From Candidatus Electrothrix yaqonensis (GTDB lineage Bacteria > Desulfobacterota > Desulfobulbia > Desulfobulbales > Desulfobulbaceae): a stretch of DNA of 32,000 bases. The DNA is taken from the NCBI GenBank assembly GCA_047651235.1, contig CP178758.1, positions 420,001 through 452,000 on the forward strand, written 5' to 3'. Shown piece by piece: positions 1 through 32,000 of this stretch; within the stretch, counting starts at the first letter, position 1; every line of letters begins with the position of its first letter. The position numbers and the translations under genes were made by a program. The notes below the pieces were generated by a model. That model ran no database searches. It was not told where the DNA came from and saw only the letters and a list, made by a program, of their open reading frames with translations.

Positions 1-2832
1 CTGTTGAAAGTGCTGTTCTGCTTCAGCAGGACTCTGTGCCATGCAGCAGCGGCCCAGTCTATGCAGAGTGATGCAGCGTTGATAGCTTGATGTCTTCTCC
101 AGCCCAGCCAGGATGTCTTCAACGACCTGCACTGCCGCTACGGGTTGACCGTTCTGCCAAAGCTGCTCACCTAAGTTACTGCGGGAGAGAAACCATGCCT
201 GCGAGCCCACCGCGCCGCCTGCCTTGCTAGTCGCCTCAGTCAGTTCCTCAGCGTCTCGTCGCATTCCGAAAAACCAAAGAAAGCAATTAACATTCTTAGC
301 AAAGTCAACGCTCTCCTCAGCCCTGCCTGTCTGCAAGGCAACATGGACAGCCCGGAGCAGGTTGGGTAACTCACATCGGGCAACGGCACGGGTTGCATTC
401 GGATTTTTATCATCCAGCTTATATAGTCCCTCGGAAAGCCGGTGATACTCCTGCCAATAGCCTTCCAGCAGCTTGTCCTGCTCCTCCTTGCCCAGCTTCT
501 GCCACAAGGCCGGGGCCAAGGTCGGGTGGAAGCGCAGGAAAACGCTTTCTGCTACTCGCTCCGCCAGCATCAGTCCAGACAGGTTCAGATAATGCCGTAG
601 GATCGACCACTCAGAAGGGTATTCTTCCATTCCAGCCACCTTCACTACTATCTCCTCCAATCCCCCACCCTGAAACACCCCCAATCTCGGCAACCATTCC
701 CGGCACCGCTCCGGCAGCCGTTCAAGGGACAATTCCAACGAAGCCAGCAAAGTTCGATCTTCCCGATCAGCAGGCTGCTCCTCCAGCAATGCTTCCAGAC
801 GCTCACCCAACTCCGCCGGACGGCGTTCCTTAAGCTGCGCCGCCAGCAAACCAATGGACAGAGGATGAAAATCTACCTGCTCAAACAGGCTGACCAAGGC
901 ACTGCGCTGCGGCATCCCGAATTTCGGTTCCGGCGGCGGGCGCATCAGCTTGCCGAACCAGTCCAGCGCATCCTGTTCGCCTAAACCCTTGAGGTGCAGG
1001 CATTGGTGGCGAAAGCTGCCTGCGGTGGGATAATCAGGATGATTGAAATCCGGTTGCCGGGAGGTAAGCAGAACCCGACTCTGCCCGGCCTGAGACCAGC
1101 GGGTGGCCGCAGTCAGCAGCTCAGGCAGACCATCCCCATCGGCCAAGCTCTCCAAGTTGTCCAGGATCAGCAGGGTCGGCATCCGCTTCAGGGCCACCTC
1201 AGCAGCCTCCGCATCAGGCAGGCTCTCATCCAGCACAGTCGCCAAGGTGCTGACCGTCACGCCCACCGGATCAATCCCCTGAAACCCAGAAAAGCTGATA
1301 AAGCAGACCCGATGAAACAATCCCGTGCGCAGCAGCCAGTATCCCGCCTCCAACGCAAGGTAGGTCTTGCCCTGACCGCCAAAACCCGTGACAGAAAAAC
1401 GACGGGTTCCCTGCACGGCAAAGGCCCGTTCAATACGCCAGAGTTCAAGGGTTCTGCCGAAGAAACCAGACTCCTGCATCTTTGGCAGGTTATGCTTTTG
1501 ATCCGCTTCCGGGATTTCACTCCCATCCTCCCGGCTCAGCAGAGGACGATTCGGCCCGGTCTGATACAGGGCAGGTAGGAACCAATCGTGCAGCTCCAAG
1601 GTCACGCTCTGATTGCCAGCAAAACCGCGTAGCCGTTCACCCCGCTTGGGATCATAAAACAAAGAAGCACGGGCATCATCCAAGGCCTTGCCCACTGGAT
1701 CGCCCTTGAACAGGCTGCGGTAAAATCGGGCAAACAACAGCCCGGCAGTAGCGACTAAAACGCTGTGCGTCATGGCCAGCACACCGGGAATACCGGCATG
1801 GGTGAGCCAAGCCGCCACACTGCTCATAGCGTCGTCCTCATCCATTGCCGCAGACTGACAGGCGGACAGGACAACCAGTCCGACACGCTGCCGGTGGAAC
1901 AGCTCGCCCAGCAGGCGGGCCTCCACCAATGCCTTTTTGCCCTGCTCATCCTCAAAGAGCAGATAGCCGGTGTGCTTGGGTGTCGCCGTTGTCTCGCCTT
2001 TACTTTCCGCCTCAAGGAGCAACTCTTTCATATACTGCGGGATATGCGTCTTTGCCGCTTCCTTGCCCAGTCCGCCGCTGCGATCAAAAACCCCGTGCCC
2101 GTCAAAATGGATAATATCCACAGCGGGCTGATCCTCATCACGCAGCCGTTTTTCCAGGGCGGAGAGCGTGGCCGGACGGAGAAATTCTACTTCCACCCGC
2201 CGCTCTTCCTGTTGCTCCAAGGCATCCAGCACGGCCTGCGGGTCGGTGCGAGGATTGATGAACCCGGCGTCTTCCGGGCGACTGACAATGAAGAGCAAAC
2301 GCAACACCGGCTTGGGTTCCCGTTTATGGGGCCTGCGTCCCTGTCCGGCCATAGGCAGACGGCGGCGGATAGAGATGCGCGGGGTTTCACCGAACAGAAA
2401 AACACCGCCGGCCGGACGAAGCAGCTCCCAGGGCAGGGAAAGCACTGCCGGATGATCAGCGGCAATAGTGAGCAGGCGGCCTTTTTCCTCCTCGTCCCGG
2501 AAATTGCGGAAGAGTTCGTAGGCCTTGTCAGCCGCCTTCTTAGCCGGCTCGTCATCCGTCCTGAACACGGGCTTGAACACCGCCTCGAACAGATCCGCAC
2601 CCCAACGCCGCAGTTGCTCCCTCGCCCTGTCGGCCCGCTCATCATCCGGCTCGGCCCGGTAGCCGGTGCCGTAGTCTTCCAGATACCAACGGATTTCCTC
2701 CATGTCTTTGTCCGTAAGCGGGTTGACAAAGGCAAAGGCCGAGGTCATGTCCGCATATTCATCATCCGGGATGCGGAGATGGACAGCGACCTGGGTCGGG
2801 TCTGGGAAATTGAGCATCAGTTCTGCAGGCAT
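1..2832 (-). CDS. CHAT (caspase-like protease) / STAND NB-ARC-type P-loop NTPase / TPR-like repeat protein; 3' end runs off the left edge (>=944 aa)
   Basis: My own minus-strand translation from ATG 2832-2830 (GAAGGAA about 8 nt upstream) stays open for all 944 codons to position 1. It has no stop in the window, which explains its absence from the ORF track. CHAT/caspase-type dyad: 'VDIIHFDGHG' (His codon 2095-2097) and 'VVLSACQS' (Cys codon 1858-1860). Walker A 'GFGGQGKT' (1363-1386) and Walker B-like 'TLLILDNLE'. Helical repeats follow toward the C-terminus. The + strand ORFs 393..833, 994..1578 and 1765..2850 are antisense shadows of this gene. Confidence 0.8.
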   Translation of the reverse strand, partial: MPAELMLNFPDPTQVAVHLRIPDDEYADMTSAFAFVNPLTDKDMEEIRWYLEDYGTGYRAEPDDERADRAREQLRRWGADLFEAVFKPVFRTDDEPAKKAADKAYELFRNFRDEEEKGRLLTIAADHPAVLSLPWELLRPAGGVFLFGETPRISIRRRLPMAGQGRRPHKREPKPVLRLLFIVSRPEDAGFINPRTDPQAVLDALEQQEERRVEVEFLRPATLSALEKRLRDEDQPAVDIIHFDGHGVFDRSGGLGKEAAKTHIPQYMKELLLEAESKGETTATPKHTGYLLFEDEQGKKALVEARLLGELFHRQRVGLVVLSACQSAAMDEDDAMSSVAAWLTHAGIPGVLAMTHSVLVATAGLLFARFYRSLFKGDPVGKALDDARASLFYDPKRGERLRGFAGNQSVTLELHDWFLPALYQTGPNRPLLSREDGSEIPEADQKHNLPKMQESGFFGRTLELWRIERAFAVQGTRRFSVTGFGGQGKTYLALEAGYWLLRTGLFHRVCFISFSGFQGIDPVGVTVSTLATVLDESLPDAEAAEVALKRMPTLLILDNLESLADGDGLPELLTAATRWSQAGQSRVLLTSRQPDFNHPDYPTAGSFRHQCLHLKGLGEQDALDWFGKLMRPPPEPKFGMPQRSALVSLFEQVDFHPLSIGLLAAQLKERRPAELGERLEALLEEQPADREDRTLLASLELSLERLPERCREWLPRLGVFQGGGLEEIVVKVAGMEEYPSEWSILRHYLNLSGLMLAERVAESVFLRFHPTLAPALWQKLGKEEQDKLLEGYWQEYHRLSEGLYKLDDKNPNATRAVARCELPNLLRAVHVALQTGRAEESVDFAKNVNCFLWFFGMRRDAEELTEATSKAGGAVGSQAWFLSRSNLGEQLWQNGQPVAAVQVVEDILAGLEKTSSYQRCITLHRLGRCCMAQSPAEAEQHFQQ

Positions 2833-2865
2833 GGTGTGTTCCTTCAATAAATTCTGAACAGCCGC

Positions 2866-4236
2866 TTAGTTTTTCTTCCCCTGCGGTGTAGCACCACCCG
2901 GTGACCCCTGCGGCTTCTCCCCGAACGGCACTGCATTGACCTGAGTGCCGGGACGCAGCATCAGTAGGCCCTCGACAATCACCTTGTCATCGGGCGCAAG
3001 CCCTTTGGTCACCAGCCACTTATCCTCAATGGCCCGCTCAAGCACCAACGGGCGATATTCCGCCTTACTCTCCTTATTAACCACCAGGGCAAAGGGATCA
3101 CCCTTGGAATTGCGCTGCACACCCTGCTGCGGCACCAGGAGCGCCTGCTCCCGGATACCCTCCTGAATCACCGTGCGGACAAACATGCCCGGCAGGAGCA
3201 CTCCGTCCGGGTTGGGAAAAACCGCCCGCAGGGTGACAGAGCCGGTGCTCTGGTCAACCGTGACATCACTGAACTGCAGGGTACCGTCCTGCGGATAGGG
3301 TGTACCGTCCTCCAGCAAAAGCCTAACCTTGTTTTTTCCCGCCCCGTCTTCCTGAATACCGTTTTCCCGGAGGCGCAGCAGTTTGGCCGCAGCTTGGGGA
3401 ATATCCGCATAAATGGGATCCAGCTGCTGGATAATGGACAGCGGGGTCGGCTGATAAGCGGTCACCACCGCGCCTTCAGTTACGTTGGAGATACCTATGC
3501 GGCCGGAGATCGGGGCGGTGACCTTGGTGTAGCCGAGATTAATCTTTGCTGTTTTCACCGCCGCCTCTGCCTGCTGCACAGCAGCCTGGGCAGCGGCAAT
3601 TCCACTACGGCTGCTCTCCACCTGGGCCTGAGCTGCAGTGAGATCCGCCTCAGCCACAGCCGCCCCGGTTGCGGCCTGATCGCGCTGAGCTGCGGAAACA
3701 ATCTTCTGCTTAAACGATTGCTCATAGCGTTTGCTGTCTGCCTTGGCCAGATCCAGCTTGGCCTTAATCCGGCCGATATCAGCTTGGCTGGCCTTGAGCG
3801 CGGCTTTGGAACGATCAACAGATTTTCGGGCCGCAGCAAGGCTGGCTTCGGCATTATCTAATGCTGCCTGAAACGAGGACGGGTCAAGCTGATAGAGGAC
3901 ATCGCCCGCCTGGACATCCGCACCTTCCGTAAACAGACGCTCCTGAATAATACCGCTGACCTGGGGGCGGATCTCCGCAGTACGGAAGGCCGAGGTACGG
4001 CCGGGCAGTTCATCCGTGAGTACGACCTGCTGCGGCTGCATGACGACAAAGGACACTGCCGGGGCAGGCCGCTGCTGCGGTGCGCCCTGCTGCTGTTCTT
4101 TGGCCGAAAACAGACTGATCAGCTGTCCCATCCAGCCGGGCAGTCCCTTCTGATCACAGCCGGACAGAAAGAGGGGACCGGACAAGACGAAGAACAGAAG
4201 GCTCCAAGTGCGCCATGTGCGTAAGAAGATATACAT
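2866..4236 (-). CDS. Efflux RND-type periplasmic adaptor (membrane fusion protein, AcrA/MexA-like)
   Basis: Track ORF 2866..4296. Lipoprotein-type signal 'LFLSGC', a long Ala/Gln-rich alpha-hairpin, and 'YTKVTAPISGRIG...QQLDPIY' motifs typical of MFPs. I moved the start to ATG 4236 because GGAG lies 5 nt upstream and this removes the overlap with the tetR stop at 4268. Confidence 0.85.
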   Translation of the reverse strand: MYIFLRTWRTWSLLFFVLSGPLFLSGCDQKGLPGWMGQLISLFSAKEQQQGAPQQRPAPAVSFVVMQPQQVVLTDELPGRTSAFRTAEIRPQVSGIIQERLFTEGADVQAGDVLYQLDPSSFQAALDNAEASLAAARKSVDRSKAALKASQADIGRIKAKLDLAKADSKRYEQSFKQKIVSAAQRDQAATGAAVAEADLTAAQAQVESSRSGIAAAQAAVQQAEAAVKTAKINLGYTKVTAPISGRIGISNVTEGAVVTAYQPTPLSIIQQLDPIYADIPQAAAKLLRLRENGIQEDGAGKNKVRLLLEDGTPYPQDGTLQFSDVTVDQSTGSVTLRAVFPNPDGVLLPGMFVRTVIQEGIREQALLVPQQGVQRNSKGDPFALVVNKESKAEYRPLVLERAIEDKWLVTKGLAPDDKVIVEGLLMLRPGTQVNAVPFGEKPQGSPGGATPQGKKN

Positions 4237-4267
4237 AGTAACTCCAAGGAATTGTTCTTTGGCATTT

Positions 4268-4954
4268 TCAGGTAGCTGCGGAACATTCAGATTCAAGCAG
4301 TCCCTGAAAAAAAATATTCAGAATGATGTCCGGAGACTCGGGATAAGAATCCCGGCCTTCCAGCCAGTTGGAAAGAAAAGCATTGCACAGGCTGTCCAAA
4401 GCAACCGCTAGGTGATAGGGCTCGGCAATCCGACGGAATCTGCCGTTCTCCATGCCACTGGCAAAAACAACCGCAAGAGCCTTCTGCATCTGATAATGCC
4501 GCTCCCGCAGCTCGTTGTCTAGGCCCGCCTTGATATTAAAACTCGCCCCCCGCGTCTCAGCAAAATAGAGACGGATAAAGGAGACGTTGTGCATAAACAC
4601 CTGCCCCTTGACTTGCACGTAATTGCGCAGCTGGCCGATCTCGTCGTCTGTGGCCTCCAGAGCTGCGCTCAGAGCAACATGAAAACGCTCTGCCTGCTCG
4701 GTAATCAGGGCCTTGTATAGAGCCTCTTTATTTTTGAAAAACTTGTACAGCGTACCGACCGCAAACTCGGCCTGGTCGGCAATCTCCTGCATCGAGGCAT
4801 TATGATAGCCCTTTGCCGAAAAAAGCTGAATCGCTGCAGCAAGCATCTCCTGACGTTGTCGGCGTTTTTCGCGCTCCCGGCGGGAGGGTTTCCTATCCTG
4901 CATCAGAGATGCCTCTTGCTGCCGGTTCAGCATAGTTGCTTCCCGGCATAGCAT
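4268..4954 (-). CDS. TetR/AcrR family transcriptional regulator
   Basis: N-terminal HTH 'ASMQEIADQAEFAVGTLYKFFKNKEALY' is typical of TetR. It lies directly upstream of, and co-oriented with, the MFP gene. Alternative start at ATG 4933 (GGGAAG upstream). Confidence 0.85.
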   Translation of the reverse strand: MLCREATMLNRQQEASLMQDRKPSRREREKRRQRQEMLAAAIQLFSAKGYHNASMQEIADQAEFAVGTLYKFFKNKEALYKALITEQAERFHVALSAALEATDDEIGQLRNYVQVKGQVFMHNVSFIRLYFAETRGASFNIKAGLDNELRERHYQMQKALAVVFASGMENGRFRRIAEPYHLAVALDSLCNAFLSNWLEGRDSYPESPDIILNIFFQGLLESECSAAT

Positions 4955-5001
4955 GTTGCTTCATTATCCGGCTCATTTTCTGTTGATCGTATTCATTTTG
5001 T

Positions 5002-5015
5002 GAATTTAAATTCAT
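5002..5015. promoter_or_regulatory. Perfect 14-bp palindrome TGAATTTAAATTCA, candidate TetR operator
   Basis: Read directly from the sequence. It lies about 50-80 bp upstream of the tetR start. A third ATTCA half-site sits at 4992-4996 (ATTCA-N5-TGAAT-TTAA-ATTCA). TetR regulators typically bind such palindromes in their own promoter. Confidence 0.45.
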
Positions 5016-5280
5016 TGCATTGTAAAGCCATAAATAGGATTGTCAAACAGAAAAAAAACGACGGTTCCATAACGAGACAGAAGACACAGATAAAATATTA
5101 ATAATAAACAGTAAAATATGTAGCGGATAGTCCTCTGCTTTTTTTACCCCTCTCTCCTGAAACAAAATTCCTCTTTTTGTTTTCCTTGGATCATGATACA
5201 CCTGCCGAAAAGGGCGGGCGAAATACGGAGCTAAATACTGACCAGCAGCTACCCGCTATCTATTCCAGTAAAATTGAACG

Positions 5281-6528
5281 ATGAAACAGGCAGCAGCACA
5301 ACCTATTACAGAAAAAGAGCGAATACAGTCTATTGATGTTCTGCGCGGATTTGCCGTATTATGCATATTGGCCATAAATATCAGAGCATTATCAGGCCCT
5401 TGGGTGGCTTATTTCAATCCGGCCGCATATGGTGATTTATCAGGAATAAACTATTTAATCTGGCTAGTTACAGACCTTTTTTTCTATCACAAATTTTTAA
5501 TTACCTTTTCAATTCTCTTCGGCGCAGGAGTTATTCTTTTTACAGAAAGGCTGGAAAGCAGAGACAAACCTGTATTCAAAATATATTATCTGAGAAATTC
5601 AATCTTGTTACTTATGGGGATAGCGCATTACATTCTGATCTGGGATGGAGACATCCTTCATTGGTATGGCCTTTGCGCCTTTTTTCTTTACTGGCTCAGA
5701 AAGCTGCCTTCCAGATATTTACTCATAGCAGGAGCTGTTATTTTTTCTTTCCAATTTATTATCAGAACCTATTATTACTTTATTGTTATTGAATATCCTC
5801 CGAAAATATTCCAGGAGTGGATGCAATATAATTGGCACTCATCTCAGCAGACTATAAATGAAATTATAAATATTTATAAAAGCGGATGGATCGAGCAAAT
5901 AAATTACAGAATAAACGATTCTCTAGGATACTTTATTGGTCATGTCGTAAAAAAGGGAGAAATATTCGAGCCTCTTGGCGCTATGCTGATCGGAATGGTA
6001 CTCTTCAAGACATCGGTCATAAATGCGAGTAAATCAAAAATATTCTACAAAAGACTGCTTGTTAGTTCATTGATAATTGGGTTGCCGCCAACAGTAATCA
6101 GTGCATATATTATGTCACATTCAAACTTTGATGCGGTTGCCGGATTCTTTGTAGCTTTTCAATTTAATTTATTTGGTTCTCTATTTCTGAGTCTTGCATA
6201 TATAAGCATTATCATGCTGCTTTGTAAAAATCAGAAATTTACTTGGCTGACGACCAGATTGTCTTCGGTAGGACGCATGGCATTTACAAACTACATAATG
6301 CAGTCATTGATCTGCACGTGGATTTTTTACGGATTCGGATTGGGCTTATACGGCAGTGCAGAACGTTGGGAACAGATGATAGTGGTCCTGATAATATGGC
6401 TGCTGCAGATATGGAGCTCGTCAATATGGCTGAAATATTTTCGTTCCGGCCCACTGGAATGGTTATGGAGATCCTTGACATACTGGAAATTTCAGTCTAT
6501 CAGACGCAGAAGGCCTGACCGCAGCTGA
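5281..6528 (+). CDS. DUF418/YeiB-like polytopic membrane protein
   Basis: 415-aa ORF. The N-terminal 'IQSIDVLRGFAVLCILAINI' and multiple hydrophobic segments resemble the YeiB/DUF418 family. The gene is clearly AT-richer than its flanks. Confidence 0.65.
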   Translation: MKQAAAQPITEKERIQSIDVLRGFAVLCILAINIRALSGPWVAYFNPAAYGDLSGINYLIWLVTDLFFYHKFLITFSILFGAGVILFTERLESRDKPVFKIYYLRNSILLLMGIAHYILIWDGDILHWYGLCAFFLYWLRKLPSRYLLIAGAVIFSFQFIIRTYYYFIVIEYPPKIFQEWMQYNWHSSQQTINEIINIYKSGWIEQINYRINDSLGYFIGHVVKKGEIFEPLGAMLIGMVLFKTSVINASKSKIFYKRLLVSSLIIGLPPTVISAYIMSHSNFDAVAGFFVAFQFNLFGSLFLSLAYISIIMLLCKNQKFTWLTTRLSSVGRMAFTNYIMQSLICTWIFYGFGLGLYGSAERWEQMIVVLIIWLLQIWSSSIWLKYFRSGPLEWLWRSLTYWKFQSIRRRRPDRS

Positions 6529-6666
6529 TATTTTCTGCAACGTCGGAGGAGATAGCGGCATCCAATTTAATTCTACTTTGGTGACTATACCATTAACTAT
6601 TTAATAATATTAATAATGATAAAAACAGGGGTTTTTAAATACTTAATAAAAATAAGCTGGTTATGT

Positions 6667-7357
6667 TTATGATCGCCAAAGTAGAACTATATAGACCATG
6701 GTTTCAGCTGATTGCGCCTGTCGTTCATAGTCAATCATCAATCTTCGGTCCCATTGAAACCAGCCGAAAGTTCTTTCAATGATCCAACGTTTCTGTACTA
6801 GTTGAAACCCTTTGCTTTTCAAAGTGGGAGCGATTTCCAGCCGGCATTGAAAGGCGCACCATAAATAGTCGGCCAGATCACCTCGGTAAGCGGCGGCCCA
6901 GACCAGTTTAATGGAAGCAAACCACAAAAAAAGAGTCTGAAAGATAGAAACAGACTGTTTTCCATCCGACAGATTGGCGTCATGAACTTTAACGATCAGC
7001 GGGAAACCAAGGGTATCCGTAACCATGTGGCGTTTTCGCCCTTTCACTTTCTTGTTGCCGTCAACCCCCCCGGGTCTCGGCCATCTGCGAAGCTTTGACG
7101 GATTGACTGTCAATCATGACGGCAGAAGGCTCAGCGTTTTTTCCCTGGTCCTGTCGCAAATCCGTGTGGACTGCCTGCTTTATAAGGAACCAGGTTTCAT
7201 CCTGTTTCCATTTACGGAAATAAGAGTAAATGTCGCGTCCCGTGTGATAATATACCTGCGAGAAGTTGGCCCTTGTTTCTTGCCCGTGAACGTATAACCG
7301 TTCTTTTATCAGAACATAAACTGCCCGGTTTATCATCATGAATATCGCACTGCACAA
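6667..7357 (-). pseudogene. IS5-family transposase relic, frameshifted at a G7 run and degenerate or truncated at the 5' end
   Basis: Two track ORFs (7061..7357 and 6667..7113, both minus) together carry 'YFRKW...IDSQSVKA...RG' and 'DGNKKVKGRKRH..DTLG...IERTFGW', as in IS5-family DDE transposases. The frames switch at C7 on the plus strand (7065-7071, G7 on the coding strand). With G6 the reading 'ETRGVDGNKKVKGRKRH' would be continuous. Confidence 0.75.
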
Positions 7358-8315
7358 AAGAGCGCGTACAACCCCGGCTGTCCGCCGGGAAATTCAGCGC
7401 TCAGAACTTTCCGAACGTAAGTTGTCGGAAAAATACGGCATCAGCAGAAGTACGGTCCGGAAATGGAAATACCGTGATACCGCCGACGATTTTTCGCACA
7501 GGCCGCATAATCTGCACGCGACGCTCACGGATCCGGAAGAAGCCGTGGTTGTTGAGCTGCGCAGAACGCTCCTTCTTCCGATTGACGATCTCCTTGTTGT
7601 TGTGCGTGAATTCATCTGTCCGCATATGTCGCGCTCCGCCCTTGACCGCTGCCTGCGGCGGCACGGAGTCTCAAATCTGAAAGAGCTGATCCCGGCGGAG
7701 GAAAACGAAGAGAACCGTCCGAAAACATTTAAAGATTACGAACCTGGTTTTGTGCATGCCGATATAAAATATCTCCCGCGGATGCCGGACGAAACGGAGC
7801 GGAAATATCTTTTTGTCGGCATCGACAGGGCCACCCGGTGGGTGTACATGGAGATCCGGGCTTCGAAAACTGCGGAATCCGCCCGCTCTTTTCTGAATAA
7901 TCTCATTGGGAAGGCCCCGTTCATGATCTCAAAAATTCTCACCGACAACGGGAAGGAGTTCACCGACCGTTTCTGCCCGTCCGGAGAGCGTGAACCGACC
8001 GGAAATCACGTATTTGATCGGAAATGCGGGGAGAACGGCATTGAGCACCGTCTGATAAAACCGCGCAGACCGCAGACAAACGGCATGGTCGAGCGCTTCA
8101 ACGGCAGAAGTAAAGAAGTTGTTCAGCAGACAAAGTTTGAATCGTCCCGTCAGCTTAAGGAAATACTGCTGCAGTATCTCCGTATTTACAATCACCATAT
8201 TCCGCAGAAAAATCCCGGTCATATCACGCCGGTTGAGGCTCTGAAAAACTGGCGGAAAACGCATCCCGATTTATTTAAAAAATTGGTGTACAATCAGTCG
8301 GGGCTTGACATCTAA
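7338..8315 (+). CDS. IS481-family DDE transposase
   Basis: 325-aa ORF with N-terminal HTH 'GISRSTVRKW' and DDE contexts 'HADIKY', 'LTDNGKEF' and 'TNGMVERFN'. I could not identify terminal inverted repeats by eye, so the element boundaries are unresolved. Confidence 0.85.
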   Translation: MNIALHKRARTTPAVRREIQRSELSERKLSEKYGISRSTVRKWKYRDTADDFSHRPHNLHATLTDPEEAVVVELRRTLLLPIDDLLVVVREFICPHMSRSALDRCLRRHGVSNLKELIPAEENEENRPKTFKDYEPGFVHADIKYLPRMPDETERKYLFVGIDRATRWVYMEIRASKTAESARSFLNNLIGKAPFMISKILTDNGKEFTDRFCPSGEREPTGNHVFDRKCGENGIEHRLIKPRRPQTNGMVERFNGRSKEVVQQTKFESSRQLKEILLQYLRIYNHHIPQKNPGHITPVEALKNWRKTHPDLFKKLVYNQSGLDI

Positions 8316-8354
8316 TCCATAATTTTTCCCCGTACCCCCCAGGCAAACCCCTGT

Positions 8355-8423
8355 TCAGGCTGATTTCCCTAACGTTCCGCACACCTCCCGCACCAGTGCA
8401 ACATCCGCGTCCATGATTTCGCA
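8355..8423 (-). pseudogene. Displaced fragment of a thrC 3' end (last 22 codons plus stop)
   Basis: The minus strand reads 'CEIMDADVALVREVCGTLGKSA*'. The tail of the intact thrC reads 'CEIMDADAALIREYVEKNALEG*', which is the same length. Nucleotides 8402-8423 match 8956-8977 at 21/22 positions. Similarity decays distally and ends abruptly upstream of the Cys codon. Confidence 0.7.
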
Positions 8424-8448
8424 TCAGCCCATCATAGCCCGTGAAATT

Positions 8449-8856
8449 TTATCCCAAATATGCTGACATTTTTTCAGCAAACGTCTTTTCGGCGTCATCA
8501 ATTTCACCGTCGGATTGAAATAACTTGACCATAAGTTTTTGGGCAGTCTCTTTTGAGTAAGTAGATTCGAGACGCTCACTCACATCTTTCAGAAAGTTTT
8601 CGAGTGTGGCGTTTGTCCTCGCTTTTCTTACCCGCTCTGTTGCGGTTGACATATAAATCTTTACGTCAATTCCTGATTCCCAGTTGAACTGGTCAATTTC
8701 CCCCTGAATAACGCTTTCTTCCGCCAGCGACAGGTGATTGTCAACATATTTGCAGTACAGCAGAAGATCAAGCAGGGCTTCCCGTTCCTGCTGCGTCAGT
8801 CCGTCATTCTTTTCCGGGGCATTTTTTGTACCGAATATTTTTTCCAAGATACTCAT
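8449..8856 (-). CDS. TerB-like (tellurite-resistance TerB / DjlA N-terminal-type) small protein
   Basis: Track ORF 8449..8937. I trimmed the start to ATG 8856 because of a strong GGAGGAGAG Shine-Dalgarno sequence just upstream. 'QQEREALLDLLLYCKYVDNHLSLAEE' and 'LFQSDGEIDDAEKTFAEKM' resemble the paired helical TerB motif. AT-richer than thrC. Confidence 0.5.
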   Translation of the reverse strand: MSILEKIFGTKNAPEKNDGLTQQEREALLDLLLYCKYVDNHLSLAEESVIQGEIDQFNWESGIDVKIYMSTATERVRKARTNATLENFLKDVSERLESTYSKETAQKLMVKLFQSDGEIDDAEKTFAEKMSAYLG

Positions 8857-8908
8857 ACTCTCCTCCATCAGTTTTATATAACAGGGTAAAGTGTAAACAA
8901 GAGCCTTA

Positions 8909-10303
8909 TCACCCCTCCAGCGCGTTTTTCTCCACATACTCCCGAATCAAGGCGGCATCAGCGTCCATGATTTCGCAGCGGCTTTCTTTGTCAGCCAGCC
9001 CGGCCAGGGCCGGAGGAAGTTCCACTTCGTTGCCTGTTGCCTTTCGGACAGCCTCGCCGAATTTGGCCGGATGAGCTGTGGCAAGGCAGACCACCGGTCG
9101 ATCCTGTTGCAGTTCCTGTGCCGCCCGGACGCCCACGGCAGTGTGGGGATCGAGCAGGTAATCCTGCTCCTGATGGAACTGACGAATTGTGGCAATGGTT
9201 TCCTCCTCGGAGACTGAGCGGGAGGCAAAATCACGGGCAGCTTGATCTTTGAATCGGGACAGATCAATCCGGCCGGTGGCTGCAAAGTTCTCCATATCCG
9301 CCTTGACCTTGGTGCCGTCCTGATTGTGCAGATAGTAGAGATAGCGCTCGAAATTGGAAGCGATCTGGATATCCATCGACGGACTGAAGGTCGGGGTTAC
9401 GGGCCCGGCAACGGAATAATCGCCTTTATTGACAAAGCGGGTCAGGATATCGTTGGAGTTAGTGGCCAGAATCAGGCGGTTGATGCAGCCTTCCGGCAGC
9501 AGTCGCTTGGCCACATACCCGGCAAAAATATCGCCGAAGTTGCCGGTGGGCACAGAAAAATCCACGGACGGAAAGCCCTGTTTGCGCAGCTTGAGACAGG
9601 CAAAGACGTAGTACACGACCTGAGCAAGCACCCGCGCCCAGTTGATGGAGTTGATTGCTCCCAGCTGATATGTATCTTTGAATTCCAGATCACTGAACAG
9701 CTCTTTGACAATGGACTGGGCATCATCAAAGGTGCCGTTGACGGCAATATTGAAGACATTGGCATCAGTGACCGTGGTCATCTGCAGGGCCTGAATCGGG
9801 CTGGTGCGGCCGTGCGGATGGAGAATAAAAATATTGATTCCCTTCCGGCCCCGGACGCCGTAAATCGCCGCGCTGCCGGTATCCCCGGAGGTCGCGCCGA
9901 TGATGTTCATGAAACCGCCGCTCTTCTGCAGTTCGTACTCAAACAGGTTGCCAAGCAGCTGCAGGGCCACGTCCTTGAAGGCCAAGGTGGGGCCGTGGAA
10001 CAGCTCCAGGATATACAGCTCACCGGCCTTGCGCACCGGGGTCACATGGGGATGACGGAATGTGCCGTAGGCCCGGTCAATCAGATCCTCCAGAGCTGCG
10101 CGGGGCATTTCCCCGGTGAACAGAGACAGCACCTCCAGAGCAAGATGCTGATAGGAAAGATTCTGCCAGGCGTTGAGCAGAGCCGGTTCAACAGAGGGCA
10201 GACGTTCCGGCAGCAGCAGGCCGCCGTCCCGCGCCAGCCCCATCATCACTGCCTGATCAAATGCAATCGGTTCTATTCCGCCTCTGGTGCTGATGTATTT
10301 CAT
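8909..10303 (-). CDS. thrC: Threonine synthase
   Basis: 464 aa. 'MKYISTRGG' N-terminus, PLP-lysine context 'GPTLAFKDVALQ', and overall ThrC-like sequence. Confidence 0.92.
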   Translation of the reverse strand: MKYISTRGGIEPIAFDQAVMMGLARDGGLLLPERLPSVEPALLNAWQNLSYQHLALEVLSLFTGEMPRAALEDLIDRAYGTFRHPHVTPVRKAGELYILELFHGPTLAFKDVALQLLGNLFEYELQKSGGFMNIIGATSGDTGSAAIYGVRGRKGINIFILHPHGRTSPIQALQMTTVTDANVFNIAVNGTFDDAQSIVKELFSDLEFKDTYQLGAINSINWARVLAQVVYYVFACLKLRKQGFPSVDFSVPTGNFGDIFAGYVAKRLLPEGCINRLILATNSNDILTRFVNKGDYSVAGPVTPTFSPSMDIQIASNFERYLYYLHNQDGTKVKADMENFAATGRIDLSRFKDQAARDFASRSVSEEETIATIRQFHQEQDYLLDPHTAVGVRAAQELQQDRPVVCLATAHPAKFGEAVRKATGNEVELPPALAGLADKESRCEIMDADAALIREYVEKNALEG

Positions 10304-10592
10304 AATCCGCTCTGCTGGTGTTTGCTCTGCTGCAGCTCAGCGCCACAGCAACGAGCTGCAAGTTTTCCGAAAAACTGACTTCTCTCCCGACGCTGCCCGA
10401 CGGGATCACAGGAAGGAATTCTACAGTGTATCTGCAGGATGTTCAAATAGTATTTGCTGCATCTTTGACCAGTATCCCCGAGAGCACCATCGACTGCGGG
10501 GCCCCCCTGTCCGTTGTGTTTTGCGGGTATTCCTAGTATCGTGAGGGAATTGTAAACAGAGATAACATACCGGATGCAGCAGGAGCAGAACA

Positions 10593-12233
10593 ATGAACAT
10601 TGCAGGATTTGAGAAGGTTGCCCAGTATCTGACTCATCCGTTGGTAGTCTTAGGTTTTGTGCTGATGCTCTTTTTCAAGGTTCACGGAATGCTGCTCAAG
10701 TCAGGAGTGCTGCCCCAGGTGAGCAAGAAAGACGGCGGCGATATAGTCAAGCGGATGCTGCGTTACGGCTTCTGGCTGGGTATAGCTTTAGTGCTGGCGA
10801 TGTTCCTGCTGCAGTTCTCCGGTATCGGGCTGTCTGTCTGGAACAGCTACATGGAAAAGGAAAAGGTGCAGGCGCGTGATGCAAATAAATTGGCACGAGA
10901 GGTTATTGCGCTACAGCAAAAGCAATTGGAGGCCAAGGATGAGCTGATCAAAACCATGACCGAAGCCATTACTGCTCTACCTAAGACAGGTGCACCGCCC
11001 AAAGATATCAATGCAGCCTATCAGGAATTGGAGAAAGGCAACACTGGGAAGGCCCAAGACATCTTTGCCGAACTCGCTGCTGCAAAGGAAGCTGCTGGGA
11101 AGAAGAACAATCAGGAGGCGGCAGAGGCATACCGGCACTTGGGTGCATTGGCCTATATGAACAAACCCAAAGAAGCCCTGGTTGCCTATCAGAAAGCAGT
11201 GCAGCTTGATCCGGATAATACAGAAGGTTTGAACATGCTGGGGCTTCTGCTTCGCCGTACAGGTGAGCTGGGCGAAGCGGAGGAAATGCTCAAGAAAGCC
11301 GTCAAGGTCAATCACGACTCCGGCTGCGAAAAAGGCACAGCCTGCGCGAGCATCAATTTGGGTATTGTGTATAAGACACGCGGTGAGCTGGACAAAGGAG
11401 AACTGCTTTTCAAAGGCGCCCTTGAGACAAGCCGATCCTTAGGAGATAAGGAAGGTATGGCACAAGCCTACACCAATCTGGGTGATCTGTATCGAATACG
11501 CGACAAACTGGAACAGGCGGAACAGATGCAGAAGAAAGCTCTGGAACTCCATGAGGCCCTAGGTAACAGAGAAGGCATGGCTGCTAATTATGCCAATTTG
11601 GGTATTGTGTATGCGATCCACGGCGAGCTGGAGCGGGCGGAACAGATGCACCGGAAAGCTCTGGAACTCAACGAAACATTGGGTAGCAAGGGAGGTATGG
11701 CTGGTCAGTACGGTAATCTGGGCAATATGTATCAGATACACGGCGAGTTGGAACAGGCGGAACAGATGTATAGAAAATCTCTGGAGCTTAACGAAGCCTT
11801 GGGCAACAAGGAAGGCATGGCGCGGAATTATGGAAACTTGGGCAGTGTGTACGCAAAGCGCGGTAACCTAGATCAGGCAGAACAGATGTACTGGAAATCT
11901 CTGGAATTCGACGAAGCCTTGGGCAGTAAAGAAGGTGTGGCAATAGATTACGGCAATCTGGGCATTGTGTATCAGACACGCGGGGAGCTGGGCAAGGCGG
12001 AAGAGATGTACAGGAAAGCTCTGGAATTCAACGAAGCTCTGGGGCGCAAAGAAGACATGGCATCAGCTTATGTTCAGCTGGGCTTTATTTATGGGATGCA
12101 GGGCGAGCTGGACCGGGTAGAAACTTCGTGGAAGAAAAGTCTGAGCTTGTTTCAGGCCATACAGCACCCAAATGCCAATAAGGTACAGCAGTTGCTGGAT
12201 AAGCTGGACCAAATACGCGCCCGCCGCCTGTAA
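10593..12233 (+). CDS. Membrane-anchored tetratricopeptide-repeat (TPR_12-like) protein
   Basis: 546 aa. Two N-terminal hydrophobic helices ('LVVLGFVLMLFF', 'FWLGIALVLAMFLLQF'), then a coiled-coil linker, then about 7-9 TPR units of the form 'EGMA.NYGNLG.VY...GEL.QAEQMY.KALELNEALG'. AGGAG lies 8 nt upstream of the ATG. Confidence 0.85.
   Translation: MNIAGFEKVAQYLTHPLVVLGFVLMLFFKVHGMLLKSGVLPQVSKKDGGDIVKRMLRYGFWLGIALVLAMFLLQFSGIGLSVWNSYMEKEKVQARDANKLAREVIALQQKQLEAKDELIKTMTEAITALPKTGAPPKDINAAYQELEKGNTGKAQDIFAELAAAKEAAGKKNNQEAAEAYRHLGALAYMNKPKEALVAYQKAVQLDPDNTEGLNMLGLLLRRTGELGEAEEMLKKAVKVNHDSGCEKGTACASINLGIVYKTRGELDKGELLFKGALETSRSLGDKEGMAQAYTNLGDLYRIRDKLEQAEQMQKKALELHEALGNREGMAANYANLGIVYAIHGELERAEQMHRKALELNETLGSKGGMAGQYGNLGNMYQIHGELEQAEQMYRKSLELNEALGNKEGMARNYGNLGSVYAKRGNLDQAEQMYWKSLEFDEALGSKEGVAIDYGNLGIVYQTRGELGKAEEMYRKALEFNEALGRKEDMASAYVQLGFIYGMQGELDRVETSWKKSLSLFQAIQHPNANKVQQLLDKLDQIRARRL
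11281..12130 (+). repeat. In-frame 120-bp tandem periodicity (about 7 units) encoding 40-aa TPR units
   Basis: 'aacagatg' starts at 11521, 11641, 11761 and 11881, and 'aagagatg' at 12001, an exact 120-bp period. 'gaaggcatgg'-type motifs recur in phase. Confidence 0.9.
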
Positions 12234-12264
12234 GCTGCTTTGTTTCGGGTTTCGTAAATCATGG

Positions 12265-12468
12265 TTATTCTTCCATCCGCCGCCGGGGAATATCCTGTAA
12301 CTCAGGTTCACTCCCGCCAAGGTCAGCAAGACGACGGCGGCTTTCCCGCTCAATCAATGCCTGAAGTGCCTGCCGCAGAAGGGTAGCTTTTTCCTTGATA
12401 CCGGTAAGCGTTCGGGCTTCTTCAAACAACGCACTGTCAATACTGTCGATATTCACTGTCATCGGCAT
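12265..12468 (-). CDS. VapB-like (ribbon-helix-helix / DUF2191-type) type II antitoxin with no adjacent toxin
   Basis: 'MPMTVNIDSIDSALFEEARTLTGIKEKATLLRQALQALIE' matches the small VapB-family antitoxin pattern. Start set at ATG 12468 (AGGGTGA upstream). Only 31 bp separate its stop from the convergent TPR gene. Confidence 0.6.
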   Translation of the reverse strand: MPMTVNIDSIDSALFEEARTLTGIKEKATLLRQALQALIERESRRRLADLGGSEPELQDIPRRRMEE

Positions 12469-12491
12469 ACTGTTCACCCTGGCATTCTGCA

Positions 12492-12513
12492 GGGGCAGTT
12501 GACGACCTGCCCC
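12492..12513. promoter_or_regulatory. Perfect hairpin/palindrome GGGGCAG-N8-CTGCCCC between dapA and vapB
   Basis: 7-bp perfect arms (12492-12498 and 12507-12513) with an 8-nt spacer and no U-tract. It could be a dapA transcript-end structure or an antitoxin operator. Confidence 0.3.
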
Positions 12514-12535
12514 CGATCTCCGCAGATAAAATCAA

Positions 12536-13423
12536 TCAGATCAACCCCACCACCTTCATCTCGGCCAGCAGCTTGTTCAACGAAGCCTCGTCCATCTCGG
12601 TCATGGGCAGGCGCACTTCCGGCGCGGCAATCTTGCCCATCAGATGCAGGGCCTTCTTGGCCGGGGCCGGGTTGGGATAGCAGAACATGGTGCCCATCAG
12701 GGCGAAGAGCCGGTAATGAATTTCCTTGGCCTTGGCCAGATCACCGTTCAGGGCGGCCTCCATCATGGCAGCCATCTCGCCGGGCGCGATATTGGAGGTT
12801 ACAGAGATAACCCCTTTGCCGCCGATGAGTGCAGTGGGCATGGAGGTGAAATCATCCCCGGACAGAACGATGAAGTCATCCGGGCAGAGGCGGATAACCT
12901 CGGAGATCTGGTTCAGGCAGCCGCAGGCTTCTTTAATAGCAATAACATTGGGTATTTCCGCCAGACGGGCAACAGTGGCCGGGGCCATATTCGTCACAGT
13001 CCGTCCTGGTACATTGTACAGCACCATAGGAATATCCACGGCATCGGTGATCGCCTTGAAATGCTGATACAGCCCTTCCTGACTGGGCTTGTTGTAATAA
13101 GGTACCACAGAGAGCACGGCATCTGCCCCGCTGGCCTTGGCCGACTCGGTCAGCTCAATGGCCTCCAAGGTATTATTGGCTCCTGTTCCGGCTATTACCG
13201 GTACCCGTCCGGCCACAGTCTTCACCGTCAGCTCGATCACCTTTTTATGCTCTTCAAATCCGAGAGTGGCTGACTCTCCCGTGGTGCCACAGGGTACCAG
13301 TCCGTGGATACCGTTATCTATCTGAAAATTAATCAGGTCGGTCAGGCTCTGTTCGTCCACCTTGCCGTCCCGCATAGGCGTGACAATGGCGGTAAGCGCA
13401 CCGTGAATCTTTGTTGCTGTCAT
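12536..13423 (-). CDS. dapA: 4-hydroxy-tetrahydrodipicolinate synthase
   Basis: 295 aa. 'GTTGESATL', 'YNVPGRT' and the Schiff-base lysine context 'AIKEACG'. Confidence 0.92.
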   Translation of the reverse strand: MTATKIHGALTAIVTPMRDGKVDEQSLTDLINFQIDNGIHGLVPCGTTGESATLGFEEHKKVIELTVKTVAGRVPVIAGTGANNTLEAIELTESAKASGADAVLSVVPYYNKPSQEGLYQHFKAITDAVDIPMVLYNVPGRTVTNMAPATVARLAEIPNVIAIKEACGCLNQISEVIRLCPDDFIVLSGDDFTSMPTALIGGKGVISVTSNIAPGEMAAMMEAALNGDLAKAKEIHYRLFALMGTMFCYPNPAPAKKALHLMGKIAAPEVRLPMTEMDEASLNKLLAEMKVVGLI

Positions 13424-13441
13424 CGTGTTTTCTCCTTGTAG

Positions 13442-14302
13442 TTAGAGCAGTGCTTCGGCTTCCATTTTTCCTGTATAAATAACGTAAGCAGGTCCTTTGA
13501 GAAAAACATTATACACATTCTGTTCTGTTCCGCTGCTGCCCTCCCGGGCATCAAATAAAATGGTCAATCGATCGCCGCCCGACGTGATAATTTCCACCGG
13601 TGAAGCAGCCTGACCAAGCAGAGAGGCGATAATGGCGCTGGCTGCCGCCCCGGTGCCGCAGGCAAGGGTTTCATCTTCCACCCCGCGTTCATAGGTCCGC
13701 ACCTTGAAAGCATCTCCCTGCTGCTGGACAAAATTGACATTGGTTCCGGCGGGCATGAAGGCCTCATGATGCCGGATAGTGCTGCCCAGGAAGCGGACAT
13801 CCAGCTCGTCTATATCATCTGTATTATCAATAAAGACAACTGTGTGCGGCACCCCGGTATTAATGCTGTGTAGTTTGAACGGGGCATTGTTCATCGAGAT
13901 CTCCTGATTGAGCTGCAGGTTCACCGGGTCAGTCATCTTGACAGATACGTCGTGCCCGGCAACCTCGGCCTCAATGATGCCAGCCAGAGTGGCAAAACGC
14001 ATTTTTTTCGGGGCAATGCCCTGCAGAAAGGCAAAGCGGGCTGCGCAGCGGGCGCCGTTGCCGCACATCTCGGCCACCGAGCCGTCAGCGTTGAAAAAAC
14101 GCCATTGGAAATCAGCCTGTTCAGAGTTTTCAATCAGAATCAGGCCATCTGCACCGGCGGAAAATTTGCGGCGGCAAACTGCAGCGGCAAATTCGGACAT
14201 GGCATCCGGGGCAATCAGAGGAGTGCGGTGGTCAATGAGGATAAAATCATTGCCTGTACCGCTCATCTTGACAAAGGGGACAGGAAAGGCGGGTGTCTGC
14301 AT
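13442..14302 (-). CDS. dapF: Diaminopimelate epimerase
   Basis: 'FVKMSGTGNDFILID' and both catalytic-Cys contexts, 'MCGNGARC' and 'ACGTGAAA'. I trimmed the start from the track's 14380 to ATG 14302, giving a typical DapF N-terminus. Confidence 0.9.
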   Translation of the reverse strand: MQTPAFPVPFVKMSGTGNDFILIDHRTPLIAPDAMSEFAAAVCRRKFSAGADGLILIENSEQADFQWRFFNADGSVAEMCGNGARCAARFAFLQGIAPKKMRFATLAGIIEAEVAGHDVSVKMTDPVNLQLNQEISMNNAPFKLHSINTGVPHTVVFIDNTDDIDELDVRFLGSTIRHHEAFMPAGTNVNFVQQQGDAFKVRTYERGVEDETLACGTGAAASAIIASLLGQAASPVEIITSGGDRLTILFDAREGSSGTEQNVYNVFLKGPAYVIYTGKMEAEALL

Positions 14303-14414
14303 ATCTATCTTTCTTGAAGGGTATTTTTTGACGTTACTATAGTGACTGATGGGCTGTATATCAAGAGAAAACGTAATCATTTACTCAACAGAGCTGTTCT
14401 GTAATATTTGTAAC

Positions 14415-14448
14415 CAAGGTATAACTGACATCAAGGTATAACTGACAT
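14415..14448. repeat. Perfect 17-bp direct tandem repeat (CAAGGTATAACTGACAT x2, plus a partial third copy)
   Basis: Read directly: 14415-14431 and 14432-14448 are identical. It lies in the dapF/nifB divergent intergenic region. Confidence 0.9.
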
Positions 14449-14647
14449 CAAAGCAGAGGGAAATAAGGAGGTCACCTTATTGAGTGTTGTTTTCCGATAA
14501 CCGCTGTTGTGAAAAATTCTTTGAGCGTCTACGAATCAGGCAGCCATGCCGCCATGGCCGGTGTGCGGATGCTGCCACCGCTCTTCAACTCCTGATTCGC
14601 ACTTATTTGTTCTACAGTACAACATAATTGTATCCTTGGTTCATTTT

Positions 14648-14703
14648 TGTCTTTAACAGGACAGACAGAGATTGCGTATATTGTTCCTGTTCCTTTCCTC
14701 ACA
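14648..14703 (+). promoter_or_regulatory. Two TGT-N10-ACA motifs (NifA-type upstream activator sequences)
   Basis: TGTctttaacaggACA at 14648-14663 and TGTtcctttcctcACA at 14688-14703. These lie about 100 and 50 bp upstream of the sigma54 -24 element. Confidence 0.5.
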
Positions 14704-14749
14704 CCTACCAAGGATTTGAAATAAAACGGATAAAATATGCCATATACTT

Positions 14750-14766
14750 CGGCACAGCTGTTGCAA
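14750..14766 (+). promoter_or_regulatory. Sigma54 (-24/-12) promoter for nifB
   Basis: cGGCACagctgTTGCAa matches the TGGCAC-N5-TTGCW consensus with exact GG-N10-GC spacing. It lies about 88 nt upstream of ATG 14852. Confidence 0.7.
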
Positions 14767-14851
14767 GTAGCTTTGGCAGATAACAAAATAAAAAATAAAA
14801 GAATCCGTTACGGCCACAATTCCGCCGTTTATTTTTCAACAGGAGCAAGGT

Positions 14852-16126
14852 ATGCGCACTATAGATTTCAACCGTCACCCATGTTTCAATGCCAAGGTCA
14901 AAGGACAGTACGGCAGGGTGCACCTCCCGGTTGCTCCGAAATGCAATATTCAGTGCAACTACTGCAATCGCAAGTACGACTGCGTTAATGAATCGCGGCC
15001 CGGTGTGACCAGCACCGTACTCTCGCCGGACCAGGCCCTGTATTATATGGGTAAGGTACTGGAAAAGGAACCGCGCATTTCTGTGGCCGGGATTGCCGGG
15101 CCAGGCGATCCGTTCGCCAATGCTGAAGAAACCCTGGAAACCATGCGCCTGATTCGGAAAAATTATCCGGACACCATCCTCTGTCTGGCCTCCAACGGTA
15201 TGAATATGGCGCCCCATGTGGAGGAACTGGCGGAAATAGGCGTGTCCCATATCACGGTGACCGTGAACGGCGTGGATCCGGCAGTTACGGAAAAAGTGTA
15301 TTCTTGGGTCCGGGACGGCAAGGTTCTCTACAGAGGGCGACAGGGCGCGGAACTGCTGCTGGCCCGCCAGCTCAGCTCCATTGAAAAGCTCAAGCAGCAC
15401 GGCATCACGGTCAAAATCAACACCATCCTGATTCCGGGCGTTAATGATCACCACATCATTGATGTTGCCAAAACCATGAAGAAACTCGGTGCGGATCTGT
15501 TCAACTGCATGGCCATGTTTCCCAATGCAGATACAGTGTTTGAAGATATCCCGGAGCCGTCCAAGGCAACCATGAATGCAACCCGCAATGAGGCGGAAAA
15601 ATACCTGCCCCAGATGCGCCACTGCACCCGCTGCCGGGCCGATGCAGTAGGGCTGCTGGACGATGATAAAACCGATGAAATGCGCGGCTGCCTGAGTGCC
15701 TGCGCCAGTCTGCCCAGACATGCCGAAGCCAAACGGCCTTATGTGGCGGTTGCCACGCAGGAAGGCGTGCTGGTCAATCAGCATCTGGGTGAGGCCACTC
15801 GCTTCCAGATCTGGGGGCAAAACGCACAGGGCGGTTATGCCCTGATCGAAGAGCGGCAGGCACCTGCTCCCGGCGGCGGTGCCCAGCGCTGGCTGAACAT
15901 CAGCCGGATTCTCAGCGACTGTCAGGCCATCCTGGTCAATGATCTGGGCGACGGCCCGAAAGAGGCCCTGAGCAAACGCGGACTCAAACCTGTTGCCATG
16001 TCCGGGTTTATTGAAAAAGGACTTGAGGCGGTCTATAGCGGCAAAGGATTGTCCGCCCTGCAGGGACGGATGCGGAAGTGTTCATCAAAAGGCGAGTGTC
16101 TGGGCACCGGAACCGGGTGCGGATGA
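14852..16126 (+). CDS. nifB: Nitrogenase cofactor biosynthesis radical-SAM protein NifB (radical SAM domain plus C-terminal NifX/NifB-type domain)
   Basis: 424 aa. 'HPCFNAKVKGQYGRVHLPVAPKCNIQCNYCNRKYDCVNESRPGV' is the NifB signature around the CxxxCxxC cluster. The C-terminal 'YVAVATQEGVLVNQHLGEATRFQIW' matches the NifX-like domain. GGAGCAAGG lies before the ATG. Confidence 0.85.
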   Translation: MRTIDFNRHPCFNAKVKGQYGRVHLPVAPKCNIQCNYCNRKYDCVNESRPGVTSTVLSPDQALYYMGKVLEKEPRISVAGIAGPGDPFANAEETLETMRLIRKNYPDTILCLASNGMNMAPHVEELAEIGVSHITVTVNGVDPAVTEKVYSWVRDGKVLYRGRQGAELLLARQLSSIEKLKQHGITVKINTILIPGVNDHHIIDVAKTMKKLGADLFNCMAMFPNADTVFEDIPEPSKATMNATRNEAEKYLPQMRHCTRCRADAVGLLDDDKTDEMRGCLSACASLPRHAEAKRPYVAVATQEGVLVNQHLGEATRFQIWGQNAQGGYALIEERQAPAPGGGAQRWLNISRILSDCQAILVNDLGDGPKEALSKRGLKPVAMSGFIEKGLEAVYSGKGLSALQGRMRKCSSKGECLGTGTGCG

Positions 16127-16314
16127 GGAAGGGTTCGGGGCCGGGACTGCTGAGTTGACTGCGCTCCAGCGCTGACCAATGCATCCGGTTCCGGCCTGTC
16201 AGGCGCAGGTAAAAGGTTATCCGTCGGCGGGCTTGGAACAGCGTTTTATCCTTTCGGTCCGACTTGCTCCCGCGCCCGGTCAGGTTATTTTTTCTTGTTT
16301 TTTCAACACAACGG

Positions 16315-16803
16315 TCAGAAGCCCGGATCCGTTTGGCGCCGGGTATAGGTCTCAATGCGGTAGGAAACAGGGCCGGAGACTTCCTCTATCTGCAGCAGCG
16401 CAAAGGGCGGGCAAGTGAACTCCGGAAAGAAGGCATCACCGGCAATCTCCTGTTCCAGCCGGGTCAGAATCAGGGTGTCGGCCCTGTCCAGGGCCTGGCG
16501 GTACAGCTGGGCCCCGCCGATAATAAAGATTTTTCCTTCCCCGGCTGCGGTAATCCCCTGCTCCAGTGAATGGGCAACGTCAGCACCGGCAGCAGAAAAT
16601 TCGGTATTTCGGGTCACTACAATATTCCGCCGCCCGGGCAGGGGCCGCCCGATGGACTGCCAAGTCTTCCGGCCCATGATCAGAGTATGGCCCATAGTGA
16701 TCTCTTTAAACCGGATCTGTTCGCCCGGAATATACCAGGGAATGCCGTTCTCACGGCCGATTACCCGGTTGGCGGCCATTGCCGCGATAAGAATGAGTTC
16801 CAC
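16315..16803 (-). CDS. folA: Dihydrofolate reductase
   Basis: 162 aa. 'LIAAMAANRVIGRENGIPW' and 'IMGRKTWQSIGRPLPGRRNIVVT'. The GTG start lies 3 nt after the recA stop. Confidence 0.9.
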   Translation of the reverse strand: MELILIAAMAANRVIGRENGIPWYIPGEQIRFKEITMGHTLIMGRKTWQSIGRPLPGRRNIVVTRNTEFSAAGADVAHSLEQGITAAGEGKIFIIGGAQLYRQALDRADTLILTRLEQEIAGDAFFPEFTCPPFALLQIEEVSGPVSYRIETYTRRQTDPGF

Positions 16804-16806
16804 GGC

Positions 16807-17877
16807 TTATTTTTTTCCCTCCTCCTTCTGCGGTTCCACAGTCTCAGCTACAGGAGGCTCACCCGTCACCGGCAGGCCGTATCCTAATCGCACCTTGCGG
16901 TCGATCTCCAGCAGCATATCAGGATGCTCCTTGAGAAAGGTCTTGGCGTTTTCCCGGCCCTGGCCGATCCGCTCGTCATTATAGGAATACCAGGCCCCGC
17001 TTTTGTCGATGATCTCCTGGGCCACGCCCAGATCCAGCAGGTCGCCGGTCCTGGAGATCCCCTCACCGTAGATAATGTCAAATTCGGCAATCTTGAAGGG
17101 AGACGCCACCTTGTTTTTCACCACTTTGACCTTGGTGCGGTTGCCGATGACCTCCTGCCCGTCTTTGATCTGGGTCATGCGGCGGATATCAATGCGCAGG
17201 GAGCTGTAGAATTTCAGGGCATTACCGCCGGTGGTGGTCTCCGGATTGCCGAACATCACCCCGATTTTCATTCTGATCTGATTGATGAAGATCAGGACAG
17301 TGCTGGTCCGTTGGATCACGCTGGTGAACTTGCGCATGGCGTGGGACATGAGCCGGGCCTGCAGGCCCACATGCTGATCTCCCACATTGCCATCGATCTC
17401 CGCCCTTGGGACCAGGGCAGCCACCGAATCAATCACGATAACGTCCAGTCCGCCGCTGCGCATCAGCATTTCGCAGATTTCTAGGGCCTGTTCACCGAAA
17501 TCCGGTTGGGAAACCAGCAGATTATCCACATCCACGCCCAGTTTTTCTGCATAATCGACATCCAAGGCATGCTCCGCATCAATAAAGGCCGCATTGCCTC
17601 CGGCCCGCTGGGCCTCGGCGATGACGTGCAGGGCCAAGGTGGTTTTACCGGAGGATTCCGGACCGTAGATCTCGGTGACCCGGCCTCTGGGCAACCCGCC
17701 CACGCCCAAGGCGAGGTCAATTCCCAGGGTACCGGTGGAAATGGCCGGAATATTTTCCCGTTCATGCTCACCAAGGCGCATGATTGCGCCCTTGCCGAAC
17801 TGCCGCTCAATCTGGCTGATGGCATTGTCAACGCTTTTTCTCCTGCCTTCTGCCTGTTTATCCTGTGAAAGGGCCAT
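16807..17877 (-). CDS. recA: Recombinase RecA
   Basis: 356 aa. '[10 protein letters not shown]', Walker A '[12 protein letters not shown]', and '[28 protein letters not shown]'. Confidence 0.97.
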
Positions 17878-17972
17878 ACATTTCTCCCCTGATTCTCATC
17901 TCAAAATTTCATACCTTCGTCACCGTGCTTCCCGAAGTGCGGGTTAAGCCGATTGACTCTAAAATGCATACA

Positions 17973-18001
17973 AGTATACAGGAAGAAGACAGTACAGTCA
18001 A
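17973..18001 (-). promoter_or_regulatory. Sigma70-like promoter upstream of recA (TTGACT-N17-TATACT on the minus strand)
   Basis: -35 is the reverse complement of 17996-18001, and -10 is the reverse complement of 17973-17978, with a 17-nt spacer. It lies about 95 nt upstream of the recA ATG. Confidence 0.45.
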
Positions 18002-18186
18002 AGGTGCGGATTCTGCCGGGTGTGATTAAGGAGCGAGAATCAAATAACTGCGGAATTAAAGCTGTTTTGAAGAAACAGATACATAGCCCAATCGGAACAG
18101 ATAATCGTCAAATTTAATCTTCATGCTTTCTCTGAAAAATACCGGTCTCGGTACTGATGCTGCGTTCAGGCGAAAGACCTGCATAG

Positions 18187-19335
18187 TCAAACCAGTTCCG
18201 CCATAACTGTATTGGCCAGCAGCATCCCCTGCTCAGTGAGCTGCAGCCGACCCTGCGCGATCTGCAGCATGCTCCGGCGGATGAGGCGATGCAGGGTATC
18301 CCCGTAATAGGTCTCGGCGTTGATACCGAAACGGCTGACCAGCTCTGCCAGGGACACCCCATCAGTCATGCGCAGCCCCATAATGACCGTCTCCCGGAAG
18401 GCAGCTTCGTTATCTAGGCTCTCTTTTTCCTGCCGGACATCCTGCCCGCTCTCCACCAGTTCGCAGAAGCGCACCGCATCGGCAAGAGCTGTGCAGCGCG
18501 TACCGTTGAGAAAAGATACTGCCCCGGCTCCTATGCCGAGGTATTCACCGTTCTGCCAGTAATTGATATTATGCCGACATCGGCAGCCGGGGCGGGCATA
18601 GTTAGAAATTTCATAGCGCTTGAATCCGGCATCAATAGTCAGCCTCCGGGTCTGCTCCAGCATCAGCAGGACGGTGTCCTCATCCGGCAAGTCCAATCTG
18701 CCCTGTTCCTGTTTTTCGGCAAAAGAGGTTCCCGGCTCAATGGTCAGCTCGTAAATAGAGAGATGCTGCGGTCGCAAGGTCAGGGCCTGTTCCAGGGTGT
18801 TCCGCCAACTATGCAGATCCTGGCCGGGCAGTCCGTACATCAGGTCAAGGCTGAGGTTGCTGAAGCCTGCCTGCCGGGCCAGCCGGACGGTTCGGAGAGC
18901 ATCTGCTGCGGAATACGGACGGCCCAGCTGCTGCAGCTCCTGGTCATGAAGGGACTGTACTCCGACGGACAGGCGGTTGAATCCGGCCTGCCGGAGAATC
19001 TGCAGGGCAGCCAGATCAACTGTTGCCGGGTTGACCTCAATGGAGATTTCCATGTCGTTTGCACATGAAAAATGCTGCAGGCAATGGGCAAGCAGATTGC
19101 TCAGCAGCTCGGCAGGTAGCATGGTCGGGGTGCCGCCGCCGAAAAAAATGCTGGTCAGCGGCTGTCTCTCGGTGCCGCAGAGTGCGGCTGTCTGACGAAT
19201 CTGCCCGGCAACGGCCCGGACATATCTTTTGTACAGGTCAGCCCGGCCTGCAAGGGAATAAAAACTGCAGTAGGGGCATTTCCGCAGGCAGAACGGCACA
19301 TGCAGGTACAGGCCGAGATCGGGCGGTTCAGGCAA
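18187..19335 (-). CDS. hemW: Radical-SAM heme chaperone HemW (HemN-like, oxygen-independent coproporphyrinogen oxidase family)
   Basis: 'LYLHVPFCLRKCPYCSFY' radical-SAM motif plus a HemN_C-like C-terminus. The track's ATG 19395 overlaps radC by 68 nt. TTG 19335 overlaps the radC stop by only 8 nt and gives about 382 aa, typical for HemW. The start remains uncertain. Confidence 0.8.
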   Translation of the reverse strand: MPEPPDLGLYLHVPFCLRKCPYCSFYSLAGRADLYKRYVRAVAGQIRQTAALCGTERQPLTSIFFGGGTPTMLPAELLSNLLAHCLQHFSCANDMEISIEVNPATVDLAALQILRQAGFNRLSVGVQSLHDQELQQLGRPYSAADALRTVRLARQAGFSNLSLDLMYGLPGQDLHSWRNTLEQALTLRPQHLSIYELTIEPGTSFAEKQEQGRLDLPDEDTVLLMLEQTRRLTIDAGFKRYEISNYARPGCRCRHNINYWQNGEYLGIGAGAVSFLNGTRCTALADAVRFCELVESGQDVRQEKESLDNEAAFRETVIMGLRMTDGVSLAELVSRFGINAETYYGDTLHRLIRRSMLQIAQGRLQLTEQGMLLANTVMAELV

Positions 19336-20068
19336 GGCGGGACCGGATGTCGGCGCAGTCCTGACGCACAGCAGCCATATGGCCGTGATCGGCAAAGCTG
19401 TACACGGTTTCCCCGGCCCCGATGATCAGGTGATCCAGCAGGGTGATGTTCATGAACGAGCACATCAGGTACAGGGTGCGGGTCAGCTGTTCATCCTGAG
19501 CCGAAGGCTGCAGGCTGCCTGACGGGTGGTTATGGGCGACCACCAGAGATGCGGCATTGCGGGCCAAGGCAGCTTTGAGCAGTTCGCGGGGATAGACGGT
19601 GTTCACGTTGATGGTGCCCTCGGAAAGAATTTCGCTGTCAATCACCGCATGGGCTGCATCCAGATAGACCACCATGAAGACCTCATGCCGGAGACCGCGC
19701 AGGGCATGGATGAGGTAGTCGGCCACATCTTTGGATGAGGTGATGTAGTTCTTTTTCTGAATCCGCTGGCGCAGATAGCGGCGGGCCACGCCCTGGACAA
19801 ACTGGAGGGCAAAGATATTTTTCGGCCCCATGCCCTTAATTTTTTTCAGCACATCCGGATGGGCATCCAGCACTTCGGGCAGAGCGCCGAACCTCTCCAG
19901 CGCATCCCGTGCAGCCTGTTTGCAGTCAGCACGAGGCGTACCAAAGGTCAGGAGCAGCTCAATGGCTTCGGTGTCGGACAGGGCCTCAATCCCCTTTTCC
20001 TGAAATTTATCGCGCAGCCGCTGACGATGGCCGATGCCTTTTTTCGGAGGAGTATCTGCCGGAGTCAT
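19328..20068 (-). CDS. radC: RadC-family JAB/MPN-domain protein
   Basis: 246 aa. Helix-hairpin-helix N-terminus 'IELLLTFGT...GMGPKNIFAL' and JAB motif 'SLVVAHNHPSG'. Confidence 0.88.
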   Translation of the reverse strand: MTPADTPPKKGIGHRQRLRDKFQEKGIEALSDTEAIELLLTFGTPRADCKQAARDALERFGALPEVLDAHPDVLKKIKGMGPKNIFALQFVQGVARRYLRQRIQKKNYITSSKDVADYLIHALRGLRHEVFMVVYLDAAHAVIDSEILSEGTINVNTVYPRELLKAALARNAASLVVAHNHPSGSLQPSAQDEQLTRTLYLMCSFMNITLLDHLIIGAGETVYSFADHGHMAAVRQDCADIRSRLA

Positions 20069-20084
20069 GGCTCCTGGTTTCTGT

Positions 20085-21770
20085 TCAGGCTCTGGTCAGA
20101 TGGCGGTACCGGATGCGGTGGGGCTGGTCCGCTGCCGCGCCCATCCGTTTCCGGTAATCCTGCTCATACTCGGAATAATTGCCCTCAAACCAGACCACCT
20201 GCGAGTCGCCTTCAAAGGCCATGATATGGGTGGCAATGCGGTCCAGGAACCAGCGGTCATGGCTGATGATCACGGCGCAGCCGCCGTAGTTCTCCAGAGC
20301 CTCTTCCAGGGCGCGCAGGGTGTTCACATCCAGATCATTGGTCGGCTCATCCAGGAGCAGGACATTGCCGCCTTCCTTCAGCATCATAGCGAGATGGACC
20401 CGGTTGCGCTGGCCGCCGGAAATTTCCGAAATTTTGTTCTGCTGGGCAGAGCCGCTGAAGTTGAACTTGGCCACGTAGGCCCGTGCATTGACCTCCTGGG
20501 TGCCGAGCCAGATGGTTTCCTGCCCCTCGGAAATCGTCTCAAAGATGGTTTTATTCGAAGCAAGGGCATCCCGTTCCTGATCTACATAGCAGAGCTTCAC
20601 GGTCTCCCCCATACGGATGCTCCCTTCATCCGGCTCCTCCTGACCGGTGATCATCCGGAACAGGGTGGTTTTACCTGCGCCGTTGGGCCCGACTACTCCG
20701 ACAATACCGCCCGGGGGCAGGGAAAAGGAAAGCTCCTCCACCAGAATGCGGTCACCGTAGCTCTTGCAGATGCCCTGGCCTTCGATAACCAGTTTGCCGA
20801 GCCGGGGGCCAGGCGGAATATAAATTTCCATCCCTTTCAGCCGCTCGCCGGTATCCTGATTGAGCAGCTCCTCATACTGGCTGATGCGGGCCTTGGCCTT
20901 GGAACGCCGTCCCTTGGGACTCATGCGGATCCATTCCAGCTCCCGCTGCAGAGTGCGCTGCCGTTCACTCTCTTTTTTCTCCTCTACAGCCAGCCGTTTC
21001 TGTTTCTGGTCCAGCCAGGAGGAGTAATTGCCCTTCCAGGGAATACCGCGTCCTCGGTCAAGTTCCAGAATCCAGCCTGCCACATTGTCGAGAAAATAGC
21101 GATCATGGGTGACGGCAATCACGGTGCCGCTGTACTGCTGGAGATGGTGCTCCAGCCAGGCCACGGACTCGGCGTCCAAATGGTTGGTCGGCTCATCCAG
21201 CAGCAGGATATCCGGCTTTTTGAGCAGGATACGGCAGAGCGCGACCCGGCGTTTCTCGCCGCCGGACAGCACTCCGATCCTGGTTTCAGCAGGCGGGCAG
21301 CGCAGAGCATCCATCGCCATTTCCAGCCTGCTGTCCAGATTCCAGGCATCAACCGCATCCAGCCTGTCCTGCACCTCTCCCTGGCGCTCAATCAGGGCCT
21401 GCATGGCATCATCATCCATGGGCTCGGCAAACTGTTCATTGATCCGGTTATACTCTTCCAGAAGATCAACTGTGTCCTGCACTCCCTGCTCGACAATCTC
21501 CCGTACAGTCTTTTCCGGGTCAAGCTGCGGTTCCTGTTCCAGCAGGTCCACGGTAAACCCCTCAGAAAGAATGCTTTCTCCATCAAATTCGGTATCCTTA
21601 CCGGCAAGAATCCGCAGCAGGGTACTCTTGCCAGACCCGTTCAGGCCCAGCACTCCGATTTTGGCGCCGTAGAAATAGGAAAGGGAGATATCCTTGATGA
21701 CCACCTGATCCTTGTACTTTTTACTGACTTTGATCATCGAATAGATGATCTTGTTCGCTTCGTTTGCCAT
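20085..21770 (-). CDS. ettA: ABC-F ATPase, energy-dependent translational throttle EttA
   Basis: 561 aa with two cassettes: 'GLNGSGKST' with '[11 protein letters not shown]', and 'GPNGAGKTT' with '[11 protein letters not shown]'. N-terminus is '[12 protein letters not shown]'. Confidence 0.9.
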
Positions 21771-22164
21771 TATTTTCCCGTTGTTCTCTGCAGAATTGAT
21801 ATCCCATCCTCCGGCAGCTGTACTGATCGATCTATACTAATCGCATCACTGTCGAAGTTTTTCTGTTTTTTCTGTGATTGTGAAGGTTGCGAAACCGGAA
21901 CAGATACCCTGCTATCTTTTATTTTTATATTTTTATAAAAGTCGCTGCGGAAATCCATCAACCATAAACCGCTTTTCTGCAAGAGTCCGGCCTGTCTCCG
22001 CCATCAGGGAACAGTAATAACAACTCTGCCCTGTGAAGTAAAGAGCATTTCATTTGCGGGCGCGGGCGGGTATGACGCAGTCGAACAATGCCCGGGAAAA
22101 ATCGTGCGGACTTCGTGGGAAGAACAGAAGCTATTGGCAGGTGGAGGGTCAAATCAGTTGATCT

Positions 22165-22344
22165 ATGTTTTTTTCCGGTATATTGTTCCGTTATTTGAAA
22201 CAGTATATCGAAATCAGATGTCGGTACTGCGGAGCCGATGATTTTGTGAAGAACGGACGGAGCGAAAACGGAACACAGCGTTACCGTTGTAATGAATGCG
22301 GAAAAAGTTTCCGTCTTTCGGATAACCCTTTCTTATACCGATGA
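22165..22344 (+). pseudogene. IS1-family transposase N-terminal zinc-ribbon fragment (59 codons), apparently from an internally deleted copy
   Basis: My own translation: 'MFFSGILFRYLKQYIEIRCRYCGADDFVKNGRSENGTQRYRCNECGKSFRLSDNPFLYR*'. The C-x2-C...VKNG...QRY-x-C-x2-C-x-K-S-F pattern matches IS1 InsA. It falls below the track's size cut-off and is followed directly by an IS-end-like sequence. Confidence 0.6.
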
Positions 22345-22353
22345 TCGGTACAT

Positions 22354-22476
22354 TGTCATATATAGCAGTTTCAATTTGAGTGACAATCAATATTTGATTT
22401 TATAGCCATCTATAATCAATAGGTTATCAACCTACAATTGATACTCATTCAAGCTGAAATCGCTATATCCTGTCAT
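22354..22476. repeat. ~125-bp imperfect palindrome formed by two IS1-type terminal sequences facing each other
   Basis: Arms 22360-22391 and 22437-22468 are reverse complements at 25/32 positions by hand alignment. The 45-bp centre holds further sub-palindromes (TGATTTTATAG..CTATAATCA and ATCAATAGGTT..AACCTACAATTGAT). Confidence 0.75.
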
Positions 22477-22650
22477 CTTTTGAGAAACAGATCGTTTTGC
22501 GGTTCAGGCACTTGAGATGCATTCTGAATTTGAGATTTCTCCTCTCTATTTTCCAGGTGTCCGCTTTTCCGAAAATATGTTTCGAGGCCGGAAAGTATTT
22601 CCTGCAGATGTCATCGGAATAGAGTTGTTCCTGAACAACCTCAGCTCCCC
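22463..22650 (-). pseudogene. IS1-family transposase C-terminal fragment
   Basis: The minus strand reads '...WGAEVVQEQLYSDDICRKYFPASKHIFGKADTWKIERRNLKFRMHLKCLNRKTICFSKDDRI*'. The 'IER.N...R..L..L.RKT.CFSK' motif is the IS1 (DDE_Tnp_IS1) C-terminal signature. No upstream DDE core remains; the frame closes near 22690. Confidence 0.65.
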
Positions 22651-23046
22651 AAAAACAACTGCTTAGGAAATGAAAAATGGGCCTGCAAACTTATATGGGA
22701 ACGACTCTAATATACATCAGTCAATCAGCTATTATTTTGAGAGTGGTCGGTATTCGGAAAGTGCCCGGAATGTGCCTGATCAACGGATTTGACCCACCAC
22801 CCAATGCTGATGCTGACACCGGCTTTCAACTCCTAATTCGCATTGAAAGTACAACACTATAATCACCCCGGCTTTTGCTGGTGGTAAATCGACCGGAAAA
22901 TTTTTCCAGGCCGTAATTACTTATATTTACCTTGTATTGCTGCCAAACCGGACCGTCTAATTGTGCCTTTCTTCCTTGACAAATGAGGATAGCTAAAATA
23001 TTACTATTTATTAGTATCCTTAACGTATTCGCAGAGAGGACTGCCT

Positions 23047-23232
23047 ATGCCCGAACAATCTCTGATCGAACAACTTGCCGCATTACTGAACGTAGAAATT
23101 GTTTCTCCGCTGGAGGGCAATGAGGCTCGAAGTCTATGCAAGATTTGTACTGGAATAATATTGTATATTTATTTCGTAGTAGAAAACCACCCCCTCTGGG
23201 GGTGGTCAGAGTTCAACGGCTTTGCCGGTTGA
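23047..23232 (+). CDS. Hypothetical small ORF whose 3' part reads into the IS200 left end (possibly a truncated gene)
   Basis: TTGACA (22976-22981)-N17-TATTAC promoter-like sequence, with GAGAGGA 6 nt before the ATG. No recognisable family. The ORF runs through the IS200 left-end hairpins. Confidence 0.2.
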   Translation: MPEQSLIEQLAALLNVEIVSPLEGNEARSLCKICTGIILYIYFVVENHPLWGWSEFNGFAG

Positions 23233-23827
23233 ACCTCAAAAGCTCATAATAAGCTCCATGACGTGTTGTCCCCACAACAATATCAGGAGCAAATTATGAG
23301 TCGATTTAAAAAACTATCACATACAATTTGGCATTGCCAGTACCATATCGTCTGGGTTCCCAAGTATCGATTAAGAATACTTGAGGGTGAAGTCGGACAG
23401 GAGGTGTTCAATTGTACCTGCGCATTCAGCGAGCAGAAAAAGTGTGAAGTGATTGAGCTGAATGTTCAAAAAGATCATGTTCATATTATCGTGATGATTC
23501 CTCCGAAACTGTCGATTTCGGATTATATGGGCATCATTAAAGGCAGAACCGCGATTCGTGTATTCAACAAGTTTCGCAAATTGAAGAAAAAACCGTACTG
23601 GGGTAATCGTTTTTGGGCACGCGGCTATTGTGTCGATACTGTAGGTTTAGGCGCTGAGAAAATACGTCGCTACGTAAAGTATCAGGAAGAAAAAGAACGC
23701 CAAGCCGAACGTAACCAACTACGGTTATTCTAATTAAATCGGGGACAACACCTCGCCCCCTCTGGGGGCAAGAGGCATCCTTATCCCCTTTTAGGGGTAA
23801 ACCCAATACCACCCCCTTTGGGGGTGG
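23187..23827 (+). mobile_element. IS200-type (IS200/IS605 family, tnpA-only) insertion sequence; minimal extent defined by subterminal hairpins
   Basis: Left hairpins: CCACCCCCtctGGGGGTGG (23187-23205) and GTTCAACGGCtttGCCgGTTGAAC (23211-23234). Right hairpins: GCCCCCtctGGGGGC (23755-23769), a TTATCCC..GGGGTAA stem (~23781-23800), and CCACCCCCtttGGGGGTGG (23809-23827). An 11-bp perfect inverted repeat, GTGTTGTCCCC (23263-23273) / GGGGACAACAC (23741-23751), brackets tnpA. Confidence 0.8.
23296..23733 (+). CDS. tnpA: IS200/IS605-family Y1 (HUH) transposase TnpA
   Basis: 'WHCQYHIVWVPKYR', HUH motif 'KDHVHIIVMIPP', 'NRFWARGYCVDTVG', and the catalytic Tyr region 'IRRYVKYQEE'. Start set at ATG 23296 (AGGAG 7 nt upstream) rather than the track's 23263. 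Confidence 0.9.
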   Translation: MSRFKKLSHTIWHCQYHIVWVPKYRLRILEGEVGQEVFNCTCAFSEQKKCEVIELNVQKDHVHIIVMIPPKLSISDYMGIIKGRTAIRVFNKFRKLKKKPYWGNRFWARGYCVDTVGLGAEKIRRYVKYQEEKERQAERNQLRLF

Positions 23828-25011
23828 ATTATTTATGTGGTTTCCTTGCTGTCATAATGCTGACAGCCGCCAGCGGGGAAGCTCAGTTATTGGACAAGGT
23901 GTCGGTGCATGGCTTCGGCGGCTGGGTGTACGGAAAGACAGATAATGAAAATGAATTTTACGGAGATAAATATTACGGAGACTGGGATACTGACGAAACT
24001 GTAGAGAACTTTAACTTTTTTTTAAATATTCGTACTGAGATAACTGAAGACCTGACAGTATATCTGCAGCCCGGTTTTATCAGTACCGATGAAGAGAGGG
24101 AGACCAAAATAGATTACGCCTTTGTTGAATGGTATCTTTCTGATTTGGTGACTTATCGTGCCGGTAAGATCAGAGTGCCGTTCATGCTGTTTAATGAAAT
24201 TTATGGCGTCGGAACAGTCCGGCCTTTTTTGTTTCTCCCCCAAGGAATATACAATCCCCGTATCCAGATACCAGAATATTATCAAGGGGCCGGGATGAGA
24301 GGGGATTTTTTTGACAATTATTCATGTTGCTGTAACTGGCAGTTATCCTATGACATCTTCGGAGGATCTACATTTCTGTATGAGAGCAACGACGTATATA
24401 ACGTGACCGACATTGAGCGGTATTCAATTAAAGGCATGCTGGGCGGCAGACTGGTACTTCATCCCCCGGTCGATAGACTGCAGCTCAGTCTTTCTTCCTA
24501 TACTGGAGAACAGGAAGCACGCCGAAATGATGGGGGAGTGATCACAGAATTTGAATTCGGTACAGCATTATTTATAGGAGGATCAATAGAATATCTTAAC
24601 GACAAATGGAACCTCCGGAGTGAATATATGGTAGCTGAGCGTGACGAAAATCAAATCGGCGGGGTTGGGGACGCAGAGTACACAAGTTGGTATGCTGAAG
24701 CAGCGTACCGACTGACGGAACACTGGCAGCTGGCAGCCCGTTACGAGGAGATTGAGAATCCGGACAATAATCCCTATCCCTGTGAGGACAAAAGACTGTC
24801 CTCTGATCATACGCTCAAAAAAAGCACGGAGTGGACTATAGGGCTGAACTATTGGGTTTCCCCGAACTTGGTGGTGAAATGTTCGACAACCTTTATTCGG
24901 GACAACGAGAATGCCCGGCCGACCAGCTGGATTAATATAAGAAATCCGCAGGAATATCCTTTTGAAGAAGAAACCGTACTGACACTGATTGGTGTACAGT
25001 TCAGTTTTTGA
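23818..25011 (+). CDS. Outer-membrane beta-barrel porin (phosphate-selective porin O/P-like); 5' end abuts or overlaps the IS200 right end
   Basis: 397-aa ORF with alternating beta-strand pattern. 'IDYAFVEWYLSDLVTYRAGKIRVPFML' resembles the Porin_O_P core, and the C-terminal 'IGVQFSF' ends in Phe, as in OMP signatures. The N-terminus 'GVDYLCGFLAVIMLTAASGEAQ' looks like the hydrophobic core of a signal peptide lacking its charged N-region. The only available start (TTG 23818 or GTG 23824) lies inside the IS hairpin. Confidence 0.6.
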   Translation: MGVDYLCGFLAVIMLTAASGEAQLLDKVSVHGFGGWVYGKTDNENEFYGDKYYGDWDTDETVENFNFFLNIRTEITEDLTVYLQPGFISTDEERETKIDYAFVEWYLSDLVTYRAGKIRVPFMLFNEIYGVGTVRPFLFLPQGIYNPRIQIPEYYQGAGMRGDFFDNYSCCCNWQLSYDIFGGSTFLYESNDVYNVTDIERYSIKGMLGGRLVLHPPVDRLQLSLSSYTGEQEARRNDGGVITEFEFGTALFIGGSIEYLNDKWNLRSEYMVAERDENQIGGVGDAEYTSWYAEAAYRLTEHWQLAARYEEIENPDNNPYPCEDKRLSSDHTLKKSTEWTIGLNYWVSPNLVVKCSTTFIRDNENARPTSWINIRNPQEYPFEEETVLTLIGVQFSF

Positions 25012-25063
25012 CAGTTTGTGAAGAAAAAACATATTTATTTCTTGTAGTTCATGAGGAGGAACT

Positions 25064-25540
25064 ATGAAATATCAAAAGTACCTTACCATTTTTATCCTGC
25101 TGTCCGGGCTGTTCGGATCTGCCTGTCCGGCTGTTGCGGAAAAAGCGTTGCAGTTTATTGTCAATTACGCTAATCCCAACGAGAGTATTGCACTGCAAAA
25201 TATGAAGAAAATGTTTATAGGGAGAGGTAGAACTTGGCCGAAGTCCAAGAAAAAAGTTGCCCTTGTGGATCTGCCTGATGATTCTCCGATCAGAAAGGAG
25301 TTTTCAGAGAAGGTTCTGGGCAGATCGGTCGCACAGATGGAAATCCATTGGCAGAAGCGGATTTTCGCAGCAAGAGGGAGGGCTCCTAAGAAAATGGCCA
25401 ATGAACAGGAGGCGATTAAGTATATGGCCAAGAAATCGGGAGGACTTGGTTATCTTGCCGGAAAGACCGAAACAAGTGAACCGGACATCAAGGAGCTGGA
25501 TGTAGAATCAATACCTTGTCCGGATGATATCAACTGGTAG
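25064..25540 (+). CDS. Small secreted PstS/PBP-like-fold protein
   Basis: 158 aa. Signal peptide 'LLSGLFGSACPAVA', and GAGGAGGA before the ATG. 'IALQNMKKMFIGRGRTWP...VALVDLPDDSPIRKEFSEKVLG...EQEAIKYMAKKSGGLGYL' follows the pattern of short phosphate-binding-protein-like domains. Confidence 0.5.
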   Translation: MKYQKYLTIFILLSGLFGSACPAVAEKALQFIVNYANPNESIALQNMKKMFIGRGRTWPKSKKKVALVDLPDDSPIRKEFSEKVLGRSVAQMEIHWQKRIFAARGRAPKKMANEQEAIKYMAKKSGGLGYLAGKTETSEPDIKELDVESIPCPDDINW

Positions 25541-25554
25541 GTAAAGGTGAAGGT

Positions 25555-26760
25555 GTGGTACGATATCGAAGGCTCCGTGCAGTCCTGACCGGGTTGTGCT
25601 GTATCCTGCTGCTGCCTGCACCCGGTACAGCGGAAGATACAGCAAAAAAGCAGCAACATCCGCCATATATTCGGCTGGCACTTACCGAGCCTGTAACCTC
25701 TCTTGATCCTGCTGATAAAGACTGTGATCGGGAGATCATCCCCCTGCTGTTTGCCGGTTTAACCGAAATCAATACTAACGCTGGCGTAAACGAAAACTGC
25801 TGATTCTGGAAAAAAATCCGTTCTATTTTGATGCAGAAAAGGTACAGATTCCGGAAATCCGTTACATGATGCTGCCCTCTTCAGAAATTGCACTGGAAAT
25901 GTACAAACATAATCAGCTTGATTCTATACCTTTCTTCCATAAAAAGCAGTGGGTTGCCATCAGAAAAGTTCCTGGCTTGGCAAAGCAGTTACCCGATAAG
26001 CCCACCAAACAGGGAAGATATTATCTTGGGTTTGATCACAGTCGTCCTCCATTTGATGATGCTGATGTCCGTCGGGCAATTGCAACAGCTGTTGACAAAC
26101 AGTTTATCTTGAACAAAGCAGTGGGAATCATTGGTGATGTCTCTGATGCATTCATCAACCGCTCTGCTGTCGAATCTGATTCTGATACGAAGAGCTGCCC
26201 ACCTAAATTGGATACGGAACGGGCAAGGAGAATCCTTGCCTTTGCCAAGAAGAGGCTCTATCCTGAGGGAGAAGATTTTCCAGAAATCTCTATCAGCGGC
26301 TCATCTGTTGATGTTGAGATTGTACAGCTGATTCAGAAAGTGCTGAAAAAAAATCTCGGCATTACGGTAGTACAGAAAAAAAAAGTTGAGGACTTTAGCA
26401 CTCCCTCACACCTTTTTGTGGTCAAAAAACAGGCAGAATATGCCCATCCTCTTTATTTTCTGGCCGAATTTATTAATACTGATGGAAACTTACATTGGAA
26501 CAGCCAGAAGTATATAGAATATAAAGAACTTTTTAACCGTGCGTTAAAAGAAAAGGATTCTTCTCAGCAGAGAATATTTTATGAGGAGGCGGAACAGATA
26601 CTTTGTAAAGAGTACGTCATTATCCCTCTTTTTTTTTCAAAATGTTGCATTCTTAAAGAAACCGTGGATCCGAGGTGTGTATTCGCATTCGCGGAGCAGT
26701 GTACAGCCGATACATATGTGGTCGTTCGGGGAGTAAGGAACGGTTTCATCAGCTTGGTTC
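25555..26760 (+). pseudogene. Family-5 ABC substrate-binding protein (OppA/DppA-like) with an internal deletion and frameshift
   Basis: ORF 25555..25803 (GTG start) gives a signal peptide plus 'IRLALTEPVTSLDPADKD..IIPLLFAGLTEI'. Homology resumes in another frame at ~25795 with 'LILEKNPFYFDAEKVQIPEIRYMMLPSSEIALEMYKHNQLD...YLGFDHSRPPFDDADVRRAIATAVDK...YEEAEQILCKEYVIIPLFF'. About 170 aa of the expected middle are missing. The 3' ORF runs on to 26909, over the next gene's start. Confidence 0.7.
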
Positions 26761-26763
26761 GGT

Positions 26764-27471
26764 ATGAAGAAAAAGATTCCCGCAAAATACCGTATATTAC
26801 TTATTACAGGTTGTATTTTGGTACTGCTGATCGGCACTCTTCAGTTTTTCAGGAAAGATGTGCTGTATATCGGTGTAGTCGCTCCGTTAACCGGAGAGTA
26901 TGCATCTAACGGCGAAGAAATGCTCAGAGGAATCAAACTTTATATTGAGCAAATGAACAAAAGCGGTGAACTGCATGGCAAAAGGATAGAATTAACAACA
27001 AAAGATGATCAGAATGATCCGCAGGATGCCAAGCATATCGCGCACGATCTTTCCTTAAATAATAAGGTGCTGCTGGTCCTTGGTCATTATTCCAGTGCCG
27101 CCTGCGGGGCAGCTGGCAATCAGTATAAAAAATTCGGCCTACCGGCAATTACAGCTTCCGCCACAGCAGAAACGATAACAGACGAAAATAGCTGGTATTT
27201 CAGATCAAATGTATCGAGCAGCCTGCAGACTGAACTCCTTGCAACCTATCTTAATAAAATTCTTCATAAGAAAAAAGTACTACTGATTGCTGATAAAGGA
27301 AATTTGTGGGCCGAATCAGTTTACAGCTCCTTTAAGAATGCATGTGAAGACCTGAGTTTTCCGATCTCAAAACACGAAGAGTGGTATTTTGATTCCAGGA
27401 AGAACGCAACAGAAGTTGAGGAACGACTTGACGACATAATAAATGATATATGGACAGATTGGAAAGAATGA
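26764..27471 (+). CDS. N-terminal fragment of a split gene: signal/anchor plus first lobe of a LIVBP-type (Peripla_BP_6, type I PBP) domain
   Basis: 'MKKKIPAKYRILLITGCILVLLIG' anchor, then 'IGVVAPLTGEYASNGEEMLRGIKLYIEQMN..GELHGKRIELTTKDDQNDPQDA...VLLVLGHYSSAACGAAGNQYKKFGLPAITASAT'. It ends at a TGA created by the 25-bp duplication. Confidence 0.75.
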   Translation: MKKKIPAKYRILLITGCILVLLIGTLQFFRKDVLYIGVVAPLTGEYASNGEEMLRGIKLYIEQMNKSGELHGKRIELTTKDDQNDPQDAKHIAHDLSLNNKVLLVLGHYSSAACGAAGNQYKKFGLPAITASATAETITDENSWYFRSNVSSSLQTELLATYLNKILHKKKVLLIADKGNLWAESVYSSFKNACEDLSFPISKHEEWYFDSRKNATEVEERLDDIINDIWTDWKE

Positions 27472-27492
27472 TATATGGACAGATTGGAAAGA
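27443..27492 (+). repeat. Perfect 25-bp tandem duplication (ATGATATATGGACAGATTGGAAAGA x2) causing a frameshift
   Basis: 27443-27467 and 27468-27492 are identical. Because 25 is not a multiple of 3, the duplication shifts the frame. Deleting one copy fuses 26764..27471 and 27443..29812 in frame, reading '...INDIWTDWKDEADSVAVFIAAG...'. Confidence 0.95.
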
Positions 27493-29812
27493 CGAAGCAG
27501 ATTCTGTAGCTGTCTTTATCGCCGCCGGTTCATCATACGGTGCCGATATCGCGACATCTTTGCGATATAAAGAGAAAAAGTTCACTGTTATCGGAACAGA
27601 TGCTTTCAGCACGCCCAATTTTATAGAGCAGCTTAATAGAGACCCTGTGGAAGGTATTACGCAGGGATATTATTCAGACGGGATATATACAGTTTCGCCC
27701 GTAAACATCGAAGGTTCCGGTCTGGAAGCTCAGAAGTTCAATGCACTGTACAAAAAAAAATATAACACAGAACCGTCATGGGTTGCGACCGGCTATTATC
27801 AAGCAGCAAAATTTGCGCTCGAAGCGATCAGTACAACCGAGCTTCAGGGAAACCTTAAAGATGACCGCAGCAACATTCGAGATGCTCTCCAAAAAGCCAT
27901 CAAAGACTCTTCTGATGAATATGCCCGGTTCATCACGGTCAGCCGATATAATAAGCACCGGCTTAAACCGGTATGGAAACAGCTGCAGCGTCTGCTCGAC
28001 GTAGAAAAATCCCGACTTAGTGAAGATTTGCTGAAAGACCGAGTTTTCAAGATCGGAGAGCAGTATTTTGCCAGTACAGATCTCGTGTATACCGGCATCG
28101 CAATCAACAGTATTGACGATGTGGACATGGCGGCCGGTACATTTACTATGGATTTCTACCTCTGGTTCAACTCCATAAAAAAGTTCGATCCTTCACAAAT
28201 CGAGTTTTCCAATGCTGTCACGCCCATCCGTTTTGCACCAGAAGATGATGACGTTCCTGCTGCTTCGAAAAAAAAGGAGGGATTGTTTATCAGGCCTGAA
28301 GCCGAAGAAGAAACTCCGGGCCCGAAGATGCAGGAAGCCGTACATGTTGATACTGTGGAGATACCCGGAGAGCCTGAGGCCAGTTCTTACCTTTATCGGG
28401 TCAAAGGGAAATTCAGGGCTGATTTTCTCCCCGGAGAACGGCGATTCGGCAGACGTATGCTGGGCACAAGTTTTCGCCATGCGGAATGGACGCGCAACTA
28501 CCTGATCTATATTGCCGATACCGGGGGAATGACCCCCATAGAAGAAGGAGGAAAGGCACTGACCAGACACCTGAGGGACAAGGAGGTGCTGGATACCGAT
28601 TCCGGCTGGACTATTGATGACACCTTGTTCTTTCAGGATAGTGAGGCCCAGGAACCACTCACAGATATCAGGTATCTCGGAGACCGGCAGCTCGACCCCT
28701 ATTCCCGATTTAATGCTTTAATCTGGATTAAAGATTATGAGTTTACCCTGCGGGGGCTTATCTCGTCAATATATGCGCGGCCCGAAGCCAGATACGCTCG
28801 AATGCTCACAATGATCTACGGGGGACTCCTGCTTCTTTTATGGTATCTCGAAAAACGAAAAACAGATGATCAGGCAATATATTTATTTAAAGTACTCTGG
28901 TTTCTTCAGGCCGTTATCGGAGTTACCGCATTGCTGGCTGTGCAGATAAGCGTGATGCAGTTTTTTGAGGATAAAGGATTCGACAGGCAGTATCTGGACC
29001 GCGTTATGCGGATTTTTGATGTGCTTTGGTGGATTATCCCGGCTGTATTGATCAATCTGGCCTTGGAAAATTTTATCTGGCGTCCTGTCGAAATCCGTAC
29101 CGAACGCCGTATTCCGTACAATGCCCGGCTTACTGTAAGCTTTCTGGTCTACCTTCTGGCATTTTTCGGTATTCTCTCGTTTGTCTACGATCAGACTCTG
29201 GCTGGCCTGCTGGCAGCATCAGGCGTTCTTGCCGGAGTTTTCGGCCTATTAAAACTCTTTGACTTTTCAAATGTTTTCTCAGGAATCATAATTAACATTG
29301 AGCGTCCTTTCCGGATCGGCGATTGGGTAAAAATCGGTGATCATGAAGGCAAGGTGATGGATATGACCTGGGGAACAACCAGAATTTTAACAAGAAGCAG
29401 GGCGTCACTTGCCATTCCGAATAAGCAGGTTACAGACGCTGCCGTGGAAAATTACAGTTCCCCTGATAACCGTTACGGCCTTTCTCTGACTTTGGAAACT
29501 ATACCTGTCAGTGATCCTGAGGCGGTCCGCAGACTTCTATTGCAGGCCGCACTTGCTGTCAAAGAAGTACTGCGCGACCCCATGCCGTTTATTGAGTTTA
29601 AAGGCCAGGGGGATTCATCGGCGATTTTTAAGGTCTGTTTTCAGGTACGGGACTACGAAAAAAAATACAGGTATCTCGATGCGGTCTGGGAAAGCGTCTG
29701 GCTCCACTTAAACAACAAAGGACTTGAGCTGGCAACACCGTGCAGGTTCCTCTATCATTTTGAAGGGCAGGAACCGGAGTGGGAACAGCCGGAAGAACTT
29801 GCCCGCAGGTAA
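27443..29812 (+). CDS. C-terminal fragment of the split gene: second PBP lobe, Cys-loop-receptor-like beta-sandwich, 5 TM segments and an MscS-family channel domain
   Basis: The first 8 codons are out-of-frame duplicate sequence. Second PBP lobe: 'FTVIGTDAFS...WVATGYYQAAKFALEAI'. pLGIC-ECD-like segment at ~28040-28777. TM helices and MscS core at ~28796-29752: 'LAGLLAASGVLAGVFG...FSGIIINIERPFRIGDWVKIGDHEGKVMDMTWGTTRI...IPNKQV'. Confidence 0.75.
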   Translation: MIYGQIGKNDIWTDWKDEADSVAVFIAAGSSYGADIATSLRYKEKKFTVIGTDAFSTPNFIEQLNRDPVEGITQGYYSDGIYTVSPVNIEGSGLEAQKFNALYKKKYNTEPSWVATGYYQAAKFALEAISTTELQGNLKDDRSNIRDALQKAIKDSSDEYARFITVSRYNKHRLKPVWKQLQRLLDVEKSRLSEDLLKDRVFKIGEQYFASTDLVYTGIAINSIDDVDMAAGTFTMDFYLWFNSIKKFDPSQIEFSNAVTPIRFAPEDDDVPAASKKKEGLFIRPEAEEETPGPKMQEAVHVDTVEIPGEPEASSYLYRVKGKFRADFLPGERRFGRRMLGTSFRHAEWTRNYLIYIADTGGMTPIEEGGKALTRHLRDKEVLDTDSGWTIDDTLFFQDSEAQEPLTDIRYLGDRQLDPYSRFNALIWIKDYEFTLRGLISSIYARPEARYARMLTMIYGGLLLLLWYLEKRKTDDQAIYLFKVLWFLQAVIGVTALLAVQISVMQFFEDKGFDRQYLDRVMRIFDVLWWIIPAVLINLALENFIWRPVEIRTERRIPYNARLTVSFLVYLLAFFGILSFVYDQTLAGLLAASGVLAGVFGLLKLFDFSNVFSGIIINIERPFRIGDWVKIGDHEGKVMDMTWGTTRILTRSRASLAIPNKQVTDAAVENYSSPDNRYGLSLTLETIPVSDPEAVRRLLLQAALAVKEVLRDPMPFIEFKGQGDSSAIFKVCFQVRDYEKKYRYLDAVWESVWLHLNNKGLELATPCRFLYHFEGQEPEWEQPEELARR

Positions 29813-29924
29813 AGCTCTAACTGCTGCAGTTTTATTCTGACGCAACGATCAACGATGCTTCCAGTATCAGGCATTTGTTTTTGAGTTGTGAGTTTCAAAC
29901 TCTAATTCACTTCACAATGAACAA

Positions 29925-32000
29925 ATGCTGAGCAATATCCGTCAGCAATGCGAAAATCTGTTCAGACAGAGCGCCGCCTTTGCCTACAGGCAGAAATACT
30001 GGGTTGTTGCCGTGATGCTTCTGCTCACGGCCGGGCTGGCTACCCAGTTAGGCAGGTTGGAGATCGATACCCGTGATGAGAGTTTCTTTCATAAAAACGA
30101 TCCGGCCCTGATCGCCTATAATGACTTCAAAAAACAGTTCGGCCAGGATGAATTTTTTCTCATCGCCCTCCAGCCTGCCCAGGGATTAGATACGGCCTTT
30201 TTCAACACCCTGTACCGTCTGCACCGGGAGCTGGAAGAGTCTGTCCCCTATATCGACAAGATCAGCAGTCTGGTCAACGGCAGGATCGTCCGGGGCGATG
30301 AAGACACCCTCTATGTGGAAGAACTTTTCCCGCAACCGCCGCAGAACAAGGCGGAAACAGCCCGGATTAAGGAGCTGATCGACCAGTATCCCCTGTATGA
30401 AAATCTTCTGATTTCACCGGATCGGTCAACGGTATCGATCCTTATTAAGGCGAAGGCCCTGGTCGTCAAAGGGGGGCAGCCAGAAGACGTGCTGGCAGGC
30501 TTTGAGCAGGAAGAGCCGGAGGAACACGCTGAGCGGTATTTGAGCAATGCGGAAAGCACGGAGATGACCGAGGCTATTGAGCAGGTGGTCGCAACCTATC
30601 AGAGTCCGACGCTCAAGGTTTTTTTCACCGGTATCCCGGCTGTGGTCACAGCCCTGCAGAAAGGGGTGAAGCGTGACCTGTTCGTGATCCTGCCTTTTTC
30701 CGTCCTGCTGAGCATCTTTTTTTTCGCCCTGCTCTACAGACGTACCTCCGGGGTGGTTTATCCTCTGCTGATCGTGCTGCTTTCGCTGGTCGCCACGTTC
30801 GGTTTTGTGGGCATGCTCAGAATTCCGGCTACTCTTCCGGTCAGCCAGATTTTACCCGCTTTTCTCCTGGTTGTCGGGATCGCCGACGCTGTCCACATCC
30901 TGACTATTTTTTACCGTAACTTCAGCCGCTGCGGCGATAAACAGCAGGCCATCCTTGATGCCATGGCCCTTGCCGGTCTGCCTGTGCTCATGACCTCGGT
31001 GACCACGGCCTGCGGTCTGTTCTCCTTTCTCTGGGCCGACATGGCCCCGGTGGCTCAGCTCGGCTGGGTTGCCCCGGTCGGAGTGTTCTTTGCCCTGCTG
31101 TACACGGTTCTCCTGCTGCCCGCCTTTATCGCTCTTTTCCCCCTCAAACAGGGAAAAAAAGGACAGGGGCTTTCGGAAAATGCACTATCTGATCGGCTGT
31201 TCCACGGGATCGCCAGGGTCACGACCCGGCATCCTGCTGCCGTAACCGTTCTGTTCAGTTGCTTCATGCTTGTTTCCCTGTACGGCATTTTCAATCTGCG
31301 TTTTTACCATAATGCAGCGACTTGGTTCCCGGAGGATTCTCCTGCCCGGCAGGCGATTGAGCTGCTGGACAGAGTCAACGGCGGTTGCAGCACCCTGGAA
31401 GGAGTCATTGATACCGGCAAAGAGAACGGCCTGTATGATCCTGATCTGCTCCGCCGTCTGGATCAGGCGGTGACGGATATCAGCCGTCTTGAGGTGGCCG
31501 GTATCAGGGCCGGGAAGGTATGGGCCATTTCAGATGTGCTCAAAGAGACCAACCGGGCTCTGCATGGCAATCAGGATGCCGCCTATACCCTGCCGGACTC
31601 CCGCGAACTCACGGCCCAGGAGCTGCTCCTGTTTGAAGCTGGCGGCAGTAATGATCTGCAGGACTTTACGGACAGCAGATACCGGACAGCACGATTCTCC
31701 ATTATAGGTCCTGCCGAGGATTCCTTCCTCTATGTCGAGTATACGGACAGGGTGCAGCAGTATCTCAGCAGGCAGTTTCCCGATGCCTCAGTAACCTTGA
31801 CCGGTAAGGTTTACCTCTTTGCGCAGCTCGTCAGCCGGGCGATCACCACTATGGCCAAAAGCTACAGCATTTCCCTAGCCGTCATTACTCTGCTGATGAT
31901 CGCTATGGTGGGCGGGGTTCGGATCGGTCTGTTGAGTATGCTCGCCAATGTGGCCCCGATACTCTACGTCCTGGGCCTGATGGGGATGAACGACATCCCC
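29925..32000 (+). CDS. RND-superfamily exporter (COG1033/MMPL/HpnN-like); 3' end runs off the right edge (>=692 aa)
   Basis: My own translation from ATG 29925 stays open through 32000, which explains its absence from the track. 'NDPALIAYNDFKKQFGQDEFFLIAL', an SSD-like TM bundle 'LPAFLLVVGIADAVHILTIFY...LPVLMTSVTTACGLFSFLW', and a second periplasmic loop followed by further TM segments. Confidence 0.75.
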   Translation, partial: MLSNIRQQCENLFRQSAAFAYRQKYWVVAVMLLLTAGLATQLGRLEIDTRDESFFHKNDPALIAYNDFKKQFGQDEFFLIALQPAQGLDTAFFNTLYRLHRELEESVPYIDKISSLVNGRIVRGDEDTLYVEELFPQPPQNKAETARIKELIDQYPLYENLLISPDRSTVSILIKAKALVVKGGQPEDVLAGFEQEEPEEHAERYLSNAESTEMTEAIEQVVATYQSPTLKVFFTGIPAVVTALQKGVKRDLFVILPFSVLLSIFFFALLYRRTSGVVYPLLIVLLSLVATFGFVGMLRIPATLPVSQILPAFLLVVGIADAVHILTIFYRNFSRCGDKQQAILDAMALAGLPVLMTSVTTACGLFSFLWADMAPVAQLGWVAPVGVFFALLYTVLLLPAFIALFPLKQGKKGQGLSENALSDRLFHGIARVTTRHPAAVTVLFSCFMLVSLYGIFNLRFYHNAATWFPEDSPARQAIELLDRVNGGCSTLEGVIDTGKENGLYDPDLLRRLDQAVTDISRLEVAGIRAGKVWAISDVLKETNRALHGNQDAAYTLPDSRELTAQELLLFEAGGSNDLQDFTDSRYRTARFSIIGPAEDSFLYVEYTDRVQQYLSRQFPDASVTLTGKVYLFAQLVSRAITTMAKSYSISLAVITLLMIAMVGGVRIGLLSMLANVAPILYVLGLMGMNDIP

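Follow-up and report, generated by a model that had tools for sequence, protein, structure and literature searches.

The first 944 codons of an NLR-like CHAT-NB-ARC-TPR gene lie at the left edge of the window, by which we mean the whole 32,000-nucleotide stretch analyzed here. Six-frame translation revealed a minus-strand frame without a stop that runs from an ATG at position 2832 to position 1 (944 codons, 944 amino acids), with a stop codon 12 codons upstream of the ATG. An earlier note on this DNA had claimed a large hidden ORF at 1-2832 without giving a strand; the translation bears out the claim and places the ORF on the minus strand. It is missing from the ORF list because the frame runs off the window edge. 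The ancestral gene comprised ~1272 codons and extends ~1 kb past the left edge. A total of 1334 homologues were found at E ≤ 1e-5, a match far beyond chance, and one of them (P0001 of Ca. Electrothrix sp. YB6, the cable bacterium from which the window derives) is 100% identical to the in-window sequence.

Domain architecture of the edge gene

The motifs quoted in the earlier note are all present in the translation, and its residue numbers H246 and C325 are right. Its order of CHAT domain, STAND NTPase and helical or TPR repeats is likewise upheld by HMM searches, two AlphaFold models examined with Foldseek, and the pattern of invariant residues. The CHAT caspase-like cysteine protease domain (amino acids 114-440, 1513..2493, minus strand) is detected by Pfam profile PF12770 with 92.6 bits against a cutoff of 24, the match spanning residues 114-397. 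The motif HFDGHG (residues 242-247, 2092-2109, minus strand) supplies the catalytic H246 (codon 2095-2097) and LSACQS (residues 322-327, 1852-1869, minus strand) supplies C325 (codon 1858-1860); this dyad is invariant across 49 homologues. An AlphaFold model of residues 1-450 (pLDDT 81, pTM 0.83) was used to survey known folds with Foldseek. The protease half matched SAVED-CHAT (8tl0, 1e-7), Csx29 (8eey), DdvA (8rot) and separase (5mz6), followed by MALT1 and caspase-4. The metacaspase/orthocaspase profile Peptidase_C14 (PF00656) was absent among the Pfam matches at E ≤ 1, and a single-domain phmmer search of the CHAT half against the PDB returned no match. On profile and modeled fold, the N-terminal half is a CHAT peptidase of clan CD with the caspase/hemoglobinase fold, and is predicted to be proteolytically active.

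The CHAT domain is preceded by a family-specific domain (residues 1-113, 2494..2832, minus strand), modeled at a pLDDT of about 80-93 as a β-hairpin and three helices, with conserved EIRWYLExY and EPDDxRA motifs. The earlier note described a region of ~170 residues with no known motif. Because the Pfam CHAT match begins at residue 114, the stretch lacking an assignment is about 95-113 residues long; residues 1-113 have no Pfam match. A search of 1.84 billion proteins matched only 215 representatives of this domain, each located either at the N-terminus of a protein of ~1250-1500 amino acids or in a short fragment. In this search the domain had no other protein context than the N-termini of this NLR family or truncated fragments thereof.

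The central STAND NTPase (residues 461-780, 493..1452, minus strand) is divided into NBD, HD1 and WHD subdomains. It contains a Walker A motif, GFGGQGKT (residues 483-490, 1363-1386), a Walker B motif, LLILDNLE (residues 554-561, 1150-1173), a sensor-1 motif, LLTSR (residues 588-592, 1057-1071), a GLPL-like motif, FHPLSIGLLA (residues 655-664, 841-870), and an MHD-like motif, RFHPTL (residues 767-772, 517-534), all on the minus strand. In the 49 homologues K489, D558, R592, H656-S659 and H769 are invariant, as is the Walker A stretch G483-K489 apart from the nearly invariant Q487; T490 is also nearly invariant. When the 944-residue model was submitted to Foldseek, Apaf-1 (3sfz/1z6t, 1e-10) was the top match to the NTPase, followed by PH0952 (6mfv), CED-4, ZAR1, NRC4 and Avs3; the TM scores of these matches are low because the query is multi-domain. 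A phmmer alignment of the GLPL/MHD region to ADR1-family plant NLRs was weak (E 0.009). The NACHT profile PF05729 scored 20.1 bits, under its cutoff of 26.7, and the NB-ARC profile PF00931 gave no match at E ≤ 1. Since these profiles are below threshold or silent, membership of the NB-ARC clade rests on fold and motifs. The modeled fold together with the TSR, GLPL-like and MHD-like motifs points to an Apaf-1/NB-ARC-like NTPase of the AP-ATPase clade rather than a NACHT NTPase. The P-loop STAND module proposed earlier therefore stands by fold and motifs, but not by the NB-ARC and NACHT profile checks. The structural modeling that had been suggested as a check thus yields a CHAT-like N-terminal half and an Apaf-1-like center.

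Residues 781-944 (1..492, minus strand) form a helical arm and the first TPR repeats, as judged from an all-helical model and TPR_12 matches, and the TPR array goes on past position 1, outside the window. A PDB profile search with the full alignment was swamped by TPR matches. For this reason, and because single-domain phmmer was weak (plant NLR) or empty (CHAT), a fold search was needed. The TPR region has a mean pairwise identity of 53% versus 61-64% for the catalytic domains, and hypervariability of the TPRs as an arms-race signature was not found in these pairwise identities.

Genomic neighborhood and a small partner gene in relatives

Immediately upstream of the NLR gene lies a gene for an HlyD/RND-type membrane fusion protein (MFP; 2866..4236, minus strand), which is syntenic with its E. 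laxa counterpart (80% amino acid identity) and is probably co-transcribed with the NLR gene. A TetR-family regulator (4268..4933, minus strand) heads this TetR-MFP-(small)-NLR string, and a sigma-70-like promoter scoring 11/12 is located at 5046-5019. The neighbors in the window are TetR-MFP, DUF418, two IS fragments, ThrC, DapA/DapF, RecA, HemN, RadC and ABC-F. The earlier note had read the gene as a candidate conflict or programmed-cell-death module; the window contains no defense island, only housekeeping genes and the two IS fragments. The PADLOC search it had suggested (PADLOC-DB v2) matched no system model, including Avs and bNACHT, and gave only weak generic matches (TPR 5.7e-5, chat 1.3e-3, and SAVED_CHAT 9e-6 for a Calothrix homologue). 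The NLR loci of relatives are found in varied genomic places, some of them adjoining TA pairs. Another TPR protein encoded in the window at 10593-12233 was considered as a displaced NLR fragment and ruled out: its similarity to the NLR is only 26% and at repeat level, making it a generic TPR protein.

Filamentous Desulfobulbaceae, Desulfobacterales and cyanobacteria carry homologues with 50-80% identity, a distribution that agrees with the tie to filamentous and multicellular bacteria suggested earlier. Our literature search returned no paper tying CHAT or caspase proteins to cable bacteria.

Inspection of the other NLR loci revealed that an uncharacterized small gene of ~140 codons adjoins the NLR gene in all eight of eight. 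In five of these (L002, L005, L006, L008 and L044) the small gene is upstream of the NLR start at a distance of 2-3 nt to ~100 nt, and in the Nostocales loci L004, L043 and L045 it is convergent and downstream. A genome-wide scan with an alignment of the small protein found an NLR directly downstream in 26 of 33 loci; as five of the seven exceptions are contig ends, the NLR is present at 26 of the 28 informative loci. Judged by this conserved gene linkage, a gene of the NLR clade is normally one member of a two-gene system. In the small proteins, a conserved helix at the N-terminus is followed by a variable linker, in which a semi-conserved P-[ED]-[RK] site occurs, and then by a C-terminal helix that is strongly hydrophobic: the KD19 maximum lies between 1.9 and 2.6 in 18 of 18 members.

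The small protein was also compared with curated families. None of the 18 members matched EACC1 (PF19953) at E ≤ 10, while the positive control KrEACC1 passed with 28.2 bits, and hhalign gave a probability of 0.9% for the comparison with EACC1. No NCBIfam match to CATRA/CATASP was obtained for the NLR or the 18 small proteins in a release for which the presence of these models is unconfirmed. Membership in EACC1 or the PADLOC model families can thus be set aside, save for one weak match (E 7e-4) of a single Calothrix small protein to PDC-M35B. A literature search found no paper mentioning PDC-M35.

Probable decay of the YB6 copy

The small gene was not detected by tblastn in the 32-kb window or in L001. 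In the syntenic loci of E. laxa (L012) and L013, the junction between MFP and NLR spans about 900 nt and holds the ~140-residue partner gene, giving the order TetR-MFP-small-NLR in E. laxa. The corresponding junction in YB6, between the MFP stop and the NLR start, is only 33 nt (2833..2865, minus strand). Alignment of the two loci shows that TetR-MFP, the NLR and the downstream spacer are kept in YB6, but that a stretch of about 900 nt, with the small gene in it, is missing. From this comparison, we conclude that the partner gene has been deleted in YB6 from an ancestral TetR-MFP-small-NLR arrangement, and regard the 33-nt junction as the scar.

The YB6 NLR gene is also interrupted. A +2 insertion located 211 nt past position 1, outside the window (gene offset 3042), breaks the TPR array and splits the gene into ORFs of 1072 and 201 amino acids, both of which are spanned by nucleotide homology to single-ORF orthologues. 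Among the indels relative to the ortholog at L006, it alone has a length not divisible by three, and none of the four orthologues compared carries it. The insertion sits in a GC-dinucleotide context rather than a homopolymer, and is found in both the NCBI and Logan assemblies, which may share reads; an error of sequencing or assembly could account for the frameshift. Because the partner is absent and the frame is broken, the window copy is probably impaired rather than an active module, and the likeliest reading is an orphan in decay. Within the window, all 944 codons are intact and every catalytic residue is kept, so either the decay is recent or the protein is still in use.

YB6 has a second locus (L009), where the small gene (P0298) is kept and the NLR has been lost. 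The ORF that follows P0298 begins with ~70 residues of the NLR N-domain fused to a PDDEXK_2 protein. That the window NLR is the missing body of this truncated gene was ruled out, since the window gene has its own N-domain, which is 48.6% identical to the remnant at L009. The two paralogous YB6 systems may have degenerated complementarily, the NLR alone surviving in one and the small gene alone in the other, with the halves acting in trans. At best, the window NLR could work in this way with the surviving small gene. If true, this would constitute a natural test of cross-compatibility.

Proposed mechanism and related systems

The small protein bears on what the protease does. A two-gene EACC1-caspase system was predicted by Kaur et al. 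2020 as 'System 4' (eLife, PMC7159879), and its representative KrEACC1-KrAvs12 was characterized by Evans et al. 2025, who found that KrEACC1 is cut by a caspase-Avs12 fusion and that its C-terminal fragment forms pores (10.1101/2025.11.14.688446). By analogy with EACC1-caspase-Avs12, the following mechanism is probable for intact NLR systems, with cleavage, toxicity and trigger all inferred. Ligand binding to the TPR array would be followed by NTP-dependent oligomerization of the NB-ARC module, and the CHAT domains would then be activated by proximity. The active protease would cut the small partner, plausibly near the P-[ED]-[RK] site, and the freed hydrophobic C-terminal part would damage the membrane and kill the cell. 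The outcome could serve abortive infection or altruistic death within the filament. The earlier note took the protease itself as the effector; the tightly linked ~140-residue partner is the likelier death effector or substrate, and the protease is probably not the terminal effector. Overall, we lean towards a bacterial NLR, composed of the N-domain, CHAT, an Apaf-1/NB-ARC STAND module and TPRs, that belongs to a two-gene clade with a predicted partner-cleaving death mechanism and of which the YB6 copy is a broken orphan. More tentatively, the partner could represent a previously unrecognized family of membrane death effectors licensed by a protease. Such a family would have no sequence relationship to EACC1, gasdermin, Pepco or CATASP, and would be restricted to a CHAT-NB-ARC-TPR clade that has spread by horizontal exchange between filamentous multicellular bacteria (cable bacteria, Desulfonema-like Desulfobacterales, Pseudanabaena and Nostocales).

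Several other readings were weighed against this partner-cleaving one. The gene could encode a functional, self-contained NLR defense protein whose CHAT domain is the death effector and degrades cellular proteins without any partner, the frameshift being a sequencing error. The intact catalytic residues across 944 codons, a plausible ribosome-binding site with a read-through promoter upstream, and the description of CHAT-NOD-repeat architectures as common in multicellular bacteria (Dyrka et al., bioRxiv 10.1101/2020.01.06.895854) are consistent with this. However, the presence of the small gene at 8/8 other NLR loci and of the NLR at 26/28 small-gene loci, across three phyla and two gene orders, argues that the partner is functionally required, and a +2 insertion found in two assemblies in a GC-dinucleotide rather than homopolymer context argues against a sequencing error. 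We therefore consider a self-contained protein improbable. A small partner that acts instead as an inhibitor or membrane-anchored regulator of the NLR (cf. securin/separase and CED-9/CED-4), or as a membrane sensor, strikes us as a little less improbable. Loss of the partner would then have made the YB6 NLR dangerous, and the frameshift would have been selected to disarm it; partner loss and an inactivating frameshift in the same gene do fit a toxin-antitoxin-like dependence. The linkage is tight in either gene order, and a sensor role was what Kaur et al. 2020 first proposed for the EACC1 transmembrane helix (PMC7159879). Yet the studied analogues EACC1, gasdermin, Pepco and Csx30 are substrates or effectors and not inhibitors (10.1101/2025.11.14.688446), and the layout of the small protein, in which the linker varies and the hydrophobic C-domain after it is conserved, is like that of a cleavable pro-toxin.

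The gene might also be a non-antiviral developmental or housekeeping switch of filamentous bacteria, in which regulated proteolysis or death brings about filament fragmentation or differentiation. There is precedent in the protease activity of HetF (PMC9457339), a CHAT-family protease reported to cleave PatU3 in Anabaena. The family is limited to filamentous taxa (cable bacteria, Desulfonema, Pseudanabaena and Nostocales) and has no PADLOC match, and conservation is even over its entire 1250 residues, the TPR sensor among them, pointing to a ligand that is conserved and possibly endogenous. Set against this, genomic positions vary among close relatives, the gene adjoins TA modules and IS elements, and there are several paralogues per genome with lineage-specific loss, as in YB6, all of which is typical of accessory conflict genes and not of core developmental genes. 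The 50-55% cross-phylum identity further suggests horizontal transfer. Such a switch is, in our judgment, as doubtful as a self-contained defense protein.

The NLR clade resembles EACC1-caspase in having a small gene, there 5′, whose product carries a conserved hydrophobic helix with a central small-residue patch, and a 3′ gene encoding a caspase-superfamily protease followed by a STAND NTPase and repeats. Both systems show enrichment in multicellular bacteria, and the chain from sensor to protease to cleaved small membrane toxin is proposed for the NLR clade by analogy. The likeness is organizational only, as the NLR-clade partner has no detectable homology to EACC1 and is longer (~140 versus 114 residues). 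In addition, the NLR clade has a CHAT protease with an extra N-terminal domain and an Apaf-1-like STAND with TPRs in place of Avs12, and the window copy lacks any partner. The all-in-one CHAT-NOD-TPR proteins (Koonin and Aravind 2002; Dyrka et al. 2020) share the order of CHAT, NB-ARC/NACHT-like NOD and TPR and a bias to filamentous cyanobacteria and other multicellular bacteria. However, they are described as self-contained, whereas the NLR clade has a specific N-domain and a small gene to which it is obligately linked.

The NTPase module finds its best structural matches in the Apaf-1/CED-4 apoptosome and the plant NB-ARC resistosomes, with which it shares Walker A and B, TTR-like, GLPL-like and MHD-like motifs, a repeat sensor C-terminal to the NTPase, and a caspase-type protease output. 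Unlike in those assemblies, the protease is an N-terminal fusion in cis and is not CARD-recruited, the sensor is TPR and not WD40 or LRR, and there is no Pfam NB-ARC match. The top structural matches to the protease half are the Type III-E Craspase (Csx29 TPR-CHAT, Csx30) and SAVED-CHAT/PCaspase, in which a sensor-activated CHAT protease cleaves a dedicated partner, as is proposed for the NLR clade. In these systems the trigger is crRNA-guided target binding or cyclic oligoadenylate and not a STAND NTPase, and the partner proteins are unrelated. Avs proteins have the same tripartite arrangement of effector, STAND and repeat sensor, and Avs3 is among the NTPase fold matches, but the NLR is matched by no PADLOC Avs model. 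To our knowledge, no phage-defense phenotype is on record for the CHAT-NB-ARC-TPR clade.

Cable bacteria are centimeter-long multicellular filaments. As the death of one cell affects the whole electrical conductor, NLR suicide modules in these organisms bear on how multicellular prokaryotes handle infection and damage. The window gene belongs to the long-known CHAT-STAND-TPR class and is ordinary within it. What is gained is the placement of its NTPase with Apaf-1/NB-ARC and not NACHT, and the view of its clade as a two-gene system, in which the small hydrophobic partner is uncurated and can be tested against the model of a protease-activated pore-former. The window copy is unsuited to such experiments because it is partner-less and frameshifted; intact pairs are present in E. 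halotolerans, E. laxa and Calothrix PCC 7507.

Domain architecture of the window protein

Six-frame translation of window positions 1-3000 revealed just one long frame free of stop codons. It lies on the minus strand, a detail that we add to the account in the earlier note. The ORF starts with an ATG at 2832, is preceded by an in-frame stop 12 codons before, and remains open to position 1 (944 codons); it is absent from the ORF listing because it has no stop codon inside the window. All four motifs quoted in the earlier note were found at the residue numbers implied there: HFDGHG (aa 242-247, window 2092-2109), LSACQS (aa 322-327, 1852-1869), GFGGQGKT (aa 483-490, 1363-1386) and LLILDNLE (aa 554-561, 1150-1173), each on the minus strand, and the numbering of H246 and C325 was correct.

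A Pfam search of the protein returned CHAT (PF12770) at aa 114-397 with 92.6 bits (cutoff 24) and a weak TPR_12 match at its end. NACHT was sub-threshold in Pfam (20.1 vs 26.7 bits), NB-ARC had no match, and NCBIfam and PADLOC searches gave weak generic matches and nothing stronger. The AlphaFold2 model of the whole protein (944 aa, 49 homologues, pLDDT 78.9) had its best PDB matches in Apaf-1 (3sfz, 1z6t; E 1e-10), and also matched the PH0952 TPR-STAND protein, CED-4, the ZAR1, NRC4 and NRC3 resistosomes, and Avs3. When aa 1-450 were modelled on their own (pLDDT 81, pTM 0.83), the model matched SAVED-CHAT (8tl0, 1e-7), Csx29 of Craspase, the DdvA CHAT anti-sigma factor and separase, with MALT1 and caspase-4 ranking after separase. 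Using phmmer against PDB sequences, the FHPLSIGLLA region and the next helices aligned to the GLPL-to-MHD region of ADR1-family plant NLRs (E 0.009). In the alignment of 49 sequences H246, G247, C325, D558-E561, R592, H656-S659 and H769-P770 are invariant, as is G483-K489 except for Q487; Q487 and T490 are nearly invariant.

Based on these profile matches, fold matches, motif alignment and conservation, the protein consists of an N-terminal domain, CHAT, an Apaf-1/NB-ARC-like STAND NTPase, and a helical arm with TPRs. The CHAT protease proposed in the earlier note is borne out by the Pfam score, the SAVED-CHAT, Csx29 and separase folds, and the invariant H246 and C325. The STAND NTPase is a predicted assignment, made on the Apaf-1 fold and invariant motifs without HMM support. 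The N-terminal region, previously put at ~170 aa and left without assignment, spans about 95-113 aa, as the CHAT match begins at aa 114. A beta-hairpin and three helices make up this region, which carries the motifs EIRWYLExY and EPDDxRA. Only 215 of 1.84 billion representative proteins match it, all of them either short fragments or proteins of ~1250-1500 aa that have it at their N-terminus. This domain is a family-specific appendage. The CHAT-NOD-TPR architecture of multicellular bacteria has reportedly been known since Koonin and Aravind (2002), and the window gene thus belongs to a known class. Dyrka et al. (10.1101/2020.01.06.895854) note that bacterial NLRs often have CHAT at the N-terminus.

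The small partner gene and a candidate mechanism

At the loci of P0010, P0019, P0002 and P0009, all proteins of cable bacteria, a gene of 139-159 aa lies upstream of the NLR gene. The gap between the two genes is 2-3 nt, but 129 nt in locus L005, and the small proteins are 55-73% identical to each other. The Desulfococcaceae genome HSG9 also has the small gene upstream, while in Calothrix PCC 7507, Nostoc SO-36 and a Tolypothrix/Calothrix genome it is convergent and downstream. The partner was thus found in 8 of the 8 other NLR loci examined, upstream at L006 9579-9998, L002 9519-9998, L005 9449-9871, L008 5223-5645 and L044 5361-5780, and convergent at L004 14444-14881, L043 10273-10710 and L045 10454-10891. 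When the alignment of small proteins was used as query in a genome-wide scan, 33 loci were found. The NLR gene is directly downstream on the same strand in 26 of these, and in five of the seven exceptions the sequence stops fewer than 600 nt beyond the small gene. The partner almost always adjoins NLR genes of the CHAT-NB-ARC-TPR clade, in Desulfobulbaceae, Desulfobacterales and cyanobacteria as well as in one gammaproteobacterial MAG. In Pseudanabaena (loci L024-L038) small two-gene cassettes with a TA-like look lie between partner and NLR, for example at L027 8594-9098, L025 8543-9387 and L028 8680-9529; they encode 80+89, 135+146 or 142+137 aa and differ between genomes.

In the small proteins the N-terminal helix and the C-terminal half are conserved, the linker varies in length, and a P-[ED]-[RK] site is semi-conserved. 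The end of the C-terminal half is very hydrophobic (KD19 maximum 1.9-2.6) and has a central MGFSGN patch. None matched a Pfam, NCBIfam or PADLOC family, apart from a Calothrix member with a weak PADLOC PDC-M35B match. Neither the family nor the strictness with which it is coupled to this NLR clade seems to be curated in the databases searched.

The window protein has an intact CHAT dyad and NTPase motifs, an Apaf-1-like predicted fold and a TPR array. We infer a mechanism in which ligand binding by the TPRs would lead to NTP-dependent oligomerisation, a step established in Apaf-1, NLRs and Avs. The CHAT domains, brought close to each other in this way, would cut the small partner and free a membrane-active C-terminal fragment. 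Craspase-Csx30 and gasdermin-protease pairs are precedents. Kaur et al. 2020 (PMC7159879) predicted another, the EACC1-caspase system of two genes. The KrEACC1 gene lies upstream of a caspase-Avs12 fusion, the trigger is a phage tail-connector protein, and cleavage of KrEACC1 gives an N-terminal inhibitory and a C-terminal pore-forming fragment (10.1101/2025.11.14.688446). The likeness to our pair is organisational and the partner is no EACC1 homologue: Pfam EACC1 matched 0 of 18 small partners, compared to 28.2 bits for the KrEACC1 control, and hhalign of the partner against EACC1 gave 0.9%.

We propose only tentatively that the partner is a new protease-licensed membrane effector. It is rather doubtful that the small protein, with its hydrophobic C-terminal end, is instead an inhibitor or sensor. 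With the partner beside nearly every NLR gene of the clade, we consider it quite unlikely that the NLR is a self-sufficient all-in-one protein. A developmental or cell-death role without a phage link, similar to HetF, is likewise improbable, although the even conservation of the TPR region in the NLR family and the lack of PADLOC matches speak for a non-defence reading.

Probable decay of the two YB6 loci

P0001, annotated as 'CHAT domain-containing protein [Candidatus Electrothrix sp. YB6]' and thus from a cable bacterium, matches the window protein at 100% identity. The window protein has 1334 homologues at E<=1e-5. Identity is 60-90% in Electrothrix/Electronema and 50-56% in filamentous cyanobacteria (Nostoc, Calothrix, Tolypothrix, Scytonema, Coleofasciculus), and likewise in Desulfococcaceae and gammaproteobacterial MAGs. 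Homologues usually have 1250-1275 aa vs 1072 aa for P0001. On L001, an independent Logan contig covering the gene, a 201-aa TPR ORF starts 14 nt after P0001. P0001 is out of frame over its final ~59 aa, and the homologous sequence goes on in another frame. Nucleotide alignment with the ortholog at L006 revealed a +2 insertion at gene offset 3042 as the sole YB6 indel that is not a multiple of three. It has no counterpart in any of the four orthologues compared, and lies in a GCGCGC context (L001 ~6827-6828) 211 nt past the left edge of the window (position 1). Similarity to the orthologues that have a single ORF covers the whole span between the ATG and the stop codon of the 201-aa ORF. The frame change, the lone insertion and the homology across both ORFs suggest that, barring sequencing error, an ancestral gene of ~1272 aa was split in YB6 into ORFs of 1072 and 201 aa, cutting the TPR array.

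No small-partner homologue was found in the window or in L001. The locus shares synteny with two others, that of E. laxa (L012) and L013, both arranged as TetR, MFP (a membrane fusion protein), small gene, NLR. The TetR-MFP pair (window 2866-4954, minus strand; L012 5568-7588; L013 1787-3804) has no adjacent pump gene, lies directly upstream of the NLR locus in three Electrothrix genomes, and is 80% identical in amino acids between YB6 and L012/L013. YB6 has 33 nt (window 2833-2865) where these relatives have about 900 nt including the small gene; nucleotide homology picks up again inside the NLR gene and extends beyond its end. One small-family protein of YB6, P0298, is intact at a second, paralogous locus, L009 (10001-11364). 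The ORF 2 nt after it encodes ~70 aa of NLR N-domain, 48.6% identical to the window protein, followed by a PDDEXK_2 transposase-like protein. An OEP gene and MacA/MacB-like efflux genes flank this unit, and both YB6 loci adjoin efflux-pump components. As the window lacks the small gene and the L009 NLR is truncated and fused, both systems are broken in complementary ways. The window gene is probably a decaying copy, and the intact pairs of related genomes are better study objects.

Genomic setting

The earlier note interpreted the gene as a candidate conflict module. Its CHAT-STAND-TPR architecture stands; a defence island, a PADLOC match and an intact module in YB6 were not found. The window holds mostly housekeeping types (TetR-MFP, DUF418, ThrC, a generic TPR protein, DapA, DapF, radical-SAM genes, RecA, HemN, RadC, ABC-F, a porin and an MscS channel) and two IS fragments, a DDE_Tnp_1 fragment at 6667-7113 (-) and an rve integrase at 7338-8315 (+). 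The IS ORFs lie in or beside a stretch at ~4-8 kb with a GC of 0.38-0.46 vs 0.55-0.59 in the flanks, which suggests an insertion hotspot near the NLR locus. A strong promoter-like site precedes TetR, and since the MFP-NLR interval has no promoter-like or terminator-like site, read-through transcription from TetR-MFP into the NLR gene is plausible. In relatives the NLR-small pair occupies varied positions, several beside TA modules (PIN, HicAB). The uniform syntenic core-genome conservation that the earlier note had set against its interpretation is absent; synteny of TetR-MFP-small-NLR within Electrothrix is partial. The varied positions, TA neighbours and inserted cassettes fit a mobile accessory gene.

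The 546-aa protein at 10593-12233 (+), made up almost wholly of TPR_12 repeats (209 bits), was rejected as an NLR fragment, having only 26% repeat-level similarity to the TPR array of the NLR. A 634-aa ORF at 20034-21938 (+) is fully antisense to the ABC-F ATPase gene at 20085-21770 (-); it has no Pfam match, the ABC-F gene scores 180 bits for ABC_tran, and the ORF is almost certainly a spurious shadow in GC-rich DNA. Positions 21000-30000 form a block with a GC of 0.43-0.48 vs ~0.55-0.59 elsewhere, containing a phosphate-porin-like gene, an SBP_bac_5 fragment and a 789-aa MscS-family channel, and may have been horizontally acquired.

What the first reader, a model, noticed from the sequence alone, without database searches (positions are those of the whole stretch)
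26764..29812. Chimeric channel gene: LIVBP-type binding domain + Cys-loop-receptor-like beta-sandwich + MscS pore
With one copy of the 25-bp duplication removed, this is a single ~1007-codon gene. Its predicted layout is an N-terminal anchor, a type I periplasmic-binding (LIVBP/ANF-receptor-like) domain, a ~240-aa segment, five TM helices, and a canonical MscS TM3/beta-domain.

The ~240-aa segment reads like the extracellular domain of pentameric ligand-gated ion channels. 'LVYTGIAINSIDDVDMAAGTFTMDFYLWFNS' parallels the beta1-beta2 region of GLIC as I recall it ('TVNTGIYLIECYSLDDKAETFKVNAFLSLSW'). 'YLYRVKGKFRADF..RRFGRRMLGTSF' parallels the beta6-Cys-loop region ('YLERFSARVLSPLDFRRYPFDSQTLHIYL'). 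'DSGWTIDD' parallels 'LTGWDIES'. A final strand, 'YSRFNALIWIKDYEF', runs straight into a TM helix, as pre-M1 does in pLGICs.

PBP-fused prokaryotic pLGICs and PBP-fused MscS homologues are both described. I am not aware of a pLGIC-type ECD grafted onto an MscS pore. That combination would pair a domain used in pentamers with a heptameric channel scaffold, and would suggest a ligand-gated release valve.
Basis: partly seen in the sequence, partly recalled or inferred. Interest (0 to 1): 0.85.

Follow-up and report, generated by a model that had tools for sequence, protein, structure and literature searches.

The report
Receptor-type sensor domain on MscS channel
This frameshifted cable-bacterium gene belongs to a widespread bacterial channel family, which I could not find described, in which the outer sensing domain of nicotinic-receptor-type (pentameric ligand-gated) channels is joined to the unrelated pore of an MscS pressure-release channel instead of its usual pore.

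Summary
An exact 25-bp tandem duplication (27442-27466 / 27467-27491) splits one gene. Removing one copy gives a 1007-aa protein: N-terminal anchor, type I periplasmic binding protein (PBP), a ~230-aa beta-sandwich, five TM helices, and an MscS pore helix with its cytoplasmic domains.

Pfam's Neur_chan_LBD model sees nothing. However, the middle domain aligns end to end (hhalign probability 100%, E 8e-63) with the extracellular domain (ECD) of PBP-fused prokaryotic pLGICs. Those in turn match GLIC over its full length (E ~1e-13). An AlphaFold model (pLDDT 77) finds only pLGIC ECDs and AChBPs in the PDB. Homology stops exactly at pre-M1, so this is a clean pore swap, and the pLGIC hallmark YPFD Pro-loop motif is lost.

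The family is large: at least 150 clusters at 50% identity, in many phyla, mostly intact and stand-alone. Over half carry a C-terminal cNMP domain, and some lack the PBP. I found no description in the searchable literature.

Most likely function is a ligand-modulated MscS-type channel; this is inferred. Pentamer-versus-heptamer assembly is untested. This particular copy is probably a recent pseudogene or an assembly artefact.

The parts
26764..29812 (+). Whole gene: 1007 codons after removing one copy of the 25-bp duplication. As assembled it is two overlapping ORFs, 26764..27471 and 27443..29812.
26788..26850 (+). N-terminal hydrophobic anchor or uncleaved signal (aa 9-29), preceded by KKKxxxKxR. 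Predicted orientation is N-terminus in the cytoplasm.
   Evidence: hydropathy 2.49; 5 K/R in the first 10 residues
26866..27895 (+). Type I periplasmic binding protein domain (LIVBP-like; Peripla_BP_6 / ANF_receptor), aa 35-369. The frameshift interrupts it.
   Evidence: 1.9e-33; closest solved structures are branched-chain amino-acid-type binding proteins, 4gnr 7e-23
27442..27491 (+). Two exact tandem copies of a 25-bp unit (AATGATATATGGACAGATTGGAAAG). The second copy shifts the frame and creates a TGA stop at 27469-27471.
   Evidence: relatives have a single copy of the encoded DDIINxIWTDW motif
27896..28042 (+). Linker between the PBP and the ECD (aa 370-418), including a helix at aa 407-415.
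28043..28735 (+). pLGIC-type extracellular-domain beta-sandwich (aa 419-649). It includes the beta1-beta2 region (28082-28174), the Pro-loop equivalent FLPGERRFGRRMLGTSFRH (28424-28480), the GW motif (28598-28621) and the last strand (from 28700).
28250..28324 (+). Acidic, low-confidence insertion inside the ECD (aa 488-512). It is specific to the Electrothrix-like subgroup and absent from most family members.
   Evidence: pLDDT < 50
28748..28777 (+). Short helix after the last ECD strand (aa 654-663). It links the ECD to the first TM helix, and the pLGIC homology ends just before it.
28781..29185 (+). Four TM helices preceding the pore helix (aa 665-691, 698-728, 733-771, 777-799). They are unrelated to pLGIC M1-M4.
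   Evidence: K/R-rich a-b and c-d loops fit a cytoplasmic location
29195..29302 (+). MscS pore helix TM3a/TM3b with a kink (aa 803-823 / 826-838). This copy has unusual substitutions at conserved positions (GLLKLFDFSN, 29243-29272).
29264..29728 (+). MscS cytoplasmic beta-domain (PF00924, aa 826-890) and alpha-beta domain (PF21082, aa 908-980). This copy has no cNMP domain.
   Evidence: (MscK 5e-21 over aa 804-981)

Best explanation
WHAT IT IS (confidence about 0.95). The gene encodes a single-polypeptide chimeric channel subunit. The order is: membrane anchor, periplasmic type I binding protein (PBP), a homologue of the pLGIC extracellular domain (ECD), a short linker helix, four TM helices, the kinked MscS pore helix, and the MscS cytoplasmic cage domains. 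The PBP+ECD module is the same module found in PBP-fused prokaryotic pLGICs. The breakpoint lies exactly at the ECD/pre-M1 boundary, so one sensor module sits on two unrelated pores. It belongs to a large, mostly intact, stand-alone family. More than half of its members add a cytoplasmic cyclic-nucleotide-binding domain.

HOW IT MOST LIKELY WORKS (inferred, about 0.55). The subunits assemble through the MscS core, which is heptameric in every solved MscS-like channel. A periplasmic small molecule binds the PBP; the class is LIVBP-type and the ligand is unknown. In the PBP-less members it would bind the ECD itself. The resulting movement passes through the ECD layer and the linker helix to the peripheral TM helices. 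That shifts the tension threshold or the open probability of the MscS gate. This would resemble the way the periplasmic rings of MscK and MscM take part in gating. cNMP provides a second, cytoplasmic input in most members. The output is ion or solute flux, used as a signal or a release valve.

THIS COPY (about 0.6). The 25-bp duplication truncates the protein inside the PBP. No full-length product is made unless the duplication is an assembly artefact or reverts. The 2.4-kb downstream frame is still open, so any inactivation is recent.
For: Shown by tool results:
- Domain calls.
- aa 400-670 alone matches the PBP-pLGIC ECD region, E down to 1e-24.
- The bridging family are true pLGICs and match GLIC residues 20-314 at ~1e-13.
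- hhalign of the MscS-group ECD against the pLGIC-group ECD: probability 100%, E 8e-63.
- With the TM region included, the alignment still ends at profile position 219 of 337, which is pre-M1.
- ECD model pLDDT 77, pTM 0.72. Its PDB matches are DeCLIC, AChBP and the GLIC ECD.
- The two-module model shows five helices, a kinked TM3 and the MscS beta-domain. It matches MscK, YnaI, MscS and MSL1 in one half and DeCLIC and alpha7 in the other.
- YPFDxQ is >=80% conserved in 48 PBP-pLGICs and absent in 22 MscS-fused proteins. This fits a changed membrane partner.
- All 150 listed representatives (E <= 1e-142) match both ECD and MscS parts of the profile, most in one continuous stretch. Of the 144 new ones, 134 are PBP-ECD-4TM-MscS, 77 of them with cNMP.
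- Complete PBP-less forms have a signal peptide leading straight into the ECD (P0154, P0159).
- 79 intact internal ORFs in 78 species-representative loci across many phyla.
- No conserved neighbours.

From the literature:
- Periplasmic rings of MscK and MscM take part in gating, and bCNG channels exist (PMC13591265).
- PBP-I-fused pLGICs are known (PMC549065).
Against: - Direct sequence tests are weak or negative. There is no PF02931 hit for the query or any of 16 members, even at E <= 10. The MscS-group ECD profile finds no solved pLGIC. Profile against the GLIC ECD alone gives only probability 39%, E 3e-4.
- Nothing here tests ligand binding, coupling, conductance or oligomeric state.
- The pLGIC ECD is known only in five-fold rings, whereas MscS cores are seven-fold. 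The ECDs may therefore not form a ring at all.
- The Pro-loop motif that couples ECD to pore in pLGICs is lost, so the coupling route, if any, is different.
- According to the 2026 review, overexpressed bCNG channels did not protect E. coli from hypo-osmotic shock. MscS-derived proteins of this kind may therefore not act as simple valves.
- In this window the gene is frameshifted. Its pore helix also departs from otherwise invariant residues: A821L, N825D, R862G.
Confidence: 0.7

Rival explanations
1. The family is a tension-gated MscS-like channel, and the PBP-ECD layer is only a structural or tuning element. It would act as a periplasmic collar that sets the tension threshold, hysteresis or localisation, as in MscK and MscM. 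It would not be a ligand sensor that gates the pore.
For: The MscS core is canonical. The periplasmic rings of MscK and MscM tune gating without being classical ligand-binding domains (PMC13591265). The ECD-to-pore coupling motif YPFD is lost.
Against: The N-terminal domain is a bona fide ligand-binding PBP, conserved in 134 of 144 new representatives. It is exchanged for a different PBP type in P0192. That pattern is typical of sensors, not spacers. The same PBP-ECD module drives a ligand-gated pore in the sister family.
Confidence: 0.2
2. This concerns the state of this locus and does not conflict with the family-level explanation. The copy in this window is a recently inactivated pseudogene, and the 25-bp duplication is a real mutation.
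For: An exact 25-bp tandem duplication is not a typical homopolymer-type sequencing error. It creates an immediate stop inside the PBP. The neighbourhood shows other decay: a family-5 SBP gene remnant lacking about 120 profile positions, and an IS200-type transposase. Three residues invariant in 14 relatives are substituted in the pore helix and beta-domain. The downstream piece has no signal or anchor with which to export its ~430 periplasmic residues (inference).
Against: The 789-codon downstream frame is fully open. Overall departure from conserved columns, 11 of 93, is within the family range of 4-35. No independent assembly or read data could be consulted (searches found nothing). The public annotation calls a 721-aa protein, not a pseudogene.
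Confidence: 0.55
3. The duplication is an assembly or consensus artefact, and the organism carries an intact 1007-codon gene.
For: The record is a MAG. The frame is otherwise perfectly open on both sides, and removing exactly one repeat unit restores a protein colinear with its relatives. Of the 78 other species' loci, only L044 shows a comparable two-ORF split.
Against: Assemblers rarely invent exact 25-bp tandem copies inside unique coding sequence. Adjacent genes also look damaged.
Confidence: 0.3
4. The protein is not a conducting channel. It would be a receptor that uses the MscS scaffold for signalling, for example cNMP-linked or through protein-protein output from the cytoplasmic cage.
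For: According to the 2026 review, YbdG gives no tension-evoked currents and overexpressed bCNG channels did not protect E. coli from hypo-osmotic shock. Non-conducting roles are discussed for MSL10 (title). Most family members carry cNMP domains.
Against: The pore-helix Gly/Ala pattern and the ERPFRIGDW motif are nearly invariant across the family. That argues for a maintained pore.
Confidence: 0.1
5. The middle segment is an unrelated beta-sandwich, and its resemblance to pLGIC ECDs is chance or convergence.
For: No Pfam PF02931 hit. No direct PDB sequence hit. The direct hhalign against GLIC is weak.
Against: E 8e-63 over 212 columns to the ECD of proteins that continue into a pLGIC TMD. 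There are 1100 pLGIC/AChBP structural hits and the listed top 50 contain no other fold. The motif register is shared with GLIC.
Confidence: 0.02

Closest known systems
PBP-I-fused prokaryotic pLGICs (ART-LGIC with N-terminal PBP-I; Tasneem, Iyer, Jakobsson & Aravind 2004, PMC549065). Here P0023-P0080, for example P0029.
   Same: Same N-terminal anchor and the same LIVBP-type PBP. The ECD is homologous over its whole length, about 30% identity across the first ~650 residues. The taxa overlap: Desulfobacterales, Beggiatoaceae, magnetotactic bacteria.
   Different: The pore module differs completely. The known family has M1-M4 of pLGICs; this one has four TM helices plus MscS TM3 and the cytoplasmic cage. 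The YPFDxQ Pro-loop is conserved in the known family and lost here.
GLIC / ELIC / DeCLIC (solved prokaryotic pLGICs) and AChBP
   Same: The ECD beta-sandwich fold is the same. The beta1-beta2, Pro-loop-region and GW motifs align in register. DeCLIC also carries an extra N-terminal periplasmic domain.
   Different: No 4-helix TMD. No Pfam LBD signature. The expected assembly partner is a seven-fold MscS core rather than a five-fold pore.
[quoted passage not shown] 2010, cited in PMC13591265)
   Same: MscS core followed by a cNMP_binding domain in 77 of 144 new representatives and 60 of 79 intact genomic ORFs.
   Different: bCNG channels as described have no periplasmic PBP-ECD module. The copy in this window lacks the cNMP domain.
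MscK / MscM (E. coli MscS-like channels with large periplasmic ring domains)
   Same: Best NCBIfam and Foldseek matches for the C-terminal half. They set the precedent that a periplasmic domain ring on an MscS-like channel takes part in gating.
   Different: Their periplasmic domains are helical bundles and they have 11 TM helices. Here the periplasmic part is PBP plus a pLGIC-type beta-sandwich, with 5 TM helices after it.
YnaI (5-TM MscS-like channel)
   Same: Four peripheral helices plus the pore helix. TM-score normalised by target length is 0.5-0.58.
   Different: YnaI has no periplasmic sensor domains.
Ionotropic glutamate receptors / GluR0 (binding-protein-gated channels)
   Same: Functional analogy only: a periplasmic-binding-protein-type clamshell coupled to an ion pore in one polypeptide (discussed in PMC549065).
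   Different: The pore is unrelated (tetrameric K-channel-like). The PBP is wired differently and there is no pLGIC ECD.

Membership tests
pLGIC (Cys-loop / Pro-loop receptor) superfamily | Extracellular beta-sandwich domain homologous to the pLGIC ligand-binding domain | tested here: met
   hhalign probability 100%, E 8e-63 to the ECD of PBP-pLGICs. Those match GLIC residues 20-314 at ~1e-13. Foldseek top hits are DeCLIC, AChBP and the GLIC ECD.
pLGIC (Cys-loop / Pro-loop receptor) superfamily | Recognised by the curated Pfam model PF02931 (Neur_chan_LBD) | tested here: not met
   No hit for the query at E <= 10, nor for any of 16 family ECDs.
pLGIC (Cys-loop / Pro-loop receptor) superfamily | Conserved Pro-loop motif (Y/F-P-F-D) at the ECD-TMD interface | tested here: not met
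   YPFDxQ is >=80% conserved in 48 PBP-pLGICs. The 22 MscS-fused proteins have DFLPxxxxFxxH without the Pro. The query has FLPGERRFGRRM.
pLGIC (Cys-loop / Pro-loop receptor) superfamily | Four-helix transmembrane pore domain M1-M4 (PF02932) directly after the ECD | tested here: not met
   Homology to the pLGIC profile ends at position 219 of 337, which is pre-M1. The local pLGIC_TMD HMM hits none of the MscS-fused proteins.
pLGIC (Cys-loop / Pro-loop receptor) superfamily | Pentameric assembly | not testable with these tools
   Only monomer prediction was available. No multimer modelling and no experiment.
MscS-like channel family | Pore-lining TM3 helix with a kink, followed by the beta-domain (PF00924) | tested here: met
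   PF00924 E 9.8e-21, 74 bits against a 20.2 cut-off. The model has helices 803-823 / 826-838 and then the beta-domain. Foldseek matches MscK, YnaI, MscS and MSL1 at E 1e-15 to 1e-10.
MscS-like channel family | C-terminal alpha-beta (cage) domain (PF21082) | tested here: met
   23.8 bits against a 21 cut-off, aa 908-980.
MscS-like channel family | Heptameric assembly and gating by membrane tension | not testable with these tools
   Inferred only from the fact that all solved MscS-like channels are heptamers (own knowledge; for the review).
MscK / MscS equivalogs (NCBIfam) | Score above the curated equivalog cut-off | tested here: not met
   MscK 74 bits against 991; MscS 32-46 bits against 321-500. 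The protein is MscS-like but not an orthologue of any named E. coli channel.
Type I periplasmic binding protein (LIVBP-like, Peripla_BP_6) | Two-lobe PBP domain recognised by PF13458 / PF01094 | tested here: met
   1.9e-33 and 3.1e-13 in the repaired frame. The closest solved structures are branched-chain amino-acid-type binding proteins. In the assembled sequence the domain is cut at aa 235 by the frameshift.
bCNG channels | [quoted passage not shown] | tested here: not met
   The query ends 27 residues after the alpha-beta domain with no PF00027 hit. The domain is present in most relatives.

The most novel reading that the evidence does not exclude
The pLGIC extracellular domain would be a portable allosteric transducer that is tied neither to five-fold symmetry nor to the four-helix pore. 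In this family, seven PBP-ECD modules would ring an MscS-type pore and gate or tune it in response to a periplasmic ligand. In most members a cytoplasmic cyclic-nucleotide input acts as well. That would make a third architectural class of ligand-gated channel, built from parts of two others. It would serve chemical sensing in large filamentous, gliding and magnetotactic sediment bacteria.
Probability: 0.4. Interest if true: 0.9.

Novelty: new variant of a known kind. Interest (0 to 1): 0.8.

Why it matters
For pLGIC research, this is a natural experiment on modularity. Engineered chimeras such as GLIC-GlyR showed that the ECD can drive a foreign pLGIC pore. Here evolution has placed the same PBP-ECD sensor module on a completely unrelated pore whose known relatives are heptamers. 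The canonical coupling motif (YPFD) was lost in the process. A structure would show whether the ECD can form non-pentameric rings and how it couples to a different membrane domain.

For MscS research, the family would add periplasmic ligand sensing to a group whose non-osmotic roles are described as poorly explored in the 2026 review (PMC13591265). It also adds dual periplasmic and cytoplasmic control in the cNMP-bearing members.

In practical terms, the ~230-aa domain is invisible to Pfam. Hundreds of these proteins are therefore annotated only as 'ABC transporter substrate-binding protein' or 'mechanosensitive ion channel'. A new profile would correct that.

The phyletic pattern (Beggiatoaceae with tandem paralogues, Desulfonema, cable bacteria, magnetotactic bacteria, Leptospiraceae) hints at a role in the environmental sensing of motile sediment bacteria.

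Tried and rejected
- Pfam and NCBIfam scans of the middle segment gave no hit.
- The MscS-group ECD profile against PDB sequences gave only a chance hit to NMD3 at E 0.86.
- Direct hhalign of that profile against the GLIC ECD gave probability 39%. The register is right, but the result is not significant on its own.
- I considered a compensated frameshift as the cause of the odd pore-helix sequence GLLKLFDFSN. The other two frames contain stops and do not encode the family motif, so I rejected it.
- A neighbour-joining tree of 70 ECDs recovers the MscS-fused proteins as one split, but bootstrap support is only 90/200. A single origin is plausible but not shown, and the direction of transfer is unresolved. 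A first attempt timed out.
- Conserved gene neighbourhood: none. The commonest neighbour family occurs in 4 of 78 loci.
- A search for the intact or the duplicated allele in metagenomes gave 0 matches. A search for close orthologues there found only a 36%-identical fragment.
- Ten literature searches for any pLGIC-ECD/MscS fusion or PBP-fused MscS found nothing.

Full report
**1. The observation**

The region 26764-29812 holds two overlapping same-strand ORFs, 26764..27471 (235 aa) and 27443..29812 (789 aa). Between them lies an exact 25-bp tandem duplication, 27442-27466 / 27467-27491. Deleting one copy gives a 3024-nt frame of 1007 codons with no internal stop. In the assembled sequence the second copy shifts the frame and produces a TGA three codons later. 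This falls inside the binding-protein domain. Relatives encode the motif DDIINxIWTDW once, so the single copy is the ancestral state.

A 100%-identical public protein (P0001) identifies the source as a MAG of Candidatus Electrothrix sp. YB6, a cable bacterium. There it is annotated as a 721-aa 'mechanosensitive ion channel domain-containing protein' starting from an internal codon.

**2. The flanking domains**

On the repaired protein, Pfam finds:
- Peripla_BP_6 at aa 35-369 (1.9e-33), with ANF_receptor.
- MS_channel_2nd at aa 826-890 (9.8e-21).
- MS_channel_3rd at aa 908-980, at 23.8 bits against a cut-off of 21.

NCBIfam's best matches are MscK over aa 804-981 and the LIV-binding protein over aa 27-194. 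Both are far below the equivalog cut-offs. The closest solved binding proteins are of the branched-chain amino-acid class, which leaves the ligand open.

An N-terminal hydrophobic segment (aa 9-29) follows a KKKxxxKxR stretch. The middle ~250 residues have no Pfam hit at all, even at E <= 10.

**3. The middle domain**

The word-indexed homology search returned two groups. About 22 proteins are colinear over the whole length, many with an extra C-terminal cNMP_binding domain. About 57 proteins match only the first 54-73% of the query; most are 700-790 aa and some are longer multi-domain forms. Several of this second group carry PF02932, the pLGIC transmembrane region.

The homology chain has four links:
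- The middle segment alone (aa 400-670) aligns across its length with the second group, at E down to 1e-24 for a 1e9-sequence database.
- Those proteins are true pLGICs. They give weak PF02931/PF02932 hits. P0029 residues 471-644 match GABA-A gamma2, GluCl, GlyR and a GLIC chimera at ~1e-7.
- A profile of twelve of their ECD+TMD regions (A2) matches GLIC residues 20-314 of 317 at ~1e-13.
- A profile built only from the middle domains of MscS-fused proteins (A1, 16 sequences) aligns to A2 with hhalign probability 100%, E 8.4e-63, over 212 columns.

The fold agrees. An AlphaFold2 model of the domain (mean pLDDT 77, pTM 0.72, nearly all beta) finds DeCLIC, Lymnaea AChBP and the isolated GLIC ECD (3igq) at E ~1e-8 and probability 1.00. 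There are 1100 hits at E <= 1e-3, and the 50 listed are all pLGIC ECDs or AChBPs.

The direct tests are weak. A1 finds no solved pLGIC by sequence. A1 against the GLIC ECD alone reaches only probability 39%, E 3e-4, though in the right register. Pfam's LBD model detects none of the 16 family ECDs. The homology is therefore real but remote. It is visible only through the intermediate family and the fold. This explains why the domain is unannotated.

**4. The junction and the pore module**

When the MscS-group alignment is extended through the TM region and MscS core (A3), its match to the pLGIC profile is unchanged. It still ends at position 219 of 337, the pre-M1 boundary. The swap is clean, at the ECD/TMD junction.

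The model of aa 405-1000 (pLDDT 74) shows, in order:
- the last ECD strand;
- a short helix (aa 654-663);
- four long helices (aa 665-691, 698-728, 733-771, 777-799);
- a kinked helix (aa 803-823 / 826-838);
- the MscS beta and alpha-beta domains.

K/R-rich a-b and c-d loops fit a cytoplasmic location for those loops. Together with the periplasmic ECD and the cytoplasmic cage, this gives a consistent topology (the positive-inside reading is inference). In the PDB this model matches MscK, YnaI, MscS, MSL1 and YbiO with one half and DeCLIC and alpha7 with the other. No solved chain covers both halves.

The 48 PBP-pLGICs conserve YPFDxQ at >=80%, while the 22 MscS-fused proteins have DFLPxxxxFxxH with no conserved Pro. 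In pLGICs this loop contacts the M2-M3 loop (established knowledge). Its loss fits a change of membrane partner.

**5. The family**

An exhaustive HMMER search of 1.84 billion cluster representatives with A3 listed 150 proteins, which is the list cap. All had E <= 1e-142 and all matched both the ECD and the MscS parts of the profile, most in one continuous stretch.

| Architecture | Count |
|---|---|
| PBP-ECD-4TM-MscS-cNMP | 77 |
| PBP-ECD-4TM-MscS | 57 |
| No LIVBP-type PBP detected | 10 |

Several of those ten start mid-domain and look like fragments. P0154 and P0159, however, begin with Met and a signal peptide that runs directly into the first ECD strand. They are complete ECD-MscS-cNMP proteins. 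P0192 carries a different, sugar-type PBP (by eye).

In one genome per species, the top 78 loci match from the ECD through the MscS core, most of them over nearly the whole 596-residue query. They come from Beggiatoaceae (Thioploca, Marithrix, Parabeggiatoa, Halobeggiatoa, often as tandem paralogues), Desulfonema/Desulfococcaceae/Desulfamplus, Magnetococcales, Rhodospirillales/Magnetovibrio, Leptospiraceae, Cloacimonetes, Anaerolineae, Oceanospirillum and others. In these loci, 79 family ORFs are intact and internal to their contigs. Only one locus (L044) shows a clear two-ORF split like the one in this window; the upstream tandem copy in L002 may be a second. No neighbouring gene family recurs in more than 4 of 78 loci, so the protein is a self-contained system.

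In a neighbour-joining analysis the MscS-fused ECDs form a single split, with 45% bootstrap support. A single pore swap is plausible but not established.

**6. Mechanism**

Shown: the domain order, the homologies, the breakpoint, the topology-consistent loops, the motif loss, the modular N-termini, and the breadth and intactness of the family.

Inferred: the subunits assemble through the MscS core, which is heptameric in all solved MscS-like channels. A periplasmic ligand closes the PBP, or binds the ECD in PBP-less forms. The movement is passed through the ECD layer and the linker helix to the peripheral helices, which changes the tension threshold or open probability of the TM3 gate. cNMP acts from the cytoplasm in most members.

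There is precedent. The periplasmic rings of MscK and MscM dilate or disassemble during gating, and bCNG channels combine MscS with cNMP domains (PMC13591265). I put this at about 0.55.

The five-fold versus seven-fold question is open. From memory, the isolated GLIC ECD (3igq) crystallised as a hexamer. The presence of a chain F in that entry is consistent with this. It would suggest some plasticity of ECD rings, but I did not verify it.

**7. This copy**

The frameshift cuts the PBP at aa 235. The downstream piece would lack any export signal for ~430 periplasmic residues (inference). The neighbourhood shows other damage: a family-5 solute-binding-protein gene reduced to an 82-aa piece plus a 347-aa piece starting at profile position 158, and an IS200-type transposase.

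The query departs from conserved family columns at 11 of 93 positions, which is within the family range. However, 7 of the 11 lie in the pore helix. Three of the 11 (A821L, N825D, R862G) hit positions invariant in the other 14 members.

Against long-standing decay, 2.4 kb of downstream frame is still open. No second assembly, allele or close orthologue could be found. My estimate is about 0.55-0.6 for a recent pseudogene and about 0.3 for an assembly artefact.

**8. Novelty**

PBP-I-fused pLGICs were described in 2004 (PMC549065). That paper, the 2016 Pro-loop receptor survey and the September 2026 review of MscS-like gating diversity mention no pLGIC-ECD/MscS combination and no PBP-fused MscS. 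Ten full-text searches found none.

The searchable library is incomplete, and I could not query InterPro or AFDB. By Pfam the architecture appears only as Peripla_BP_6 + MS_channel (+ cNMP_binding) with an unexplained ~250-residue gap.

I rate it a new variant of known kinds, meaning a new architecture built from two known channel superfamilies. Interest is high: the family is large, the symmetry question is sharp, and it can be tested directly.

Noticed in passing
P0056 (878 aa, ENA metagenome protein; not in the window): A PBP-fused pLGIC that appears to have only M1-M3, followed by a cytoplasmic cNMP_binding domain (PF00027, aa 742-829, 2.7e-18) where M4 would be. So the cyclic-nucleotide domain also occurs on the pLGIC-pore sister family.
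   Followed up: partly
window 25555-25803 and 25866-26909 (+): Remnant of a family-5 solute-binding-protein gene. It consists of an 82-aa N-terminal piece with a signal-like start and a 347-aa piece matching SBP_bac_5 profile positions 158-325 only, so about 120 profile positions are missing. The second ORF's tail overlaps the start of the channel gene by 145 bp.
   Followed up: partly
window 23263-23733 (+): IS200-type Y1 transposase (PF01797, 6e-38), about 3 kb upstream of the channel gene and next to a phosphate-selective-porin-like gene at 23818-25011.
   Followed up: no
window 29243-29272 and 29366-29383 (+): This copy's pore helix reads GLLKLFDFSN where relatives have GLA[IV]QxNISN, and its beta-domain has TWGTTR where relatives have TWRTTR. 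Three positions invariant in the other 14 aligned members are substituted. No compensated frameshift explains it.
   Followed up: yes
L001-L006, L009, L024, L045, L065 (Beggiatoaceae and a Rhodospirillaceae MAG): Tandem pairs of family paralogues on the same strand. The upstream copy appears to lack the cNMP domain, though most upstream copies are cut by the locus flank.
   Followed up: no
L040 7488-8393 (+), Leptospiraceae MAG: A plain 301-aa ECD plus pLGIC-TMD gene lies 1.3 kb downstream of a PBP-ECD-MscS-cNMP gene. Both pore types with related ECDs sit side by side.
   Followed up: no
L025, L054, L058 (Desulfamplus MAGs): Family members lacking the cNMP domain are followed immediately by a separate ~640-aa ORF that matches the cNMP HMM. 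This may be the same function supplied in trans.
   Followed up: no
L044 2481-6062 (+), Magnetococcales MAG: The only other clearly split copy among 78 loci: PBP-ECD (712 aa) and 4TM-MscS-cNMP (476 aa) as adjacent ORFs, split at the ECD/TM junction rather than inside the PBP.
   Followed up: no
window ~29890-32000 (+): A long ORF of more than 700 codons starts about 80 bp after the channel gene and runs off the window end. By eye it looks like an RND/MMPL-type membrane transporter, but this was not tested.
   Followed up: no
window 28250-28324 (+): An acidic, low-confidence insertion (aa 488-512) sits in a loop of the ECD. It is longer still in the closest relatives (P0002, P0003, P0005) and absent from most of the family.
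   Followed up: partly
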